Assembly (NCBI GenBank): GCA_016186145.1
Contig: JACPMF010000002.1
Span: 18,473-82,472 of the forward strand
DNA: 64,000 bases
Reading direction: 5' to 3'
DNA from: Candidatus Sungiibacteriota bacterium
GTDB taxonomy: Bacteria > Patescibacteriota > Minisyncoccia > Sungbacterales > SURF-37
Part shown: positions 1 through 64,000 of the stretch, one piece after another
How positions within the stretch are numbered: position 1 is the stretch's first letter
Layout of the letters: every line of letters begins with the position of its first letter
Program-made: the position numbers and the translations under genes
The notes under the pieces: generated by a model
Database searches by the model: none
Seen by the model: the letters and a program-made list of their open reading frames with translations, nothing else
Told to the model about the DNA's origin: nothing

Positions 1-44
1 AAAAGTTATTTGCAAAATTGGTGCTGGGGTCGCTAAATCAGCGT

Positions 45-1205
45 ATGGCAAAAAAGAAAAAAATCTTATATGTCATTACCAAGTCCAACTGGGGCGGAGC
101 CCAGCGTTATGTTTTTGATTTGGCAACAAGTCTGCCATCGGAACGATTTAAAGTTACCGTGGCGGCGGGCGGCAACGGGCCCTTCCTCCAAAAACTCAAG
201 CAGGCAGGCGTTAAAACCGTCCCCATCCCCAATCTTGAACGAGACATAAGCGTCCTTAAAGAACTTCTTTCACTCACTTCCCTTTTCAAAATTTTAAGAA
301 GAGAGCGCCCGGATATAATTCACCTCAATAGTTCAAAAATCGGCGGCCTCGGCGCCATCGCCGCTTTTGTTTCAAAACCAATAACTAAAAACTATAAACT
401 AAAAACTATATTTACCGTCCACGGCTGGGGATTCCATGAACCGCGGCCGCGCTGGCAAAAGTCGTTTATCCTCTTTCTCTCGCGGCTCGCCGGGTTATTC
501 CAAAGTCACCTTATCCACGTTAGCCGGCACGACCTCGCCGCAACCCATGCGCTCGGAGTGTGCGCGCCGGGGAATGCAGAATACATACCCCTTGCTGTAA
601 ACCATTGCACTCCGCTAAATCCCAGCCGCTCAAGAGAATTTTTGAGCAAAAAAACCGGCATCGAAGAAAAATCGTTCTGGATCGGAACAGTGGCGGAACT
701 CACAAAAAACAAAGGACTTGCGTATTTGATCGACAGTATTAATGAGGTAAGAAAAAAAAATCCGGAGTTCAAAATACAAGTTCTTATCATCGGCGAAGGA
801 GAAGAACGGGAACGCCTGCAAAACCAGATACGGAAGCTTGGCCTTGAAAACACCGTACATCTTGCCGGATTCATCCCGGACGCCGCGCGGTACCTGAAAG
901 CGTTTGACATATTTATCCTCCCGTCTTTAAAGGAAGGACTGCCGTACACCCTCCTAGAGGCCATCAACGCAAAAATTCCTGTCATTGCGACCGCAGTAGG
1001 AGGCATACCGGACCTGATTGAACATGAACAAGACGGGTTGCTTGTTCCGCCGGCAAACTCTTCGACTCTTACAAAAGCTATCACCACCCTCTTAGTTGAT
1101 AGCGAAAAACGAAGAATTTTCGCAGAGAACGCGGCAAAAAAAATCCGAGAACGAAATTCATTCTCGGAGATGATTCAAAAACATGTTGCTCTATACTTGA
1201 ATTAG
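45..1205 (+). CDS. Glycosyltransferase family 4 (GT-B, GT1 Pfam clan)
   Basis: C-terminal EGLPYTLLEA and PVIAT motifs typical of GT4 retaining glycosyltransferases. ATG at 45; the ORF track begins at an in-frame TTG at 18. Confidence 0.8.
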   Translation: MAKKKKILYVITKSNWGGAQRYVFDLATSLPSERFKVTVAAGGNGPFLQKLKQAGVKTVPIPNLERDISVLKELLSLTSLFKILRRERPDIIHLNSSKIGGLGAIAAFVSKPITKNYKLKTIFTVHGWGFHEPRPRWQKSFILFLSRLAGLFQSHLIHVSRHDLAATHALGVCAPGNAEYIPLAVNHCTPLNPSRSREFLSKKTGIEEKSFWIGTVAELTKNKGLAYLIDSINEVRKKNPEFKIQVLIIGEGEERERLQNQIRKLGLENTVHLAGFIPDAARYLKAFDIFILPSLKEGLPYTLLEAINAKIPVIATAVGGIPDLIEHEQDGLLVPPANSSTLTKAITTLLVDSEKRRIFAENAAKKIRERNSFSEMIQKHVALYLN

Positions 1206-1255
1206 GAATAAATGAAACGATGTATACTGTTATTCTTAATTCATTATTCATAATT

Positions 1256-2167
1256 CTACACAATGTGGTGCATCTTCTTCAACTCTGCCACTCCTTGTTC
1301 AAAACTAATTTGCGGTTCCCAATTTAACAATTCGCGCGCTTTTCGATTATCGGCAAGAGTTTCCGGCGCTTCACCCTGGCGCGGCTCAACAAACACTTTG
1401 GGCCCGCCGATCATATCAGCAACCTCCAACATACTGTAATTCTTCCCGCATCCGATATTGATAATCTCCCCTTTGCCGACCATTTCGCTTCCCATCGCAA
1501 GAAGGTTTGCCCGCGCAACATCGCTTACGTGAGTAAAATCACGGCGCTGGCTCCCGTCCGGCACAATAGTCATCGGTAAACCTTTTTCGCGCTCGCCGAG
1601 GAAAATTCCGATTACTGTTGCATACGGGCCGTCCGCATCGGTAGCCTGCCGCGGCCCATAAACATTGAAATAGCGGAGAGAAACGGTTTCAAGACCGTAA
1701 AAACGGCTTACCATTTCGCAATACCGTTCGCCAACGTGCTTTTGAATCGCATACGGAATAACAGGCAAGGGCGGCATATCTTCACGAAGCGGCATTTCTT
1801 TCCGGTGACCGTACGCGGAAGATGACGCCGAGTAAACGACCCGCTTTACTCCGGCATCCCGAGCGGCCAGCAAAACATTGAGCGTCCCCGTTATGTTGAT
1901 ATCGTTGGTAAGGCGCGGCTCGCGGATGGATAACTGCATTCGCGGTTGTGCGGCTGTATGAAAAATGCCCGCGGCTTTGCGAAAAATCGGAGCGAGCTTT
2001 TCGAAGTCGCGAATGTCTACTTCATGAAGCACGGCGCGGGGATTTACCCGCTCCCGCTTCCCGGTCAAAAAGTTATCCACAACATGCACCTCATCTCCTC
2101 TTTCCACCAGCATATCCGCGATGTGAGAGCCTATGAATCCGGCGCCACCGGTAACAATGTATTTCAT
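1256..2167 (-). CDS. NAD-dependent sugar epimerase/dehydratase (SDR, GalE/UXS-like)
   Basis: N-terminal TGGAGFIGSH Rossmann motif and a YxxxK region; 303 aa. Confidence 0.8.
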   Translation of the reverse strand: MKYIVTGGAGFIGSHIADMLVERGDEVHVVDNFLTGKRERVNPRAVLHEVDIRDFEKLAPIFRKAAGIFHTAAQPRMQLSIREPRLTNDINITGTLNVLLAARDAGVKRVVYSASSSAYGHRKEMPLREDMPPLPVIPYAIQKHVGERYCEMVSRFYGLETVSLRYFNVYGPRQATDADGPYATVIGIFLGEREKGLPMTIVPDGSQRRDFTHVSDVARANLLAMGSEMVGKGEIINIGCGKNYSMLEVADMIGGPKVFVEPRQGEAPETLADNRKARELLNWEPQISFEQGVAELKKMHHIV

Positions 2168-2245
2168 AAAAATTTTAGTTTTTGAATTTCTCTACTGAAC
2201 TTGATACTACGAAGCACCTAAAATGGTAACATAAAACAAGAATCC

Positions 2246-3619
2246 ATGGGAATACAAAGAAGAATACTAAAGCCAATTATCCTCTGCGCCGGTGATGCGG
2301 CCGTATATTTTGCCGCGCTCTCGCTCATGATTTTCATACGCTACTACGGCTACCCGCTCGGTTATTTTTTTGAAATCCATATTACTCCGTTTTCGATAAT
2401 ATTTACGGGCTGGATCATAAACTCCTACATTGCGGGGCTTTACGAACTGCGCACGGTTAAAAATACTCCGACTTTCTATAACCGACTCTATAAAGTCTTT
2501 CTGCTCAACGCCGCGATTGCAATTTCCGTTTTCTACCTTCTCCCTTATTTTCAGGTCGCTCCGCGCGCAAATCTTTTTGTCGTAATCGCCCTCTCTTTCT
2601 TTTTCATCATCTGGTGGCGGTGGACCGCGCAACACATTATGGCTGCGCGCGGATCATCCCGCGTCCTTTTCTTCGGGCTCTCAAAAGAAATAAGCTGGCT
2701 TGCCGACTTCTTGAAACAAAACCCGCAACTCGGTTATCTCCCTGCGGCGATTATGTCAGGAAGAGGAGAAAGCGCGCCGGAAGAAATTCCCTTAAAAATT
2801 TTCTCTTTTAACGAGTCTCTTCCCCGCATTATAGACGGCGAAGGCGTTGAGCTAATCGTGGCGGGTCCGGATATAAAAAAGAACGAAACACTTGTACAAA
2901 TGCTCTTTCAAGCGGTTCCTCTCGGTATTCCGGTAATCGATTTCCTATCGTTCTATGAAGAAGTGACCGGAAAAATACCGGTATCCCTCATCGGCGAAGT
3001 ATGGTTTCTGGAAAATCTCGTCGGGGTAAAAAGCCGCTCTTATGAATTTTTCAAACGGGCGATTGACCTGATCATCGCAGGGGCAATCGTCATTCCCTCA
3101 CTATTGCTCTTTCCGTTTATTGCGCTTGCCATAAAATTTGGTTCACCCGGTCCCGTTTTCTATGAACAAAAGAGGGTCGGGAGGGGCGGCAAAGAGTTTT
3201 CACTGGTAAAATACCGCTCTATGGTTAAAAACGCGGAACAAATGGACTGGCGGAAAGGTGGAGGCCGTGATCCGCGCCATACCGGCATTGGAGCATTTCT
3301 CCGGAAAAGCTATCTTGATGAACTTCCGCAAGTTCTTAACATTTTAAGAGGCGAAATGTCCTTTGTGGGGCCCCGACCGGAACGCCCGGAGTTTGTACGG
3401 GAGTTAAAAACAAAAATACCGTTTTATGACATACGAATGCTCGTAAAACCGGGAATTACCGGCTGGGCGCAAATCAACATGGAAAATGACGCCTCGGTCG
3501 AAGATGCGCTTGAGAAGCTTCAGTACGACCTCGCGTATATCAAAAATCGCTCGGTCCTATTAGATATAACAATCTCTCTGAAAACAGCGGCTACCATGCT
3601 TTCGAGAGGAGGAAGATAA
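2246..3619 (+). CDS. Undecaprenyl-phosphate sugar-phosphate transferase (WbaP/WcaJ-like priming glycosyltransferase)
   Basis: N-terminal TM helices. C-terminal bacterial sugar transferase domain: KRAIDLIIAG, YEQKRVGRGG, DELPQVLNILRGEMSFVGPRPERPEF. Confidence 0.85.
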   Translation: MGIQRRILKPIILCAGDAAVYFAALSLMIFIRYYGYPLGYFFEIHITPFSIIFTGWIINSYIAGLYELRTVKNTPTFYNRLYKVFLLNAAIAISVFYLLPYFQVAPRANLFVVIALSFFFIIWWRWTAQHIMAARGSSRVLFFGLSKEISWLADFLKQNPQLGYLPAAIMSGRGESAPEEIPLKIFSFNESLPRIIDGEGVELIVAGPDIKKNETLVQMLFQAVPLGIPVIDFLSFYEEVTGKIPVSLIGEVWFLENLVGVKSRSYEFFKRAIDLIIAGAIVIPSLLLFPFIALAIKFGSPGPVFYEQKRVGRGGKEFSLVKYRSMVKNAEQMDWRKGGGRDPRHTGIGAFLRKSYLDELPQVLNILRGEMSFVGPRPERPEFVRELKTKIPFYDIRMLVKPGITGWAQINMENDASVEDALEKLQYDLAYIKNRSVLLDITISLKTAATMLSRGGR

Positions 3620-3670
3620 GCCCGTCTACGGCAGAAAATCCAAATGTTTTAAACCTTAACACATTTGAAT

Positions 3671-4600
3671 TTAAATATTGTTTTGGATTTTGGATTTTGT
3701 GATTTGAATTTGTTTTAGTTTTTCAGCAAGTTGAGAGTCATGCGTGCTTACTTCTTCTATCGTCAATCCTTGCTCGGCAAGGATTTTTTCATTAAAGGCG
3801 CGATCGGCTTTCAAAAGATCAACACCCTCTCCAAGGTCCCGAGAAGCAAAATGGGCAGTCAAGGCGTCAAGGTCTTTTGGAAAACAATATCCGCCCCAAC
3901 CGCGATAACCGCCGTGATTAACATCGAGGTGTGAATCACCGATCCGGTGATCGGCGGCTATACCTTTCCGCACATTCTCGTAATCTATCCCGTGTGATTC
4001 GCAAAGACGGGCGATCGCATTCGCAAAATTAATTTTGCGCGCGAAATGAACATTTCCCGAATACTTAATTATCTCTGCCTCTGTTGCCGTGATTTTTACG
4101 GACGTATAAGTATTTACGCCCCAGGGCGACATAAACGGAGCTTTCGGCAAAAGAGAAAGAACCGGGTGCGCGGCGTCAATAGACGAGTCAGTAAATCCAA
4201 CGATCTGACGATCGGGCCGCACCATATCAATCCATGCCTGCCGCTCCGTTAAAAATTCGGGATTAAACAAAAATTTATGCTGCGGGTGTTCTTTTTGAAG
4301 GCGCTCGGTTGTACCAGGCGGAACGGTTGATTTTACAACAACAACTTTCTCTCCTTTAATGGAACGCGCCGCTTCTTCAACGATAGAAATGTTACAAGAA
4401 CCATCCGGATTCCTTGGCGACGGAACAGCAATAAATACAATGTCTGCTCTCGAAACATCATCAAAGTAGCCCTTTTTTGGGTCAACATCGTAAAGGAAAA
4501 GATCCTTCCCGCGCTCATATCCCTTAGACTCCTCAAACCAGCGCTTGAGCGGCGTGCCGACCATGCCAACACCTATTATTCCAACTAATGGTTTATTCAT
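3671..4600 (-). CDS. Nucleotide-sugar dehydrogenase family protein (UDP-glucose/GDP-mannose dehydrogenase-like, short form)
   Basis: N-terminal NAD-binding GIIGVGMVG. NPEFL(T)E and GGYCFPKD-like central-domain motifs. At 309 aa it lacks a full C-terminal UDP-binding domain. Confidence 0.6.
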   Translation of the reverse strand: MNKPLVGIIGVGMVGTPLKRWFEESKGYERGKDLFLYDVDPKKGYFDDVSRADIVFIAVPSPRNPDGSCNISIVEEAARSIKGEKVVVVKSTVPPGTTERLQKEHPQHKFLFNPEFLTERQAWIDMVRPDRQIVGFTDSSIDAAHPVLSLLPKAPFMSPWGVNTYTSVKITATEAEIIKYSGNVHFARKINFANAIARLCESHGIDYENVRKGIAADHRIGDSHLDVNHGGYRGWGGYCFPKDLDALTAHFASRDLGEGVDLLKADRAFNEKILAEQGLTIEEVSTHDSQLAEKLKQIQITKSKIQNNI

Positions 4601-4685
4601 GGAAATTCACGTTTTACCAACTATGAATACCCCGGAAATCAGCAGGCGGTTTTAAAAATTCTACGTCAAAATCCTGGTTTCCAAA

Positions 4686-6896
4686 TCATTTCGTTACGGC
4701 GTTAATTTGCTCAATAACTTTTTCTCCCTGATCCTTGAACCTTGGTTCAAGCTCGATTGCTTTCTGAAGCTCTGCGATTGCTTCTTTATTCCGGCCGATC
4801 TGAAAATAAGCGCCTCCCAACTCCGCGCGATACTGGGCGCTTCCGGGATTCGCGGCAACAAGCTTCTCCCAAACCCGTACTACCTTCTCGAGATCTCCGA
4901 TATTCCGATATGCAATAACATACTTTGGTTCCGCAACAATCCGCGAACCGAAATGCTTCTCCAAAAGATCCTCTCCTTCTTTCACCCGGCCGGAAATAAT
5001 AAGAACGATGGCGAGATTGTGTATCGCTTCCGGATATTCAGGAGCAAGCTCATACGCTGTCCGAAGCGCCTCAATCGCTTTATTCGGCTGGCCCCCCGAA
5101 AGGTTTGCCTCGGCGGCAACGAAATAAAAGTTCTGCCGCCTCTTCGAGATTTTCATTGCTTCATCAACCATCGCAAGAGTGTCTCCGTAGCGCCCTGCCG
5201 CAAGATATGCATTCGAGATGAATGCCAGAGCCCGAACATCAAAGGGTTGGTCCTTTCGTTGCTTCTCAATTTCTTCGATGACGAAAGCAAGATATTTTCT
5301 CTTGTCCTGATCGGCGATGGCAGGGTTTTGGAAAATACTGTTCCCTATCTGATTCGCCTGTTCCCTTGCCTCTGTCGTGCCGAATGTATTCAACTTGATC
5401 CCCCGGCCCAATTCTTCCTGGATTGCATCCGCCTTTCCCGCAGGATCAGGCCCCCCCGCGATTTTCAGAGCATTAATAATAGATCGCGCGGCACGAATTG
5501 GTTTTACGTTATAGGTAAAAACGGTATAAGCGGCAAAAACCCCCGCAAGCAACATAACACTGAACACCACCATCATATTCGGCATATGCCATCCTCCGGA
5601 AATCTCCTTGTCCTGCGGGACGGAAACGGAGGAAGAGGATTGATGAACCCACGCGAGCACGGCAAAAAACATAAGATAGCTTGTCAGGTTGTCGAAAACA
5701 AAAAGATTTTGAAAAAAGTTGGCAGAAAGAAGGCCAAAAACTCCCGCAAACACAAAACGATCTATCCGCCCCTTTTGAAAAGACCGGAAACACAAAAACA
5801 ATCCCGCTCCGAAAATCGCAAGATATGTTCCAAGCCCAAGGATACCGCCCGCAGTCAGCCAATCGAGGAAAACATTGTGAGCGCGATCAAACCACGGTTC
5901 ATTCTGCCAGAGCGACGGATCGTAATACTTTGAAAAAATGTAAATAAAACTTTCCTGCCCCCAACCGAGAACCGGCCGCTCCTGCCACCCCTCAAGCGCC
6001 ATTTTCCAAATGGTAAAACGGCCGGCCGCGGCAGGATCGCTTAACATATTTACAAACCTTCCCAATGTATCGCTTGAACGGACAAATTCCGTATCTTTGA
6101 CAAAAAAGAATGCGACCGGAATAAGAACGGCAACAAGTACCCCGCCAAGCGCGATTTTACGGACTCGTCCTTTCTCAAGAAAAGAAAGCACCAAAGCAAA
6201 GATAACAGCGCCGACAAGCATGCCGAGAAGCGGTCCCCGCGATGCCGTATAGTAAAGCACAACCGCTTCCATAACCAACAACGCGCCGTAGACTCCTTTC
6301 AGCCAATTTTCTCGCGCTTGAAAGAAAAAAATGGCAAGCAGAAACAAATGAAAAAGAAGATATACCGCAAAGTAAGTCGCATTGCCAAATGTTGCGTCAA
6401 CCCTCACGCCGCCCTGATGTATCACCGCCCCTCCCGCAAGCTGGACAAAAGCGTACATGGCAGTTACGGCGCTTACTCCAATTGATACGTTGAAAAAGAG
6501 CCGCCAGTCCTTCGCAGCGATAAAAACACTCCCGAGCATGAGGAAATAGAGAAACAAATGGAGGTGGCCAAAAAGCCCCTCCATCCGCTCGAACGAAGAC
6601 CAAAGACTTTTATACGGAGACAAACCGAGAACCGTCGCTGAAATAAGCGTGGCAATGAAGAGCCCGTAGAAAACGGTAAGCAAAGAAATTCTGGGACGGA
6701 AGCGCGGCGAGAGAGCCATCAGCCCAATCCAAAAAACGGCAAGAAGTTCTATAAGAATGCGGAATGTAAAATTTTTTCCCGTTATAAAAGGAAAATACAT
6801 GCTCCGCGTAACAATGAGCGGGATGAACGGAACAAGCAAAAGCCCTCCCTTAACGATCCACGAAAGAATTTTTTCGATTTGTTGTGTGTTTGGCAT
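4686..6896 (-). CDS. O-antigen ligase-like (Wzy_C) polytopic membrane protein fused to C-terminal TPR repeats
   Basis: About 10 predicted TM helices with an SRGPLLGML segment typical of O-antigen ligase family, then a roughly 250 aa TPR-like C-terminus. Start set at ATG 6896 (MPNTQQ). The longer track ORF (to 6971) would read through an intrinsic terminator hairpin. Confidence 0.6.
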   Translation of the reverse strand: MPNTQQIEKILSWIVKGGLLLVPFIPLIVTRSMYFPFITGKNFTFRILIELLAVFWIGLMALSPRFRPRISLLTVFYGLFIATLISATVLGLSPYKSLWSSFERMEGLFGHLHLFLYFLMLGSVFIAAKDWRLFFNVSIGVSAVTAMYAFVQLAGGAVIHQGGVRVDATFGNATYFAVYLLFHLFLLAIFFFQARENWLKGVYGALLVMEAVVLYYTASRGPLLGMLVGAVIFALVLSFLEKGRVRKIALGGVLVAVLIPVAFFFVKDTEFVRSSDTLGRFVNMLSDPAAAGRFTIWKMALEGWQERPVLGWGQESFIYIFSKYYDPSLWQNEPWFDRAHNVFLDWLTAGGILGLGTYLAIFGAGLFLCFRSFQKGRIDRFVFAGVFGLLSANFFQNLFVFDNLTSYLMFFAVLAWVHQSSSSVSVPQDKEISGGWHMPNMMVVFSVMLLAGVFAAYTVFTYNVKPIRAARSIINALKIAGGPDPAGKADAIQEELGRGIKLNTFGTTEAREQANQIGNSIFQNPAIADQDKRKYLAFVIEEIEKQRKDQPFDVRALAFISNAYLAAGRYGDTLAMVDEAMKISKRRQNFYFVAAEANLSGGQPNKAIEALRTAYELAPEYPEAIHNLAIVLIISGRVKEGEDLLEKHFGSRIVAEPKYVIAYRNIGDLEKVVRVWEKLVAANPGSAQYRAELGGAYFQIGRNKEAIAELQKAIELEPRFKDQGEKVIEQINAVTK

Positions 6897-6931
6897 ACTT
6901 GAATATCCTACTACAACACCTGCTTGGTGGC

Positions 6932-6967
6932 AAACAAAAAATAAAAAGCACCGGATTGCTGCGGTGC
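6932..6967 (-). terminator. Rho-independent terminator downstream of the deacetylase gene
   Basis: On the minus strand: hairpin gcaccg/cggtgc (6948-6967) followed by an A-run on the plus strand, i.e. a U-run in minus-strand RNA. Confidence 0.55.
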
Positions 6968-6988
6968 TCAAAGTACGACTTAAAAGGG

Positions 6989-7930
6989 CTAAGGATTAAA
7001 TGCGTGCTCGTGCAAACGCGGGATATCAAAAAGGTCGTGGTAGATATCTTTTGTAAAAAAATCTTCGATGCTCCACGCTGACCAAAAATTCCACGCGCTC
7101 GTATAGCCGGTTCGTCTTGCCGCCAACTGCGCTTCTCTGCGAGGAACAGCGTTTCCAAAAACCCAACCGCAAGTTGTTGGCGAAGTGCCAACGATGTTTT
7201 TGATTCGCTCGGAAGATTCCCGCATTTCGTATTCAATCTCGTTCTCGCCAATCATGCTAAACCATGGATGCCTGTGGCTATGCGAAGCAATTTCCATTCC
7301 TCGCGCCGCAAGCGATAAAAGTTCATCGGCATTCATAAACCACTCATCAACGAGGTCGGCCTCATTACCCACAGCGTAACGCTCATAAATCTTAGTGACA
7401 AACTCCGCCTGAAGCGAAGGTGGAACAAAGTGGTTAAAAACCGCCTTGATAAGACGGAGCTCCGGCGGCTCGCCCATCTTCATTCCGGAGTAGTCAAGCT
7501 TTCCTTTTTCAAGCAATCGCCCATACGACCACAAACCGTACTCCTTAAAAAGGGCGGGGAGGATTTCATGTCTTAGGCGTTCTTCACCAAGTTTCTCAAT
7601 AGCGATCTGAAAACCTATTACCGGCGGCACCCGACCGTCCAGCGCGCATGTTATAACAAAAAAGGTTGCCGGCACTTCAAACTCCATAAGAATTGGCAGA
7701 GCGGCCGTGAACTGATCCTTAAATCCGTCATCAAAGGATAATGTTACATGCTTTTCCGGCAGTTGTCTGCTTCCGAAATGCGCCTGTCGTGCTACCTGAC
7801 CGCAAGTCATAAATTTATAACCATCTTCTTTTAGTCTGGAAATTTGAGCGCGAAGCCGTTCCGGCGAACAGGTCGGCCCAGGCGCCTTTCCATTACGGAT
7901 GTAGTGATAACCGAGATGCAGTGCTTCCAT
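6989..7930 (-). CDS. Polysaccharide deacetylase (NodB homology domain, CE4-like)
   Basis: HVTLSFDDGFKDQF motif (the TFDDG of the NodB domain), plus downstream His-containing motifs. Confidence 0.7.
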   Translation of the reverse strand: MEALHLGYHYIRNGKAPGPTCSPERLRAQISRLKEDGYKFMTCGQVARQAHFGSRQLPEKHVTLSFDDGFKDQFTAALPILMEFEVPATFFVITCALDGRVPPVIGFQIAIEKLGEERLRHEILPALFKEYGLWSYGRLLEKGKLDYSGMKMGEPPELRLIKAVFNHFVPPSLQAEFVTKIYERYAVGNEADLVDEWFMNADELLSLAARGMEIASHSHRHPWFSMIGENEIEYEMRESSERIKNIVGTSPTTCGWVFGNAVPRREAQLAARRTGYTSAWNFWSAWSIEDFFTKDIYHDLFDIPRLHEHAFNP

Positions 7931-7962
7931 CAGTCACCCCCATATTTTCATTTTAACGAGCA

Positions 7963-7993
7963 ATAAAAAAAATAGCACACAATGTGCTGTTTT
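7963..7993. terminator. Bidirectional intrinsic terminator
   Basis: A8 run (7965-7972), hairpin agcaca-caa-tgtgct (7974-7988), T-run (7990-7993). It terminates the minus-strand gene 8029..8889. Confidence 0.55.
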
Positions 7994-8028
7994 GTCAAAT
8001 ACCCGTTTGGCAAATTTAAACCGCCCTA

Positions 8029-8889
8029 TTACCCAAATGCGACAAAAACAGCGCCAGCAACCATGAATAGCGCGCCAATGAAGCGTTGGAGAAAATGATC
8101 TTCTCCACCCAAGATGCGCCCGAAAAGTACATCGAAAACGTTGCTCAACCGCTTTAACGATATAAAATAAACCGCCACGATAAGAGAGATCCCGATGTAA
8201 TGCAACGCCTGCCCTACTCCGAAAGCTCCTGCCATAAGAAAGGCTGGTTTCCATTTTTCGCGCAAAGTAAAAAACCCGTGGATAAAGAAGGCGGGCAGAT
8301 GCAGCAGCATAAGCGCAAATACCGTCCAGAACGCAAAAAGAACAGGTGGAAAATATTGAAGGGAAAACTTTATCATTGCCACTGAAAAACCGGCGGTTAG
8401 CGCAGCTGTAAGCATAAAATAACTTCCCCTCTCACGAAAGATACTAAAAAGCGCATTTCTAATGCCGGGCTTATACGCATCCCAACTAAGAATAAATCCA
8501 CCTACAAAAATGCTCCCAACGCCCAAAAATCCACGCGGAGAAGGAAGTTCGCCAACCAATATGTACGACGCAGGAATAAGAAACACCATCGAAAAAGAAA
8601 ACAGCGGGCCCACGAGGGACTGTGGAGAGTATTGGAACGCGCGTACATATCCATAGGCAGTTGCGATTTCCAATGGAACAACAAAACAAAGAATCAAAAA
8701 TGATACCCAAAGAGAAGGGAGCCGCCATTCAGAAAAAAACGTGACGATAAGCGCGGTAACTAAAACTCCGGCGCTGAAACGAAGCGCATTCAAAAAGTAC
8801 GGCGAGAAAGTTTTGAGACTTCGAATCTGGGTATTTTGAAATGAAGCAAGAAACGCGGTAAGGATTCCAAAAAGAAAACCAATGGGCAT
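8029..8889 (-). CDS. Polytopic membrane protein, DMT/EamA-like transporter
   Basis: About 10 hydrophobic helices with two-fold internal similarity. ATG at 8889 (MPIGFLFG); the track ORF extends to 8943 and overlaps the upstream gene. Confidence 0.45.
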   Translation of the reverse strand: MPIGFLFGILTAFLASFQNTQIRSLKTFSPYFLNALRFSAGVLVTALIVTFFSEWRLPSLWVSFLILCFVVPLEIATAYGYVRAFQYSPQSLVGPLFSFSMVFLIPASYILVGELPSPRGFLGVGSIFVGGFILSWDAYKPGIRNALFSIFRERGSYFMLTAALTAGFSVAMIKFSLQYFPPVLFAFWTVFALMLLHLPAFFIHGFFTLREKWKPAFLMAGAFGVGQALHYIGISLIVAVYFISLKRLSNVFDVLFGRILGGEDHFLQRFIGALFMVAGAVFVAFG

Positions 8890-8900
8890 AGAACAAAAAT

Positions 8901-9677
8901 TTAGAAGGATGCAGTTTGAATCATCCGTTCGGCGAGCTCCCAATCTTCAGGGCTGTCTATGTTGACGCTGTACTTTTCTTCCATTGGGTAAAGCCGCACA
9001 TTGTCGCCGTATAAACTCGGTTCTGGAGAGCCAAAAAGAAGCTTGGTTTTGAAAAGATAAATCGCGCCGTTATGGGCGTATGTTTTTTGAGGGAAATCCT
9101 GGCGGCGGGTAATTCTTTTGCGGATTGCATCACCGACAAAAAGTTTTGCGTGTCCGTCTTCTCCTTCCACCACGGCCCAGTAAGGACTGAAGTGGCCGGG
9201 AATTTCAACAACGCTCACTACCGAATCGGCTCCGGATTTTTTGAAAAGTTCTACTGCCTCAACAATATGGCGTGCCTGACGCAAAGGGGCCGTTGGCTGC
9301 AAAAGCATGACCGCATCCGGTTCATAACTCTCATTTTCTCTCAACCAATTTACCGCGTGCTGAAGTACGGGCAGAGTCGGTGTTTTATCTTCGGCAAGCT
9401 CTTTTGGCCGCATAAACGGGACCTCAACCCCGTATTTTTTTCCGGCTTCGGCAATTTCAAAATCGTCGGTGGACAAAATAAGCCGACCCGCCTTCGCTGA
9501 AGCTTCCGCCGTCGCTATAGCTTTGGCGGACAAGTCGGCGGGCAAGTCAAAAACTCCGGCCTCTTTTGCCGCATCAATGGTCCAGGCAATCAACGGCTTG
9601 CCGCCAAGATCCTTTATGTTTTTTCGCGGAATAGACTTGGAACCACCACGCGCTGGAATAATGCCGAGAATTTTCAT
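8901..9677 (-). CDS. neuA: Acylneuraminate (nonulosonic acid) cytidylyltransferase, NeuA/CMP-NeuAc synthetase family
   Basis: N-terminal ILGIIPARGGSKSIPRKNI motif (CTP_transf_3 family). ATG at 9677 (MKILGII). Confidence 0.8.
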   Translation of the reverse strand: MKILGIIPARGGSKSIPRKNIKDLGGKPLIAWTIDAAKEAGVFDLPADLSAKAIATAEASAKAGRLILSTDDFEIAEAGKKYGVEVPFMRPKELAEDKTPTLPVLQHAVNWLRENESYEPDAVMLLQPTAPLRQARHIVEAVELFKKSGADSVVSVVEIPGHFSPYWAVVEGEDGHAKLFVGDAIRKRITRRQDFPQKTYAHNGAIYLFKTKLLFGSPEPSLYGDNVRLYPMEEKYSVNIDSPEDWELAERMIQTASF

Positions 9678-9797
9678 ATCAATTATTACTTTATAGAACC
9701 TTGACAAGTTTTACAAGAGATGGCACTAATACCTATATGCCCGAATAGGCGCTTATGATCTTTTACAATTCAAACCACCAGAAAAGGAGAACGCCAG

Positions 9798-10898
9798 GTG
9801 GCAAAACTGAAAATTCTCGTTGTTTCCAAAGACATGGGCGCATCGGAAATGAGCATGCCGCTTGCAGAACTTGCCGCAGATAATGGTCACGAGGTATCTC
9901 TTGTAATCGAAGGGCTTGCCGCAGAGAACTATGACAGGTTGAACGCGTGGCGAGCAGAGAAGGACGAAGCCTTCCTACCGGTTCTTTTCCGCGGCACCGT
10001 TGATTTTCGAGATTTCCCATTCACGCTTGACGCCGAAACGCTTGTCAAAAAAGTAAATCCGGACATCGTGATTGTTACCATGAGTTCTCCGATCAACCTT
10101 GAAGACCAGATCGGCAAAGCGGCAAACACGTTTGGCATTCCAGTTGTCGCGCTCAACGATTTCTGGGGCGGGCTCACACGGGCAAAAACCGCGAAGGCCG
10201 ATCTCATGCTCGGAATCGACGAAACCGATCTGGCCGCAGCACACCGTCATTTCAGTCACAACTACATATCCGCTGTTGTCGGCAACCACGCAGTCAGCAA
10301 AGCCCGTAGGATCAAGCCCTCACCTGAAATTCTATACAAAATGCTCGATCTTAAGCACCGCTTCGAAACAATCATCCTTTTTGCCGGAGGGGGTCCGGAA
10401 TACACCGGCGCGGAGATCAAACTCCTTGTAGGATGCCTGCAAAAAACACCCGGCTCCTGGGTTGTTATCAAGCGGTATCACGGCAAACATGCAAACCGAA
10501 CCGCGCCAAACGTCAACACAACATGGCGCGAAGTATGGGATTCACAATTTGCTCCGCTCGGAGACCGCATCATTGAACTTCCAACACCGGAAGGTGACGC
10601 GGTTGCAACCCTCTCTGACTGCACCGTTTCGGGATTCTCCACCATGATGACTACTGCGGTTGCCTCGTATAAAAGAGCAATCGCACTAGTGACCCCGGAA
10701 ACAAGAAAATCACTTAAAGCGCAGACAACCCTTGGCCGCTATCCTCTTGCCATGACCGGCCTTGTGCCGGAAATCGTAGTGCCGACAAACCTCGCTCCAT
10801 TCCTTCTCGAAATGCCTGACAAAAAAACCGTAGACTATTGGCTCAAGCCATATGATCCAGCACTTGCTCTGCGTGAAATCGAAAAACTTTTCGGCTAA
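9798..10898 (+). CDS. GT-B fold (MurG/PseG-like) protein of unknown specificity
   Basis: GTG start at 9798 preceded by AAGGAG (9784-9789). N-terminal Rossmann-like KILVVSKD...GHEV and a second alpha/beta half (ILFAGGGPEY). Sits between neuA and neuC. Confidence 0.35.
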   Translation: MAKLKILVVSKDMGASEMSMPLAELAADNGHEVSLVIEGLAAENYDRLNAWRAEKDEAFLPVLFRGTVDFRDFPFTLDAETLVKKVNPDIVIVTMSSPINLEDQIGKAANTFGIPVVALNDFWGGLTRAKTAKADLMLGIDETDLAAAHRHFSHNYISAVVGNHAVSKARRIKPSPEILYKMLDLKHRFETIILFAGGGPEYTGAEIKLLVGCLQKTPGSWVVIKRYHGKHANRTAPNVNTTWREVWDSQFAPLGDRIIELPTPEGDAVATLSDCTVSGFSTMMTTAVASYKRAIALVTPETRKSLKAQTTLGRYPLAMTGLVPEIVVPTNLAPFLLEMPDKKTVDYWLKPYDPALALREIEKLFG

Positions 10899-10909
10899 CC
10901 CAAAAAAGT

Positions 10910-10940
10910 GCCGACCGCAACCACGGTCGGCTTTAAATTT
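10910..10940. terminator. Bidirectional intrinsic terminator between convergent genes
   Basis: gccgaccg-caacca-cggtcggc perfect 8-bp stem. Flanked by an A-run (10901-10908) and tttaaattt (10932-10940). Confidence 0.6.
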
Positions 10941-10949
10941 CAAGCATGC

Positions 10950-12164
10950 CTAGGCGGAATCGAAAAATCTTTTTTGCGTATAAAGCGGCGCGGTCTTCAG
11001 CACATGCCGAATCATTTTTGATGTTTGGGGCTTGTGGTACATAAACGACTGCTGATACGGACCATGGATAATCTGTTTGTCGATGGCTTGTTTTATCTCT
11101 CCCGCGTCATAACCGGCATCCGTAACATTTTCCCCGCGGCTTCTTCCTTGTTGGCGGCTTCCGACATTCACCACCGGTACGCCGAAATAAGAAGCCTCCT
11201 TGATTCCTGCCGAAGAATTGCCGATCAAGCATTTCGCATATTTAAGCAAAGCAATGAAATCACGCGGGTCTATATCTATAACAAAACGGACATTCGGAAC
11301 CGAATATTCTTCACGGAAACGCCTGATCCCCCGGGATATTTCATCCGTGCCTGCGTCCGGATTCGGCCAAAACCACAACGCCTGAACACCGGCCTCCCTC
11401 ACGGCCCGCAGGGTTTTTAAAATGTTTTCAAGATTGTTGCGCTCGCTTGTTACCGGATGCTGTATGACAAGCACATACGGTTTTGAGAAGTCAATCGCTC
11501 CGCCGACACCTTCCCGATTTATCATTTCAGCGTTAATTCTTCGATCGACGTAAGCCGCAAACTCAATATCCGGAGAACCAACATTAAAAACATAAGCCGG
11601 ATTTTCTCCCATCTGCAAAACGCGACGATAAGCATCTTCGTTAGTGACGAAATGAATGTGTGAAAGTTTGGTTATGGCGTGCCTAACGCTTTCGTCAATG
11701 GTTCCCGTAACATCTCCTCCTTCAATATGCGCCACCGTCTTATCGAGGTATGCCGCGGTCATAGCTGCCGCCAGCTGTTCAAACCGGTCGCCCCGAATAA
11801 GCACAATGTCCGGATTCAATTTCTGAAACGTGTTGGCAAGCTCCAATACCGCAAGGCCCGCGGTCTTTGCCATCGCCGCGTGGTTTCCGCCCTCAATAAG
11901 ATTAAGCATCTTCTCATGGACAACAAACCCCTTGGCGCCAAGCCGCGGCAAAACGTCGCTGTATTTATCAAGAAGAGCCGAGCCGCCAACAACAAGCTGC
12001 AATTCTATTTCCGGATCGCCCTTCAACTGGTCAAGCAATAATTGCTGACGCGCATAGTGAATGCGATTGGTTATGACAAAACAAATTTTCCGCCTTTTTC
12101 GTTCAGGCAGTAAACCGGTTTTCTTGGCAATTATTTTTATTTTTGACTTAGCAGCAGATAACAT
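10950..12164 (-). CDS. neuC: UDP-N-acetylglucosamine 2-epimerase (hydrolysing), NeuC-like
   Basis: Epimerase_2 family motifs: GDRFE...AAA, HIEGGDVTG. Sits in an operon with neuB and neuA. Confidence 0.7.
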   Translation of the reverse strand: MLSAAKSKIKIIAKKTGLLPERKRRKICFVITNRIHYARQQLLLDQLKGDPEIELQLVVGGSALLDKYSDVLPRLGAKGFVVHEKMLNLIEGGNHAAMAKTAGLAVLELANTFQKLNPDIVLIRGDRFEQLAAAMTAAYLDKTVAHIEGGDVTGTIDESVRHAITKLSHIHFVTNEDAYRRVLQMGENPAYVFNVGSPDIEFAAYVDRRINAEMINREGVGGAIDFSKPYVLVIQHPVTSERNNLENILKTLRAVREAGVQALWFWPNPDAGTDEISRGIRRFREEYSVPNVRFVIDIDPRDFIALLKYAKCLIGNSSAGIKEASYFGVPVVNVGSRQQGRSRGENVTDAGYDAGEIKQAIDKQIIHGPYQQSFMYHKPQTSKMIRHVLKTAPLYTQKRFFDSA

Positions 12165-12231
12165 TGTTGAAAGAAATTGAGAAATTAAGCAATGTACTAC
12201 TACTTTCTTAATTTCTTAATTTCTATTTTCT

Positions 12232-13338
12232 TCACGTAATGACTTCCCATGTGATTGGCTCGTATTTTTTTATTAATCGCCTCGCTTTTTTCCCAAGCAC
12301 ATTCTCATATTCTTCAGACGGCAGCCCTCCGGCATAGGCCTGCGGACGCATGGCGTAAAGCATATCAGCAACAACCATTGCTCCGGCAGAAATATCCTGG
12401 CCCGCCACAAGCGATTTTCGAAAGTATGGCCTAAAAACAGCCTCGTCCTCCTGTAAAACCTTCCCGCCGGAACCCATGCCGGCTTTTACAATCTCTTTTC
12501 CGAGATATTCGTTTTTCTTCTCCGGACTGCGTTCTAATTCGCGTATACCAGAAACAAGAGACCGCAATTCATCCGGCGTCATAGAAACCTTATGGTCCGC
12601 CCCCCACAGGTCGCGGGAAAATGAAAAGTGCTTTTCTATCACTTTAGCGCCCAAGGCAACCGCCGCAAACGCGGAATCAACACCGACTGAATGGTCGGAA
12701 AAACCAACAGGAATATTATACCTCTTTTTCAAAAAATCTATGGTGCCCAGATTGAGATGCCCGGGCGGGCAAGGATATTTTGATACGCAATGAAGTAAAA
12801 CCACTTGAGCGTCTCTCTGTTTAAGAAAGTCGATTGTTTTATCGAGTTCTTCAATCGTAGACATTCCTGAAGAAATAATCACGGGCTTTTTTGTCGATGC
12901 GAGGTAATCAAGAATGACGAAATCAAGAAGGTCGCCGGATCCAACCTTCCAAAGCTCCACGCCAAGCTCATTCAATTTTTTAGCCGCCCCTCTCGACATT
13001 GGCGTTGAGTGAAAAATTATGCCGAGCTCATCACAGTAAACTTTGAGCGGCCGCCAAAATTCATTAAGCGGCGTGGCATTTGTGTTTCGCGTAACCCAAG
13101 AATACCGATCGGATCCTTTGAAATGCGGGGAAACGACTTCGATATCCAGCTGTTCGTCTTCAACGTTATGCGTTTGGAATTTTACTGCATCGGCTCCTGC
13201 GTCTTTTGCCGCCCTAACTAGAGCTTTTGCGTTTTCAAGATACTCTGAAACCGGCCGCTCTTCTTCGGTTTGAATAAAATTTTTGCCGATCTCGGCTACA
13301 ATAAAAGTGCCCTTGTGTATTAAATCCCCTACTTTCAT
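12232..13338 (-). CDS. neuB: N-acetylneuraminate (nonulosonic acid) synthase, NeuB family, with C-terminal SAF domain
   Basis: NeuB TIM-barrel region (AKALVRAAKDAGADAVKFQTH) and a C-terminal antifreeze-like SAF domain. Confidence 0.8.
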   Translation of the reverse strand: MKVGDLIHKGTFIVAEIGKNFIQTEEERPVSEYLENAKALVRAAKDAGADAVKFQTHNVEDEQLDIEVVSPHFKGSDRYSWVTRNTNATPLNEFWRPLKVYCDELGIIFHSTPMSRGAAKKLNELGVELWKVGSGDLLDFVILDYLASTKKPVIISSGMSTIEELDKTIDFLKQRDAQVVLLHCVSKYPCPPGHLNLGTIDFLKKRYNIPVGFSDHSVGVDSAFAAVALGAKVIEKHFSFSRDLWGADHKVSMTPDELRSLVSGIRELERSPEKKNEYLGKEIVKAGMGSGGKVLQEDEAVFRPYFRKSLVAGQDISAGAMVVADMLYAMRPQAYAGGLPSEEYENVLGKKARRLIKKYEPITWEVIT

Positions 13339-13604
13339 CCCGTTAGTGACAAGAAGCGCTTTAAGCGCTCTCGCGCATAACGCCTGCCTGGTCCTGATTT
13401 AATTTGTTTTTCTCTGGCATAGGCATCTTTGGGATGTCTGTATGCCTCGTAGTAAATTAACTCAAACGGAGCTCGACCTTTTGTCCATGAGTCGAATTCA
13501 CCAATATTGTGTTGCTTAAAGCGCTTCCGTAAATCTGAAGTACATCCAATATACCAATCTCCAGTCTTTTTACTCCTCAATATATACACATAATGAAATT
13601 TCAT
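13335..13604 (-). CDS. GIY-YIG nuclease family protein (YhbQ/UPF0213-like)
   Basis: MKFHYVYILRS...WYIGCTSDLRKRFKQHN matches the GIY-YIG motif. About 89 aa from ATG 13604. Confidence 0.8.
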   Translation of the reverse strand: MKFHYVYILRSKKTGDWYIGCTSDLRKRFKQHNIGEFDSWTKGRAPFELIYYEAYRHPKDAYAREKQIKSGPGRRYARERLKRFLSLTG

Positions 13605-13620
13605 ATCGTCACTAACGGGA
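13338..13620. mobile_element. TIR-bounded mini-element carrying a GIY-YIG nuclease gene
   Basis: 13-bp terminal inverted repeats: tcccgttagtgac (13338-13350) and gtcactaacggga (13608-13620). Both ends are flanked by TTCAT (ttcat|ccc...ggga|ttcat). Confidence 0.55.
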
Positions 13621-13697
13621 TTCATAAAATAAAAAACCGCACGATTACTGATATTTAGTACTCACGCGGCGAGATGCGAGTTTCCAAAGGAAAATCA

Positions 13698-14486
13698 TTA
13701 CCAAACGGTCCAGCCCCCGTCTACAACAAGATTTGCTCCGGTCATATAGCTTGAGGCATCCGAGGCCAAAAAAAGGATTGCACCGTTATATTCGTGCTTC
13801 TCGGCCATACGGCCAAGAATTGTCCGTTCTTCGTACTTCTTAACAAACTCCGCCGGCTGGCCGGCAAGTACTCCGCCGGGGGTCAGCGTATTGACGCGGA
13901 TACCCGTGCCGCGAAGATATGACGCCCAAGCACGAGTAAAATTCAACACGGCACCCTTAATAGTGGCATATCCAACGGATTTGAATTTTCCTGAATCATA
14001 AATGCGGTTATCCGGTCCAACATTCCCGTAAGTTGAAGAGATATTTATGATTGAACCGCTCCCCTGCTTTTTCATAATCGGGACAACCGCCTGCATCATG
14101 AATAACATCCCATTCAATCCTACCGCAATTTCTTTTTTCCATAACTCCTGCGGATAATCTTCATAGGGCGCGAATTGACTTTTTGATTCCGGACTGCCGG
14201 GCACCGGATTCATCGCCGCATTGTTTATTAAAACATCAATGCGCCCGTGTTCTTTTTCAATCTCGGCCACGGCAAAAAAAACCGCTTCGCGATCAGAAAT
14301 GTCGACTTTCACATAACGGATGTCCGGTGATTTCGGCAGTTTCGGACTATCAACTACATCGAAAAGCACGACGCGCGCGCCGCCGTCCGCGAAACAAGAA
14401 GCGTATTCCTTGCCAAGCATACCGGCCCCGCCGGTTATGATAATTATTTTATTTTTTATCGAGAAAAGTTCGATAACATTTTGCAT
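13698..14486 (-). CDS. SDR family short-chain dehydrogenase/reductase
   Basis: IIITGGAGMLGKE glycine-rich motif, NNAA, and a YxxxK catalytic region. Confidence 0.75.
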   Translation of the reverse strand: MQNVIELFSIKNKIIIITGGAGMLGKEYASCFADGGARVVLFDVVDSPKLPKSPDIRYVKVDISDREAVFFAVAEIEKEHGRIDVLINNAAMNPVPGSPESKSQFAPYEDYPQELWKKEIAVGLNGMLFMMQAVVPIMKKQGSGSIINISSTYGNVGPDNRIYDSGKFKSVGYATIKGAVLNFTRAWASYLRGTGIRVNTLTPGGVLAGQPAEFVKKYEERTILGRMAEKHEYNGAILFLASDASSYMTGANLVVDGGWTVW

Positions 14487-14487
14487 A

Positions 14488-15474
14488 TTAAGAAAGTTTT
14501 ATTTTTGCCATTTTTTTTGCAGCAAGCGCCATCTCCAACACCGCCCTGCCTGATTTTCCGTCGCTTTCAGGATTTACGCCGCGCCGGACACAATGTATAA
14601 AATCTTTCAACTCCGCTAAATACATGCGATTCCTCTCAAAACCCTCCGGTGCCCGAATAACACGAGCTTTCCCGTTTGCCTCTGTAATACGAAGCGTATT
14701 TTCATAATAATCCCATTCCATGCTGCCAGTCGACCCGATGATCACAAAACGCTTAAAAGCCGGCCGGCTCAAGTAATCAAGAGAGGACACAACCACAGGA
14801 CAGCGTTCTGCGGAAAAGACAAGAACTGCATTATCGTCCGTATTGATGCCGAGCGCGCCGCTATTTTGCACAATCGCAGAAGCCGCTTTTGCCGGTCCAA
14901 AAAACCAGTGGATAAGATCGAGGTCATGGCTCTGTGTAAGGACAACGCCTCCGCCAAGATCACTACGTCCGGCATACGCTTTACGGTGGTCTTCCCACGG
15001 ATGCCAGCCGGGCAGATACTCTCCGGTAGCAAAACGCGCCGAATGTAAACGGCCAAGCTTTCCGGAATCTAAAAGTTTTTTGGCTTTTTTCAAAAGCGGA
15101 TGATGCCGAAAATTATATCCGACATATACTATTCTTTTCCGGCGCGCCGCTTCACGAAGCAGCTCGCCTACCCCCGCGGATGTGTGTGAAATCGGTTTTT
15201 CTATAAAAACATGGGAACCGGCTTTAACGGCCCTGAACCCGGTTGAAACATGCAAACTCGTCGGATTACAAACAAAAACCGCATCTGGTTGCTCGGTGAA
15301 TGCCGCCTTAACATCAAAAAACACCCGCGGGTGATACTCCGCAAAGAATTGCCTCTGCGGTTGATCCATCCGGCGTCTTGAACGAACCACGGCAACATCC
15401 CGATAGCCGAGCGCCAATAAATTTTTATAGTGGCGCCGACCAATGGAGCCGGTGCCAACAATAAGAAATTTCAT
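14488..15474 (-). CDS. Gfo/Idh/MocA family oxidoreductase
   Basis: N-terminal MKFLIVGTGSIGRRH Rossmann fold; the size and layout are typical of this family. Confidence 0.7.
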   Translation of the reverse strand: MKFLIVGTGSIGRRHYKNLLALGYRDVAVVRSRRRMDQPQRQFFAEYHPRVFFDVKAAFTEQPDAVFVCNPTSLHVSTGFRAVKAGSHVFIEKPISHTSAGVGELLREAARRKRIVYVGYNFRHHPLLKKAKKLLDSGKLGRLHSARFATGEYLPGWHPWEDHRKAYAGRSDLGGGVVLTQSHDLDLIHWFFGPAKAASAIVQNSGALGINTDDNAVLVFSAERCPVVVSSLDYLSRPAFKRFVIIGSTGSMEWDYYENTLRITEANGKARVIRAPEGFERNRMYLAELKDFIHCVRRGVNPESDGKSGRAVLEMALAAKKMAKIKLS

Positions 15475-15697
15475 CCCGTTAGAGACCCGCCTGCCATCGC
15501 CTCCTTATGGAGAAAGTATGCAGGTCGGTATTTTAAACCAGCTAATGAATAAATCTTTATTAAATAAAAAGGCATAGGCGGGCAGGTAGGAAATGCCTTC
15601 GGCATTTCCGTATATTAATGCCTATTTACACAACTTTTTTGAACAATACTTTTGAACCCCGCATTGCCATTTTGAAACGCTCGGATCTCTAACGGGA
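15474..15697. mobile_element. Non-coding MITE-like element of the same TIR family
   Basis: Inverted repeats tcccgttagagac (15474-15486) and tctctaacggga (15686-15697). Same TTCAT flanks. Contains an internal perfect hairpin, ggaaatgcc-ttcg-gcatttcc. No ORF. Confidence 0.5.
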
Positions 15698-15698
15698 T

Positions 15699-16466
15699 TC
15701 ATAAGAGTTTAAGCTCACGCATAGCGCGTTCTGCCAATTTTAAATCCTTTGGCTCATCCAGGTCCGCATTCCGCAGGGGATCCGTAATCACACCGCGAAT
15801 ATCAGGACCATAAATTACTCCCTTTTTTATGAATTTCGCCCTCGTTGCGTCCACTAATCCGTTCTGCCAATAAACTTTGGGCAATAACTGGCGCGGAACG
15901 TCGGTGCCAAGCTTTGAATAGTGCGCGGTTTTAATCAACGGCTTCATTATGCCGGTTTCTTGCGCGGATATCGTCCACATCTTAAAAGGATTGAATGGAT
16001 TTGGCGCTGAAACCGTACGTACAGAATCACAGCCGGTCTTCAGCATAAGCGAAATAACACGATCAATGTCTTCCGCCGTCCGCAATGGAGCGGTAGGCCT
16101 TAAGTTAACAACAATATCCGGTTTCCAGCCGCGATGTTTTTCAATCCATGACACCGCGTGCTGAAAAAACTCAATATCCGGGGATTTGTCGCCGGCAAGA
16201 TTCTTGGGTCTCAAAAAGGGTACATCCGCGCCGAAACGGCGCGCAACACGAGCAATTTTCGGGTCATCCGTGGATACGATAAAAGCGCCAAGCAGGCGAG
16301 ACTTCTTTGCTTCGCGGATAGTATAATAAATCAGCGGCTTACCCGCCAAAAGCGCGATATTCTTCCACGGGATACTTTTAGAGCCGCCCCGAGCAGGAAT
16401 AATCCCTAAGATTTTGACCTCCTTTTTGCTGTTTACCATCACTTGATGATACTTCCTTAAATTCAA
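15699..16466 (-). CDS. Acylneuraminate cytidylyltransferase, second NeuA-family paralog
   Basis: KILGIIPARGGSKSIPWKNI motif. An alternative start at 16439 is possible. Confidence 0.75.
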   Translation of the reverse strand: MNLRKYHQVMVNSKKEVKILGIIPARGGSKSIPWKNIALLAGKPLIYYTIREAKKSRLLGAFIVSTDDPKIARVARRFGADVPFLRPKNLAGDKSPDIEFFQHAVSWIEKHRGWKPDIVVNLRPTAPLRTAEDIDRVISLMLKTGCDSVRTVSAPNPFNPFKMWTISAQETGIMKPLIKTAHYSKLGTDVPRQLLPKVYWQNGLVDATRAKFIKKGVIYGPDIRGVITDPLRNADLDEPKDLKLAERAMRELKLL

Positions 16467-16488
16467 ATATGTTTTTTTGAGGCCAGAA

Positions 16489-16632
16489 GCCCTAAACCCG
16501 AAACTCTAAACCCTAAATAAACCCAAATGACCAAATCGATGGTTCGCTCATCAAGATTATATTGTTTCTCTTTTTGGGTTTCGGTCATTGTAACTTGTTT
16601 AGGGTTTAGGACCTAGAGTTTAGGGTTTAGAA
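16489..16632. repeat. Long imperfect inverted repeat in the divergent neuA2/neuB2 intergenic region
   Basis: Left arm gccctaaacccgaaactctaaaccctaaataaacccaaa; right arm tttgggtttcgg...tttagggtttagg...agagtttagggtttag. Shared units: tttagggtttag, agagttt, tttgggttt. Confidence 0.5.
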
Positions 16633-16660
16633 ACATAAATAATATAAACCATACTAAATT

Positions 16661-17713
16661 ATGACGCGAACTATTTATATAGGTGAACGCCCGATAGGTG
16701 ATAATCATCCCTGTTTTATCATCGCCGAAGCGGGCGTGAATCATAACGGCGACCCGGAACTCGCAAAAAAACTCATTGCATCGGCGACAGAATGCGGAGC
16801 TGATGCCGTAAAATTCCAGAAACGAACCGTTGAGGATATTTTAATAAAAGCGGCCCTGGAAAAAACTTATGACAGCCCGACAGCTCTTGCGCCCACCTAC
16901 GGAGAGCACCGGAAAAAACTGGAACTTTCGAAAAACGCGTGGCAAGAATTGCGTGATTTTGCCAAAGAGAACAAAATAATTTTCTTTGCAAGCGCGTGGG
17001 ATCCAAAAAGCGCGGACTTTCTTGACGAACTCGGAACTCCGGTCTTCAAAACCGCATCAGCCGACCTTACCAATCTTCCACTCCTGGAACATATCGCCAA
17101 AAAAGGGAAACCTGTTATCATGTCAACCGGAATGAGCACTATCGAAGAAATTGACGAAGCGGTTGAAACGGTTCTTGCTAAAAATAAAAAAGTGATTTTG
17201 ATGCACTGCGTATCCGACTATCCCTGCTCCGAGGATAAGGTAAATTTAAAAATGATCGGCGTCTTGCGCGAACGCTACGGCCTGCCGGTAGGATATTCCG
17301 GACACGAAACCGGCGTTGCGATATCTGTTGCGGCGCGGGCGCTTGGCGCTGTCGCAATAGAAAAGCATTTCACCCTTGACCGAGCGACGATTGGTCCGGA
17401 TCACGCCGCCTCGCTCGAGCCGGAAGGACTACGCAGGGTCGTAAAATACATACGGGTTGCCGTTGACCCGGCAATGGGAGACGGGGTCAAAAAAATCACC
17501 GAGACCGAATTGAAACAAAGAGCAAAACTCGCCAAAAGTATCGCCGCAAGGGTTTCCATTCCAAAAGGCACGTTGATTTCCGCCGACATGCTTACCATCA
17601 AAGGCCCGGGCACCCACCTAAAACCTAAATATCTCAACGATCTAGTTGGCAAAACTGCTAAAGCCGATATTCTTGAAGACACGCTGGTTCCTATCGAAGC
17701 GCTTGAGTGGTAA
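16661..17713 (+). CDS. N-acetylneuraminate synthase family, second NeuB paralog with SAF domain
   Basis: CFIIAEAGVNHNGD, ADAVKFQKR, and a C-terminal SAF domain. Confidence 0.8.
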   Translation: MTRTIYIGERPIGDNHPCFIIAEAGVNHNGDPELAKKLIASATECGADAVKFQKRTVEDILIKAALEKTYDSPTALAPTYGEHRKKLELSKNAWQELRDFAKENKIIFFASAWDPKSADFLDELGTPVFKTASADLTNLPLLEHIAKKGKPVIMSTGMSTIEEIDEAVETVLAKNKKVILMHCVSDYPCSEDKVNLKMIGVLRERYGLPVGYSGHETGVAISVAARALGAVAIEKHFTLDRATIGPDHAASLEPEGLRRVVKYIRVAVDPAMGDGVKKITETELKQRAKLAKSIAARVSIPKGTLISADMLTIKGPGTHLKPKYLNDLVGKTAKADILEDTLVPIEALEW

Positions 17714-17725
17714 AGTTATGCAAAG

Positions 17726-17753
17726 AAAAAACCACCGCATCGCGGTGGTTTTT
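17726..17753. terminator. Bidirectional intrinsic terminator
   Basis: Perfect palindrome aaaaaaccaccgc-atc-gcggtggtttttt between convergent genes. Confidence 0.65.
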
Positions 17754-17769
17754 GATTCAAAGTTTAAAA

Positions 17770-18981
17770 CTATTGCAGCTGGTCTGCCCTGATATAACTT
17801 CCCGCCTTAACCGTGGTCGCTGTCGAATTAGAAGTAAACTGAGCCCATTGCAAAGTCACATCTCCGGCCGTGCTTCCTACCACGACTGTGCCCTTAACAT
17901 GGATTACTACAGGAGCGTTTGCCCGAAGCGGTATTACCTGACTTGCCGTTCCTGAACTATTAAGTAGTTCTCCTTGTGTAGTTAGATTATTAGGAGAGGC
18001 AGCGATATACCCCAAAGTCATAGTTGCGCCGGAAGGAACAGTAAATGCAATCTTAAGATCGGGGTTAGAACTTGCACTGCTCGCAAATACCACCGCATCG
18101 ACGGTGTATGTCTGGTTTGCAGCCAATGTCAGCTTAAGCTCGTCGTCATTCTGAAGCGTAGTGCTGGAAGTAACAGATTCGTCGCTTGATTTACGCGTTT
18201 GTAGTGATACAACGACCGAAAATGGAACGTCAGTAGAAAATACTGCGCTATTTTGATTGGTCAAAGTATTCCCGTTTGAAGTTGAATCACTCAAACTGTT
18301 GTTCAGCTTCCAGTACCCCTGAAGGCCGGACTCGTTCCCAACAAGCTCGGTATTATAGTTATCTGCAATCTGCGCCGCAGTACGGGCAACATTCCAAACC
18401 CTCACATCGTCCATCTTCCCATCGAGATAAGCACTGTCATCATAATCTGCGTTTATATTTCCAATGTACAGAAGAGAAGTACCATTGCAAATAGAAGTGT
18501 CCAATCCGCTTTGTTGGGACCCTTGCGGTACTCCATTGACATAAAAATCAGCAGTCCCACCCGAAGCGGTGTAGACAACAGCGACATGGTACCAAACGCC
18601 AATACTCGGATTCCAGCTTACAGTCCCTGCTGTCGCAGAATTTGAGCAATTACTATCGGCCTCAAATTTAAGTTGGTAAGTCGTTGTATTATTGTACAGA
18701 TTAAAACGCCACGATCTTTGATTGCCGGTCAAAGTCATCTTAGAAATAAACTGCATCGCACGGCCTTCCGGCGGCAATGACTCAAACTTGACCCATGTCT
18801 CAAGTGTTAAATTGCCCGTCACAGAAAGCGATGCGCTATCAGCGGCCGTCAAGTACTGGCTTGAACCGGACTCAAGGTCTATTGAGTACGTATTCCCTGC
18901 ATATGCAACGCCAAACGAACCAAACAAGGCCGTGGCAAGCAAAAGAAAAAGCGTACATACGACGAAGGATGTTCGCTTCAT
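17770..18981 (-). CDS. Secreted concanavalin-A-like lectin (LamG) domain protein
   Basis: N-terminal signal peptide (FVVCTLFLLLATALFGSFGVAYA). LamG-like segment: LTLETWVKF...WYHVAVVY...DDVRVWN. Ser/Thr-rich. Confidence 0.6.
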   Translation of the reverse strand: MKRTSFVVCTLFLLLATALFGSFGVAYAGNTYSIDLESGSSQYLTAADSASLSVTGNLTLETWVKFESLPPEGRAMQFISKMTLTGNQRSWRFNLYNNTTTYQLKFEADSNCSNSATAGTVSWNPSIGVWYHVAVVYTASGGTADFYVNGVPQGSQQSGLDTSICNGTSLLYIGNINADYDDSAYLDGKMDDVRVWNVARTAAQIADNYNTELVGNESGLQGYWKLNNSLSDSTSNGNTLTNQNSAVFSTDVPFSVVVSLQTRKSSDESVTSSTTLQNDDELKLTLAANQTYTVDAVVFASSASSNPDLKIAFTVPSGATMTLGYIAASPNNLTTQGELLNSSGTASQVIPLRANAPVVIHVKGTVVVGSTAGDVTLQWAQFTSNSTATTVKAGSYIRADQLQ

Positions 18982-19109
18982 GCTTTCTCCTTTCTTAATA
19001 TTTATTTTTTAAAGTGCCGTACAATTACACTACCAATTGCATTATCGACCAGCAAGACCCGGCTGTGGATAAATGCGACAGTGCGAATTAGCGTTTAAAA
19101 AAGACAAAC

Positions 19110-19790
19110 CTAAACCGAACATACAAGCAAACCCAAACTAAGATGGGCGGGGTTTAATGGAAATGGCTCAAATTTCAAAATATTAAACCCGGATTTTTGA
19201 ATTTCTTTGTATGAAGCACAAAAATAATCAACGTTCTGGAGGTGCATCCATTGAAAGATATTCTGGGCTTCGGCAAACTCTTCCAAAAAAATTGCGCCTT
19301 TTACGACAACTCGCCTTGCTTCTTGGAAAGCACGCGGATAATCGCGTGGGAGCTGTTCTATCGCTTGGCACGAAAAAGCCGCATCAAAAGAATTCTCAGA
19401 AAACGGTAAATTTAGCATATTGCCTTCGCAAAATTGAATATCGCTTTTCAAAAGACGTTCGCGAATAATATTTTCATCGAGTTCGGTTACATACCTAAGG
19501 CGCTTAAGAGGTGGATTCGAGAGGAAGAGATTTGCAACAGCCGCTCCTTGCGGCGTAAGGTCTACTCCTCGCCAAGTTTTTACTTCGGGATGCAACGCGG
19601 CCAGCGCCAAGATGTTAAAACCATTGCCGCTTCCCAGTTCTAAAACACTTCTTACTTCGTTTTGAAAGTCGAGCTCCCGAATAGACCGGCTCAAATACGC
19701 GATGCGCATCTTTCTGACATCGATTGCGCGGCATTGTACGGGACGGCCGTTTAACTCGCGCGCTGACGGCTTATCTAACCTTTCATCCAA
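19110..19790 (-). CDS. Class I SAM-dependent methyltransferase
   Basis: VLELGSGNGFN motif I. Confidence 0.65.
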   Translation of the reverse strand: MDERLDKPSARELNGRPVQCRAIDVRKMRIAYLSRSIRELDFQNEVRSVLELGSGNGFNILALAALHPEVKTWRGVDLTPQGAAVANLFLSNPPLKRLRYVTELDENIIRERLLKSDIQFCEGNMLNLPFSENSFDAAFSCQAIEQLPRDYPRAFQEARRVVVKGAIFLEEFAEAQNIFQWMHLQNVDYFCASYKEIQKSGFNILKFEPFPLNPAHLSLGLLVCSV

Positions 19791-19888
19791 CTCCTTTTGC
19801 GTTTTGCCCCACAGATTACTGTAGTATTCCTTAACAGAACATTCGTTTTTTGTGTAGTGAGTCCTTCATATCATTTAATGAATATATG

Positions 19889-21211
19889 CTAATCGAGAAA
19901 TGACCGCAAGGCTTCTACCAACCGTTCTGTGGCCTTTCCATCAAACCGATAAGCCTGCTCTTCAACAATACGCCTTCGCCCAACTTCCTCTAAACGCGGA
20001 TCCTTCAGATACCGCAGAACGAGAGGATTCAAGGCCTCTCGCGTTTCCGCGAAGCGAACCCCTCCGCTTTTTGTTATGGGAAGATAATAGTCGCATTTAT
20101 AATACCTGCGTATGCTTTCATTAAAAGGCCGCGGGACTTCATCAAAAGCAATAAGGACAACCGGCTTATTGAACGCCGCGGCATCAATCGTAATCGTGGA
20201 ATGGCCTGTTACAACAACATCGCAATAACTAAGTTCCGCGACAAGAGAATCGTCGTCCGCGCGTCCCATCTCATTCAATTTACGATCAATGTTGCCGCGA
20301 GGCGAACCGCGCCCAACCACGTCGAATACAACATTCGCTTTTGTCGCTTTAATTCCATCGAGTGACGCGTAATCGCTTGGCGGAACGCGAATAAGGAGGT
20401 TAACATCAAGCCCGCCGAGCGTTTCCGCCACCGTCTTATCAAGAAGATTATTTTTTATATAGCGATTGCCCACCGGAGCAAAAAGAATGGTTTTCTTCAC
20501 GGAGTCAAGACCCATTCGCCGAAAAAATTCATCGCGCGGCTCAGGCGAAGGCGTAAAGTAGCGATCATAATGCGGAATACCAATGGGCGCGATAATTCGC
20601 TCGGGAACAAAATCAATAACCATGGCCTCTTGTTTTACAATAAGATTCGGTACCACAAGCGTGTCCGGCAAGACACGAATCATGCCCTTGGTCGTCAAAT
20701 TATCCCATGAGCGTATCGCCCCAACAACGGGAACGCGCGCGGCGCGCGCCTCGTGAATCAGGCGGACATCATTCTCATTTTGAATGTCGGTAGAAAAAAC
20801 AAGAGCGGGTGAATACTTTTTTAAAACGCCAGAAAATCGCCCGCGCGGCGTGATTATGCGATCAATCAGGCGAATAACTGCTTGCCCGAGAGAAAAACTT
20901 CCGAACAAACGAACGAACCGGCTTAAAAATCTGCCGGATTCAACCTCGCGAATAATTTCCAACGCGTCGGTATGAACGGCGCTCAATGCCAAATACCGCA
21001 TAATCATGTCGCGCCGATCCATTGCTCGCGGAAATCCATGCACAAAAACTCGTTCGCGCCCGAAATTTTCTTGGAAAAACATTTGCTTGTCGTCAGGAAC
21101 CAAAAGTACTGCCTGCATTTCCGGATCTTCAAGCAGCTTATCCAAAAGCGGCGTCGAAAGAATGTTGCGGGAAATCAACTGGTGGAAACTTGATATTAAA
21201 ATCGTTTTCAT
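19889..21211 (-). CDS. TagB/TagF-like polyol-phosphate (CDP-glycerol glycerophosphotransferase family) transferase, paralog 1
   Basis: C-terminal pattern VVTGHSTITIDAAAFNKPVVLIAFD...YY.CDYY...FDGKATERLV aligns with the TagF TDYSS...FDY...DGNAAQRV pattern. GIPHYDRY motif is shared with the two paralogs. Confidence 0.55.
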   Translation of the reverse strand: MKTILISSFHQLISRNILSTPLLDKLLEDPEMQAVLLVPDDKQMFFQENFGRERVFVHGFPRAMDRRDMIMRYLALSAVHTDALEIIREVESGRFLSRFVRLFGSFSLGQAVIRLIDRIITPRGRFSGVLKKYSPALVFSTDIQNENDVRLIHEARAARVPVVGAIRSWDNLTTKGMIRVLPDTLVVPNLIVKQEAMVIDFVPERIIAPIGIPHYDRYFTPSPEPRDEFFRRMGLDSVKKTILFAPVGNRYIKNNLLDKTVAETLGGLDVNLLIRVPPSDYASLDGIKATKANVVFDVVGRGSPRGNIDRKLNEMGRADDDSLVAELSYCDVVVTGHSTITIDAAAFNKPVVLIAFDEVPRPFNESIRRYYKCDYYLPITKSGGVRFAETREALNPLVLRYLKDPRLEEVGRRRIVEEQAYRFDGKATERLVEALRSFLD

Positions 21212-21237
21212 GAGTTCGTTTCCATTTTCTAATTTCT

Positions 21238-22197
21238 TTATTTCTTAGTTTCTATTTTCTTAATTTCTCGCACCACCTTCTCCGCAATAAATTCTTCCGT
21301 CCGCGCCATGGCGTCAAAACTGGCACCGCCGAGGTGCGGGACGATAAGCAAGTTATCGTGGCGCTTCGCATATTCGACAAGCTGATTATTTTTAATGTGG
21401 CCACCTTTAGGATCCTCGCCGGAAAGAACATCTAAAGCCGCGCCGGCAATCCATTTTTTACGCAAAGCTTCAAGTAGCGCCTTTTCGTCTACCAACTCAC
21501 CACGCGCCGTATTGATAAAATACGCATGCGGTCGCATAAGCCGAAAATGTTTTTTTGTTATCATATTTTCCGTCTCCGGCGTCAAAAGCACATGAAGAGA
21601 CACTACGTCTGCTTTTCGAAAAACGTCATCCGTCCGCGCTTTTCTCACACCACTTCGCCGCATAACTGACTCGGAAACAAACGGATCTGCGGCGATAACA
21701 CGCATACCGAAACATCTGGCATACTTTGCAACAATACTCCCAAGCCGCCCGAATCCGATAATGCCAAGCGTCCTGCCATACAGCTCATTGCCATAATATT
21801 TTTCACGCTCCCACCTGCCCCCCCTTACCGCATCAAATCCCCACGGAAGTTTCCTCATAAGCGCGATCATCAAGCCGATCGTCTCCTCTGCGGTGGGAGT
21901 AATAGTTTTCAAAAACTTAGTTTCTCCACGAAGCGATATGATCTTGATATGACGCCGCTTTACTTCATCAAGGTCAATGTGATTAAGGCCTGTCGTCGAG
22001 GTGCCGATGATTTTCAATCCGGGCAGCTCGTCAAGTTTCGCTTTTGAAATTTTTACATTGAGCTTTACTACCAATACATCCGCGCCGCCTAATTTGTCTT
22101 TTCGCCATTCATAAACCTGCCCGATTTTTCGGAATGTTGCAACCGCCTTTTCTGAATACCCTTTTGGCTCCGTAAGGATGATGGTATGTGGTTTCAT
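21238..22197 (-). CDS. D-isomer-specific 2-hydroxyacid dehydrogenase family (PGDH/GyaR-like)
   Basis: GRTLGIIGFGRLGS NAD-binding motif and a catalytic domain with R/E/H arrangement. Confidence 0.75.
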   Translation of the reverse strand: MKPHTIILTEPKGYSEKAVATFRKIGQVYEWRKDKLGGADVLVVKLNVKISKAKLDELPGLKIIGTSTTGLNHIDLDEVKRRHIKIISLRGETKFLKTITPTAEETIGLMIALMRKLPWGFDAVRGGRWEREKYYGNELYGRTLGIIGFGRLGSIVAKYARCFGMRVIAADPFVSESVMRRSGVRKARTDDVFRKADVVSLHVLLTPETENMITKKHFRLMRPHAYFINTARGELVDEKALLEALRKKWIAGAALDVLSGEDPKGGHIKNNQLVEYAKRHDNLLIVPHLGGASFDAMARTEEFIAEKVVREIKKIETKK

Positions 22198-22198
22198 T

Positions 22199-23236
22199 TT
22201 AATTAATTTTGAATAAATTCTTTACCCGATAAGGCACGAGCTCGTCCCACCTGCTGTAGCGAAATACGTAATTCACCTTTAGCCGCCAGGGAGCAAGCGC
22301 CGATTTGATTTTTACATAAGCCGCCGGGTCGATAGCGCCGGAAATGTCAGAAAACGGCTCACGGCTAGTTTTTTCAGCTACAACCCTTATCTGGAACCCG
22401 GGAAGCCCGCGCTTCTGCCTTTTACGAATGTCGGGGATTTGTAAATGTTCGTCGTCCAGAAAAGCAATTGGTTTAAAACCGGCGGCTTCTACATACTCCC
22501 GCACCGTCTCGGGCGTAAACATAAAAATATGATCAATTTGGATGGAATTAGCGACACGGCCTGAACGCCTTGCTTGTTGTCTGAAATTTTTGACTTCCAA
22601 AATAAGACGCCCGCCGGGCTTAAGACGATGCCAGGCCCAAATTAAGAAGTACCTGGGACTCAAAAAATGATTCAGCGACTGGGTAGAAAGAACGCAATCC
22701 GCCTCTGGAATTTTAATGCCCTTTCTTTCCACATCCTCTATAAGCGTTGCGTGAGTTGAAATGCCTTGACTTCTCGCGTATTCAGCTTCAGCCTCCGACG
22801 GCTCTATGCCGAGAACATCCAACCTATCAAAAACCTTTTTTATGCCGGCAAGAGTACCGCCGGTGCTTGAACCGATGTCAACCAAAAAACCTTTCGCGGG
22901 GAAATAAGACTTTAACTCTTCCGCAAGAGCAAACCCGTGCTTCTGTTGGCGATCAAACCTCGCGGCAAGACTTTCTTCCTCACCACCGCCAAGTACGCGA
23001 TATTCTTCTTGATAAAATTTATCATACCACTCTCTAGTCATACGGGGTGAAATAAAAATCAACCCGCAGCCACGGCAAATCACGGCCCGAGCCCGGCTTT
23101 CTCGGGAAAAACCAAGCACCTCTTGATCTTTGCTGCCGCAAAGATCGCACGAGATATCTTCGTACTTTGCGAGGTCGTATGAAAATGAATGGTGATGAGA
23201 ATGCATAAGGTAAGAAATTAAAAAAAAGTTTGCCAA
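22199..23236 (-). CDS. Class I SAM-dependent methyltransferase with N-terminal Cys4 zinc ribbon
   Basis: CDLCGS...CRGCG ribbon; DIGSSTGG motif I. Confidence 0.65.
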   Translation of the reverse strand: MANFFLISYLMHSHHHSFSYDLAKYEDISCDLCGSKDQEVLGFSRESRARAVICRGCGLIFISPRMTREWYDKFYQEEYRVLGGGEEESLAARFDRQQKHGFALAEELKSYFPAKGFLVDIGSSTGGTLAGIKKVFDRLDVLGIEPSEAEAEYARSQGISTHATLIEDVERKGIKIPEADCVLSTQSLNHFLSPRYFLIWAWHRLKPGGRLILEVKNFRQQARRSGRVANSIQIDHIFMFTPETVREYVEAAGFKPIAFLDDEHLQIPDIRKRQKRGLPGFQIRVVAEKTSREPFSDISGAIDPAAYVKIKSALAPWRLKVNYVFRYSRWDELVPYRVKNLFKIN

Positions 23237-23246
23237 TTATCGTAAC

Positions 23247-24581
23247 TTAATTTCTAAATTTCTCTAATAGGAATTCGCCAAGTCTTTTTCCGGCTTTCCG
23301 GTCAAACGTTCCATAATATTCCTTTACTATTTTCCCGCGCCCCTCCTCATCAAGATTTGGTTCGCGAAGATAGCGCAAAGCCCAATGTTTTAATTCCTCG
23401 GGGCTTTTAACCAGCCGCACACCCCCGCTTTCCAACGCAAACTTATGGTGATCATAATCGTAATACTGGCCGATACTTTTATGATACGCCCTGGGGGAAG
23501 CGTCAAAACCGATAAGAATAGTCGGTTTATTAAATATCGCGGCGTCCACAATCATTGTAGAGGCCCATGTAATAACTATATCACTTGCGTTTAAACAATT
23601 TGCCAGATGCCGGTCCGCCTCTTTTGTCATGTGCGCTTCCGTAAAATTGGGATACATCCCCGGATTATCGAAAACAACATTCTTGGGAGGAACATATTCA
23701 CCAAGTTCATCTCGTCCGACTACCGGAAGGCGGACAAAAACATTGACATCCAGATCTTTCAACGACTCAAGCACTATTGGCGTAATCGGATTTTTTTCCA
23801 AATATTTGTCGCCGGGGGTTGCGAAAAGAATGACCTTTTTTTGCGGGTCAATATTGTTGACCTTTAAAAATTGGCTGCGCGGGGTGCATTCGGAGCTTAC
23901 ATATCGGTCATAATGCGGTATGCCCACGGCAAATACACGATCCCGCGGCATATCGCCAAGGCGCGACACTTCATCCTTTACTCGCTCCGAATTAACCACC
24001 ATATAATCAGGAATGTGGCTTAACAAAGTTTTTGACGTAACGTTATCCCATGAACGCACCATACCAATCGCTGTCACGCCTTTACGTTTTGCCGCACGCA
24101 TCATTTTTACGTCTTGCAAGGTATAGACGTCCGCCGCAAAAAGCAAATCCGGAGAATATCTTTCAAAAAATAAATCAAAATCGACTCCGGTAACAATCTT
24201 GTCCGCAAGAAATCGGTACAAATTGCGCACAAAACGAAAACGTCCCAAGTTGGCCGCGAAAATGGAAAATAGATAATCAAATGCGTTGCGATCGCGGGCA
24301 AACTTTGACCAGCGCTGAATGCTTCTTGTCCTAGTATGAAGCAAATTCGTCGCCCAAACCCACGCCCACCGCTCATTCCATTTTTCCCGTTCCGGAGACA
24401 CCGGGATTCCTTCCACAAGAACATTCGGGCCGCCAAATTCCTTTTGGAGCGTTTCCCTGCGCTTCTCCGGAGCAAAAATAATTACACGGACATCTCCGTT
24501 GGCAAGCGTCGTAAATGCCTCGGTGGATAAAATATTTCTTGAGACAAACCCTTGGAAACAAGTTATAAAGATGGTCTTCAT
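23247..24581 (-). CDS. TagB/TagF-like polyol-phosphate transferase, paralog 2
   Basis: Same architecture as paralog 1: N-terminal MKTIFIT..., GIPHYDRY, and C-terminal IVDAAIFNKPTILIGFD...FDRKAGKRL. Confidence 0.55.
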   Translation of the reverse strand: MKTIFITCFQGFVSRNILSTEAFTTLANGDVRVIIFAPEKRRETLQKEFGGPNVLVEGIPVSPEREKWNERWAWVWATNLLHTRTRSIQRWSKFARDRNAFDYLFSIFAANLGRFRFVRNLYRFLADKIVTGVDFDLFFERYSPDLLFAADVYTLQDVKMMRAAKRKGVTAIGMVRSWDNVTSKTLLSHIPDYMVVNSERVKDEVSRLGDMPRDRVFAVGIPHYDRYVSSECTPRSQFLKVNNIDPQKKVILFATPGDKYLEKNPITPIVLESLKDLDVNVFVRLPVVGRDELGEYVPPKNVVFDNPGMYPNFTEAHMTKEADRHLANCLNASDIVITWASTMIVDAAIFNKPTILIGFDASPRAYHKSIGQYYDYDHHKFALESGGVRLVKSPEELKHWALRYLREPNLDEEGRGKIVKEYYGTFDRKAGKRLGEFLLEKFRN

Positions 24582-24588
24582 TTATAAT

Positions 24589-24620
24589 GCTGAATGCTAA
24601 ATGATAAATGCTGAAACCGT
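24589..24620. repeat. Left inverted repeat of the four-helix-bundle cassette (ATGCTGAAT family)
   Basis: ataATGCTGAATGCTAAATGATAAATGCTGAAA. Its reverse complement recurs at 24975-25012. Confidence 0.6.
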
Positions 24621-24974
24621 TTATTGCTTCGCATTTAAGATGATTCTCGATAAAATTTTAATAATCTGCTCGTTTTCATCAATCAACTTCTCAAATTCTG
24701 TCTCTAAAACAAAACCAAGATCAAATGAAAATCGAATCCAGAATTTTGTTTCAACAGCAGATTTCTTTGCAACAGACACAAACTGAATAAAATCTTTCCT
24801 CGAAACACCAGCGCTGCCTTCAAAAAGATTCGCCGGTATAGAAGTAACCGAGCGAATTAATTGTGAGCTTACGGCAAACCCTTCAGAATTCTTTGGAAAT
24901 TTTCTTACCAGCCTTACGATATCTAGCGCAAAACGATATCCCCGCTCTTGTATATTTTCACCTTTGTTAATCAT
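24621..24974 (-). CDS. Four-helix-bundle protein (TIGR02436; 23S rRNA intervening-sequence protein family)
   Basis: About 117 aa, MINKGENIQERGYRFALDIVRLVRKFPK...KFWIRFS. Start at ATG 24974; the upstream MLNAEYL residues are encoded by the repeat. Confidence 0.7.
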   Translation of the reverse strand: MINKGENIQERGYRFALDIVRLVRKFPKNSEGFAVSSQLIRSVTSIPANLFEGSAGVSRKDFIQFVSVAKKSAVETKFWIRFSFDLGFVLETEFEKLIDENEQIIKILSRIILNAKQ

Positions 24975-25012
24975 CAGATATTCAGCATTCAGCATTTATA
25001 ATTTAGCATTCG
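24975..25012. repeat. Right inverted repeat of the four-helix-bundle cassette
   Basis: atATTCAGCATTCAGCATTTATAATTTAGCATTCG; overlaps the stop of the downstream TagF-like gene. Confidence 0.6.
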
Positions 25013-26367
25013 AGTATTACATTTGCTACGCGCTCGCCCGATTTGCCGTCAAGACGCCAGCATTGTTCTTCCACAAAACGCCTTCTTTGTTCTCTATCAA
25101 GCAAGGGGTCGCGTAAGTATGCATTAATGACGTCGACCAGTTCTTGCCGGCTTCCGGCAAGGCGTATGCCGCGCGCGCGCAATACCTTTCTGAAATGGTC
25201 GGTTTTATAACGCTGTATGGGCGAACGGGCAAGCCGGGAACTTTTTTTGACTTCAAAATTAACGCCGACGGATGGTTTGTCAAAAACAGCGGCATCCACA
25301 ATAATGCTTGCCGAATAACCGACCACGACCGAAGTGTTGGCAAGCAAATTGGTCATGCGCCGCAACTCGTCAAAATCCATATCCCAATCTTCGCTCCGCT
25401 TCGTGCCGAAACGAACACCCGGTAAATCATACTTCAGCCATGGCCGTTTTTTAACTTCTTGTTCATCAAGAAAGTCATTCGGCGGAAACCGAACAAGCAA
25501 TTCGGCATCTTTAATCTCACCGCCGGATATAACTTCGTGAAGAAGATCAATTACCTCCCAGTCTGAATCGGAAAAGGTAACTCCGACCGGCGCATAAAGA
25601 ATCAGGTGCTTCTTGGCATCAAGGCCGTTTTCTTTGAAAAACTTTTCACGCGAGCCAGGCTTGTCGGTTATATATTGGTCGTATTGCGGAATGCCGCATG
25701 CGGCAACGCGTTCCTCCGCCATGTCCGCGTGCTCTACCGCTTCCTGCTTTAAAATCTGATTAAACACAATGAGTTTGTCCGGTAAAAGCCGCACGGAAGA
25801 CCGAGCGGTAAGCTTATCCCAAGAGTTTACATAGCCGACGGTAACGATACCTCGCCGCTTTGATTCACGAAGCAGCGCTGTCTCCCCATCGTCAAAAAGA
25901 TTCGTCACAACCACAGCATCCGGACGGTATTTTTCAAGAACGGAACCGAAACCGGAATCCCCAACCAAATGGTAGTCGACAAACCTAAGCGCTTGCCGTA
26001 CCACTTTCCGGGCTATTACCCAATTAAAAAGCAAACTCGAAACATACCTTGAGTAATTTCTGTGAGAATCGTAAGACATTTTGTGGCGCAAGTCGGTGGT
26101 CGCCGTCTTTATCAGGCGGAATTTCAAAAAACTGAACATGCGCTCCAGCGCTCCGCCGGGAATCCTATAAAAAGCATCGTAGGCCAGCCGTTCGTGAGGA
26201 ATCTCTTGTTGGTACAGCAAGACCCTGTCAGGAAATCTCATAAGGCAAACAATGCGAACATCCTTCTCCTTCAACAAGGCATTGAGAACGCCGGTACGCA
26301 AGATATTCTTTGCGGCAGCGCCGTGAAAAATTGTGAGAAGAATCGTTTTCATCTGCTGGTTATGCAT
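25003..26367 (-). CDS. TagB/TagF-like polyol-phosphate transferase, paralog 3
   Basis: MKTILLTIF..., GIPQYDQY, and C-terminal IVDAAVFDKPSVGVNFE...LDGKSGERV. Confidence 0.55.
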   Translation of the reverse strand: MHNQQMKTILLTIFHGAAAKNILRTGVLNALLKEKDVRIVCLMRFPDRVLLYQQEIPHERLAYDAFYRIPGGALERMFSFLKFRLIKTATTDLRHKMSYDSHRNYSRYVSSLLFNWVIARKVVRQALRFVDYHLVGDSGFGSVLEKYRPDAVVVTNLFDDGETALLRESKRRGIVTVGYVNSWDKLTARSSVRLLPDKLIVFNQILKQEAVEHADMAEERVAACGIPQYDQYITDKPGSREKFFKENGLDAKKHLILYAPVGVTFSDSDWEVIDLLHEVISGGEIKDAELLVRFPPNDFLDEQEVKKRPWLKYDLPGVRFGTKRSEDWDMDFDELRRMTNLLANTSVVVGYSASIIVDAAVFDKPSVGVNFEVKKSSRLARSPIQRYKTDHFRKVLRARGIRLAGSRQELVDVINAYLRDPLLDREQRRRFVEEQCWRLDGKSGERVANVILEC

Positions 26368-26378
26368 GAAGTTCGTAA

Positions 26379-27326
26379 TTATCTAAAATATTCCTTGTAC
26401 CATTCAACTGTTTGGCGAAGGCCTTCCTCCAAAGAGACGCTCGGGGCAAATCCCAAAACTTTCTTTGCCCTTCGTATGTCCAAACACATGCGGTTGACCT
26501 CGCCTTTCTTTGCGGGTTTTTGAAACAATTCTGCCTTAGGTTTTCCGAGGAGTTTTTTAATAATCGAATGTATCTCTCCAAGAGACGCCTCCTGTCCCGA
26601 ACCGATATTAAAAACCGGCTCACTGCCCCTGATGCTCTTTTCAAAAGCCAAAAGATTGGCCCTTACTGCGTCAGACACAAAAACGCAATCTCTTGTTTTC
26701 TTGCCATAGGTATCAGATGGCTCATTCCCAATAATCTGGCGTATAAAATACGGGATTACCCCGGTCTTCCGGCGGGGCCCATAAACGTTGGCATATCGGA
26801 GCGAAACATACGGTAAGCCGTACTGTGCGTTAAAAAACTTAAGGTAATTTTCGCAAGCAAATTTAGAAATTGCGTAAGAATTAGTAAATTGCGGCGGCTC
26901 CGTCTCCGGCGTCGGGATTCGCCTTGTATTCCCGTAAATAAACCCGGAAGAAGCGTGCAGTATTTTTTTTACTCCAAAGCGCACTGCGTTCTCAAGGATA
27001 TTGATGATAATAAAAATACTCTCGGCATCGCGGAGAGGTTCCCGTATGGCAAGCGGTATATCGGTTAATGCCGCAAAATTCATCACAAAATCGGGCCTTT
27101 CTCTTCTAAATACTTCCCCGATATCGCCTGGCGAGGCCGCGTTTGCCCGATAAAACTTAGCTTTCGGATTAATAAAGCTTCCCCCTCTTTTGGATTCTTT
27201 GAAAGCGCTCTTGCCTATGATAACGACTCGCGCGTCACGCCGAAGAAGCTCATCGACAGTATGTGAACCAATGAAACCGGCGCCACCAACCACCACAACT
27301 TTCTTGTTTTTCCAAAAAGTTCCCAT
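26379..27326 (-). CDS. NAD-dependent sugar epimerase/dehydratase
   Basis: VVVVGGAGFIGSH motif. Confidence 0.8.
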   Translation of the reverse strand: MGTFWKNKKVVVVGGAGFIGSHTVDELLRRDARVVIIGKSAFKESKRGGSFINPKAKFYRANAASPGDIGEVFRRERPDFVMNFAALTDIPLAIREPLRDAESIFIIINILENAVRFGVKKILHASSGFIYGNTRRIPTPETEPPQFTNSYAISKFACENYLKFFNAQYGLPYVSLRYANVYGPRRKTGVIPYFIRQIIGNEPSDTYGKKTRDCVFVSDAVRANLLAFEKSIRGSEPVFNIGSGQEASLGEIHSIIKKLLGKPKAELFQKPAKKGEVNRMCLDIRRAKKVLGFAPSVSLEEGLRQTVEWYKEYFR

Positions 27327-27329
27327 ATG

Positions 27330-28457
27330 CTACAAAATTTTATCGATACTCTCCGCTATGTATCGGGATCGGGCAACGCCGGTATGTCCCGCCTTTACAT
27401 TCCCGGCCCAGTTATTTGCGATGCGGACTCTTTTGTCATCATTCGAAAGATAATATTTTATTTTCTCAATAAGTTCGTTACTGTTGATCAAATGATATTT
27501 CCCATCGCGAAATTCTGTTTCATAAAGTACGGCATTAACCCCGTCCTCGAGAAACGGGCCAACAACTTCCATATAAGGCTTTGGGGCAAGAAGAAGGGCC
27601 TGGGGTGCGAGCCCAACCTCGCAGTGCCGGAAAGAGTCCCAAACAACCCCTGACGGAGAGAGCGCGATTTTTGCGCGCGACAAGTTGTCTAAATAACTTC
27701 GAAGCGACAAAAAGGTATGGTGATCTACGTGCTCAAAAACGACTGAACTGGGAAATTGATTCTTAACCAAGTCAACGATATCTCCGCGGTCTCCCGTGCC
27801 TTTCTGCCTTATTTTCCCGCTATAGAAAATATCGACATCCTTGGACAAAACGTTAAAACGATAACTTTCCGGACGCACCGGCACGGGCGCAAGAGGAAGA
27901 ACGACATCGCTTCGCCGACCGAGCGGCAAATCTTTTTTGAAGTAAAGATCATAATCATTTCCCCTTTTGAATCCTCGGCAAATTTCTTCATCAGCGGCCT
28001 GTCCCGCGAAAACCGAATAATGGTCCTTGAAATCAATCATTGCCACAGGAATGCCGTTCTTCTTTGCCAACTGCCCAGCGAGTTCTCTCCGCTTCTTGGA
28101 GCTGCGAGTTGATATCAGAACCGCATCTGCTTCTTTTATGACGCCCTCCAACTCTTTTTCCGGAACATAAGTTGAACGAGGAATGCCGTGACAAGAGGGA
28201 TACGCGCATCCGGCAGGAACTTTTGGGGAGTAAAAATGCGGAAGATATTTGCCGAACACGTAAACATTGCTCTCTCCCAAAAATGCGGGCATGTCGGCAT
28301 AAAACTGGAGCTCGCCATCGTAAACGGAAGTATCTTGCCATAACCTGCGCTTAAAATATTTGGCAGACCGTGCAAAAAAAGCAGCCACTGGTTGGGATGG
28401 CTCTTTTTCAATAATCGGATCAGGCGGCACAATAATAATTTTTTTCAGCTTCTCCAT
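27330..28457 (-). CDS. Hypothetical protein, possible GT-B-like glycosyltransferase (exostosin/GT1-like C-terminal half)
   Basis: No N-terminal signature. The C-terminal part (AKIALSPSG...EDGVNAVLYE...) resembles the second Rossmann half of a GT-B enzyme. Confidence 0.3.
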   Translation of the reverse strand: MEKLKKIIIVPPDPIIEKEPSQPVAAFFARSAKYFKRRLWQDTSVYDGELQFYADMPAFLGESNVYVFGKYLPHFYSPKVPAGCAYPSCHGIPRSTYVPEKELEGVIKEADAVLISTRSSKKRRELAGQLAKKNGIPVAMIDFKDHYSVFAGQAADEEICRGFKRGNDYDLYFKKDLPLGRRSDVVLPLAPVPVRPESYRFNVLSKDVDIFYSGKIRQKGTGDRGDIVDLVKNQFPSSVVFEHVDHHTFLSLRSYLDNLSRAKIALSPSGVVWDSFRHCEVGLAPQALLLAPKPYMEVVGPFLEDGVNAVLYETEFRDGKYHLINSNELIEKIKYYLSNDDKRVRIANNWAGNVKAGHTGVARSRYIAESIDKIL

Positions 28458-29443
28458 CAGGATTCTTCGTTTTTAATCTTATTCCGCCAATAATCAAGAA
28501 GATACGCAATGCTTTCCTCAACGCTGTATTTCGGTTTCCACCCCGTTTTTTCAAAAAACTTACTGGTATCAGGAATTTGAAAAGAGATATCGGCCGGCCT
28601 GAGCAGCGACGGTTCAAGCCGGAGAGGTATTGGCTTTTTGGCTATCGCCGTCAAACGCTTTAAAAATTCACCGACACTCATCACCGCTGTCCCCCCTATG
28701 TTATATACATCGCCGGGGTCGCAATACAAAAGCGCTTCCCAATACGCCCGCATTCCGTCGCGGACATCAAGAATAGCCCGGATGGAATCAAGATTGCCGT
28801 GCGCCACTTCAGACTGCAGACCCGCCTCAACGCGGGCAACCTGACGGGCAAAAGCCGTAGCGAATAAATCGGCCCTTTTTGGGTTTATATAAGTAAACAT
28901 CCTTGTTCGGATTATTGGCAGTTGATATGCAACATAATACACCCGCGCCAGAAGATCTTGGGTAACTTTTGAAACGGCATAGGGGCTTGCCGGACGAAGT
29001 GCGGCTTCCTCCGTAATTGGCGTGTCTTTTTGATCTACCTGCCCGTATACTTCCCCGGTGCTGCACTGCTGAATGAGCGGCTTAATGCCAAGAATACGAA
29101 CGGCTTCGAATAAATTCGATGTCCCGATAATATTATTTGCCAGCACCATTCCCGGCGTAACGAACGAAGCGCGAACGTTGGCATGACTTGCAAGATGGAA
29201 GATACCGTCGGGATTTACTTCCTTCAGCACGGCAAAGGTTGATGCGAAATCCGTAAGATCGGCTTCATGGACTTTTACCCGGCTCGCTACGGCCGAAAGA
29301 TTGTCCCTTGCGGTGCTGTGCCAACGCGCAATACCGTGCACCTCCACTTCGGGATAATTTTCAACGATATATTCGGCAAGATAGCTGCCCCCCGAACCGC
29401 CAATTCCCGTAATTAATATTTTTTTGAATTTCCGCGGCATCAT
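28457..29443 (-). CDS. GDP-mannose 4,6-dehydratase-like NAD-dependent dehydratase
   Basis: ILITGIGGSGGSYLAEYI...VHGIARW matches the Gmd N-terminus (ITGITGQDGSYLAE...VHGI). Confidence 0.65.
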   Translation of the reverse strand: MMPRKFKKILITGIGGSGGSYLAEYIVENYPEVEVHGIARWHSTARDNLSAVASRVKVHEADLTDFASTFAVLKEVNPDGIFHLASHANVRASFVTPGMVLANNIIGTSNLFEAVRILGIKPLIQQCSTGEVYGQVDQKDTPITEEAALRPASPYAVSKVTQDLLARVYYVAYQLPIIRTRMFTYINPKRADLFATAFARQVARVEAGLQSEVAHGNLDSIRAILDVRDGMRAYWEALLYCDPGDVYNIGGTAVMSVGEFLKRLTAIAKKPIPLRLEPSLLRPADISFQIPDTSKFFEKTGWKPKYSVEESIAYLLDYWRNKIKNEES

Positions 29444-30651
29444 TGTAATTTCTTGCCTTTAAAAAATTCCTTAAAAACATTTCCGATGTACTTGATATCT
29501 TTTGATTTCAACTCCACGTGGCAACCGACGAAAAGACCGTTTTTCTGGGTCCAATCCGCGATCGGGTATCGCTTTGCCGCATATTCACCAAAAAGCCTGC
29601 GATACACCGGCTGGCCAAGAAGCGAATAAAACGGGCGGGTTTCAACATTTCGCTCTTCGAGCCATCGGGCAAGTTCGTCCCTCGTGAATCTTTTCGTCGT
29701 AACCACAATAGGAAACATCATAAACGCATGCCCCGAATGCTCCGGCCACCACGGAAGCTGCAAATATTTTTCGTACGGTTTCAGAAGCGCTAAAAGAAGC
29801 TTTGCGTTTTTTTGCCGAACGGCGATATTTCCCGAAATATTTTTTATTTCTGCAAGCCCCAAAGCGCCTTCCAATTCAGTCAAACGGTAACTATAGCCGA
29901 CACTCACAAAATTGAAACGGCGGCTCATCACTTCGGTTAACTTCTTGCCGGTAAGGCCCTTATCGTCGTCTGCGGAGATATAAATATTATCCCGCCCATG
30001 ATTCACCAAACTCCTCATCTTCAAGGCAATCCCCTGATCGTTGGTAAGCGCCATGCCGCCAACCCCCGTTGTCACGATATGGGCGATGTATGTCGAAAAA
30101 CAAGCGATGTCTCCCTCGGAGCCAACCGGCTCCCCGCGATGAGAAACCGCGGCGGTCTGACATGCGTCCTCAATAATCCTCAATTTATGGCGCTTGGCAA
30201 TCTGTTTTATCGCTTGCATATCGGCCGAGACCCCGAAAAGGTGAACAGGCATAATCGCGCGGGTGCGGGGCGTAATTCTTTTTTCGATGTCTTTCGGGTC
30301 AATGTGATAGGTACGAGGATCAATATCTACAAATACCGGTTTCAATCTGTTTTGTATAACAACGTTGGAGGTCGCTATAAAAGTCATCGCGGGCACAAGA
30401 ACCTCGTCGCCGTCACGCCATCCGTCTAACTCCTTCAAAGCGTGAAGCGCTACCTGCAAAGCGCTGGTGCCGGAATTAGCCGAAATCGCAAAGCGGCGGT
30501 TATGAAGCTCGGCGAATTTCGCCTCAAACGCTTTAAGAAAAGGGCCGTATGACAAACGGCCGGAACGAAGCACCTGCATCACATAGCGTTTGTGCAAAGG
30601 AGTAATAACAGCCCCCCCGACCCCTAATTGTCTTTTCCTTTTTTCAAACAT
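29440..30651 (-). CDS. DegT/DnrJ/EryC1/StrS family PLP-dependent sugar aminotransferase
   Basis: Family architecture with a predicted PLP-lysine region, VLRSGRLSYGP, and LVPAMTFIATSNVV. Confidence 0.85.
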   Translation of the reverse strand: MFEKRKRQLGVGGAVITPLHKRYVMQVLRSGRLSYGPFLKAFEAKFAELHNRRFAISANSGTSALQVALHALKELDGWRDGDEVLVPAMTFIATSNVVIQNRLKPVFVDIDPRTYHIDPKDIEKRITPRTRAIMPVHLFGVSADMQAIKQIAKRHKLRIIEDACQTAAVSHRGEPVGSEGDIACFSTYIAHIVTTGVGGMALTNDQGIALKMRSLVNHGRDNIYISADDDKGLTGKKLTEVMSRRFNFVSVGYSYRLTELEGALGLAEIKNISGNIAVRQKNAKLLLALLKPYEKYLQLPWWPEHSGHAFMMFPIVVTTKRFTRDELARWLEERNVETRPFYSLLGQPVYRRLFGEYAAKRYPIADWTQKNGLFVGCHVELKSKDIKYIGNVFKEFFKGKKLQ

Positions 30652-30655
30652 AAGA

Positions 30656-31621
30656 TTATATGTTCCTTATGGCGCTGTGGCCCTTCATTGTTTTGTATGC
30701 CTTCAAAAGCTCTTGAATTCCAAAATCAAGAGACCGCTTTGCCTCAAAACCAAGCCCCCGCATCCGTTCATGAGAAACCGTATAATTCCTTTTGTCGGGG
30801 TCACTGCCGACATCGGCAAAATGCAGAAAAAGATCCGGCACGTACTGCTTTATTTTATAAGCAAGTTCCTCCTTGGTTATGTTTGCCTCATCCAATCCGA
30901 TATTGTGCGGCCTTCCGACCATTCGCGGAGCATTTTCAATCGCAAAAATAAAAGCATTGGCAACGTCCCGAACATGGACAAAATTTCTCTTGAAATCTTT
31001 TTCAAAAATAACCAGGTAGCGATCGCTCGCGGCGGCATAAGTAAAGTGATTTACCAAAAGGTCCATGCGTATTCGCGGCGATACGCCAAACACCGTTGAA
31101 AGGCGCAGGGTTATGGCATTTGGAGAATTCAGCAATTCGGCTTCGGCGTCAACCTTTGTCTTTGCATAAAGCGATATCGGCCCCAAAGGCGAATCTTCCG
31201 TACAAAGGACGTTCCCCGGTTTGATGCCGTAACCGCTGTCAGTGGCGGGAAATACCACAAGCTGCTTGGGGTCTCTTAATTTATTAAGAAGGCGTATGGC
31301 TTCAAAATTAAGAGAGCGCGCCAATTCGGGATTTCTGTCGCAAGCAGGAGCGCCAACTACTGCGGCAAGCGGAATAATCACATCCGCGTCCTTCAAAAGA
31401 TTCTTCAAAAGCGCTTCATCCCGCACGTCGCCAAAAACAAAATCAAAAAGCGGATTTGCTACGACATGCAAAAGGCTTCGTTGCTGATAATAGAGGTTAT
31501 CGAGAACAGTTACCCGATATCCGGAATCCAAAAGATGTTCGGTAAGAACCGAACCGACATACCCAGCACCCCCAGGAATTAAGACGTGGGCTTTGTAATC
31601 CATAGTTACTCTGTACTTCAA
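30656..31621 (-). CDS. NAD-dependent sugar epimerase/dehydratase
   Basis: LIPGGAGYVGS motif. Confidence 0.75.
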   Translation of the reverse strand: MKYRVTMDYKAHVLIPGGAGYVGSVLTEHLLDSGYRVTVLDNLYYQQRSLLHVVANPLFDFVFGDVRDEALLKNLLKDADVIIPLAAVVGAPACDRNPELARSLNFEAIRLLNKLRDPKQLVVFPATDSGYGIKPGNVLCTEDSPLGPISLYAKTKVDAEAELLNSPNAITLRLSTVFGVSPRIRMDLLVNHFTYAAASDRYLVIFEKDFKRNFVHVRDVANAFIFAIENAPRMVGRPHNIGLDEANITKEELAYKIKQYVPDLFLHFADVGSDPDKRNYTVSHERMRGLGFEAKRSLDFGIQELLKAYKTMKGHSAIRNI

Positions 31622-32105
31622 TTATTACATTTAATGCGGATATATTGTTTCCTTTTTTCTGGGTTATATATGGAAGACTATGGCGACAAACGAAACAACA
31701 CTTCCATCTCCCCAATTCTCTGCGCCAATTTCATAAGCTTGGATATTCAATAATTATTACTTAATTTAACATGTTCTTGTTTCGGCAAGATATCACATCA
31801 AAAACGATGTGGCATCCTAGCGAGCGGGCAAATGAATCACCGCGCTGCAAGCAGCGCGGTATCTTACTACCCCAGCCCCAATTTTGCTTTCTTGCCGAGG
31901 CGAACCGCTTTGCCCATAACGGGATGTGCCTATTTCTGCAGGGTTTCCTGCTGCGGGTGCGGCTCCGCCGCATCCTCGCAAAACCCGTGAAAAGCTATTT
32001 AAACGCTTTTCACCACACGCGCTTCGTATTGTTTACTGTCGGTTTTAATCTAATCTTGTTTATCTGTTTTACAAAGACAAAATTGGAGCGGGGTTAATTT
32101 CGTAT

Positions 32106-32188
32106 TCCGCAATTCACCCCACACATAACTTATAAGCTATGTGTGGGGTTCATCCGTCCCGCTTCAAGCGGGACGGAATTCTTGCGGA
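32106..32188. other. Structured element: two adjacent perfect hairpins enclosed by a 7-bp outer stem
   Basis: Outer stem tccgcaa/ttgcgga. Hairpin 1 (32117-32148): ccccacacata-acttataagc-tatgtgtgggg. Hairpin 2 (32153-32177): tccgtcccgc-ttcaa-gcgggacgga. Hairpin 1 shares the cccacacataact sequence with the TIRs at 47393 and 54907. Confidence 0.4.
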
Positions 32189-32190
32189 CG

Positions 32191-32235
32191 AAATTAAAAA
32201 GCCGCGAAAGAAACCTCGCGGCGGCACATTTTTTT
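32191..32235. terminator. Bidirectional intrinsic terminator
   Basis: An A-rich run, hairpin gccgcga-aagaaacc-tcgcggc (32201-32222), then T7. Terminates minus-strand gene 32234..33145. Confidence 0.6.
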
Positions 32236-33145
32236 AAATGCCCTTTATTCCATGTACCTTAAAACGCCTGGAAAATCGGGGAACTTCCCTCTCTGTATTT
32301 TTCTCTTGCGCGAGGCCTAAAAGTGCTTGATAATTTTCGATATTGTTTGCTGCGACAACATTAGTAGCGTTGTTAACCGTAATCGGCTGTTTATAGGTGT
32401 CCGAAATAATGCCGCCCGCCTCAATGATAATCGGGGCAGCGGGCAAATTATCCCATGGCTTGTTGTTTAAAGAAACAACTCCCGCAGTGCGCCGCGCTCT
32501 CCCGCGATCGCGCGCGAGAGAAACAAACGACACGGCACAACAAAGATTAACGCGATAACCCCCAGCGTGTGGTCCGATATTCGACATTTCTCTCTGCATC
32601 AGACGTGATGGTCCTTCAAAAAGCACAAATGAATCCTCAAGCTTTGCAGCGGGATCAACAAAAATTCTTTCAAGAAAAACCCCATCATCAACCCATGCGC
32701 CGCACCCGAGCCCTGCAAAATACATTTCACGGCGTCCGCCGTATGCGTATGGAAAGTAGATAAACCCGTATACCGGAACAGCCTCTACCACATACGCTCC
32801 CATAATTCCGAAAATCGGCCAGCCCGCGGCGAGGTTATGCGTGCCATCAACCGGATCAATCACCCAATACCTTCTTTCAGGAGGCGGCCAGGAATGCTGG
32901 CGCTCTTCGCTCACGACCGGACACCCAAATTGCTTCTCCAAAAAACCGGAAAGCATCTGATCAACCATCACATCCTTTACGGTGACGAAATCGCCCTTAT
33001 TCTTTTCTTTTGCAGTGATATCTCTGCCGCCATCTCCTTTCGGAAATACCCTATCGGCAATTATGGTCAGCATATCCTGAATACGGACAGAGACCAAAGA
33101 GAAATTATCAGCCGTAATTGCCTCAATTGCCGTTGCCATCCCCAA
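32234..33145 (-). CDS. Inositol monophosphatase family protein, probable 3'(2'),5'-bisphosphate nucleotidase (CysQ-like)
   Basis: WVIDPVDGT motif (the DPIDGT of the IMPase superfamily). Adjacent to the sulfate-activation gene. Confidence 0.6.
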   Translation of the reverse strand: MGMATAIEAITADNFSLVSVRIQDMLTIIADRVFPKGDGGRDITAKEKNKGDFVTVKDVMVDQMLSGFLEKQFGCPVVSEERQHSWPPPERRYWVIDPVDGTHNLAAGWPIFGIMGAYVVEAVPVYGFIYFPYAYGGRREMYFAGLGCGAWVDDGVFLERIFVDPAAKLEDSFVLFEGPSRLMQREMSNIGPHAGGYRVNLCCAVSFVSLARDRGRARRTAGVVSLNNKPWDNLPAAPIIIEAGGIISDTYKQPITVNNATNVVAANNIENYQALLGLAQEKNTEREVPRFSRRFKVHGIKGI

Positions 33146-33288
33146 CCTCCGTTTCGCAAACTCACATATTTAGGTTTTGAATGAGCGAATAATTTATAAC
33201 ACGGCTATACGATCTGTGTCAACTCGCTCGGATATTGAAAGTTGCAACTAAACAACGATCATATATTAATTGTGCCTTTCCACTCGCA

Positions 33289-36057
33289 TCAAGAAATCAA
33301 ATAGTTTAAGAGCCTCTCAATGTTTTGTTCTATCCCAAACTTTTCATTGTCAATTTTAATATCCGGACTGGTTGGAGCCTCGTATGGATTTGTTGCGGCA
33401 ACGCCGATAAAATTCGATATCTCCCCGGCAAGGGCTTTCTTGTAAAGTCCCTTGGGGTCGCGCTCAATGCACTTCTCAAGTGAAGCGTTCACATACAACT
33501 CCAAAAATCCACCACCAATGATTGTTCGCGCCATTGCCCGATCTTCCCGATACGGCGATATTATCGGGACAAGTACAAAGTCATGCTCCCCTGCCCTCTC
33601 TCGTGCAAGTTCGGCAATCAAACGGTTATTCTCGCGTATGTCTTCGCGCGAAAAACTGAGGTGTTTGTTCTGGCCGCTTCTTATGGCATCCCCGTCAAGA
33701 ACGCACACGCTTTTCCCGCGCGACTCAAGTTCATTTTTTAATTTTTCAGCGATAGTTGATTTGCCGGACCCGGAAAGCCCCGTGAACCAAATAACGGTCC
33801 CTTTCCGATTTTCATTTTTGACAAAAACTTCCTCCCGACCGCTCACCGCTTCAGCGATGATTTCTGAAATCTCCGGCCTCATAAACCACTCGGGCGGACG
33901 TTCGCCCAGTTCAAATATTTTCCGAGCCTCGGTGCCGCTTATGGAAAGCTTGTCTGACGGGTCATGTTCCGGGCTTTCTGAAGCATGCATGTGATCTCCG
34001 GTTTTCTTTGAATAAAATACTTCCCCGAACCTTATCGGTTTAATTTTCAAATCAGGAAATTCATCAAAAATTTTATGCGATGCGTCGGCAGGGTAAAAAT
34101 TACCGACACCCGTATGATCCCGCCCTACGACAAAATGGCTGCACCCGAAATTCTGCCTGCAAATTGCGGTAAAAAGCGCCTCGCGAGGACCGGCATATCT
34201 TGAATACGTGTTAAAGGTCGCGAATACAACCTTATTTTCCGGATAAATATCATTCATCATCCGTTGATAACTTTTAATAATATATGCGGCATGGTAATCT
34301 CCCGCCTTTTTCTTACCAACCACCGGATGCACAAAAAGCCCGTCGCAATTCTCCTCTTCCAGGGCTTTTAGCTGAATATATTCATGGCTTCTATGAATTA
34401 CATTCCGCGTATGGAAGCCAACGACTCGCGACCAGTGCTTTTCCGCGAAAAGCCGGCGGACCTGGCGTGGCGCCAACGCATAATCCGAAAACTCCGCCCT
34501 TCTGCGGCGAAACAAATCGATTTTTCCGCCCACCAATATCGGGAGCATCGCCATAACCTGTTTTACGCCCGGATGACTCTCATCCAATGTGCCGTAAAGG
34601 CGCTTGGCAAAAAGTTCTTTATCAAACGCGTATATCTCATCAACACGCAAAACGGCAAAAGCGTTTCCTTGTTTGTCCGCAAGTACTACTTCGCGCCCCG
34701 GAATTAGTTTTCTCGCGGCTTCTTCAGAAACGTCTAAAACAATCGGAAGGGGCCAAATCGTTCCGTTCGCAAGACGCATCGTTTCGAGAACGCTCTCACA
34801 ATCTTTTTTTCCCATAAATCCTTCGAGCGGGCTGAACGTTCCAAACGCAATCTGTTCCGCGTCCATCTGCCGCGTTTCGTCGACTAAAATCTTCGGTACG
34901 GTTTCAAGAAACTTTTGCGCCGGCGGTTTTAACAAAATTCTTTCTACCAAGGATCCGCCATGAGGCGGTACAAGAACCGACCCGTAATCGCCCGAGAACA
35001 AATAACCGTCTTTTTCAAGGTGATTTGCAAGCTCAACCGCGGCGAGTTGGTATTCCCGACGGCTTGGGAGAGAAACGGCCTCTCCAACAAGCTTCTGCAT
35101 CATAGAAACGCATTCGAACGGGTACTTCCCTATCGCCGTCTCGGCCGAAAGGGCGACCCCGGCAGCCCCATCCAAAATCGTTGCAATAACATCGTGCGCC
35201 TCCGCCCGCGTTGGCCTTTGTTTTTCCACCATTGTTTCTAAAAGGTTTGTTGCGACAAAAACCGGTTTTCCGTGTTGGTGCGCGTGAGACATAATGATTT
35301 TCTGGGCAAATGGGATTTTCTCAATCGGTATTTCTTTTGAAAGATCGCCGCGATCAATAAGAAGCGCATCGGATTTTTGAATTATTTCGTCAAGGTTTTT
35401 CAAACCATCAACGCATTCGATCTTTGAAATAATTTTCATCCTCCCTTTTGTGGCATCCCGAACCGTGTCGACAAAATCCCCGGAACGCATAAAAGAAGCG
35501 GCAATATATCCGACACCTTCTTGCAGGCCGATCGCAATCGACTGGTAATCTTTTTCCGATAGCGGAGGCAGATCATATGCCTTCGGCATCGCTGAATCAA
35601 TAATTACAGCTTTGTTATTTCCGATACGGCCGGCACTCATCGCTTTTGCGAGAACAAAACCGTCTCCCGCATGGCTTGTATCTGCGACACGAAGAATCAA
35701 AGACTCAAAATCTATATGCAGCATATCCCCGGGCTCGAGCTGGCTTACAATATGCGAAGGGCGAAGAGAGATATTCTGTTGGTCGCCGACAATGTCTGCG
35801 GCATGAATACGCACCTCTTCGTCCTCAGAGAACATGATGGAATTCCCAGAAAGGCGGCCTGAACGGATCTGAGAACCTTCGGTATCGACAATAAATGGAA
35901 TGCCGATTTTTTTTGCAAGCGCGATAAAATAGCGTAGATCATCTACGCTTGAGTGAGACATGTTGATGCGAACGAAATCAACGCCTTTGGCCTTGAGTCT
36001 TCGAAGGCCTGCTTCGGTACGGACGGAAGGACCGAGGGTTACAATGAGTTTAACCAT
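33289..36057 (-). CDS. Tri-domain fusion: pyruvate-kinase-like barrel + sulfate adenylyltransferase (ATP sulfurylase) + adenylylsulfate kinase
   Basis: N-terminal pyruvate-kinase-like region: LIVTLGPS, DTEGSQIRSG, LIDRGDLSKEIP, ILDGAAGVALSAETAIGKYP. Middle ATP-sulfurylase region: HTRN, GRDHTG. C-terminal APS kinase: GLSGSGKST, LDGDAIR. Start at ATG 36057 (MVKLIV). Confidence 0.8.
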   Translation of the reverse strand: MVKLIVTLGPSVRTEAGLRRLKAKGVDFVRINMSHSSVDDLRYFIALAKKIGIPFIVDTEGSQIRSGRLSGNSIMFSEDEEVRIHAADIVGDQQNISLRPSHIVSQLEPGDMLHIDFESLILRVADTSHAGDGFVLAKAMSAGRIGNNKAVIIDSAMPKAYDLPPLSEKDYQSIAIGLQEGVGYIAASFMRSGDFVDTVRDATKGRMKIISKIECVDGLKNLDEIIQKSDALLIDRGDLSKEIPIEKIPFAQKIIMSHAHQHGKPVFVATNLLETMVEKQRPTRAEAHDVIATILDGAAGVALSAETAIGKYPFECVSMMQKLVGEAVSLPSRREYQLAAVELANHLEKDGYLFSGDYGSVLVPPHGGSLVERILLKPPAQKFLETVPKILVDETRQMDAEQIAFGTFSPLEGFMGKKDCESVLETMRLANGTIWPLPIVLDVSEEAARKLIPGREVVLADKQGNAFAVLRVDEIYAFDKELFAKRLYGTLDESHPGVKQVMAMLPILVGGKIDLFRRRRAEFSDYALAPRQVRRLFAEKHWSRVVGFHTRNVIHRSHEYIQLKALEEENCDGLFVHPVVGKKKAGDYHAAYIIKSYQRMMNDIYPENKVVFATFNTYSRYAGPREALFTAICRQNFGCSHFVVGRDHTGVGNFYPADASHKIFDEFPDLKIKPIRFGEVFYSKKTGDHMHASESPEHDPSDKLSISGTEARKIFELGERPPEWFMRPEISEIIAEAVSGREEVFVKNENRKGTVIWFTGLSGSGKSTIAEKLKNELESRGKSVCVLDGDAIRSGQNKHLSFSREDIRENNRLIAELARERAGEHDFVLVPIISPYREDRAMARTIIGGGFLELYVNASLEKCIERDPKGLYKKALAGEISNFIGVAATNPYEAPTSPDIKIDNEKFGIEQNIERLLNYLIS

Positions 36058-36063
36058 GATGAA

Positions 36064-36162
36064 TAATGCTGAATTATAAATGCTGAATTCTGAATAATAC
36101 GATAAAGTCATCTGCTACCAACATCGTTCAATAATTAGCATTTGGCATTCAGCATTTAGCAT
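36064..36162. repeat. Empty inverted-repeat pair of the ATGCTGAAT family
   Basis: aATGCTGAATtataaATGCTGAATtctgaat ... 45-bp spacer ... agcatttggcATTCAGCATttagcatt. No cargo ORF. The right arm encodes the C-terminus of the upstream methyltransferase. Confidence 0.5.
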
Positions 36163-37012
36163 TAAGTATGACTGTGAGCATCTTATCTTTAGGCTCCGAA
36201 ACCCTTTTATACGTCAGTCCAAGTCTTTGCGCCAAAAATTGCAAACTGGCATGGGAAAAAATGTACGGGTGATACGGATTCATTTGATCAAAAACAAGCA
36301 AATTCGGCGTCTGAATATAAATAATACCGCTCTTCAGAAGACATTCTTTTGCAAACCTAACTATGCTTACCGGGTCAATGGTATTTTCCAGAGAATGCGA
36401 AAAGACAATCGCGTCAAATTTCTCGCCCCGTTTGCCGATATTTTCCAGGTCTTCCGCATAACTTCCCAGAAGTTCAATGTTAAAGTCCTTAATGGTTTTT
36501 TGAGCTTCATCAGACGGCTCTACGGCAAAAACTTTGCACTGGTATTTTTTTTTAAATTCCGAAAGTGTTACGCCAAAACCGCAACCAACCTCTAAAACGC
36601 GAGAGTCCGCGCCAAGACTAATCGCGCTTGCAACAACCGGAATTATTGTTTTCGCCCTCTGCTCGCGATGTTTTTCCAGGCGATTTTCTAAACCCTCCTT
36701 GGGATCCCACTTCTTTTCATCATCCCACTTGTATTTCCCCGATTGCCACATCTGGCCTTCTTTATGGAAGCCGGCATTTCTTATTTTTTGCTGCCAGAAC
36801 AAATTCTTATAAAAATCCTTGTATGATTCCCTGGTCGGCCGCGGATTCATAAACTTCAAACCGCACGCGGGACAAAAAACATACCAAAAATCAACCCCGA
36901 ACCATTCAATCTTTCCATTGGGAACCATCGCTGCCCCATCGCAAAAAGGGCACGCGTCCAATGCCTCGAAATCAAAAGTGGCACTTTGATAATTATCCTC
37001 ATTCCTGTTCAT
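36149..37012 (-). CDS. Class I SAM-dependent methyltransferase with N-terminal zinc ribbon
   Basis: CPFCDG...CPACG ribbon; VLEVGCGFG motif I. Probable start at ATG 37012 (MNRNED). Confidence 0.65.
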   Translation of the reverse strand: MNRNEDNYQSATFDFEALDACPFCDGAAMVPNGKIEWFGVDFWYVFCPACGLKFMNPRPTRESYKDFYKNLFWQQKIRNAGFHKEGQMWQSGKYKWDDEKKWDPKEGLENRLEKHREQRAKTIIPVVASAISLGADSRVLEVGCGFGVTLSEFKKKYQCKVFAVEPSDEAQKTIKDFNIELLGSYAEDLENIGKRGEKFDAIVFSHSLENTIDPVSIVRFAKECLLKSGIIYIQTPNLLVFDQMNPYHPYIFSHASLQFLAQRLGLTYKRVSEPKDKMLTVILNAKC

Positions 37013-37922
37013 ATTTGTTCCTGATATCAAACCTTTCAACAATTTTTTTCCGATAATCGAGAGCCATCCGGTCAACTTCGTCTGCCAAGTCCTCGCTTAA
37101 GTGATTTTTCCAGTCGCCGACAACTCCTTTTCGAAATCCGCTTTTAACATTTTCTTCCCCCCGTCCCCTGCCGGCGGAATGGCTGTCCCGCGCAGTCTGT
37201 TTTTCGAATGACGCTTCTTCAATCATATACGCCAGAATCTTGGGTGAAATCGGCATGCCTAAATAGCGAACCATATCGCCTACCACACCGTATGTATACT
37301 CATCAAGCGCCTCATAAGTTAAACAGTGAACCGGACCTTGATACGCAAGGAGCGCTTGGTATTCGGGTATTATCCGCTCCTCCAGGTAACCAATGGCAAA
37401 CTCACGATCGATAACCGCATCTTCCTTTCTGCCCTTTCGAAGCATGTTAAAATGCCACGATACAATTTTATCTTTAGGATCTCTTAAAATACAGAGCTTC
37501 TTTATCTCCGGATAAAGCGAATCAATAAAATCAAGATGAAAAACATACGCCGGCGTTGCCTCACCCACAATTTTTTTGTCGCCTCTCTGCATATCGCAAA
37601 TCTCGCCGTAGCGTTCTTGAAATATCCGATATACCTCTGTTTTTGGCAGCTCATCTTTAAAGTGCACCAAATCAGAAAATACCTTGTTGTACTTTACCGC
37701 AAAATCGGAAAACGGCCGAACAAACTTCCTTTCGTCCCCACCCTCTAAACTCGCGAGGGTATTGAAGAAATGCATCTCGCCGACTCGCTGCTCCCCAATT
37801 TCGTTATAAAAGGGAAGCGTGGGAAAGCATGCAATGTCCGGATGATTGTCTAAAAGCGCTGCAACCCAATGAGTGCCGCTCCGCTCCATACCAACTATTA
37901 AAAAGTCTGGACGATAATGCAT
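36999..37922 (-). CDS. PAPS-dependent sulfotransferase
   Basis: Predicted 5'-phosphosulfate-binding loop GMERSGTHW and 3'-phosphate-binding RDPKDKIVSW. Confidence 0.7.
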   Translation of the reverse strand: MHYRPDFLIVGMERSGTHWVAALLDNHPDIACFPTLPFYNEIGEQRVGEMHFFNTLASLEGGDERKFVRPFSDFAVKYNKVFSDLVHFKDELPKTEVYRIFQERYGEICDMQRGDKKIVGEATPAYVFHLDFIDSLYPEIKKLCILRDPKDKIVSWHFNMLRKGRKEDAVIDREFAIGYLEERIIPEYQALLAYQGPVHCLTYEALDEYTYGVVGDMVRYLGMPISPKILAYMIEEASFEKQTARDSHSAGRGRGEENVKSGFRKGVVGDWKNHLSEDLADEVDRMALDYRKKIVERFDIRNKYEQE

Positions 37923-37948
37923 GATTATCAGTTATTGATTGTTATTCG

Positions 37949-38224
37949 TCATTTAGGGTGCCTCCCGCCGGTATCTATATACGTTCTAACATAAAGTACG
38001 AGACAAACGGCGAGAAAAACCATGGCGAGTATATATTTAACTTGTAATGGCCGTTGAGCAATTATGGTTGCGTACGCGAGCGCTATAATATTGGCGACAA
38101 AAGAGATAAGGAGCAACAGGAAGCTTAACCCCTCAACCGTTTTGGTTCTGTAAGTTTTAATGATTTGCGGAATATAACAAAGTGTAAATAAGGTTGTCGC
38201 TGTCCAACCAAGCAATTCTGCCAT
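37949..38224 (-). CDS. PQ-loop/SemiSWEET-like small membrane protein
   Basis: 91 aa, three predicted TM helices, PQ motif (CYIPQIIKTYRTK) in helix 1. Confidence 0.5.
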   Translation of the reverse strand: MAELLGWTATTLFTLCYIPQIIKTYRTKTVEGLSFLLLLISFVANIIALAYATIIAQRPLQVKYILAMVFLAVCLVLYVRTYIDTGGRHPK

Positions 38225-38236
38225 AGCTATAATAGT

Positions 38237-39367
38237 TTAAACTCTTAAAACCGTTACGCCCGTATTCCCATACGCATCAGCTGCGCCGACCGCAGTCCGA
38301 CAAGCGCCTTCGGGAATTGTAAATAACCATCCGCTTCCTTTTTTTTCAACATCTTCACGTCTCACATTTCCATCTTTGTACTCAACCGCAACAAACGGCA
38401 TATCCCCAAAAATGTCGTGGTTTGCCCAAACCGATACATTGCAACCATCGCGTTCCACCCGTAACGAGAGATCTTTTGGTATCGGCTCTATATAACTTCG
38501 AATCGCATCAAGCGCATTGGAAAATTTATACCGGATGCCGGACATCCGCGATCTTTTCTCGACCATCCCGCAAACCATCGCGAACTCATCGGAAATACTC
38601 TTATAATAATCGTGGCTGTGAAAAGAAAAAAGCGACAACCCCGTTTCTTTTGCCTCGCGAAAAGCCCCCTCAACGTCTTCTTCCTGCAAACTTCCCGAAC
38701 CGCCTTTTGCCGCAACAGGCAAAGAGCGCGCGATCAGTCGCTTCATGGTTCCCGGGTGTTGATAATCTCCAATGCTCGGATGATACGGCTGCCAATTCGC
38801 CGGAGCCCTTGACCAATCGCAGAACTCCCGCTTCGCCGGGGCAATGTTCGAAAAATCAAAGGGAATCCACCGTTCAAGCCAACGAGAACTTTCATCATTC
38901 TCGACATATTTGCCGGCCCGATATACGGCCGGAAAAAATCCGAAATCAAGCATTCGTTTTGCGATAACGTACTCATGCCAGCGAGAATCATTCCAGTCGT
39001 CATTCCATCCCCACGCGCCGTTTTTTGGAGGATGATGATAGTGCCAATAAATTTCGTCACCGCTCTCTCGAAGGCGGCTATCGGTTAAAATGTTCGCGCG
39101 ATAAAAATTCCATACAGCATGAAGCCCGCCGGCGTGCCCTCTTCTTTTAAACCCCGGATCATCCGACGAAAAACCCGCCCAGTCAAGTATTCCCCAGCTA
39201 TACTTTAAATATCCGCCAAAAGAGTCTCTGAATTTCTTTCTCAATCCAACAGTCAAATTTTCTATTGCCGCGCCGAGAGAATTCCAATTATCAAACAAAT
39301 CACTCCGCCCGGTTGTAGGGCCTTCAGTATCAATGATGGGAACAATATATACTATTGGCTCATTCAT
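38237..39367 (-). CDS. Hypothetical protein (Trp/His-rich, possible carbohydrate-active enzyme)
   Basis: No recognisable family signature: WHYHHPP, HSHDYY. Confidence 0.3.
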   Translation of the reverse strand: MNEPIVYIVPIIDTEGPTTGRSDLFDNWNSLGAAIENLTVGLRKKFRDSFGGYLKYSWGILDWAGFSSDDPGFKRRGHAGGLHAVWNFYRANILTDSRLRESGDEIYWHYHHPPKNGAWGWNDDWNDSRWHEYVIAKRMLDFGFFPAVYRAGKYVENDESSRWLERWIPFDFSNIAPAKREFCDWSRAPANWQPYHPSIGDYQHPGTMKRLIARSLPVAAKGGSGSLQEEDVEGAFREAKETGLSLFSFHSHDYYKSISDEFAMVCGMVEKRSRMSGIRYKFSNALDAIRSYIEPIPKDLSLRVERDGCNVSVWANHDIFGDMPFVAVEYKDGNVRREDVEKKGSGWLFTIPEGACRTAVGAADAYGNTGVTVLRV

Positions 39368-39371
39368 AAAT

Positions 39372-39480
39372 CAAAATTCAAAATGCAAATATCAAAATGA
39401 AATATAAAAATGCAAAAAACACCCCGTGGTACTCAACAAAATTCTCTTTGAATTTTCCTTTTTCATTTTGCATTTTGATG
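39372..39480. repeat. AT-rich long inverted repeat
   Basis: tcaaaattcaaaatgcaaatatcaaaatgaaa pairs with tttcattttgcattttgatgtttgattttga. The right arm encodes the KSKIKHQNAK C-terminus of the glycosyltransferase at 39463..40584. Confidence 0.4.
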
Positions 39481-40584
39481 TTTGATTTTTGACTTCAATA
39501 CTGCCTTATATATCTCGATATATTCCTTTGCCACCTTATCCCAACTCATTCTCTTTGCAAAATCAACCGACCCTTTCGAAAACTTTTCTTTCAGACGCGG
39601 GTCCAAGAGGATTTTAACAGCCGCAGCCGCCGCAGCGCCAGAATTCCTCGGCTCAACAAGAATACTATTTTCCCCATTTTCAACGGCATCTTCAGCTCCA
39701 TTTCCGTATGTGCCGACAATAGGCAAACCCGCTGCTGCAGCTTCCAAAAAAGCGAGGCCGAACCCCTCCACATCTCCCCGGTCATCATAAGGCAGCAACA
39801 TGAAGAGCTCGGCATTTCTATAAAGAGCCCTTAGAAACGGACGGCGTATCCCGAAAAAACAAAACGTTTTATCGGCAACGCCAAGACTTTCTGCCGGCGT
39901 GTTTTTAATATCGTGCCCGACAACGACATAATTGAGTCGGGGAAATTGCTTTATCACCTCGGCGAATGCCAAAAAAGAATATTCATATCCCTTCCGTTTT
40001 TTACCGCCGCCGACACTTAACATATACGGCTTCATTCTTTGAATCACAGCGCGTTCTTCTTCTATAAGTTCATCGTGATTGCTTCCGTCAAATTCACGCG
40101 AATCAACCGCATGACTGATGACGGAGATATCAAGACCTTTTGCCCGCAAGGAAATTTCTCTTTTTGTGTAATTTGAAACAGCAATAACTCGATCGGCGCG
40201 CCTATACGCCCAGCCGAGAAGCAGTCTTTTTACCGGATTCTGAAGTGGTTGAATCGCGCCGGTTCCCACGGCAGTAATTACAAGCCGCTTGCCAAGGCCG
40301 AGTGAAGCAACCGCGGCTATGACGCCATAGGGAAAACCGTCGAGAGCGTGAATAATATCACATTTTTTAAAAAAAGATCGGATTCGGGGAATCCTAAAAA
40401 TCATTTTTAACATATCCGAATGCAATACCGGCGCCTCCAAGGGGTGCCCGCAATCTTCCACGGTAAGAACAACCGGCCGTACTGCAGGACATGCCGCGGA
40501 AATCCCCGCTATGAAAGACAAGCCAAAACGTCCGGCTCCGGTATCCTCTTTTAAGTCATGATTTAGGTAGCAAATACGCATCAT
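39463..40584 (-). CDS. Glycosyltransferase family 4
   Basis: EGFGLAFLEAAAAGLPIVGT motif. Confidence 0.8.
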   Translation of the reverse strand: MMRICYLNHDLKEDTGAGRFGLSFIAGISAACPAVRPVVLTVEDCGHPLEAPVLHSDMLKMIFRIPRIRSFFKKCDIIHALDGFPYGVIAAVASLGLGKRLVITAVGTGAIQPLQNPVKRLLLGWAYRRADRVIAVSNYTKREISLRAKGLDISVISHAVDSREFDGSNHDELIEEERAVIQRMKPYMLSVGGGKKRKGYEYSFLAFAEVIKQFPRLNYVVVGHDIKNTPAESLGVADKTFCFFGIRRPFLRALYRNAELFMLLPYDDRGDVEGFGLAFLEAAAAGLPIVGTYGNGAEDAVENGENSILVEPRNSGAAAAAAVKILLDPRLKEKFSKGSVDFAKRMSWDKVAKEYIEIYKAVLKSKIKHQNAK

Positions 40585-40590
40585 ATTTCT

Positions 40591-41979
40591 TTACCCGCCG
40601 CGCCGTCTCCCGGTTGCCGATCTAAAAAAAGACCTGCCCTCCAGAAGGGCTCTTCTCATCAAGAGCCGATCGTCTTCGTCAAAAGAAAAAAACATTCCGA
40701 CTGGGAACCCCAAGACGGGATACTTTTTCCCTATTTGGCGGTATAAGAACCAGGTCCGCCAAATAACAGGAACAACCCCACCAACTCCCGCAGCAAGAAT
40801 TCCTATGAACGGGGCCAAAAGAATAAAAAGTCCGAAATTGATCGCGATCTCCGCGAAAAGCCTCGCGGCCAAAACTTTTTGCTCTCTTAGCGCGGTAAGA
40901 ACAGCCATCTCCAGCTGCTGCATCCCGTGGAAAGGAACAGAAACGAGAAAGACGGTAAAAAGAGGTATTGCAGAAAGATACTTCGGGAATAAAAACCCAA
41001 CAACCAGCGGCACAAAGAAAAAAGCGGCCGCCGCAAGGACCATTCCGAACAAAAGGGAGTACTTCATGCCGCGGCCAAAAATATAGCTAAGGCGCTTAAA
41101 ATCATTCACTTCCCACGCGAGCAGTGATGACGCCGCCGCCGGAAACAAGCCCTTTACCATAGTTATCAAATTTGCGGCAAGGGCATAAAGAGCAACCGCT
41201 TCCGTTCCCAAAAAGGTTACGATGAGCCACGGTTGAACTGGTTTTGCCGCCTTCTTTACCGCGGAGCGAAGCAACAGCCACGGTCCGTAGCGCTTAACAA
41301 TCGACTTAAACACAAACTCTTTTGACGCCGTTACGCCCCGTAAAAACCCCCGATACTCCCGAAAGAACGGCATAGCTACATACACAAGCGAAATCAAAAC
41401 ACCGACAAGTGTCGCGGCAAGCACGGTACTGATAGAGAGCCCTCCGAAAAAGAAAAACCAGGAAACAAGAACGAGCTTAGACGCTTCTTCTACGGCCGCG
41501 GCGCCAAGCCCCCGCAGCGACACCACTGCTCCTAAAAAAAGCTCGCCGATTGAACGGATTGCCCGAAGCCCCGCAATAAAACTTGCAACTTGAATATATG
41601 AACCAATATCCTTACCGTATATCTTTGCAACAATGTCGGCGCCGAAAAACAGCGCGAACGTCACGACAACGCCAAATCCAATTTTTAAAAAAGCGATCTC
41701 GGTAAAAAGCCGTTTTGCTTTCTCTTTACGATTATCACCAAGCTCCCGGGTAATATCATTTTGAACCACTTCGTCAAACAGGTTTACGGAAAACACGCCA
41801 TAGAGCACGAGAGCAGAAAGCACCAACTGATACAATCCGAACTCGTAAACCGAGAGCGCGGTAAGCGTAAGGAAAGAACTGGTAAGGCCGACGAAGGTGT
41901 TCGCCGATCCCCAAAGGCGCCCGAGCAGGTTTCCCCGCACAAAGCGTTCGGCAAAAGAATGAGGCGGTTTATAATTCAT
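40591..41979 (-). CDS. Polysaccharide biosynthesis protein / Wzx-like oligosaccharide flippase (MOP superfamily)
   Basis: About 12 TM helices, 462 aa, organised like the polysacc_synt family. Confidence 0.55.
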   Translation of the reverse strand: MNYKPPHSFAERFVRGNLLGRLWGSANTFVGLTSSFLTLTALSVYEFGLYQLVLSALVLYGVFSVNLFDEVVQNDITRELGDNRKEKAKRLFTEIAFLKIGFGVVVTFALFFGADIVAKIYGKDIGSYIQVASFIAGLRAIRSIGELFLGAVVSLRGLGAAAVEEASKLVLVSWFFFFGGLSISTVLAATLVGVLISLVYVAMPFFREYRGFLRGVTASKEFVFKSIVKRYGPWLLLRSAVKKAAKPVQPWLIVTFLGTEAVALYALAANLITMVKGLFPAAASSLLAWEVNDFKRLSYIFGRGMKYSLLFGMVLAAAAFFFVPLVVGFLFPKYLSAIPLFTVFLVSVPFHGMQQLEMAVLTALREQKVLAARLFAEIAINFGLFILLAPFIGILAAGVGGVVPVIWRTWFLYRQIGKKYPVLGFPVGMFFSFDEDDRLLMRRALLEGRSFFRSATGRRRGG

Positions 41980-43735
41980 AAATTTCTACAAATTTTCCGA
42001 GGCGCTGTATCCGAAAAAGATCCGCCAACGAAATCGTCGCAATCTCTCCGCCGGCGTCCGTCGCCGTTTCGAATTTTTGCCCGGCGCCGTTATCAAAACG
42101 CGCGACCAGGCGGCTTTGCCGAACCAATGCCGCCGACCGCGGATCTAAATCGCGTCTGTCAAAATAGTCATACTCCACTATGAAATAGCGAAATCCTTGT
42201 TTTCTGAAAAATTCAGCGTCGCTGATTTTTCTTTCTTGCGAATCACGCGATACAAAGTGCAAGTTTAAAAAATGATACGCCGGTTTGGGATATAGTTCAT
42301 CCGAAAACCTCAAGCGGGCGTAATCGGCGGCGCGAAGAGCGCCCGAATCAATCCGCTCAAGATTCTTAATCCCTTCTTTGGTATTAGGAATTCGCAAATA
42401 CTGGGAGTCGGCAAGAATTTTTTCACCCTCAAGGATATGCCGCGCTACCCACGCGCTCGCTTCCAACCGGGTATCGGGTTGAAAAATTAACCAGTCATAG
42501 CGAAAATCAGTTACGGATTGCCAGCCAAAAAACAAAATAACAAATAAAGCAGTAATCAAGTACTTCAATACAGCGCTGTATTGAAGTATTGCTAAGGCTA
42601 CCAATTTATTCCACAATACGTCGGCGGTGTGGCCGGCAAAAACGGCAAAGAGTGGCAGGATAAAAATCAGACCGCGCGGGATGGGATTAAAGAAAGAATA
42701 CAACAGTGCTAAGTACAAAACGACAAAAAGCGCACCACCCAAAACCCACCGAGGGTTTCTCTTAAAAAACAGAAACGCGGCCCCAAGAAGCGCAAAAACA
42801 AAGAGAATCGTTTCGTAACGAAGCAGAAGTTTGGTGTAAAACCACACGAACTCAATCAGGCCTAAAATACTTTTATCAGCGAGGCCGGAAAGCCTCTGAA
42901 CGACATCCACGCTTGGGCCGGAAGCGCCCTCCGCCCTTGTAAAACCGTACGGATAAAGCGCTACAAAGATAAGCGAGATTAACGCGAACAAAAGAATCGA
43001 AAAAATAAACTTCCGATCAACGATTTTTTTCCAAAAGGGAGTAGTTGCGGGCCGAAAGAAGTGAGCAAGCATGAACGGAACAAGCCCCACGACGCTTGCA
43101 GTATTTATCCCACCGACAGACACGCCAAGAAGAATCCCTATAGCGGCATATATTTTTGAGCCGCCCTCGCCGGCAGCAATTTTTGCCGAGAGAAACCAAA
43201 CCGCATAGATTAACAAAGCCGCCGGCATCCAATGCCGAACCACCTGGGAAAGCTGTAAATGATAAAAACTTACCGCGAGAAACAACGCCGCAAAAAGACC
43301 CGCCTTTTCGCTTTGAAAAAGTTTTCTGGCAAGAAGATAAACGAGAAATATATTGGCAATTCCAAAAAAAGCATTAAAAACTCTTCCAATAAGCCATATA
43401 AAACCGGGATCAACCGCAAGAGTATTCTTATAGTCAGTAAACGGCGGCAGACCGGAAAGCAAATAATGAATGCCGACAAACGGCGCAAGACCGATCAAAT
43501 AAAAATAAGACGGCCCGGGAGGGTAGTAAAGAACTTTTTTAAACTCATCCTGATGCAACGCGGGGACTAAAGTTTTCAACTCCGCCATCTTGAGTGCGCC
43601 GTATATGAGCGCGGGCTCATCTTTAACCAAAAAAAGCGGGAAGCCGTAAGCAATTCCCCCGAGGCGCAAGAATAGCGCGAGAAAAAGAATCCAGAAAATC
43701 GGCCTTTTTATAATTTTGAAAATCGGATACGCCAT
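41969..43735 (-). CDS. GT-C fold glycosyltransferase family 39 / ArnT-like (PMT_2) membrane protein
   Basis: N-terminal multi-TM region with the ArnT/PMT-type layout, then a roughly 200 aa C-terminal soluble domain. Confidence 0.5.
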   Translation of the reverse strand: MAYPIFKIIKRPIFWILFLALFLRLGGIAYGFPLFLVKDEPALIYGALKMAELKTLVPALHQDEFKKVLYYPPGPSYFYLIGLAPFVGIHYLLSGLPPFTDYKNTLAVDPGFIWLIGRVFNAFFGIANIFLVYLLARKLFQSEKAGLFAALFLAVSFYHLQLSQVVRHWMPAALLIYAVWFLSAKIAAGEGGSKIYAAIGILLGVSVGGINTASVVGLVPFMLAHFFRPATTPFWKKIVDRKFIFSILLFALISLIFVALYPYGFTRAEGASGPSVDVVQRLSGLADKSILGLIEFVWFYTKLLLRYETILFVFALLGAAFLFFKRNPRWVLGGALFVVLYLALLYSFFNPIPRGLIFILPLFAVFAGHTADVLWNKLVALAILQYSAVLKYLITALFVILFFGWQSVTDFRYDWLIFQPDTRLEASAWVARHILEGEKILADSQYLRIPNTKEGIKNLERIDSGALRAADYARLRFSDELYPKPAYHFLNLHFVSRDSQERKISDAEFFRKQGFRYFIVEYDYFDRRDLDPRSAALVRQSRLVARFDNGAGQKFETATDAGGEIATISLADLFRIQRLGKFVEIYEL

Positions 43736-44415
43736 GGTTCAATAAGCCCTTCCCAAATTATATGGGTATTTATTTTTGATTGGCCGGCTCTGCGTTCCGT
43801 AAAAACAATTGGGATTTCCTTTATACGCGCGCTACGGCGGTAAAACATTGTCCGAAGCGTAAACCACCAGGCATAACCGGACGGTTTTATTTTTTCGAAA
43901 GGCACCATCTTAAGAAAGTCGGTTCTCATACAGGAAAAACCGGCAGTACAATCCCGAATCGGCAGCCCGGTAATAAACCGCACGTATATATTCCCACCCC
44001 AAGAAAGAATCCTTCGCCATAACTCCCAATTCTCGATCCCGCCACCCTGCATATACCGCGACCCGATAACAAGATCACGGTTCTCTGCCGCCCCAACCAA
44101 TGCAGGAATGTACTTTGGATTGTGTGAAAAATCAGCATCAATAGTAACAACACAGTCATCACCCTCTTCGCTTAAAACCTTCCGGAACGCCGTTTGATAA
44201 GCCGACCCCATGCCAAGCTTTTCCGAACGCGTCATGACCGACACGCGCGAATCCTTTGCGGCATATTCGCGCACCAAACCGGCGGTGCCATCAGGAGACC
44301 CATCGTCAATCACCAAAATTCTTGTGTCCTCGGGCATATACCGAAAAATTTCCGTAATAAGCAAAACGATGTTCTCCCGTTCGTTGTAGGTTGGGATAAT
44401 AATACGCGCTTTCAT
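43708..44415 (-). CDS. GT2 polyprenol-phosphate sugar synthase (Dpm1/ArnC-like)
   Basis: IIIPTYNEREN, VIDDGSPDGT, and SRVSVMTR motifs of dolichol-phosphate mannosyltransferase-like GT2 enzymes. Confidence 0.75.
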   Translation of the reverse strand: MKARIIIPTYNERENIVLLITEIFRYMPEDTRILVIDDGSPDGTAGLVREYAAKDSRVSVMTRSEKLGMGSAYQTAFRKVLSEEGDDCVVTIDADFSHNPKYIPALVGAAENRDLVIGSRYMQGGGIENWELWRRILSWGGNIYVRFITGLPIRDCTAGFSCMRTDFLKMVPFEKIKPSGYAWWFTLRTMFYRRSARIKEIPIVFTERRAGQSKINTHIIWEGLIEPWRIRFSKL

Positions 44416-44430
44416 GAAAAAAAATAGAAA

Positions 44431-45549
44431 CTAGGAAAATAGTGCAATAAACTTCGGCAAGACCTTATTAAGATCGTACTTTTTAACCCACCCCTTTTCT
44501 TCTTCCGAAGTGCGGCGCATATCAGAAGTCGGCTCGGTAAGCAACTCAACAATTTTTGCCGCAAATCCGTTAATATCCCCGCTCCTGACAATATATTTCT
44601 GAAGTATTGGTGGCGTTATCTCTCCTACTCCGCCAACGTTGCTTGCAACATACGGAACGCCTGCGGCCATTGCCTCCAAAAGAACATGCGGGAATCCTTC
44701 TTCCTCGGACGGCATAAAGAAAACATCGGCAGCCGCAAAATAATTTTCAATTTCCGCATTAGGAACACTCCCGATTAAACGAACAAATCGTCCCAACCCT
44801 TGGTTTTTAACTTCCAACCTTAACCTTTCAAGCTCCGGGCCGTCGCCAACAATAACAAATATAACATTTTTAGACTGCCCTGTAACCGATTTAACGACGG
44901 GCACGATCACATGCGCCCCCTTCCTCCGCGACAGACGGTGCACAAAAAGAACTATTTTCCTATTACTGTCCACTCCGAATCTTTTCTTCGCAGAGCCACG
45001 ATCATGACCATTATCAAAACGAAGTATTTTAATCCAATTCGGCAGGATAATTATACGCTTTCGATCCAGGCGATAACGGCGGCCGTATTCTGATGCGATA
45101 CCGGCCGTTCCGGTAACTAAAATGTTGTGCCGCATTGCAAACCGAAATACGGTTTCCTCAAAAAATGAACGGCGATAAAGCCATGGCGCCCCGCAATTCC
45201 AATAATACGAAACGCCGCCAAAAAATGCCGTAACAAACCACGACGCCAATGCTCCATAAAACGAATAATGCGTGTAAAAATATCTTCTGCCCCTCATACG
45301 CTCGCGCATCAAAATAAAAAGAAGTTCTCCAAATCGTAGCGGCGGAAACGAAAACCTCTGACAATAAAAACGAAAAGGCGCATTACCAGGCAATAATTTT
45401 GCTTTTTCAATAACTAAAAAAATATCCAGATTCTCTCGCGCGCGCTCCAATAATTGATACAAATTAAAAAAATGGCTGCCGGTGGCAGGATCATACATCG
45501 GAAGAATATAGCAAATACCGGGTCTATGATTTTCAACCATCTGCAACAA
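44431..45549 (-). CDS. Glycosyltransferase family 4
   Basis: EEGFPHVLLEAMAAGVPYVAS motif. Confidence 0.8.
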   Translation of the reverse strand: MLQMVENHRPGICYILPMYDPATGSHFFNLYQLLERARENLDIFLVIEKAKLLPGNAPFRFYCQRFSFPPLRFGELLFILMRERMRGRRYFYTHYSFYGALASWFVTAFFGGVSYYWNCGAPWLYRRSFFEETVFRFAMRHNILVTGTAGIASEYGRRYRLDRKRIIILPNWIKILRFDNGHDRGSAKKRFGVDSNRKIVLFVHRLSRRKGAHVIVPVVKSVTGQSKNVIFVIVGDGPELERLRLEVKNQGLGRFVRLIGSVPNAEIENYFAAADVFFMPSEEEGFPHVLLEAMAAGVPYVASNVGGVGEITPPILQKYIVRSGDINGFAAKIVELLTEPTSDMRRTSEEEKGWVKKYDLNKVLPKFIALFS

Positions 45550-45684
45550 ATAATACCCAAAAGAGCCTGATAAAGTTGCTTTTTAACTATCCCATGACCC
45601 ATGACACTTTTACGCTTTATTGACTTCCACGCACAGATCAGTTAACTTCATTATAGAACTTTCGAATTCCATAGGGGGGCTGTC

Positions 45685-45903
45685 ATGCTGACAAACCGCG
45701 AAGTGGTTAAGCGTATCAATCGTTGGGCTAAGAAGCCGAGGGCCAGGGTGCCTGTTTGCGGTCATAACGAATCACATGGTCGATTAAAGGCCATCATCCT
45801 TAAGGACGGGGGACTTGGTAGCGAAGTTGTGATGTCCTGCACTCAATGTGATTTCAAAGAATTCGCTGAATTGCCCAATACCGCCTATCAGAAAGTTGCT
45901 TAG
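45685..45903 (+). CDS. Small hypothetical protein with Cys/His zinc-ribbon-like pairs
   Basis: 72 aa; VCGHNESHG and CTQCDF motifs. Preceded by a G6 Shine-Dalgarno (45674-45679). Confidence 0.45.
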   Translation: MLTNREVVKRINRWAKKPRARVPVCGHNESHGRLKAIILKDGGLGSEVVMSCTQCDFKEFAELPNTAYQKVA

Positions 45904-45913
45904 CTCTCGTCAC

Positions 45914-45937
45914 GGACCCGCAATGTCGGGTCCTTTT
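45914..45937 (+). terminator. Intrinsic terminator
   Basis: ggacccg-caatgt-cgggtcc followed by tttt. Confidence 0.55.
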
Positions 45938-45961
45938 CATATCCCTACGCCCCATGACATC

Positions 45962-45990
45962 TCTGTTATTTCAACGGTGTCCCGTGGTGA
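45962..45990. repeat. Conserved 29-bp upstream element, copy 1
   Basis: tctgttatttcaacggtgtcccgtggtga, followed by TTGACT and a ttccattctact box. Repeated at 46316-46344 with 1 mismatch. Confidence 0.6.
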
Positions 45991-46056
45991 CTCTTGACTT
46001 TTCCATTCTACTGGATGATATTAGTATCAGTACATTTAACCAACGGGGAGGTTGTC

Positions 46057-46278
46057 ATGGAAACATTTAAGGGATTACTGCTACTTATCGTTTTATCTGT
46101 TGCAGTCGGTCTTGCGACGTGGTGGGCATCCCCTTTTGATGGCTTCTGGCTTCCTCGTTTTGTTCTCTTCCTGTTTTTCGAGGCATCCGTGGTTATGAGT
46201 ATATTCGGTGCCCTCGCCCTAATTGCTATGCCCTTTGCCTTAATGCTCGGAGCTGTCCCCGAAAATAAATCGCGATAA
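46057..46278 (+). CDS. Small two-TM membrane protein
   Basis: 73 aa. GGGGAGG Shine-Dalgarno (46045-46051), 5-nt spacer, ATG at 46057. Confidence 0.5.
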   Translation: METFKGLLLLIVLSVAVGLATWWASPFDGFWLPRFVLFLFFEASVVMSIFGALALIAMPFALMLGAVPENKSR

Positions 46279-46315
46279 TCGCCCAGTGCCATGGCTCTCT
46301 ACGACCCGTGGCATT

Positions 46316-46344
46316 TCTGTTACTTCAACGGTGTCCCGTGGTGA
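46316..46344. repeat. Conserved 29-bp upstream element, copy 2
   Basis: tctgttacttcaacggtgtcccgtggtga, followed by a tcccattcgact box. Confidence 0.6.
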
Positions 46345-46417
46345 TTATTGCGGTTATCTTCCCATTCGACTATCCTTAAGATAAATCAGTTCTTTGCTTT
46401 TCGTGGGGGGGGTTACC

Positions 46418-46633
46418 ATGGGCAGATATTGGGTTTGGATGGCCTTATCTTTGGCCCTTGTTGGTCTGTTCTTCGGGATTCTTGGTGCCTATAAAATGGT
46501 TACTTCGCAAAATTTCCAAAGCTTGTGGTATATGATCTTTGGCATTGCCATCCTTTGTACAAATTTGATTTGGATAAAGAGAATGTGTAAGAAATATCCT
46601 CCGTCAACCACTACAAAACACGTCATCTTCTAA
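46418..46633 (+). CDS. Small two-TM membrane protein
   Basis: 71 aa. Preceded by a G8 homopolymer (46405-46412) acting as the Shine-Dalgarno. Confidence 0.5.
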   Translation: MGRYWVWMALSLALVGLFFGILGAYKMVTSQNFQSLWYMIFGIAILCTNLIWIKRMCKKYPPSTTTKHVIF

Positions 46634-46727
46634 TATCCTTCCATTCAATGAGCCGTTCCTACGGCTCTTTATCTTTGCCTCTACGAACCATGACACTTTT
46701 TATACTTCAGCAATGTCATAACAATAC

Positions 46728-47390
46728 CTAACTTCTGCGCACCTCTTCCAATCGCGCCTCTGTTCCAGCATCCTGCCAAAAACCGTTATGCAAAAAAACG
46801 TGGAGACTTCCAGATTCCGCAAGACGAGGAAATACGTCTTTTTCGATCATAAATGTTTTTTCCATAATTCCCTCAAAATGTTTTGGATGTAAAATGTAAC
46901 AACCGGCATTGATATATCCCGGCTTCAACTCGGCCGGTTTTTCTAAAAATGCTTTTATGCGACCGTCTTTGATTTCCAAAAGTCCGAAATCGCGCGCATC
47001 TTCGCGCCACGCGCCAACTATACATGGCATTCCCGGCTTATGCGTTTTTAAAAGCGACGTAAAATCAATATCGTTCATCACATCTCCGTTCAAAACCATA
47101 AAATCCTCGCCGATATCGCTTGTGGCAAACTTAACAGCACCCCCCGTCCCGAGCGGCTCCGGTTCAACAACATGTTCAATATAACCCTTGCCGTTGTCGG
47201 TCAGATGCGCAATTATTTGATCCGCCCGGAAACCCAAAGACAGCCGTATATCTTTAAGACCGTGCTTCTCAAGGCCCTCAACGATGTGATCAAGCATCGC
47301 CTTGCCGCGAATCTTAACAAGCGCTTTCGGAATATCTTTTGCCGAATTCGGAAGACGCGTTCCCTTGCCTCCGGCAAGTATTATGACCTT
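46728..47390 (-). CDS. Sugar-phosphate nucleotidyltransferase (NTP_transferase family)
   Basis: MKVIILAGGKGTRLP...KAL motif. ATG at 47390. Confidence 0.75.
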   Translation of the reverse strand, partial: KVIILAGGKGTRLPNSAKDIPKALVKIRGKAMLDHIVEGLEKHGLKDIRLSLGFRADQIIAHLTDNGKGYIEHVVEPEPLGTGGAVKFATSDIGEDFMVLNGDVMNDIDFTSLLKTHKPGMPCIVGAWREDARDFGLLEIKDGRIKAFLEKPAELKPGYINAGCYILHPKHFEGIMEKTFMIEKDVFPRLAESGSLHVFLHNGFWQDAGTEARLEEVRRS

Positions 47391-47392
47391 CA

Positions 47393-47687
47393 TCCCACAC
47401 ATAACTAATGCGTAAAACTATTGCGAAGTCTTTCCTTGAGCCTCCGCAGTCCCTGCGCATGTAGCTTTAAAGATTTCTCCCGATTATATGCATCTATTTT
47501 TGAAGAGTATGCCTCAAAATATACAAGGCGCCATGGAGCATACTTTTTGGTGTGGTATGAAAAACCACTATTATGCCACGAAAGTCGTTTCTGCAAATTA
47601 GAAGTACATCCTATATACAAACTGCGATTTTTCTTAGATTGTAAGAGATATACACAATAAAGCATAGCGCATTAGTTATGTGTGGGA
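47393..47687. mobile_element. TIR-bounded mini-element carrying a GIY-YIG nuclease gene (cccacacataact family)
   Basis: Perfect 19-20-bp TIRs: tcccacacataactaatgcg (47393-47412) and cgcattagttatgtgtggga (47668-47687). Flanked by ttcat on both sides. Confidence 0.6.
47405..47665 (-). CDS. GIY-YIG nuclease family protein (YhbQ-like)
   Basis: MLYCVYLLQS...LYIGCTSNLQKRLSWHN. Confidence 0.8.
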   Translation of the reverse strand: MLYCVYLLQSKKNRSLYIGCTSNLQKRLSWHNSGFSYHTKKYAPWRLVYFEAYSSKIDAYNREKSLKLHAQGLRRLKERLRNSFTH

Positions 47688-47741
47688 TTCATAAACAAAA
47701 GAAGTGATACTTCTGTCTATTCCGTAATACCCTCAAAAGCA

Positions 47742-48908
47742 TCACAAAGTACTCAAACGGCCGATAATGCGTTCGGTCCGTTTTTTCCACGTATGATCTC
47801 CGGCTATTTCCAGCGCGCGGACGGCGCGCCTTCTTGACTCCGTGCGATCAGTAACCGCCCGATTTATGCCTTCCGCCAATGCTTCGGCGTTTTCCGGCTC
47901 AACCAAAAACGCCGAAGCATCGTCAATAATTTCCCTTATAGAATTCAAATCAGAAGCGACAATCGGCACGCCGCTTGCCATGTATTCAAAAATCTTCATC
48001 GGCGACATGTAAAAATTATAATGATCGTTTTTAGGAAACGGCGATATCAAAACATCGCACATTTTCAGATACTGGGGAACGCTGGAATGTTTAACCCAAC
48101 CGGTAAAAATAAGCTTCCGCTCTATGCCCATACCGGACGCCATTCTTTTATAATAGTCCGCATCTTCTTTACTTCCTCCGATTATAAGGGCCTTAAAATC
48201 GGGGCCAAGCAACTTCATAGCGCTAAACAGAGTTCCAACACCCTTTTCCATGTCCATAGTCCGCAACGAACCTGCGTAGCCGATCAAAAAGGTCTCCTCC
48301 GGAATATCGTAAGATTTTCTTAACAATACGCCATTGCCGGCCCCTGAAAAAGATTCAACATCAACAGCGTTTGGCTCATAGAAAAGCCTCTCTGCGGGCA
48401 CATCAAACAATTCGGCAATGCGCCCCTGTTTCCACCGGTTTGTAACAACCGCAAAACGGACGCGCCTGAAAAGCGTTTTATAAAATCTTGTATTACGAGG
48501 GAAATCATGCACTTCGTAAACAGTGTTTGGGAACCTCAACGAGGCAAAAAGAAGCGGCAACGCCTCATTTGAATACACGACAGCATCTTTTTTTGCAAAA
48601 AACAAAAGATACAGCAAAACCATTTTTGAAAACACGATATAACTTGCCGCAAAAGCCAGCCGCTTAAAAAAAGGCAGAAAAAGTAAGTCAATGGTCGGAA
48701 GATAAACAACCTTAAAATTATTTTTTACACCGTAAAATTCCGCAGGAGTGTTTCTTGATCTGCCGAGACGCCTCGGCGCGAGAAAAGTAACGGACACGCC
48801 AGCATCGGCAAACGCCTCCGCATTTTTTGCGGCAAAAACTGCCGCCGCTTTCTCGCCGGGAAATCTGCCGTGAAATATCAAAAATAGCTCTTTATGCACT
48901 GGCCTCAT
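47742..48908 (-). CDS. Glycosyltransferase family 4
   Basis: KIFEYMASGVPIVASDL motif. Confidence 0.8.
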   Translation of the reverse strand: MRPVHKELFLIFHGRFPGEKAAAVFAAKNAEAFADAGVSVTFLAPRRLGRSRNTPAEFYGVKNNFKVVYLPTIDLLFLPFFKRLAFAASYIVFSKMVLLYLLFFAKKDAVVYSNEALPLLFASLRFPNTVYEVHDFPRNTRFYKTLFRRVRFAVVTNRWKQGRIAELFDVPAERLFYEPNAVDVESFSGAGNGVLLRKSYDIPEETFLIGYAGSLRTMDMEKGVGTLFSAMKLLGPDFKALIIGGSKEDADYYKRMASGMGIERKLIFTGWVKHSSVPQYLKMCDVLISPFPKNDHYNFYMSPMKIFEYMASGVPIVASDLNSIREIIDDASAFLVEPENAEALAEGINRAVTDRTESRRRAVRALEIAGDHTWKKRTERIIGRLSTL

Positions 48909-50068
48909 ATGGACCCAAAAGACTCTTTATACATTAACAAATACTCATTTTGAGTTTTTGGCGACAAAGCAAGAACTTCTTCCTGCGCCCTCTCGGCCAT
49001 CTGTCTCATTTTCTGATTATTTTGTCTGGCCCATTTTAAAATACCGGCAAGCTTTTGGGCATCTTTTACCCCTATCACCCGCCCCGTTTCTCCATCCCTA
49101 ATTATGTCCCCCGCCACTCCAACATCGGTCATAACCACCGGACAGCCGGCGGCCGCAGCTTCAAGCACGGTACGGCCATAACCTTCAAAATTTGAAGTCA
49201 GAAGATAGATATCGGCGCCTTTATAGTATGAAACAAGATCGTCCTGCCAACCCTCAAAGCAGACTTTGTCCGCAAACCCTAAACTCGAAACTCTTCCGCC
49301 GGAGGCGGATCCGCCTTTGGCGGAAAACCCTAAACCATTACGTTCCGGGCCGTCTCCGACAATAACAAGGCCGCTTTTGGGAAATGACTTAACAAACTCC
49401 GAAAACGCCTCAAGCGCCATGCCGATATTTTTCTCACGCGTAAGTCGCGAAACCATTAGAATAATAAAATCAAATTGAGGATATTTGTTATGAAGATTAA
49501 AGCTTGGTCCTGCGTCAGCAATTCGTGCGCAGTCAACAAAGATAGGCAATACAGACAATGCTGAATGCTGAATGCTGAATGCTGAATTTAACGAATTAGC
49601 AATTCGTTTAGAAACAACTCGAAATTTGTCACCGCTGGGAATAATAAATCGCGCTAACCAATACCTCAATCGCTCTTTCCATGAATTTTTTCTGAAGCGC
49701 GGTGAGAAAAAATCTGCATGAATTTGAATATGAAGTTTTACACCAAGCGCTTTTTTCAAAAACCAACCGGCTATTCCGGTTTCTGCCGGATCTTGAACAC
49801 TCACCATTTTAATACCTCGCTCTTTAATAATCTTCTTGGCGATACGAAACGCATCAAACGGCCGCATAAAATAAAACCGCGAATTTGTAGGATAAAGAAA
49901 AAGAGGCATTGCGCGTTCCTGCTTGAATCCGCGGCCGGTATAAATAACCATATGATACTCCTCAAAAAGCCCGGCGTATTCGCGGATTCTTGCACCCGCA
50001 GGAGAATTCGGATCAAGCATGGAAATATCGGTCCCAATTATTAATATTTTCCCAGCACTTATTGACAT
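48905..50068 (-). CDS. Glycosyltransferase family 4
   Basis: EGYGRTVLEAAAAGCPVVMTDVG motif. Carries an in-frame (ATGCTGAAT)x3 repeat plus a palindrome at 49556-49600. Confidence 0.8.
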   Translation of the reverse strand: MSISAGKILIIGTDISMLDPNSPAGARIREYAGLFEEYHMVIYTGRGFKQERAMPLFLYPTNSRFYFMRPFDAFRIAKKIIKERGIKMVSVQDPAETGIAGWFLKKALGVKLHIQIHADFFSPRFRKNSWKERLRYWLARFIIPSGDKFRVVSKRIANSLNSAFSIQHSALSVLPIFVDCARIADAGPSFNLHNKYPQFDFIILMVSRLTREKNIGMALEAFSEFVKSFPKSGLVIVGDGPERNGLGFSAKGGSASGGRVSSLGFADKVCFEGWQDDLVSYYKGADIYLLTSNFEGYGRTVLEAAAAGCPVVMTDVGVAGDIIRDGETGRVIGVKDAQKLAGILKWARQNNQKMRQMAERAQEEVLALSPKTQNEYLLMYKESFGSI

Positions 50069-50133
50069 ATAAATTTATTTATGTTAAACTATAAAAACAA
50101 GCAAAGTACTAAATTATGTGACCGGAGGTAAAA

Positions 50134-50565
50134 ATGCCTTACGAAGATGTGCCCTTTAAAAACAGTGATGAACTTATGCAAATCTATCGTGAGGTCATAC
50201 GGAATAAATTCATTGAAGTTAATGGCTTATTCTGGCCTATTTCGGCTCTTGTTACACCGACTAGCAACGGTCGCCACATAACTACTGACTTCGAAGCATT
50301 CGATGGATTCATGAGGGGCCTTCGGGCTGCGTGGATTCAGATTGTAAGTGAGGAAGAAACATTGGACCCGGAACCCGGCATAGAGAAGCTCCGAAAGGCC
50401 ACATTTATTGCTACGCCACCACGTCGAGAACCGCAGCGAATGGTTGTTGAGGAGTATGTAGCGATAGATGACAAAAACCCCATTGGTGTTAGCCGCGTCG
50501 ACATCGCAGTATATTCTGAAGGCAAAAGACCGGATCTTGAAAACCGACGCCGCATCGAACTGTAG
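50134..50565 (+). CDS. Hypothetical small protein, paralog A
   Basis: 143 aa. GGAGG Shine-Dalgarno. Shares FEAFDGFMRGLRA and VVEEYVAIDD...GVSRVDIAVY blocks with the next ORF. Confidence 0.55.
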   Translation: MPYEDVPFKNSDELMQIYREVIRNKFIEVNGLFWPISALVTPTSNGRHITTDFEAFDGFMRGLRAAWIQIVSEEETLDPEPGIEKLRKATFIATPPRREPQRMVVEEYVAIDDKNPIGVSRVDIAVYSEGKRPDLENRRRIEL

Positions 50566-50599
50566 CGCAGTCCAACCAACAAACCGAAAGGAGATGCCA

Positions 50600-50935
50600 A
50601 TGTCCTACAACCATACGACGGTTGAATTCGAGGCGTTCGACGCCTTCATCATGGCCCTCCGGACCTTCGGCATCAGGCCGAAAAAGGTAGAGAACCTCGA
50701 GGTGGCAGAGGGATTTACGGGGCGGAAGTTGCGTCGCACAACTTTCATGGCCCCCCGAAAGCGAAGCACAAGTGGATTCAATGCGAAGCAACTCGGTAAT
50801 ATGCAAATGTTGGTAGTCGAGGAATATCTTGCCGTTGACGACCACGACGACGATGGCATCAGCCGCGTCGCCATCGAGGTCTATCCGTACGGCCACCGAC
50901 CGAACCTTGAAGGTCGGTGCACAATCGCCGACTGA
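50600..50935 (+). CDS. Hypothetical small protein, paralog B
   Basis: 112 aa from ATG 50600. AGGAG Shine-Dalgarno. FEAFDAFIMALRT and VVEEYLAVDD...ISRVAIEVY blocks. Local GC about 57 percent. Confidence 0.55.
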   Translation: MSYNHTTVEFEAFDAFIMALRTFGIRPKKVENLEVAEGFTGRKLRRTTFMAPRKRSTSGFNAKQLGNMQMLVVEEYLAVDDHDDDGISRVAIEVYPYGHRPNLEGRCTIAD

Positions 50936-50960
50936 TCATAAGCGCCACAAAGCGGCTCCT

Positions 50961-50992
50961 GCCGCGACCCACAGAGTCGCGGCGTTTTCTTT
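50961..50992 (+). terminator. Intrinsic terminator
   Basis: gccgcgac-ccacaga-gtcgcggc followed by gttttcttt. Confidence 0.6.
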
Positions 50993-53309
50993 ATGTTAGA
51001 CACCGCATGTCTAACACTTCTACTGTTTCTGCAAGCATTTTCTCTTTAGTAAACCGACTGGCAGTCGCGCGAGCTTGGGCAGAAAGCTGATCACGGAACG
51101 CCGAGTCGCCTAAAAATCTTCGCACCGCATCCACGATTCCTGCGTTGTCATTATATGATACCAAAATTCCGTTTTCGCCGTCTCTGACGATTTCTAGATT
51201 CCCGCCAACAGGAGTAGTAATCACCGGAATACCGGCTGCCATTGCCTCAAGAATGGTGTGCGAAAACCCCTCATACGCGGTATTCAATACAAAAACATCT
51301 GCCGCGGCAAGATACTTTAAGACCACCTCATGCGGCACACTACCGGCTATAAATACCACACATCCCAAACCAAATTTCTTAATTTCCAGTTTCAATTTTT
51401 CTTCATCAGGACCAGATCCAATAATGTAAAGTTTAAAATCGGGCAGATTCTTCCTTATAACTGCCGCGCTTTCAATAAGCGCGGAAAACCCTTTCCACGG
51501 CACAAGACGCCCGACAGATACTGCAATACTTCCGGATAAGCCAAGTTCCTGGCGCGCACCATCCTTTGTGATTTTTTCTGGTGGCGCATCAACGGCATTG
51601 TAAATAACAACTATTTTATCCTCTTCAACTCCCCAACAACAAACAATTCGTTTCAGATACTCGCTCGGCACGATAATCTTACCGGCCCTCCGCGCCACAA
51701 ATTTTTGAATTCTCCTCCTCAGCTCGGTAATAAAATCAAACTTTTCGTTTTGAAATTCATCGACATTTACAAATCTTGCCCCGCTATTTTGAGCTTTTTG
51801 CTGGTACTGTTCCCACGCATAATCGCCAACAACCTTAAGTATGAATTTTTTCTTCAGCAATTTTGCCGCAATGGCCGCCGGAAGCCCGACACTCACCGGA
51901 TCTTGCGCAAAGATAATATTGGCCCTCCGCGCCCTTGCAATAAGTTTCAAAAAATATACAAAATGGCGGATAACTTTTGGGAGATAGCGCACTGTTCCAA
52001 AACTTAAAACCTCAACTCGAAAACCGCGACTGGGTAATTCATCAACCAGCAACTTACTGTACGTCGCGGGGCCGCCGATATCAGGAGGAAAAATTCCGGT
52101 TGCGATGAGCAAATTAATTTTCTTAGCGCTTTCTGTGACGTATCTGAATACTTCTCCATATTTTTCCGCAATCGCGTCCCACTGAAAACGGGCTACTGCC
52201 GTTTTCTTTCCTTCCCCCTGTATTCGGCCTCGAAGTTCTTCGTTTTTAAAAAGCGTTTCCATTTTATCGGCGCAATCCTCCGCATCATCAATCCTAACCG
52301 CAAGGCCGGTCTTTCCGTCTTCCAAAAAATCGGGTATGCCGCCGGCCATTGTGCCTACAATCGGCAAACCAGCGGCCATGGCCTCAATAAATGAGTTTCC
52401 GAGGCCTTCGGAGCGCGAGGGACGCACAAAAACATCCGATATCTTGAGATATTTAGGAATGTCTTTATGCGAGATGTCGCCAAGGAAAATAACGCTATCC
52501 CCAACCCCATCTTTTCTAACAAGTGCTTTTAACGCTTCTTCTTCACCGCCGGAGCCGAGTACTAAAAATTTCACCTTGTAACCGCTTCGCGACAAAATGC
52601 CAATTGCCCTAATAGCAACATCAACCGCGTTTTTATGAACAAGACGGGAGGTAGTAATAACGACTTTTTCATCTGCGGCAATACCTAATTCTTTCCTAAG
52701 AGATCGTAATTCATCTTGCGGGAATTCTTTAGTAAATTCCGAGACATCCACACCGTTTGGTATCACCGCGCCCTCACCCTTATAACCGAATTCTTTACCG
52801 AGATTCAATAAAAAAGTGCTTATTGCGGTAAGATACGAGGTTCGACTTAATGCTTTACCCCATGAAAAACCGATAAGGCCGAACTTGGCTTTTTTTATAT
52901 GCCGAACGGGGTCTCCTTCCTGAAGCGTTAATACAACCGGAGTGGGTTTAGCGGGGCGGAAAATATTAATCAAATAAGGAATACCGGAAGCATACGTTGC
53001 CATAACAGCCCAAAAGAGAACGGGCTTTTCTTTTCGCAAGAAGCGCTTTACAACAAAAAAACCGAGAAACGGAATAAAAAACTTATCAAACCAAAAACCA
53101 AAGCCGATTCTTCGAATCGCTATGCCATCCTTCTCTTCGTACTTTGGCAAATCGATTCTGAAGCGTGACGTGAAAATAAAAAAACGAAACTCGTTATTGA
53201 GCCGCTCCACCACTTCCTGTATCGCTATTTCTGCCCCGCCGATAAAAGGGTCATAGGCAGTAGTAAAGACAAAAACTGCCGGCTTTTCACCCTGCTTTTC
53301 TTCTTTCAT
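50991..53309 (-). CDS. Tandem double glycosyltransferase family 4 fusion
   Basis: Two complete GT4 modules: SEGLGNSFIEAMAAGLPIVGT and YEGFSHTILEAMAAGIPVITT. 772 aa. Confidence 0.75.
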   Translation of the reverse strand: MKEEKQGEKPAVFVFTTAYDPFIGGAEIAIQEVVERLNNEFRFFIFTSRFRIDLPKYEEKDGIAIRRIGFGFWFDKFFIPFLGFFVVKRFLRKEKPVLFWAVMATYASGIPYLINIFRPAKPTPVVLTLQEGDPVRHIKKAKFGLIGFSWGKALSRTSYLTAISTFLLNLGKEFGYKGEGAVIPNGVDVSEFTKEFPQDELRSLRKELGIAADEKVVITTSRLVHKNAVDVAIRAIGILSRSGYKVKFLVLGSGGEEEALKALVRKDGVGDSVIFLGDISHKDIPKYLKISDVFVRPSRSEGLGNSFIEAMAAGLPIVGTMAGGIPDFLEDGKTGLAVRIDDAEDCADKMETLFKNEELRGRIQGEGKKTAVARFQWDAIAEKYGEVFRYVTESAKKINLLIATGIFPPDIGGPATYSKLLVDELPSRGFRVEVLSFGTVRYLPKVIRHFVYFLKLIARARRANIIFAQDPVSVGLPAAIAAKLLKKKFILKVVGDYAWEQYQQKAQNSGARFVNVDEFQNEKFDFITELRRRIQKFVARRAGKIIVPSEYLKRIVCCWGVEEDKIVVIYNAVDAPPEKITKDGARQELGLSGSIAVSVGRLVPWKGFSALIESAAVIRKNLPDFKLYIIGSGPDEEKLKLEIKKFGLGCVVFIAGSVPHEVVLKYLAAADVFVLNTAYEGFSHTILEAMAAGIPVITTPVGGNLEIVRDGENGILVSYNDNAGIVDAVRRFLGDSAFRDQLSAQARATASRFTKEKMLAETVEVLDMRCLT

Positions 53310-53352
53310 TCCTTATAATCTTACCACGCCGAACGCTACAAAGTATCAGCAA

Positions 53353-54870
53353 TCAAATCCGTAAAAACAAGAATCCGGCAGCGACAATAACGCCAATAGC
53401 CGCGGCAACGGCAAAAAACCAAAGCGGGGAAAAACCACCTGAAGCCAAAGGACTGGCCGCCTCTTTTAAAGAAGATGATTCCTGCTGATAGCCGGGTCCA
53501 ACGCCGTTACTGTCTTTATCGTCAATAACAGGAGCAACCAAAAGAGAGTCGCGCCCATCCACTGGAACATCGCTTTCGAGTGAAAGTTTACCTTGTCGGC
53601 CTTCGGCAGATACGCTTTCCGGTAAAACCACGGCGGTATTTGGCACCAAAACCGCGGGGCCGGGAACAATGTATACGCCGGGGGTCAACGATTTTGTTTT
53701 CACAAACTTTTGCCCCCCGCCTGACGCGCGCGTAAAACTCTCCTCCATAAGGAGGGGTTCTTTAAAATCACCGTAATCAATAATTTCCTCCAACGCATTC
53801 TTCAATACTATGTATGAACCGTTTTGAAAAAGGTTAGTAACGGCATTTGGAAAAACAAGGGCTGACTTCGGCTCAATGAACGTATCTTTTTGAATCACAA
53901 AAGCAGAATCGCCGCTTTCAAAACGAAACCCGCCGAGATCAAGCCGATAAGCAGTACCATTGTAAACTTCGAGAAAACCACGCTCGCCAGACTTTGCCTC
54001 GCTGATTATTATATTTGGGCTTACTACGGTGATTTTGATATAATCGGCGCCGGCATATTCACCGGAGGAAACATTCAGACTTGCAGTATAACTGCCTGGA
54101 AAATAATAAACATGCGATACGATTTTTCCTTCTTTTGTTGTGCCATCGCCGAAGTTCCAGGAAAATCTCGCCGAAATCAGCGGCTCACCGTTTATGCCGT
54201 CGGCACTTCCCCGAAACTCCACCAATGAGCCCTGAACCGCGGTGCGGTCTTTACCGGCATACGCTTTCAAAGATGGCAGTGGCGTCACGCCGGATGAAAC
54301 CGCGACCTCTTCCGATGGCAGATCTTGCGGCGAATCATCGGGCGGCGCGCTTTCACTATTCTCGTCTGAAGCATTTGCGGCGCGCGGAGTAGAGACGGCA
54401 GTAATCCACCCCGAAGATACGCGCTGCATAGTTTCTTTGGTAGTATTATCACCTGCAGGCCAGCCGGCGGATGCGTCAACTTGATCGACTGCTGCTCCGA
54501 TGTCATTTTTGAGTATCAACACCTCGCCGCTATTCGAAAGCGCGCCGGTATAAATACAGTCTGCCGCAACATTCGGCACGGTGTCGTCATTTGTTCTTTC
54601 CAATAAAAAATATCCGCCTGCCGACAGAACGGTATTCGCGCATTTATCCGAATTGATAGTAAGGCCGTATTCGCCGCCTCGCCACTCAAGGCGCCAGCCG
54701 GAAAGGTCAACCGGCGAACCCGCATCATTCTTCAACTCAACCCATTCATCGGCCGTAGAAACACCTGTTCCCATCCATGCGACCTCGCTAATCACCACCG
54801 AAGCCAATGCCGATTGGGCCAAAGCCAACACCGCCAGCGCCAATAAAACATAAAGCCATGCACTCCGCAT
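53353..54870 (-). CDS. Surface protein with signal peptide, two lamin-tail domains, a PKD domain and a C-terminal TM anchor
   Basis: Lamin-tail segments: ISEVAWMG...DEWVELKN...DLSGWRL and ISEAKSG...FLEVYNG. PKD segment: WNFGDGT...HVY. ATG at 54870 (MRSAWL). Confidence 0.55.
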   Translation of the reverse strand: MRSAWLYVLLALAVLALAQSALASVVISEVAWMGTGVSTADEWVELKNDAGSPVDLSGWRLEWRGGEYGLTINSDKCANTVLSAGGYFLLERTNDDTVPNVAADCIYTGALSNSGEVLILKNDIGAAVDQVDASAGWPAGDNTTKETMQRVSSGWITAVSTPRAANASDENSESAPPDDSPQDLPSEEVAVSSGVTPLPSLKAYAGKDRTAVQGSLVEFRGSADGINGEPLISARFSWNFGDGTTKEGKIVSHVYYFPGSYTASLNVSSGEYAGADYIKITVVSPNIIISEAKSGERGFLEVYNGTAYRLDLGGFRFESGDSAFVIQKDTFIEPKSALVFPNAVTNLFQNGSYIVLKNALEEIIDYGDFKEPLLMEESFTRASGGGQKFVKTKSLTPGVYIVPGPAVLVPNTAVVLPESVSAEGRQGKLSLESDVPVDGRDSLLVAPVIDDKDSNGVGPGYQQESSSLKEAASPLASGGFSPLWFFAVAAAIGVIVAAGFLFLRI

Positions 54871-54906
54871 GGCTTTATTCGTAGCCGAGTTGTAGAAACT
54901 CGTCAA

Positions 54907-55026
54907 TCCCACACATAACTGGACATGTTTTTGTTTTCAGTCACGAAAGAATTGGTAGCGATTTGTCAGACTAAAAAGTATGTTATGATTTAAAACACGG
55001 GACATTATGTCAAGTTATGTGTGGGA
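54907..55026. mobile_element. Non-coding MITE-like element of the cccacacataact TIR family
   Basis: tcccacacataact (54907-54920) and agttatgtgtggga (55013-55026). Flanked by tcaa on both sides. Confidence 0.5.
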
Positions 55027-55070
55027 TCAATTGACCGTCTCGCAATAAACCAAGTAAGATATAAACGTAT

Positions 55071-55943
55071 ATGAAACCGATCACGATAAGCATCGTTACG
55101 CCGACATATAATCAAGCTCGATTTATTGGTCAGACTGTTGAGAGCATTCTTTCCCAAGAGGGCGATTTTTATATTGACTATATTATTGTTAACGACGGTT
55201 CAACGGACAATACGCTTGAGGTCATTGAAAAATACGACAAACTCATGAAAACCGGCAAGTACCCGATAAAATGCAAAGAAATTTCTTACCGATACTGGAC
55301 AAGGCCTAATGGCGGGCAAACAAGTGCCATTAACGAAGGGCTGAAGGCCGCAAAGGGCTCGGTCTTGGCATGGATGAACTCCGACGACTATTACATGCCC
55401 GGGGTTTTTGAAAAAGTGGCAAAGGTTTTTACGGATGACGCGGAACTTGATTTCCTCTACGGAGATTCTTTGAAAATTTTTGAGGATGGCAGACCGCCAA
55501 AGGCCGAACCGAAACCAAGACCGGATGAAACTTTTGAAAGCTTAAGAACACGCGGCAATTCATTCGGATTCAATTTTTTCAGCAAAAAAATAATTGACAA
55601 GGTTGGCTACCTTGACGAATCTTTTCGCTACTGCATGGATTTGGAGCTTTGGCACAGGATTTTTCAATCCGGAAAAGTAAAATACATCCCGGGAACAATC
55701 GGCGCGTTCCGCGTATGGGAAGGCTCAAAAACAACGACGCAACAAAAAAAATTCGCCGAAGAGCGTCGAATAATTGCCGAACGCTACGGCGGCAACATTA
55801 TTTCCCCGCATAGTATATATGCTCTGCGCTCAAGGGCAGCTTTCACCTTAAATGCTTTTCAAAGAAAAACGCCACACCTGTACGAAACATGCAAAAAAGC
55901 ATTATACGCGGCCGTTGACCGACTAAAATATACCGTTAAATAG
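55071..55943 (+). CDS. Glycosyltransferase family 2
   Basis: IVTPTYNQ and VNDGSTDNT motifs; DxD region. Confidence 0.8.
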   Translation: MKPITISIVTPTYNQARFIGQTVESILSQEGDFYIDYIIVNDGSTDNTLEVIEKYDKLMKTGKYPIKCKEISYRYWTRPNGGQTSAINEGLKAAKGSVLAWMNSDDYYMPGVFEKVAKVFTDDAELDFLYGDSLKIFEDGRPPKAEPKPRPDETFESLRTRGNSFGFNFFSKKIIDKVGYLDESFRYCMDLELWHRIFQSGKVKYIPGTIGAFRVWEGSKTTTQQKKFAEERRIIAERYGGNIISPHSIYALRSRAAFTLNAFQRKTPHLYETCKKALYAAVDRLKYTVK

Positions 55944-55950
55944 CGTTACT

Positions 55951-56778
55951 ATGAACACCACAAATATCATGCGACGAGCCATTTTAAAAATGCGAAGAGC
56001 CTGTGGCCTAACAAATGTAACGACCTACTTTGACGGCATCCGCTACCGCTTGGGCCTTAACGAATACATTGATTCTGAAATCTATCTTCAAGGGTTTTTT
56101 GAAGAAGATACTACTTATGCCTTGCGGAAACTTGTCAGGCCGGGTATGACGATTTTTGACATAGGCGCGAATTCCGGATGCCATACCATGCGAATGGCAA
56201 AACTCACAGGTGAGACAGGAACAGTTGTCGCCTTTGAACCCGTGTCGTGGGCACAGGAAAAACTGGAAATAAATATGGCTCTCAATAATTTTGGCAACAT
56301 AGTATTAGAAAAAATGGGGCTTTCGGACAAGCCAGCAAAAAATGTTGAAGTAGAAATTGCGGCAAGCTGGCCGGTACGGACTCATAATGCCCCCCCCCCC
56401 AACCGGCTTCACCCTATTCACAAAGGAAAATTGATTAAAGCGCAAATTGATTTTTCAACAATGGATAACTATGTTAATTCGCGTAAAGTTGAAAAAGTTG
56501 ACCTGATCAAAATAGACACGGACGGTTATGAACTGCGGGTTCTCCACGGAGGCGCGAGAACGTTAAAACAATTCACGCCAATCCTTATCGTGGAGATGGA
56601 CCAGAACACGCTCAAAGAAAAAGGCGATACTCTTAAGGATTTGGTTTCATTTCTTGAAAGGTTTGGGTATAAATTCTACTCTGTTGAAAATGGATTTCGC
56701 AACTTAAACAAAGCAGATATACTCTCTTCAAAACCCGGTAAAACCAGATCGGCAAATATAGTGGCGCTGGCGGGCTAA
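55951..56778 (+). CDS. FkbM family methyltransferase
   Basis: FDIGANSGCHT motif. Contains a C11 homopolymer at 56390-56400 encoding APPPN. Confidence 0.65.
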   Translation: MNTTNIMRRAILKMRRACGLTNVTTYFDGIRYRLGLNEYIDSEIYLQGFFEEDTTYALRKLVRPGMTIFDIGANSGCHTMRMAKLTGETGTVVAFEPVSWAQEKLEINMALNNFGNIVLEKMGLSDKPAKNVEVEIAASWPVRTHNAPPPNRLHPIHKGKLIKAQIDFSTMDNYVNSRKVEKVDLIKIDTDGYELRVLHGGARTLKQFTPILIVEMDQNTLKEKGDTLKDLVSFLERFGYKFYSVENGFRNLNKADILSSKPGKTRSANIVALAG

Positions 56779-56784
56779 AACATC

Positions 56785-57918
56785 TTAATTTTTAAGCCAA
56801 ACTTTCCGGTTAACATAATCGGTATAGCTTAAAATTATTCTCACTACTTTTTCCGAAACATTAGGAACGGCATAATCGTTCGCTAAACGAACCGTCCGCT
56901 CACTACCGCGACCCTGCCTAGCGACAAGGGCAACGGCCTGACAAACTCGTTCAGGATTCAAACCGGACATAACAGTTGATGCCTCATCCATTGCCTCCGG
57001 GCGCTCGTGCGCCTCACGGATATTCACTGCCGGAAAGTTGAGAATAGACGCCTCTTCATTAATGGTGCCGCTGTCAGAAAGAACACAAAATGCGTTTTTT
57101 TGAAGCTTGAGATAGTCAAAAAAACCAAGCGGTTTTGACATTAAAACTTCGGGGGGAAAGACAACGCCGCCTTCTCCAATCCGTTTTCTAGTTCTCGGAT
57201 GAACAGAAAAGACTATTCTCTTTTTGTATTCTTGAGAGAGAACCCCAATTGTATCTACCAGCCTCTTAAAATTTTCCTCACTATCTATATTCTCTTCGCG
57301 GTGTGCGCTTAATATCAAGTATCCCATCGGATTCAAATCAAGCTCTTCCAAAATTTTTGAAGATTCTATACCGCTCAAATTCGCCTGAATCACTTCAAAC
57401 ATCGGTGAGCCGGTCTTGATAATCCTCTCCGGCGATAGGCCTTCACGAAGAAGATTTTGACGCGCCATATCGCTATACACAAGATTCACATCGCTGATAT
57501 GATCAATAATCTTTCGGTTAGCCTCTTCGGGAACGCGCTCGTCAAAACATCTGTTGCCGGCCTCCATGTGAAATATAGGGATTTTCCTGCGCTTTGCCGC
57601 GTATGCCGCAAGACAACTATTAGTGTCGCCCAAAACCAAAAAAGCATCTGGTTTCTCCTTGGCAAGAATCGGGTCTATTTTACGAATAATATCCCCTACC
57701 GATTCGGCTGGCGTTAAACCAGCGATATCAAGAATATGATCGGGCTTTCTTAAACCGAGGTCTTTAAAAAATATCCCATTCAGCTCGTAATCGTAATTCT
57801 GGCCGGTATGAACCAGAATATGATCAACATATCTGTCCAGTTCTTTGATGGTTTCAGAAAGCCGGATAATTTCCGGCCGCGTGCCAACAACAGTGAGAAT
57901 TTTAAGTTTTTTATTCAT
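56785..57918 (-). CDS. UDP-N-acetylglucosamine 2-epimerase, non-hydrolysing (WecB/FnlC/Cap5G-like)
   Basis: KILTVVGTRPEIIRLS and HTGQNYD motifs. Confidence 0.8.
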   Translation of the reverse strand: MNKKLKILTVVGTRPEIIRLSETIKELDRYVDHILVHTGQNYDYELNGIFFKDLGLRKPDHILDIAGLTPAESVGDIIRKIDPILAKEKPDAFLVLGDTNSCLAAYAAKRRKIPIFHMEAGNRCFDERVPEEANRKIIDHISDVNLVYSDMARQNLLREGLSPERIIKTGSPMFEVIQANLSGIESSKILEELDLNPMGYLILSAHREENIDSEENFKRLVDTIGVLSQEYKKRIVFSVHPRTRKRIGEGGVVFPPEVLMSKPLGFFDYLKLQKNAFCVLSDSGTINEEASILNFPAVNIREAHERPEAMDEASTVMSGLNPERVCQAVALVARQGRGSERTVRLANDYAVPNVSEKVVRIILSYTDYVNRKVWLKN

Positions 57919-57929
57919 TGTAAAGAGTT

Positions 57930-59051
57930 CTACACCACTTCCCGATATGTATCGGGGTCGTCGGCATTAAAAATTTCATTGATCCAAAACAAGGTTACTA
58001 AGGGCTCTTTTCCTATATTTGTTATATTATGGGCGCAAAAACGGGGCATATCAATAAAAACCGGATTATCGCCACTCACTTTGTAAACGCTAACTTCCTT
58101 GGTGAAAAGCCGCCTGATACGTATTTCTGCCTCGCCTTTTATAACGCAAAATCTTTCAATCTTTCTGGTATGATAGTGATTTCCCCGCGTCATTCCGGGT
58201 TCGGTAAAAGAAAAAAATACATGTCCGCCCTGATGCGAACCCGCAATCTCAAAAAGCGAGCCGCGTTCATCTTTTCGTTCGCCAAGCTTAACAGGAAAAT
58301 TTTCAATCCATAAATAAGAAAGCAGGGTCGCAAAAAGATTATATTCCAAATCGCTCTTGAAACGCGGAAAAACATTGCGGAAATAATCATCTCTAAAGCT
58401 CGTCAAAGTATCATATAGCTCCCCCACTTTAACTTCTTGACTCTCAACCGCAATATCGCCGCATTGAGGATTACAAATAAGATTGTAAATAATTCGCGCC
58501 GCGTCTTGCGCATAAATGAGGGGCAATACGGCTTCTTTGTTGACCTCTGACTTTTCGCGATGCGCCAGCTGATAACAAAATGTCGCTACCGCTGAATTAT
58601 ATAAAGGGTTGGCAAATTCTCCGAAAATGTTTGGAAAAATGAGATTTGCCGTTTTCGCACTATTTCTTTGAGCCCAATCCCTAAGAAGTTCTCCGCTATC
58701 GCGTTTAGAGCGGCCATAGGTAGTATCGCGATGAACGTGAGTAGAAGAAGAATATATGATAAAAGGACTTGCTCCGGCCTTCTCACAAGCGTTAATCAAA
58801 TTTTTGGTAAGCCCAGTGTTCGTTTCATAAATCTCTGAATCGCCCCCTCTATTTAAACCGGCGAGGTGCACTATAACGTCGGAATTTTTAACAAAATCCG
58901 CAAGTTTTGTCTGATCCTGAAAAAATGACCGTTCAAACGGTACTACCTCCATGTCAGGATGGGACAGGAAAAAACAGCAAAGATGCCATCCCAAAAATCC
59001 GCTATTTCCGGTGATTCCCACCTTTATGGGTTTCGAGTTCTTGTTTGACAT
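57930..59051 (-). CDS. CapF/FnlB-like bifunctional SDR reductase-cupin protein
   Basis: N-terminal GITGNSGFLG Rossmann fold, C-terminal cupin (GNHYH...). Start tentatively at ATG 59051; the track ORF extends to 59210 and would overlap fnlA. Confidence 0.55.
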   Translation of the reverse strand: MSNKNSKPIKVGITGNSGFLGWHLCCFFLSHPDMEVVPFERSFFQDQTKLADFVKNSDVIVHLAGLNRGGDSEIYETNTGLTKNLINACEKAGASPFIIYSSSTHVHRDTTYGRSKRDSGELLRDWAQRNSAKTANLIFPNIFGEFANPLYNSAVATFCYQLAHREKSEVNKEAVLPLIYAQDAARIIYNLICNPQCGDIAVESQEVKVGELYDTLTSFRDDYFRNVFPRFKSDLEYNLFATLLSYLWIENFPVKLGERKDERGSLFEIAGSHQGGHVFFSFTEPGMTRGNHYHTRKIERFCVIKGEAEIRIRRLFTKEVSVYKVSGDNPVFIDMPRFCAHNITNIGKEPLVTLFWINEIFNADDPDTYREVV

Positions 59052-60024
59052 AATCAAGGGAACGAAGCAAATCCTCGGTTTCTTTGGGAGAGAGCCGTTT
59101 GGTGTTTTCCGACGTGTAATCCTCCGGAGCCGAATGAAATTCTCCTTTATCAAAAAAGCGGCTATAATCATAATTCCCGTCAGCCGAGTTTCTGATTCTG
59201 AAATATTCACCGAGGTCTTCGGCTCTGGCGTGTTCCAGGCCGGTCATTAAAACCTCATGTATTTTTTCTCCGGCCCGAATCCCAACCACATTCACCCCCG
59301 CACTCGAACTGAAAATGTTAAGCGCGGCTTTTGCAACATCTTGAACAACAGAAGCGGGAGATTTGCGTATGAATATATCTCCGTGTTCTCCATGAGAAAC
59401 CGCTGTTTTGACAAGACCAATTGAGTCATCCAGAGACAACATAAACCTCGTCATGTTTGGGTTGGTGATTGTCAACGGCCGCCCGGCCTTAATCTGCTCT
59501 ATGAACAAAGGAATGACCGATCCGCGGGAGGCCATTACATTTCCGTAACGAACCGCGCAAAATACGGTATTGCTCTTTTTGTTTACGCGCGATGCCATCA
59601 ATTTCTCTGCCATGGCCTTGGACATGCCCATCGCGTTTATAGGATATACAGCCTTATCAGTGCTTAGAAGCACCACCTTTTTTACCCCCTGTTCTTCGGC
59701 CGCCCTAAATATGTTCTCCGTACCAAAAATATTTGTCCGCACCATCTCCATAGGAAAAAATTCTCCGGTTGGAACTTGCTTCAAAGCCGCGGCATGAAAA
59801 ATTACGTCTACTCCATGAACAGCCTGGGTAACACTTTCGCGCTCCCTCACATCCCCGATGATGAAACGTATTTTTTCGCTTCTGAAGTGATTTCTTAAAT
59901 CATGCTGCTTTTTCTCGTCTCGCGAAAAAACCGTAATTTCAGTTACGGTCGGATCTTCAATAAAATGTTTAAGCGCGGCACTGCCGAAAGAACCGGTGCC
60001 GCCGGTAATAAGCAGTTTTGACAT
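59002..60024 (-). CDS. UDP-GlcNAc 4,6-dehydratase/5-epimerase (CapE/FnlA/WbjB-like, CapD family)
   Basis: LLITGGTGSFGSA, MSKAMAEKL-region and YGNVMASRGS motifs. ATG at 60024. Confidence 0.75.
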   Translation of the reverse strand: MSKLLITGGTGSFGSAALKHFIEDPTVTEITVFSRDEKKQHDLRNHFRSEKIRFIIGDVRERESVTQAVHGVDVIFHAAALKQVPTGEFFPMEMVRTNIFGTENIFRAAEEQGVKKVVLLSTDKAVYPINAMGMSKAMAEKLMASRVNKKSNTVFCAVRYGNVMASRGSVIPLFIEQIKAGRPLTITNPNMTRFMLSLDDSIGLVKTAVSHGEHGDIFIRKSPASVVQDVAKAALNIFSSSAGVNVVGIRAGEKIHEVLMTGLEHARAEDLGEYFRIRNSADGNYDYSRFFDKGEFHSAPEDYTSENTKRLSPKETEDLLRSLDYVKQELETHKGGNHRK

Positions 60025-60067
60025 GACTATTACTTGGTACTCTGCAGGCAAGCAAAAGGCAACAAGA

Positions 60068-60904
60068 CTACTGCTTTGAACGGATATAATTTAGTTCGGT
60101 TTCAACAGCTTTCTTGACAGCCGGGTCGAGCGCTGCCTCTGCCGCGACAAGCGCTTTTTCAAAGTATTCAATGGCTTTTGCGTAATTCTTTTGATCCCGG
60201 TAAAAGGCCCCGATTTCGGCGAAAAGATATACCTCCGTATGCGGAATTTTATCAAGAGCGGAAAGAAGTATTGTCTCGGCTTTCTCCGGGGTCTTTAATA
60301 CATCCTCATAAAAGTTGGCAAGACCTCTATAATAATCAAAATTATACGGATTTAAGCGCAAGGCCGACTTATAATTTTCCTCGGCTTTCATCGGGTCTTT
60401 CAGTTCGTAACCGTAAAGTTCGCCAAGATTAAAATAGGCAGTGGGACTGTCCGGGCTCACTATTTTCGCGTACTCCCACGCATCCCGCGTTCCAATATAG
60501 TTACTGAAAAGTTTTTTGATATAGGCAATTCCGAGCCACGCGTCATAATTTCTCGGGTTTTTCTCAAGGCGTTCGGCGATTTCCGCAAGATTTTTTTGAT
60601 ATTTTTCAATATACAAAACGCCAACTGACGCGGCAGCTTGGGGGGAGGGATTTAACTCGCGAATCGGCTCACCGGTGTATGACGGCAAGGACATTTGCTG
60701 ATCTGCTTCTCCGGCAGGCAGTATCTTAAGCTCCGGATCCACGCCTTCTCCGCCAATTGAGCTTGTAGCCAGCCCTGGCGTTTCAAACACAACTTCTGAA
60801 GCACTTTCTTGTCTCCAAAAAACAAAAAAATAAAAACCGGTGATGCCTAGAAGCAACACTATGATTCCTATGGCTAGATAATGATAAAAACCGAATTTTT
60901 GCAT
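60068..60904 (-). CDS. TPR-repeat protein with N-terminal TM anchor
   Basis: One TM helix followed by about 5 TPR-like repeats. ATG at 60904. Confidence 0.65.
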   Translation of the reverse strand: MQKFGFYHYLAIGIIVLLLGITGFYFFVFWRQESASEVVFETPGLATSSIGGEGVDPELKILPAGEADQQMSLPSYTGEPIRELNPSPQAAASVGVLYIEKYQKNLAEIAERLEKNPRNYDAWLGIAYIKKLFSNYIGTRDAWEYAKIVSPDSPTAYFNLGELYGYELKDPMKAEENYKSALRLNPYNFDYYRGLANFYEDVLKTPEKAETILLSALDKIPHTEVYLFAEIGAFYRDQKNYAKAIEYFEKALVAAEAALDPAVKKAVETELNYIRSKQ

Positions 60905-60949
60905 CGAAATAATAGTAGCAAAATAGACGTTTCTCTGCAATAACAAGTA

Positions 60950-60987
60950 CTAAAACAAGGCCGGGCGATCGCCCGGCCTTGTTTTAG
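60950..60987. terminator. Perfect 38-bp palindromic bidirectional terminator
   Basis: ctaaaacaaggccgggcgatcgcccggccttgttttag. Confidence 0.65.
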
Positions 60988-61022
60988 ATGGTAATACTTT
61001 TCTAAGGAATAGCCCCCAACAC

Positions 61023-61049
61023 AAAATCCCGCCGGAGAGGCGGGATTTT
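61023..61049. terminator. Second palindromic terminator
   Basis: aaaatcccgcc-ggaga-ggcgggatttt. Confidence 0.6.
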
Positions 61050-61112
61050 GCTCTAGTCACAAGGATCCATTCGACAAGCTCAGAACCCTGAACCGTATCG
61101 AAGGGAACTAGA

Positions 61113-63959
61113 TTAGAACGAGAACGACTGTGCTGTTGCGCCTGATGACGGAAGACCGGGGACGAGGAAGCCGTTATACCAGTCAGGACCGCCGTCTCCG
61201 GTTGCTCCAGTATGGGTAGAAGTCGAGTTGCCAGACCAAATGAAGTCGTTGCCTGGATACTTAGCATCAAGGTCGTTGTTTCCGTTAGTTCCAGAAACAG
61301 CGGCGCTCATTGTGGTTGACGCGTCTATGACTCCTCCGGGGCGGGCAAACGGATAATCCGCTACGAGAGCATTGGTTGTTCCAGCAGTAAATCCGGTATC
61401 CTGTACGGTCTCGCTGGTTTCACCAATATTTATGTCTACCCATGTCGGGTCGCCCATCAGCTGAACCGTCGCGCTGTCTCCGCTTGAATTTGCTCCAGAC
61501 ACTGTTCCCTTAAGCTCAAAGTAATACGTTGAGCCGGCAGGAATGTGGATGGCTTCCGGATCAGCGCTTGTCGGAGCTGCCGGGTTAAAGTGAATTGCAA
61601 AGTCAGAGGTAGTCGAGCGGTTAAGCGCCGTCTTGTTGCCTTGAACTGTGAAGAGCGTTGTACCGCTGTTCAACTGCCCATCGGCAGAATAGGCGCCGCC
61701 TGAGAAGCCGGAACTGGTGTAGGCGAACAATTTCAAGCTCGTAACGGTTAGGTCGTTTCCTATGCCGGTCGTTGCGATATTGAAGAGGAACTTGTAGAGC
61801 GAAACGCCGTTTGTTCCCGCAGGGGATGCCACCGAGAAGCGATAAAGAACTTTATCGGTCCCGTTGACAAGAGCGTTTGATGGCACGGAAAGCGCGGTAA
61901 GCGTCGGATAGCCGCGTACAACACGAACACCAGCGGATGCGGTACTTGCAGAAGTTGATTCAATGTTCTGCGATGAACCCTGGCCAACTGCATAAGTGTA
62001 ACCAAGACCAGAGCCTCCGTTTGATACCTGCAAGTCAACCGAAACCAAGTGACCCGGCCTGCCCGCCTCGTCAACACCGATAGGCGACAGCAAGCCTTTG
62101 ATCGTCATCAGCTTATCTCCATTCTTCGGAACTACGAAACCATTGACCGTAGTGACAAGACCCGTGTCAGAAGAAGTTGCAGTGATCTCGCCAACCTTTG
62201 TCGCGCCATCCCATAGCGTGATTTTTTGTAGATCAGATGGTGTGTTAGACGCGGTATTGGTGATTTGCAAGAGAATCTGCTTAACGTCCATAGCTTCATT
62301 TGTAGCGGTGAAGCGAAACACAGCAAGATTCACCTCTTCACCGGCTTGCGCCATGCGGACTGCCGGGCTTGAACCGTCAAGCGTAACAGCGAGCGAACCT
62401 GACGCGGCCATGGTCATGATGTTCGTAACGGAAGATGAAGCCACTGAAGCAGTAACACTGTTCCCGGAAGTCATACCGGTCGCGCCAAAGGTCTCGTTGT
62501 TGGAGAAAGACCACATACCTTGTCCGGCATCTCCGGAAGCAAGGGTATCGCACTTCAAAGCAATCGTCTTAATGGTTCCTTTCGGAACAATCAAGGCGTT
62601 GTCAAAAGTGAATGTCTGATCGCCCTCGCCGGTCGCGTTAACAGCATTTGAACCTGTTGTCAATGATACCGTACCGTCATAAAGACTGCAGTTCTTAACC
62701 TCATTGCCGTCAAAACCAAAGAGCTGCGCTTGAGCTGATGTAATGCGAATATCTTCTCCGGAGCCGGTTACGTCAAAGATGAGGTTAGCAAAAGTAAATG
62801 CTGTTGTACCGCGAATTACGGTTTGCGCGGTTGGCGTATTGCCAATGGAAACCGTGAGTGCGGCAGTCTTTACAGTCATCGAGTTACCGGTTACCGTTCC
62901 GACGTTTGCCGGAGTAATGGTTACTCCGGATGTTCTTCCAACACCGGAAGTCCAGTCGGATGAAGGCGTGCTCGATGCCGAAACCAAACGGTTGTTATCA
63001 AAGTCAGTTGAAAGCTTACCTTTCAAGAAGTAAGTCTTCTTGCCAACTGGAAATTCAACCGCATCGGTAAAGGTAATAGTCGCTTCGGCATCAGTAGTAC
63101 CGGAACCATCTTTCGGACCCGCTACTGCATTTCCCGCTTCGTCATAAAGCGTAACGTTCGTGAAGTCAGCTTCGGTAACACTGCTGTCGTTAGCATTCGC
63201 TGAAACCCTGAAGACAATGCTTGAGAATGTAACTGCTTCTCCTTTTACATCAACATCAAACGCACCAAGGGGCTGGTCGTTAAGGTTAACTGCGATATTT
63301 TGCGCAGCGCCTCCGGAAGCGGTCGATTTAGACACCGTAACAGTGCCCTGACCAACCTTCACGGTAAAGCCGCGGAATGCCGGTTCAGTGTCGGACGAAA
63401 GCGCGCCATTCGCAACGCTTCCGGCTGTGGCAGTACCACCTCCCGGTTTAACGCCGAATCCAAACTGTTTGCCTTTTACGTCAAGGTCGGTATCGCGGAA
63501 AAGTTGAAACTCAATATCCCTATTGGTTCCGCCGACAAGATCGCCCTTAACATAAATCTCGGCTTGATTGCCTTTGGTAAGGGTCACGCCGTCTCCAAAT
63601 TTAGCAGTATAATATTTGCCGTCAGAAGAAACGGTAGTTGGATATTCAGTTGTGTCAAGAATAACTTTGACATTACCTAAATCGCCCGCACCGATAGAAC
63701 CGGCTTGATACCAACTAATTGACTTAACGCTGAGATCTTCAGCCGCACCCGCAGTCAAACGAAGGGCTGCGAATTTGTATCCAGTGTCTCCGATATTTTT
63801 CGCGGATGAAGTTGCTGCTGCTCCCGGGTCATTTACACCTCGTGTCAAATCAACCGATCCAATAGTCAGCGTGCTGTTCATCGTGATCTGCGAGCCGCGA
63901 ATCGGAAGCGTTCCGGTCAATGGAGAAGTCGCATCAATTGCGACAACATCAAAGCTCAA
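61113..63959 (-). CDS. Very large Ser/Thr/Gly-rich beta-repeat surface protein (adhesin/S-layer-like), N-terminus beyond window
   Basis: More than 948 aa of low-complexity T/S/G/A/V-rich sequence. The frame continues to the window edge, so the feature is partial. Confidence 0.5.
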   Translation of the reverse strand: MSFDVVAIDATSPLTGTLPIRGSQITMNSTLTIGSVDLTRGVNDPGAAATSSAKNIGDTGYKFAALRLTAGAAEDLSVKSISWYQAGSIGAGDLGNVKVILDTTEYPTTVSSDGKYYTAKFGDGVTLTKGNQAEIYVKGDLVGGTNRDIEFQLFRDTDLDVKGKQFGFGVKPGGGTATAGSVANGALSSDTEPAFRGFTVKVGQGTVTVSKSTASGGAAQNIAVNLNDQPLGAFDVDVKGEAVTFSSIVFRVSANANDSSVTEADFTNVTLYDEAGNAVAGPKDGSGTTDAEATITFTDAVEFPVGKKTYFLKGKLSTDFDNNRLVSASSTPSSDWTSGVGRTSGVTITPANVGTVTGNSMTVKTAALTVSIGNTPTAQTVIRGTTAFTFANLIFDVTGSGEDIRITSAQAQLFGFDGNEVKNCSLYDGTVSLTTGSNAVNATGEGDQTFTFDNALIVPKGTIKTIALKCDTLASGDAGQGMWSFSNNETFGATGMTSGNSVTASVASSSVTNIMTMAASGSLAVTLDGSSPAVRMAQAGEEVNLAVFRFTATNEAMDVKQILLQITNTASNTPSDLQKITLWDGATKVGEITATSSDTGLVTTVNGFVVPKNGDKLMTIKGLLSPIGVDEAGRPGHLVSVDLQVSNGGSGLGYTYAVGQGSSQNIESTSASTASAGVRVVRGYPTLTALSVPSNALVNGTDKVLYRFSVASPAGTNGVSLYKFLFNIATTGIGNDLTVTSLKLFAYTSSGFSGGAYSADGQLNSGTTLFTVQGNKTALNRSTTSDFAIHFNPAAPTSADPEAIHIPAGSTYYFELKGTVSGANSSGDSATVQLMGDPTWVDINIGETSETVQDTGFTAGTTNALVADYPFARPGGVIDASTTMSAAVSGTNGNNDLDAKYPGNDFIWSGNSTSTHTGATGDGGPDWYNGFLVPGLPSSGATAQSFSF

Positions 63960-64000
63960 AACGTTTCCTGCCTCGTTTGCTGCAGGACGATTGAACGCTA

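Follow-up and report, generated by a model that had tools for sequence, protein, structure and literature searches.

A probable array of single-gene cassettes at relics of the secA 3′ end in a Patescibacteria-like glycan biosynthesis cluster

Patescibacteria (CPR) have tiny genomes with few recognized mobile elements, and the gain and loss of accessory genes in these organisms is poorly understood. Small, recombinase-less units with short conserved sites in both orientations are known as pdif (XerC/D) modules from Acinetobacter plasmids, where a host enzyme presumably moves them; the dif-like architecture consists of two 11-nt arms around a 6-nt spacer. Small orphan ORFs flanked by a terminator stem-loop and a sigma-70-like promoter have been described as PeSL units in T4-type phages, and recombination at these units, according to the same accounts, leads to the gain, loss and replacement of ORFs among close relatives and can yield mini-circles (Arbiol et al. 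2010, PMC2839356; Comeau et al. 2014, PMC4122927).

Here we analyze an island at about 45590-46727 of a 64-kb stretch of DNA (the window), in which three tiny genes, g1 to g3 (72, 73 and 71 aa), lie in a row on the + strand. We consider it probable that this island is an array of three autonomous single-gene cassettes, built by recombination at the secA tail and now ectopic in a glycan cluster. As in PeSL units, predicted terminator stem-loops (the g1 hairpin covaries) and promoter-like boxes stand between small ORFs, and the breakpoints fall likewise in the terminator/promoter interval, with promoters and ORFs reassorted. Set against those same descriptions, which concern hyperplastic regions of T4-type phage genomes, the present unit lies on a Patescibacteria-like chromosome among glycan genes and has no viral matches, the shared unit contains a relic of a host-gene end (the SEC-C codons of secA), and the arrays are anchored at one chromosomal site.

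The island resembles an integron in that the small ORFs have one orientation, that repeated sites of about 50 nt number n+1 for n cassettes, that each site is apparently a hybrid of two cassette ends, and that the newest cassette apparently lies beside the insertion point, with content varying between relatives. Unlike in integrons, no IntI gene was found in the flanking ORFs (most of the large ones to a distance of about 10 kb either way were scanned) or at related loci, the sites lack attC-type symmetry or fold (copy 1, z about -1.1), the cassettes have promoter-like regions and terminators of their own, and the site of insertion lies within coding sequence (the secA tail) and not at attI. 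There is also a likeness to tandem accretion and CIMEs at gene 3′ ends (PMC5704250): the target 3′ end is duplicated as flanking direct repeats, the element supplies a replacement end so that the gene stays intact, and recombinase-less units lie between att-like repeats, with toxin-antitoxin genes among the cargo. However, the units here span 0.35-0.8 kb with one or two genes, as opposed to several kb, no integrase lies nearby in the available loci, and the window has no adjacent intact target gene, whereas intact secA adjoins the array in L005, L013, L015, L022 and L025. The cassettes share with pdif modules the absence of a recombinase gene and the short conserved sites in both orientations, but they are chromosomal here and no dif-like architecture is obvious on inspection. 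The literature search turned up no relevant report of secA as an integration site or of integrons in Patescibacteria.

A recombination hotspot in the end of the essential and universally conserved secA would represent one concrete route of gene flux. The logic of its sites would differ from that of integrons and PeSL units, as the end of a cassette would double as the last codons of secA.

Layout of the island and its three genes

The island lies between a GT4 glycosyltransferase gene on one side and a nucleotidyltransferase (NTP-transferase) gene on the other, within a glycan biosynthesis cluster. Pfam scans of most of the large ORFs up to about 10 kb away in either direction detected only glycan-pathway genes and a GIY-YIG domain. 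Three ORFs, all on the + strand, alternate with four repeated sites, one on each side of every gene, and the units are 353, 354 and 382 nt long. Over the whole island, the window agrees letter for letter with four independent Logan assemblies.

A preliminary description of this DNA, made from the sequence alone, had reported the three + strand ORFs, each with a G-rich ribosome-binding site, and a modular arrangement; both are borne out, as every module combines a small ORF with a promoter-like region and a Shine-Dalgarno sequence on its 5′ side and a terminator on its 3′ side. Its recurring motif CCATGACA occurs at the three places that it gave, and there is a fourth copy, CCCGTGGCAT, before g3 at 46305-46314. 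The 29-bp element that it singled out is present at 45962-45990 and 46316-46344 with a single difference, at the Y position, where shuffles predict no match, and its accompanying box is present as ttccattctact and tcccattcgact, with one extra mismatch in the second copy. It was also right that g1-g3 belong to no known family, judging from Pfam, PHROGs, NCBIfam, PADLOC and PDB sequences, and no toxin, antitoxin or defense family in Pfam, PADLOC or NCBIfam matched them. An Rfam scan of 44000-48500 gave no match to an RNA family. The suggestion of a phage-derived module did not hold up: neither g1 nor the motif matched a viral contig, and PHROGs returned nothing for g1 or g2 and, for g3, a best E of 0.009, which is not significant.

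The first gene, g1 (45685-45903, + strand), encodes a 72-aa basic zinc-ribbon protein with the pattern C-x-H-x3-H … C-x2-C (Cys25/His27/His31/Cys52/Cys55). Ten homologues are 46-85% identical to it and have invariant Cys and His residues; with a dN/dS of 0.07-0.22, g1 is, on this comparative evidence, a real gene under purifying selection. Out of 1.84 billion representatives, just 12 clusters matched it. The AlphaFold2 model (pLDDT 72) found no fold match in the PDB (Foldseek), and our guess is that the product is probably a small zinc- and nucleic-acid-binding protein. The putative promoter (45620-45648, + strand), predicted at the level of the consensus, has a -35 box TTGACT (45620-45625), a 17-nt spacer and a -10 box TAACTT (45643-45648), with a conserved stretch, CATTATAGAACTTT, 3′ of the -10 box; read from the sequences, TTGAC(T/A)-N17-TAnnnT is kept in six loci (the window, L005, L006, L010, L015 and L024). 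The predicted Shine-Dalgarno sequence is G6 (45674-45679, + strand), where relatives have AAGGAG, GGAGG or similar. The predicted intrinsic terminator (45914-45937, + strand) has a GC-rich stem of 7 bp and then TTTT; in eight loci this stem is 100% paired, and two of its seven pairs are changed on both sides (covariation). We considered and rejected the idea that g1 is always linked to secA, given that the L006 locus lies between tRNA synthetase genes, that g1 adjoins a different convergent gene (RuvB-like by eye) in L020, and that it adjoins a HicB-like antitoxin gene in L030.

The second gene, g2 (46057-46278, + strand), encodes a 73-aa hydrophobic protein. Its one homologue (P0013 in L024, 71% identity) lies behind the same upstream module, and the dN/dS of 0.24 indicates that g2 too is a real gene under purifying selection. 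A consensus-level promoter is predicted at 45994-46022 (+ strand; TTGACT, 17-nt spacer, GATATT), with a homologous region upstream of the L024 homologue, and the Shine-Dalgarno sequence is GGGGAGG (46046-46052, + strand), as compared with AAGGAG in L024. From the end of g2 through relic copy 2 (46268-46355, + strand) extends a strongly structured stretch with a predicted RNA fold of -40.9 kcal/mol (z = -7.3), which its G-U pairs make specific to the + strand. An outer 16-bp stem encloses an inner hairpin (46285-46315) that precedes a U-rich run and is likely the g2 terminator.

For g3 (46418-46633, + strand; 71 aa with two hydrophobic segments) the homologue search found nothing, and the gene caller missed this orphan in the Logan contigs. 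Its candidacy as a real gene comes from one argument, the module architecture, with a promoter-like region, a Shine-Dalgarno sequence and a terminator. The putative promoter (46348-46382, + strand) is weak, with TTATCT or TTGCGG as the -35 box and TAAGAT as the -10 box; it was placed by alignment with the g2 promoter region and is absent from the output of the consensus scan. The Shine-Dalgarno sequence is G8 (46405-46412, + strand), and the predicted terminator (46650-46676, + strand) has a 7-bp stem followed by TTTATCTTT, in a region with z = -3.7. We guess that g2 and g3 encode small membrane proteins. Conservation among relatives is found for g1 and g2 and not for g3.

Relics of the secA 3′ end at the cassette boundaries

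Sequence alignment identifies the repeat as an antisense, decayed copy of the secA 3′ end, in which the codons of the SEC-C zinc motif can be recognized. We compared the island with about 12 lineages of related groundwater Patescibacteria, mostly on short metagenomic contigs. Where relatives have an intact secA, it meets the zinc-ribbon gene tail-to-tail and the motif forms its true end; six-frame scans place the motif antisense to intact SEC-C ends in L005, L013, L015, L022 and L025/26. These true tails score 41.6-46 bits against a Pfam threshold of 20.4, and the variant tail of L022 scores 23.3. The 3′ end of g1, the hairpin, the T-run and the motif are collinear in eight loci, in three of which the motif is the true or intact tail. 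In the closest relative, L025, identity is 87% over 298 nt, from g1 into the real secA stop codon.

All four relic copies in the window are on the + strand. Copy 0 (45590-45637; core CCCATGACAC at 45598-45607; antisense C-H-G-S; nhmmer E 5.8e-5) carries the -35 box of the g1 promoter in its inner part, and its module is also found 5′ of g1 in L005, L010 and L015 and 5′ of an unrelated 54-aa gene in L024. A possible relic of a g1 3′ end to the left of this copy (45560-45590) was rejected, being one exact 10-mer of a kind expected by chance about once per 1.5 kb. Copy 1 (45943-45997; core CCCATGACAT at 45951-45960; antisense R-C-H-G-A-stop; E 1.9e-5) lines up collinearly with the true end of secA in L025, L015 and L010. 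A manual count gives 32 identities over 47 ungapped nt against the true tail of L025, and the 29-bp element within copy 1 (45962-45990) is the decayed Cys-x-Cys half of the SEC-C motif. Copy 2 (46297-46351; core CCCGTGGCAT at 46305-46314; antisense K-C-H-G-S-stop; E 5.1e-4) includes the second 29-bp element (46316-46344), and both of its core changes are synonymous. Copy 3 (46679-46726; core ACCATGACAC at 46687-46696; antisense …LLKYKKCHGS-stop; E 4.4e-5) abuts the stop codon of the NTP-transferase gene (46728), with no + strand gene beyond, and is identical to the tail-like end of L024 at 28 of 33 nt (hand count). The sole Pfam match of its antisense translation is SEC-C, at 13.4 bits against the threshold of 20.4 and in the C-H half only. 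The window copies are relics, not SEC-C (PF02810) domains, and in copies 0 and 2 the convincing match to the true tail covers only about 20 nt.

The relics are confined to the island. The pattern CTACGNCCCRTGRCAY has four matches, every one inside it, compared with 0.34 expected, and an nhmmer relic profile built solely from the copies of other genomes, with no window sequence, found exactly four sites in 64 kb (E 2e-5 to 5e-4; next E 0.67). Positional alignment and the relic profile were preferred to an nhmmer profile from true secA tails, which covered too much of the gene (best window E 7). A DNA-uptake sequence was rejected because of this confinement. The window's six frames contain no SEC-C tail beyond the relic and the scanned ORFs no SecA domain; an array in this 64-kb window, which has no secA, is ectopic.

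The four window cores differ solely at positions 1, 4, 7 and 10, which are third-codon positions in the antisense frame, and positional relics in six lineages keep C-H-G-x-stop. Such codon-structured variation is expected if the cassette end must complete secA. Copy 1 folds no better than shuffles (z -1.1 and -1.2 on the two strands); among the sites, a structured fold occurs in copy 2 alone and is idiosyncratic.

Probable recombination at the core in related loci

Comparison of the related loci places the cores at cassette boundaries and reveals that cassettes and promoters have been swapped between genomes. Across the approximately 12 lineages, the 10-nt core is where resemblance between loci breaks off. 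In 14 of 15 pairwise comparisons, the homology that spans g1 stops between -7 and +12 nt from the 3′ edge of the core; this is a manual tally of alignment ends in pairs with at least one partner that lacks downstream secA. The modules are mosaic: g1 has three upstream modules among the loci, and one promoter module can precede different genes, as the g1-type module does in L024 and the 29-bp-type module does with g1, g2 and g3. The alignments also reveal two natural polymorphisms, by insertion or replacement, at the core or secA tail. L011 and L019 contain an 816-bp insertion that L010 lacks, with a 41-aa ORF, an antitoxin gene of the UPF0150 (HicB) type and, internally, a tail relic. A 154-bp piece of the secA 3′ end lies on either side of this insertion, the two copies being direct repeats of 97% identity. 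L021 and L023 share 99.6% identity as far as the core, after which they are unrelated. With respect to order, g1 is farthest from secA, with other cassettes between them (L005, L011 and L013), and g2 abuts the tail-like end in L024, while in the window g3 lies beyond g2.

In the scenario that we favor, each cassette would span from one 10-nt core (CCCATGACAY) to the next and comprise a promoter-like region, a Shine-Dalgarno sequence, an ORF of about 72 codons and a terminator. The arrays of related Patescibacteria would grow at the secA 3′ end, where an incoming cassette would recombine into the SEC-C codons and, through its own distal …K-C-H-G-x-stop, make the secA reading frame whole again. 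Of the SEC-C motif, the proximal half would be displaced, stay behind and decay or be reused as promoter-upstream sequence, the 29-bp element being one such remnant, and recombination between the cores of different arrays would shuffle promoters and ORFs. In the window, the array and the last secA-tail remnant would have moved between the GT4 glycosyltransferase and nucleotidyltransferase genes. We infer this relocation, and likewise a circular intermediate and an enzyme that could be either a trans-acting recombinase or the machinery of RecA-type homologous recombination. If correct, the reuse of displaced coding sequence as promoter and terminator parts would be an example of how regulatory sequence originates, and the core would be a simple marker for small, otherwise invisible genes such as the overlooked g3.

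We found no integrase, transposase or other recombinase adjoining the arrays or, for the window, to a distance of about 10 kb. No empty GT4/NTP-transferase junction was found either, as the contigs that encode the exact NTP-transferase are the same contigs only. The L011 event fits the scenario less well, given its long 154-bp repeat and junctions unlike the core-type breaks; more than one mechanism may be at work, plain homologous recombination included. A broader proposal, which we regard as tentative and rather doubtful, is that Patescibacteria have an undescribed integron-like cassette platform. In it, the attachment site would lie inside the secA SEC-C codons, entry would occur at the 10-nt core, the cassettes would carry the last five secA codons, the mover would be a trans-acting enzyme or the competence/RecA machinery, and the window array would have escaped to a second site.

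Alternative explanations

The repeat could instead be a cis-regulatory site, bound for instance by the g1 protein, that coordinates the small genes, with its likeness to secA of historical interest only. Such an operator would suit the position of the repeat just 5′ of the -35 boxes, the co-occurrence of g1 and the motif in most loci, and the predicted basic, zinc-binding character of g1. The 29-bp-type module precedes g1 (L022), g2 (window and L024) and g3 (window), and its GGTGTCCCKTG part is conserved in all of these places, across distinct lineages, so the element may still have a promoter-proximal role. However, a further copy stands beyond the last gene, with nothing after it, in the window (46687), L027 and L016, the repeat lies 12, 33 or 9 nt from the -35 box and is found in either orientation, the variation of the core tracks codon positions of the antisense frame, and the 929-nt contig L024 carries g2 with no g1 visible. 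The decay of the core in L015 and its loss in L006, in both of which the promoter is intact, make regulation by the zinc-ribbon protein less likely. We consider an operator unlikely, and the primarily regulatory element of the preliminary description gives way to a decayed antisense secA 3′ end that also lies 3′ of the last gene and marks cassette boundaries across genomes. Local tandem duplication of a promoter-gene-terminator unit, with later divergence of the coding parts and no mobility, would account for the similar unit lengths and for the occurrence in g2 and g3 of membrane proteins of about 72 aa behind a homologous leader. This upstream homology extends over about 125 nt (71%), contains the 55-nt repeat (85% identical) and ends at the start codon, and the two proteins have no detectable similarity; duplication followed by divergence would be expected to leave the reverse pattern. 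In addition, g1 has no relationship to the other two genes. In other genomes, the same boundaries part unrelated genes, and near-identical strains differ in their cassettes. Tandem duplication seems slightly less probable still than an operator. The duplicated module first proposed survives as a shared upstream region but not as a pair of related genes.

Both motif orientations occur in relatives, several of which carry a unit, about 115 nt long, whose ends are inverted (CCCCATGACAYTTT…AAAATGTCATGGGG); L021 has it twice. The array reading does not account for the inverted copies or for this MITE-like direct-plus-inverted unit. They would fit remnants of MITEs or insertion sequences whose terminal repeats match or target the secA end, with the window copies as solo ends. 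Against this, all four window copies are direct and lack an inverted partner, neither target-site duplications nor a transposase were seen, and the ends line up collinearly with genuine secA coding sequence, into which they grade; we rate this origin as improbable to the same degree as tandem duplication. Least probable by some way is a phase-variable locus, in which slippage in the G6 to G8 tracts would switch translation on and off; the preliminary description had suggested that slippage in the G8 tract would alter the spacing of the ribosome-binding site. The G runs that it described are present, at G6 45674-45679, GGGGAGG 46046-46052 and G8 46405-46412, and G8 and G6 occupy Shine-Dalgarno positions. 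Against slippage, relatives have GGAG-type Shine-Dalgarno sequences with no G runs conserved, and tract lengths, that of G8 included, are identical in the four consensus assemblies; by reasoning, G5 to G9 would all still pair with the anti-Shine-Dalgarno sequence. Runs of G6-G7 also lie just 5′ of ATG or GTG elsewhere in the window, these being triplets and not confirmed gene starts.

Three small genes and their relatives

The island consists of three plus-strand ORFs lying between two minus-strand glycan genes, one for a GT4 glycosyltransferase (44431-45549) and one for a nucleotidyltransferase (46728-47402). The first ORF, g1 (45685-45903), encodes a basic Cys/His zinc ribbon of 72 aa, g2 (46057-46278) a hydrophobic protein of 73 aa, and g3 (46418-46633) a 71-aa protein with two hydrophobic segments. 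As the preliminary description had it, a G-rich Shine-Dalgarno sequence stands before each ORF (G6 for g1, GGGGAGG for g2, G8 for g3). The corresponding sites in relatives are ordinary GGAG-type sequences, and elsewhere in the window G6-G7 runs also sit a short way before ATG or GTG triplets, which are possible gene starts. G-tract lengths are identical across four assemblies, compared as consensus sequences, and at that level give no support to phase variation.

Stem-loop terminators follow g1 and g3; across eight loci the g1 hairpin keeps 100% pairing, and two of its seven pairs have changed in a compensatory way. Ten homologues of g1 (46-85% identity) keep the Cys and His residues invariant and come from groundwater metagenome contigs; two of these are Patescibacteria MAGs with a name, including a Candidatus Harrisonbacteria. 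For g1, dN/dS is 0.07-0.22, and the family is tiny (12 clusters among 1.84 billion representatives). For g2 there is one homologue (71% identity, dN/dS 0.24). The homologue search with g3 was empty and its ORF was not called in Logan contigs; what speaks for this putative gene is its Shine-Dalgarno sequence, its terminator and a promoter-like region. Family, defence and phage searches gave no match for any of the three, and the AlphaFold2 model of g1 (pLDDT 72), an N-terminal helix with a beta-hairpin, matched no fold in the PDB. The proteins match no known family, as first stated, and no phage link was found for the suggested phage-derived module.

The plus strand at 46268-46355 is predicted to form a very stable RNA fold (-40.9 kcal/mol, z = -7.3), strand-specific because of its G-U pairs. 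Its 16-bp outer stem pairs the last g2 codons with bases just past the 29-bp element, and its inner hairpin has a relic core as 3' arm; it may terminate g2 transcripts or serve as an RNA stability element. At 0.7 kb from the island, a stand-alone GIY-YIG nuclease-domain gene (86 aa, 47405-47665, minus strand) separates the nucleotidyltransferase gene from the GT4 gene that comes next, with no established link to the cassettes.

The repeat and the secA 3' end

The 29-bp element described upstream of both membrane-protein genes (45962-45990 and 46316-46344) is real, with no occurrence expected by chance. A 55-nt repeat (85% identical) contains it and lies within about 125 nt of homology shared by the regions upstream of g2 and g3; this homology ends at the start codon, past which the genes are unrelated, and the proposed duplicated module therefore holds for the upstream regions but not for the coding parts. 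The pattern CTACGNCCCRTGRCAY matches at 45592, 45945, 46299 and 46681 (0.34 expected). The recurring motif was thus correctly placed at three positions, but there are four copies, one on either side of every gene. In the 64 kb, a profile built solely from copies in other genomes picked out just these four (E 2e-5 to 5e-4; next match E 0.67).

The comparison loci, mostly short metagenomic contigs, point to the source of the repeat. A g1 homologue lies tail-to-tail with secA in L005, L013 (with two other genes between), L015, L022 and L025/26, and at these loci the motif, once reverse-complemented, is the real end of secA. True ends score 41.6-46 bits against the Pfam SEC-C zinc motif (PF02810; threshold 20.4 bits), the variant L022 tail 23.3 bits and the window's last copy 13.4 bits. 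Downstream of g1, eight loci are collinear from the stop codon through the hairpin and T-run into CCTCAYGNCCCATGRCAY, a stretch that is an intact secA tail in three of them and a remnant in five, the window included. The window's closest relative is L025 (87% identity over 298 nt), and copy 1, which carries the 29-bp element, is identical to the true L025 tail at 32 of 47 ungapped positions (hand count). Given this collinearity and identity, the 29-bp element is the decayed Cys-x-Cys half of the SEC-C motif, and CCATGACA reads as the antisense of Cys-His-Gly codons. The secA gene of L010 closes with a variant SEC-C motif (CPCGAKKADGTLYKYKHCG…, stop at 1034; region 903-1144); behind it, out of frame, lies a second, intact motif (903-950) that looks like a displaced former tail.

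The 10-nt cores in the window (45598-45607, 45951-45960, 46305-46314 and 46687-46696) vary solely at positions 1, 4, 7 and 10, where the antisense strand has the third codon positions for Gly, His, Cys and Lys/Arg; the chance of four variable sites in ten falling exactly there is 1/210. The reading x-C-H-G-x-stop survives in all positional relics, from six lineages. Between copies 1 and 2, differences are concentrated in the 20 nt closest to the stop codon, and the 29-bp part is 28/29 identical. Judged from sequence, the repeat fits a hybrid site of two cassette ends. The stop-proximal half would belong to the upstream cassette and would have to complete secA whenever that cassette adjoins it; the remaining half would be the downstream cassette's, free to decay or be reused. 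Promoter function does not appear to need the core, which L006 has lost and L015 keeps in degraded form, both with -35 and -10 boxes still in place.

Cassette exchange and a probable explanation

Homology spanning g1 ends between -7 and +12 nt from the 3' edge of the core in 14 of 15 locus pairs, a hand-made tally of alignment ends restricted to pairs with at least one partner lacking secA downstream. Depending on the genome, g1 follows a direct relic with TTGACT-N17-TAnnnT (window, L005, L006, L010, L015), an inverted relic with TTGCAT-N17-TATATT (L016, L017, L021, L025, L027) or a module of the 29-bp type (L022). The direct-relic module precedes an unrelated 54-aa gene in L024, and the 29-bp module, sought in other genomes as originally advised, lies upstream of g1 in L022 and of g2 in L024, as it does of g2 and g3 in the window. 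Usually g1 is the cassette farthest from secA, with others between in L005, L011 and L013; g2 adjoins a tail-like end (WKKYKKCHGA*) in L024, and in the window g3 lies beyond g2. Relative to L010, the independent assemblies L011 and L019 carry an 816-bp insertion with a 41-aa ORF, the gene for a UPF0150 (HicB-type) antitoxin and, internally, a tail relic; it is bordered by 154-bp direct repeats of the secA 3' end (97% identical). Up to the core, L021 and L023 share 99.6% identity; past it they are unrelated.

We consider it fairly probable that the island is a cassette array in which secA-tail relics mark the boundaries; the initial observation is confirmed and its interpretation is supported in part. 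No secA was found in the window. A large glycan cluster is present there, with genes for GT2 and GT4 glycosyltransferases, Wzy and flippase-type proteins, a sulfotransferase and a fusion of ATP-sulfurylase with APS kinase. The array thus sits ectopically, and we infer that it was relocated to its present site. An empty-site allele was looked for and none was obtained. The two polymorphisms differ in detail, with a long repeat in L011/L019 versus a break at the core in L021/L023, and either site-specific recombination or a Campbell-type insertion, driven by homology, of circles acquired from relatives is possible. No recombinase was found near any array, nor within about 10 kb in the window. 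The cassette model gives no account of the inverted relic copies or of a MITE-like unit, about 115 nt long, that relatives carry.

Functionally closest are the PeSL regulatory cassettes of T4-type phages, terminator-promoter units that are reported to mediate orphan-ORF shuffling (PMC2839356; PMC4122927), but the island is not in a phage genome. It also resembles integron arrays, yet no IntI gene and no attC fold were found, and recombinase-less elements that accrete in tandem at conserved-gene 3' ends (PMC5704250), although no integrase was found and secA is not adjacent in the window. As far as these loci show, the island departs from each of the three in its defining features.

One end of the MITE-like unit is a direct secA-tail relic and the other an inverted one (CCCATGACAC…AAAATGTCATGGGG), the inverted end lying 9 nt upstream of a -35 box. 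It occurs in L005 (4682-4797), twice in L021 (466-578 and 1194-1306), in L027 (5-80) and in L017 (about 4872-4945), with 76-83% identity between genomes. Beside secA in L005, the stretch 738-4064 (relic cores at 1271 and 4330) encodes ParE, two PhdYeFM (toxin-antitoxin), MerR/HTH_17 and PRiA4_ORF3 proteins; larger units of several genes can therefore occupy the interval between cores as well.

Other features of the window

A 948-aa ORF (61113-63959, minus strand) has no Pfam match. Between minus-strand GT genes, a GC-rich patch at 50134-50935 (0.51-0.56 against about 0.45 around it) contains overlapping plus-strand ORFs of 143 and 155 aa, also lacking Pfam matches, and may be another small insertion. 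A 940-aa fusion of a pyruvate-kinase barrel, PUA-like domain, ATP-sulfurylase and APS kinase (33289-36111, minus strand) adjoins a sulfotransferase gene (36999-37922, minus strand), which suggests sulfated-glycan synthesis. Finally, a C11 homopolymer (56390-56400) within a plus-strand FkbM-type methyltransferase ORF (55951-56778) is a candidate tract for slipped-strand phase variation in a glycan-modifying gene.

Follow-up and report, generated by a model that had tools for sequence, protein, structure and literature searches.

Phage morons, as Juhala, Hendrix and colleagues reportedly described them, are autonomous extra genes in lambdoid prophages. The pair of small genes analyzed here, ORFs A and B, and the family of their relatives in other genomes share with morons the layout of a small gene or gene pair with its own σ70 promoter and intrinsic terminator, a base composition unlike that of the neighbors, a position wedged between functionally unrelated genes and a cargo that varies between related genomes. 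The A/B family differs from morons in that the examined loci have no flanking phage genes and do not lie within prophages, and in that the same chromosomal site is kept despite saturated synonymous divergence (dS). Free-standing homing-endonuclease cassettes, such as those formed in T4-like phages by seg and mob, genes of the GIY-YIG type, are also small autonomous insertions between conserved genes; GIY-YIG genes occur near family genes, and the block common to two of the family loci is younger than its flanks. In contrast to these cassettes, the family protein has no detectable nuclease domain and most loci have no adjacent endonuclease gene. An integron gene cassette, which consists of a promoterless ORF followed by attC and is usually arrayed beside an integrase, was considered and rejected: the unit has its own promoter, only a simple terminator hairpin lies downstream, and neither an integrase nor an array is present. 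We regard it as somewhat probable that A and B form a long-resident, duplicated and autonomous accessory gene unit, probably highly expressed and sometimes mobile. It would represent an accessory, occasionally mobile cassette with a moron-like layout that lies outside any prophage.

In the window, the 64-kb stretch of a Candidatus Sungbacteria genome analyzed here, the pair is located on the plus strand between two GT4 glycosyltransferase genes on the minus strand, one divergent (48905–50068) and one convergent (50991–53309). It is organized as a single operon. A σ70-type promoter at 50062–50090 (TTGACA, 17-nt spacer, TAAACT with an extended −10 TG; 10/12 matches) overlaps with its −35 box the ATG of the divergent GT4 gene, and the Shine-Dalgarno site GGAGGT (50124–50129) is placed 4 nt ahead of the ATG of ORF A (50134–50565, 143 aa, GC 47.2%). 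The following 34-nt C/A-rich spacer carries at 50572–50593 the family-typical translational leader, CCAACCAACAAACC and then the Shine-Dalgarno sequence AAAGGAG (50587–50593), 6 nt ahead of the ATG of ORF B (50600–50935, 111 aa, GC 55.7%, GC3 0.70; start MSYNHTTVEFEAFDAF). The operon is closed by an intrinsic terminator at 50960–50994, with a 9-bp G+C-rich stem containing seven G-C pairs (50960–50984) and a T-run to 50994, which the stop codon of the convergent GT4 gene abuts.

The original prediction, made from this sequence alone, gave the length of ORF A and the end of ORF B (50935) correctly and made B one residue too long, at 112 aa. The start at 50600 fits the family N-terminus MSYNHTTVGFEAFDAF, which is conserved from residue 1, and in two other assemblies of this population the gene callers arrive at 111 aa too. 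ORF A matches NCBI HYW90_00375 exactly, and the NCBI call for ORF B is truncated to 94 aa; in the annotation, the start codon of ORF B should be corrected to 50600. Long antisense ORFs (for example 50489–50896 on the minus strand) are not kept open in relatives, and an overlapping antisense gene was rejected in favor of a by-product of GC-rich codons. Of the 52 long ORFs of the window, 44 are encoded on the other strand, and the cumulative GC skew drops steadily across the window, so that the A/B unit is probably oriented head-on to replication. This orientation is unusual for highly expressed core genes and counts against a reading of high output.

The expression signals of the unit stand out in the window and recur throughout the family. 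Promoter sites as good as 10/12 occur only 12 times on both strands of the window, and a recognizable Shine-Dalgarno core is found in only 3–5 of its 52 long ORFs; the sites found ahead of A and B bear out the predicted strong ribosome-binding sites, unlike those of most genes here, and the predicted strong terminator is likewise present. Within 200 nt upstream, a promoter match of at least 10/12 was detected at 13 of 16 family loci (background 0.057 per 200 nt) and a perfect 12/12 match at 5 of 16 (background 0.002). The overlap between −35 box and GT4 start codon has the same form in the window and in three further loci (L003, L004 and L023). Strong Shine-Dalgarno sites are present throughout the family loci, and nearly all other loci have, behind the family gene, a terminator comparable to that of the window. 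Almost everywhere, the family gene is a self-contained unit: a near-consensus σ70 promoter is followed by a C/A-rich leader that is itself unstructured and in many cases accompanied by a 5′ hairpin, then by a strong Shine-Dalgarno sequence, a GC-rich ORF that favors C- and G-ending codons and a strong terminator. Among the window and all fetched loci, the C/A-rich leader motif occurs almost only ahead of family genes and ahead of one unrelated ORF, termed X, in L010, where the leader AACCAACAAACC...GGAGATGCCA is nearly identical to that of ORF B. Taken together, these signals would yield a stable mRNA constitutively and in large amounts, in a genome whose genes mostly lack a Shine-Dalgarno sequence.

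ORFs A and B are paralogs, as proposed from their common conserved blocks: the quoted blocks are real, and BLASTP aligns the two proteins with 42% identity over 107 residues (E = 1e-20). ORF B is a canonical family member. In ORF A, the family domain comprises residues 48–143 and stands behind a lineage-specific N-terminal insertion or extension of 43–47 residues; all 16 family-invariant residues are retained, and dN/dS relative to relatives is ~0.19. The identical A–B arrangement is found in four further samples; the population comes from groundwater and is also present in SRR12113383, -384, -420 and -424. In a neighbor-joining tree, ORF B clusters with the copies from the same GT4 site and A is not sister to B, so the "tandem duplication" could instead represent an older paralogy or a second insertion. 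ORF A has gained its N-terminal insertion and drifted in GC content to a host-like level, and ORF B retains the family signature. In the other loci, the family gene is either single (L001, L002, L004, L005, L007, L008, L012, L018, L021 and L023) or paired with unrelated ORFs (L003 and L010). The partner ORFs of L003 and L010 show no relationship to each other, and in L003 the unrelated ORF takes the place of B.

The same gene occupies the same slot between GT4 genes in the genomes of L003, L004 and L023, and the GT4 flanks of L003 and L004 are only 61–72% identical in protein sequence, with dS saturated. Because related genomes carry the gene at the same GT4 site with flanks that have diverged to this extent, the recent acquisition claimed in the original prediction is unsupported. 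The best reading of these sequences is that the A/B unit has been long resident in the GT4–GT4 slot of a Sungbacteria-like lineage across substantial divergence. The unit likewise does not behave as a recently transferred genomic islet, given the identical site in all three genomes and a host-like GC content in A, though not in B. What survives of the proposed foreign-looking horizontal module are the Shine-Dalgarno sites, the opposite strand, the GC-rich ORF B and the signs of mobility in the family; the word "recent" does not.

These signs of horizontal mobility begin with the varied genomic contexts in which the family is found. Examination of the neighbors of homologs, suggested at the outset as a check, yielded mostly housekeeping genes and no conserved partner: the neighbors include ThrRS, DnaE, SMC, LemA, infC-rpmI-rplT, tmRNA, ParAB, RelA and GT4 genes, and the only neighbors to recur across lineages are small GIY-YIG genes, in 2–3 loci. 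In L001 and L012 the family gene has a small GIY-YIG gene as its immediate neighbor, and in the window such a gene lies 2.5 kb from the unit. L002 and L012 have in common a ~570-bp block that is much younger than the flanking genes, with a dS of 0.23 for the family gene and of at least 1.3 for the flanks; within this block, non-coding upstream sequence is about as conserved as synonymous sites. The 70-nt block that adjoins the L002/L012 cassette was detected neither in the window nor in the other loci. Searches for a phage or plasmid origin gave no tblastn match in 50,697 phage records or 72,556 plasmids and none in IMG/VR.

A search of 5.8 billion clusters gave ten other matches, and a profile search of 1.84 billion cluster representatives returned 97 relatives, all ~100 aa (range ~90–200 aa). 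The alignment of 67 family sequences was too diverse to seed searches for loci, and one candidate locus, L009 (Planctomycetaceae), was discarded as a spurious short match inside an MMPL transporter. The family consists of rare proteins of ~100 residues that are predicted to be soluble and of α+β type. Sixteen residues are invariant, including H5, E11, R45, E74-E75-Y76, Y95 and R100-P101, and dN/dS values of 0.07–0.45 show purifying selection on the protein. No known family is recognizable, as had been stated from the sequence: A and B have no match in Pfam, NCBIfam, PHROGs or PADLOC, Pfam has none for the 67 family members, a search of PADLOC-DB with E up to 10 was empty, and a profile search of PDB sequences gave no match. 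The AlphaFold2 model of ORF B (pLDDT 86.4, pTM 0.76) has no convincing Foldseek match in PDB or BFVD. Its predicted order of strand, helix, strand, strand, long hairpin and strand over ~100 residues is reminiscent of NTF2-like, SnoaL-like and cystatin-like rolls, and the weak top matches are SnoaL-type cyclases, NTF2, Mtr2, Tim44-C, VirB8 and cystatin-based scaffolds. However, these comparisons reach TM-scores of at most 0.34, with E at least 0.4 and probability at most 0.25, the family model has one helix only, and there is no sequence signal. Judged from the model, the resemblance to this fold is probably one of general shape only rather than of membership. Instead of being a toxin, the A/B protein might be present in the cytoplasm in large amounts and serve there for binding or sequestration; a small enzyme would likewise be compatible with the conserved His, Glu, Tyr and Arg residues.

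A functional alternative, which we consider unlikely, is that the family comprises orphan immunity or decoy proteins, abundant small and mostly acidic binders that neutralize an incoming effector, nuclease or host factor, and that tandem paralogs broaden specificity as they do in immunity-gene arrays. Most members are indeed small, soluble and acidic (pI 4.1–5.2), some with very acidic C-terminal tails, and the sporadic distribution, the constitutive-looking promoters and the tandem pair in the window agree with this proposal. Patescibacteria are generally described as episymbiotic, and the identified hosts are Patescibacteria (Sungbacteria and Saccharibacteria) together with one metagenome-assembled genome labelled Gammaproteobacteria. 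Yet none of ~15 genomic contexts contains a cognate toxin gene or a polymorphic-toxin locus, neither sequence nor fold resembles known immunity families or DNA mimics, and ORF B of the window, unlike most members, is near-neutral in charge (pI 6.3). Moreover, the invariant residues with their His/Glu/Tyr/Arg set point to a single active or binding site that has been conserved, which is unexpected for diversifying immunity proteins.

A second alternative places function at the level of the transcript: a dual-function structured RNA in which selection on the RNA accounts for GC-richness and low dS, the protein being secondary. Bacterial mRNAs can be stabilized by 5′ stem-loops, as in ompA, or by compact folding, as in hok-type mRNAs. 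Several family members resemble these mRNAs: a 5′ hairpin abuts the Shine-Dalgarno sequence, hairpins are dense in the coding region, the 5′ end pairs with the 3′ end, and one hairpin or two are located on the 3′ side. They differ from these mRNAs in that the family product is a soluble protein of ~100 residues and not a small hydrophobic toxin, and in that the copies of the window have no strong structure. Against shuffles of synonymous codons, the family has a median z of −2.4, compared with −0.6 for 24 flanking-gene controls (p = 5e-4). Five members reach z values of −3.7 to −8.1, and the whole transcripts of L008 and L018 reach ~−10. In many members, raised GC is accompanied by low dS and by mRNA secondary structure under selection. 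In the L002/L012 pair, the dS of the family gene is low relative to that of its flanks. Two subfamilies maintain some base pairs through two-sided changes, the first 15 of 68 and the second 17 of 136, and a hairpin recurs at the same codon position although the amino acids differ.

Several results nonetheless make a primarily RNA-level function distinctly improbable. The covariation term is weak or unfavorable in alignments of only 4–5 sequences each; a codon-based alignment of 18 genes yields no family-wide consensus structure, the structure being subfamily-specific; and searches of the window and of 14 loci against Rfam returned only tRNA and tmRNA genes, which are unrelated. The copies of the window are not exceptionally structured (z of −0.5 for A, −1.1 for B and −1.8 for the whole transcript), and L023 is unstructured as well. 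The protein is under clear purifying selection and has a confidently predicted fold, and the conserved non-coding block upstream of the L002/L012 genes fits recent shared ancestry at least as well. Since L004 combines a GC3 of 0.86 with a z of only −1.3, mRNA structure leaves part of the GC excess unexplained.

This excess also bears on a further alternative, that A and B are two ordinary lineage-specific hypothetical proteins whose deviations arise by chance or from amino-acid content. Some figures of the window speak for it. The local GC content had been put at about 57%, and only ORF B is high (55.7% against a window mean of 46.4%, sd 2.5; top 0.3% of 336-nt windows). The pair has 51.0% and falls only in the top 4% of 802-nt windows, and ORF A is ordinary, with 41% in its N-terminal 47 codons and 50% in the family-domain part. 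Ten stretches of the window at the 300-nt scale reach at least 54% GC, so that B is high and not unique, and the window transcript is not unusually structured. Across loci, however, the family gene exceeds its host in GC in 14 of 14 independent loci, by 13.8 points on average, with sharp edges and at third codon positions (GC3 up to 0.92). Present in all 14 loci, the excess is a trait of the family and no mark of when this genome acquired the gene. Upstream of family genes, near-consensus promoters are enriched >10-fold; both ORFs have Shine-Dalgarno sites, which are rare in this genome; and the leader motif recurs ahead of an unrelated gene family in another organism. The chance explanation, already disfavored by these cross-locus statistics, therefore retains little probability.

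Weakest of all is the proposal that a two-gene toxin/immunity, toxin–antitoxin or anti-phage defense module was recently acquired by a glycosyltransferase operon, which we regard as highly improbable: the unit resembles type II toxin–antitoxin and toxin–immunity pairs in its two small co-transcribed ORFs with their own promoter, in strong ribosome-binding sites atypical of the genome, in its GC-rich ORF B and in its sporadic distribution, the family gene of L001 adjoins an RHH/YafQ-like toxin–antitoxin pair and a GIY-YIG gene, and both GT4 flanks have secondary matches to the Pfam "GT4-conflict" model, but generic GT4 families match these same residues far more strongly, A and B are paralogs of each other and not a toxin with a different partner, the pairing is not conserved among relatives, which are mostly single or have unrelated partners, A and B have no match in PADLOC, Pfam or PHROGs and the 67 members none in Pfam, no toxin, antitoxin or immunity domain is recognizable, and, L001 aside, the neighbors are mostly housekeeping genes and not defense islands or mobile-element genes, and the same slot is filled in three diverged genomes. 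It fails both on pairing and on synteny.

Returning to the autonomous accessory unit, the family may, as a tentative and rather doubtful extension, belong to a class of expression cassettes for small proteins that has not been described before and would occur in Patescibacteria and perhaps in further bacteria. The same layout may be common to three or more small-protein families that are unrelated to one another: A/B, the 84-aa X (L010, L024 and L026) and the second ORF of L003. Such a cassette may consist of (i) a near-consensus promoter, (ii) a C/A-rich leader with a strong Shine-Dalgarno sequence, (iii) a hairpin-rich coding region rich in G/C-ending codons and (iv) a strong terminator; in the X family, the near-consensus promoter was not seen in L026 and the C/A-rich leader is absent from L024. 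Members of the class may evolve slowly at synonymous sites, may be combined as two units per transcript and may move or be replaced independently of their flanks. Elsewhere in the 64-kb window, no further copy of the A/B or X family was found.

For the annotation of this genome the result is a modest one: the pair is not a defense or toxin module. The pattern at the level of the family is of greater interest, since proteins without known relatives or fold are encoded behind near-textbook promoters, by coding sequences that are far more stably folded than their synonymous shuffles and that stay 10–24 GC points above an AT-rich host. If real, this pattern would make selection on synonymous sites and on mRNA structure accessible to study in bacteria that are uncultivated and have reduced genomes. 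With an unrelated family showing the same layout, A/B might serve to mark a class of autonomous small-gene cassettes, which, if it exists, would represent either a new mobile cassette without a recognizable mobility gene or a dedicated stable-mRNA system for abundant small proteins. In such cells, the proteins of the A/B family could be the most abundant of the unknown ones, and they are worth seeking in metatranscriptomes and metaproteomes.

ORF A (50134-50565, plus strand, 143 aa) and ORF B (50600-50935, plus strand, 111 aa) lie between two GT4 glycosyltransferase genes of the opposite strand, a divergent gene of 387 aa (48905-50068) on one side and a gene of 772 aa (50991-53309) on the other, and are paralogous, with 42% identity over 107 residues (E 1e-20). 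The opposite-strand position between GT4 genes, the paralogy and the length of ORF A agree with the original prediction. For ORF B the end at 50935 stands and the length of 112 aa does not, since the protein starts at the ATG at 50600. The NCBI call (HYW90_00380, 94 aa, beginning MALRT) lacks 17 conserved N-terminal residues (50600-50650), and we consider it truncated because (i) all relatives begin with M-S-[YW]-[ND]-H-x-T, (ii) a Shine-Dalgarno site AAAGGAG lies 6 nt upstream of this ATG, and (iii) 111 aa is also the length called in other assemblies of this population. On these grounds, 50600 should be the correct start.

Transcription of the pair is predicted to begin from a plus-strand promoter at 50062-50090, which pairs TTGACA with TAAACT across 17 nt and has an extended -10 TG. 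Its -35 box overlaps, on the opposite strand, the ATG-TCA start of the 387-aa GT4 gene (50062-50068). ORF A has the Shine-Dalgarno site GGAGGT 4 nt upstream of its ATG, and ORF B is followed by the terminator that had been predicted, a plus-strand hairpin with a 9-bp stem (50960-50984) and a T-run that ends at 50994. Because neither a promoter nor a terminator is found between A and B, the two genes probably form a single operon. The ribosome-binding sites are as unusual here as was proposed: a Shine-Dalgarno core is recognisable in only 3-5 of the 52 long ORFs in the window, so that this genome mostly starts translation without one. The minus strand carries 44 of these 52 ORFs and cumulative GC skew declines steadily across the 64 kb, which suggests that the unit probably opposes the direction of replication (head-on). 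Among the few other plus-strand genes, a 366-aa ORF at 9798-10898 has a C/A-rich leader, an AAGGAG site, a surrounding kilobase of raised GC (50.9%) and no match in Pfam, and may be another foreign-looking insertion.

Neither A, B nor 67 relatives match Pfam, NCBIfam, PHROGs or PADLOC, and a profile search of PDB sequences was likewise empty, in agreement with the original remark that no known family is recognisable. A word-indexed search of 5.8 billion clusters matched ten other small proteins. When 1.84 billion representatives were searched exhaustively with a profile, there were 97 matches, 65 of them below 1e-10 and nearly all 90-170 aa long. The family is rare yet real. In a 12-sequence alignment, 16 positions are invariant (M1, H5, T7, E11, L20, R45, F49, E74, E75, Y76, G86, Y95, R100, P101, L103 and E104), and ORF A retains all 16; family dN/dS is 0.07-0.45. 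AlphaFold2 with a 67-sequence alignment (pLDDT 86.4, pTM 0.76) predicts a strand at 6-8, a helix at 11-22, strands at 30-32 and 45-52, a long hairpin at 68-81/87-96 and a strand at 108-110. Individual members elaborate on this domain: in P0010, P0016, P0027, P0032 and P0033 a Cys-rich, zinc-ribbon-like insertion (CxC...CPCCxxxCxH) separates the helix from the LRxAxF strand, and in P0015, P0031 and P0064 the C-terminus extends beyond a conserved [FL][IL]Yx[IL]NDG motif as a long, extremely acidic tail. Most members are acidic (pI 4.1-5.2); ORF B has a pI of 6.3.

The family gene is accompanied by the same elements in other genomes. At 13 of 16 loci, the 200 nt upstream contain a promoter that matches at 10/12 positions or more (background 0.057 per 200 nt), and 5 of 16 have a perfect TTGACA-17-TATAAT (background 0.002 per 200 nt). 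The leader is C/A-rich (e.g. CCAACCCCAAACC), often with a small hairpin right beside a strong Shine-Dalgarno site (AAGGAGGTG), a pattern almost exclusive to these genes across the window and all loci scanned. A strong intrinsic terminator, sometimes of two hairpins, follows the gene.

Elevated GC is a further trait of the family. At each of the 14 independent loci compared, the gene is richer in GC than the remainder of its contig, by 13.8 points on average (range 2-24), and the excess has sharp edges, approximately at the promoter and at the terminator. It is carried by third codon positions (GC3 0.56-0.92 in most members), with codons ending preferentially in C, then G. General high-expression codon bias of the hosts does not explain it, because ribosomal-protein genes adjoining the unit have a GC3 of about 0.3-0.4. 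In the window (46.4% GC), the local value of about 57% originally given for the pair holds approximately for ORF B (55.7%, GC3 0.70, top 0.3% of same-size windows) and not for ORF A (47.2%, ordinary among same-size windows) or the pair as a whole (51.0%, top 4%); ten other 300-nt stretches also reach at least 54%. Compositional deviance within the pair is limited to ORF B, so that the original observation is confirmed in part. The N-terminal 47 codons of ORF A have 41% GC and its family-domain part 50%.

The coding sequences were also compared for mRNA structure. We compared native folding energies to synonymous-codon shuffles with protein and codon usage fixed (negative z, more stable) and obtained z-scores of -8.1 (L008), -6.0 (L018), -5.6 (L010), -4.5 (L007), -3.7 (L002), -2.9 (L001), -1.9 (L005), -1.7 (L012), -1.3 (L004) and +0.2 (L023) for family genes in fetched loci of other genomes, and of -1.1 and -0.5 for ORF B and ORF A, respectively. 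This distribution is shifted relative to 24 flanking control genes (median -0.6, minimum -3.2; Mann-Whitney p = 5e-4), and dinucleotide shuffles of the whole transcript give z of about -10 in L008 and L018. RNAalifold found multi-hairpin structures within subfamilies, and no structure is common to the whole family. In two subfamily alignments of only 4-5 sequences each, pairing is maintained by changes on both sides for 15 of 68 and 17 of 136 base pairs, respectively, and one hairpin keeps its codon position despite different amino acids. Selected mRNA structure is therefore real in part of the family. It is not characteristic of the window copies, whose joint transcript has a z of only -1.8, and it does not account for all of the GC excess, as L004 combines a GC3 of 0.86 with a z of -1.3.

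The original interpretation is supported in part. The unit looks foreign to its genome, as was proposed; the further claims of a toxin/immunity or defence-type pair and of recent acquisition are not supported. Pfam PF20706 ('GT4 in conflict systems') matches both GT4 flanks secondarily, but the generic GT4 models match the same residues far more strongly, and we do not read this as a sign of defence context. A 519-aa protein encoded downstream of the GT4 genes (53353-54912, minus strand) combines a lamin-tail domain and PKD domains with a hydrophobic anchor at its C-terminus, and is probably located at the cell surface.

Genomic contexts from about 20 fetched loci are varied: infC-rpmI-rplT and tmRNA (L002, L012), ThrRS and DnaE (L018), SMC and LemA (L010), a D-Ala-D-Ala carboxypeptidase (L008), ParAB and RelA (L021), a GHMP kinase (L005), and an RHH/YafQ pair with GIY-YIG (L001). 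The Planctomycetaceae relative from the genome scan (L009, 8001-8123) is spurious, a short match within a transporter of the MMPL/RND type (1221 aa). Across lineages, these loci show no recurring partner gene, and phage, plasmid and IMG/VR collections hold no homolog of the family. Together with the shared GT4 slot described below, these results lead us to reject a conserved two-gene module, a defence-island setting and recent acquisition in this genome; that A and B are paralogs without a PADLOC match also speaks against a toxin/immunity pair.

Residence at this site is instead of long standing. A family gene lies between the same two GT4 genes in L003, L004 and L023, one copy in each, and the overlap of the -35 box with the GT4 start codon recurs in all four loci, the window included. 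The GT4 flanks of L003 and L004 are 61-72% identical to those of the window with saturated dS, and their family proteins share 55-57% identity with ORF B. A neighbour-joining tree places ORF B with L003 (68% bootstrap) and L004 and L023 adjacent, and ORF A on a long branch that is not sister to ORF B. At the position of ORF B, L003 has an unrelated GC-rich 96-aa ORF (L003:685-975, GC3 0.70, z -2.7) with a AAAGGAGG ribosome-binding site and no match in Pfam.

Elsewhere the unit has probably moved. The related hosts of L002 and L012 have infC, rplT and rpmI products that are 71-91% identical (pS 0.62-0.86), compared to a pS of 0.20, far lower, for their family genes. DNA similarity is restricted to a block of about 570 bp comprising promoter, gene and terminator (within L002:1285-1910 and L012:3905-4893), with identities of 76% in upstream non-coding DNA, 85% in promoter and leader, 88% in the ORF, 70% in the terminator and about 45% in the flanks, whose genes have saturated dS. 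Because non-coding divergence in the block approximates that at synonymous sites, the block probably shares a younger ancestor than the host genes, i.e. transfer or replacement. Its distance from infC differs between the two loci. A second conserved element of 70 nt occurs on the left of the L002 cassette; in L012 it directly adjoins the 3′ end of tmRNA, to the right of both the cassette and a GIY-YIG gene. The two orders are related by circular permutation, with GTGGA at both L012 ends of the junction, which could be the footprint of excision, integration or duplication. Small stand-alone GIY-YIG genes (85-106 aa) directly adjoin the family gene in L001 (2189-2509) and L012 (4473-4739), and one lies 2.5 kb from A-B (47405-47665, minus strand); this suggestive association may be real or may reflect the commonness of such genes in these genomes.

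A wider class of such units is an idea drawn from the second ORF of L003, which resembles the layout of ORF X, and from ORF X itself in L010, L024 and L026. In L010 (7701-7955, within 7539-8400), this 84-aa ORF is upstream of, co-transcribed with and unrelated to the family gene, and its leader is a close match to the A-B spacer (CCAACCAACAAACCGAAAGGAGATGCCA). The X family has 36 matches of 67-132 aa, mostly about 80 aa, and the sources that name an organism label it Patescibacteria. X genes in L024 (2339-2611) and L026 (3001-3252; stand-alone, on the opposite strand beside LeuRS) share most of the layout: their GC is 0.49-0.52 versus 0.33-0.42 for the host, both the Shine-Dalgarno site, which is strong, and the terminator are present, and synonymous-shuffle z is -3.7 and -4.8 (-2.2 to -4.8 overall). 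The leader is C/A-rich in L026, and the promoter match is 9/12 in L024 and only 7/12 in L026.

The pair represents two diverged copies of one autonomous accessory gene unit, which encodes a novel small protein and has long been resident at a conserved site in a Sungbacteria-like lineage. ORF B retains the GC-rich signature of the family, and ORF A has acquired an N-terminal insertion and shifted to the composition of its host. From sequence features, we infer that A-B expression would be high and constitutive, and that the protein may serve a binding or sequestering role.
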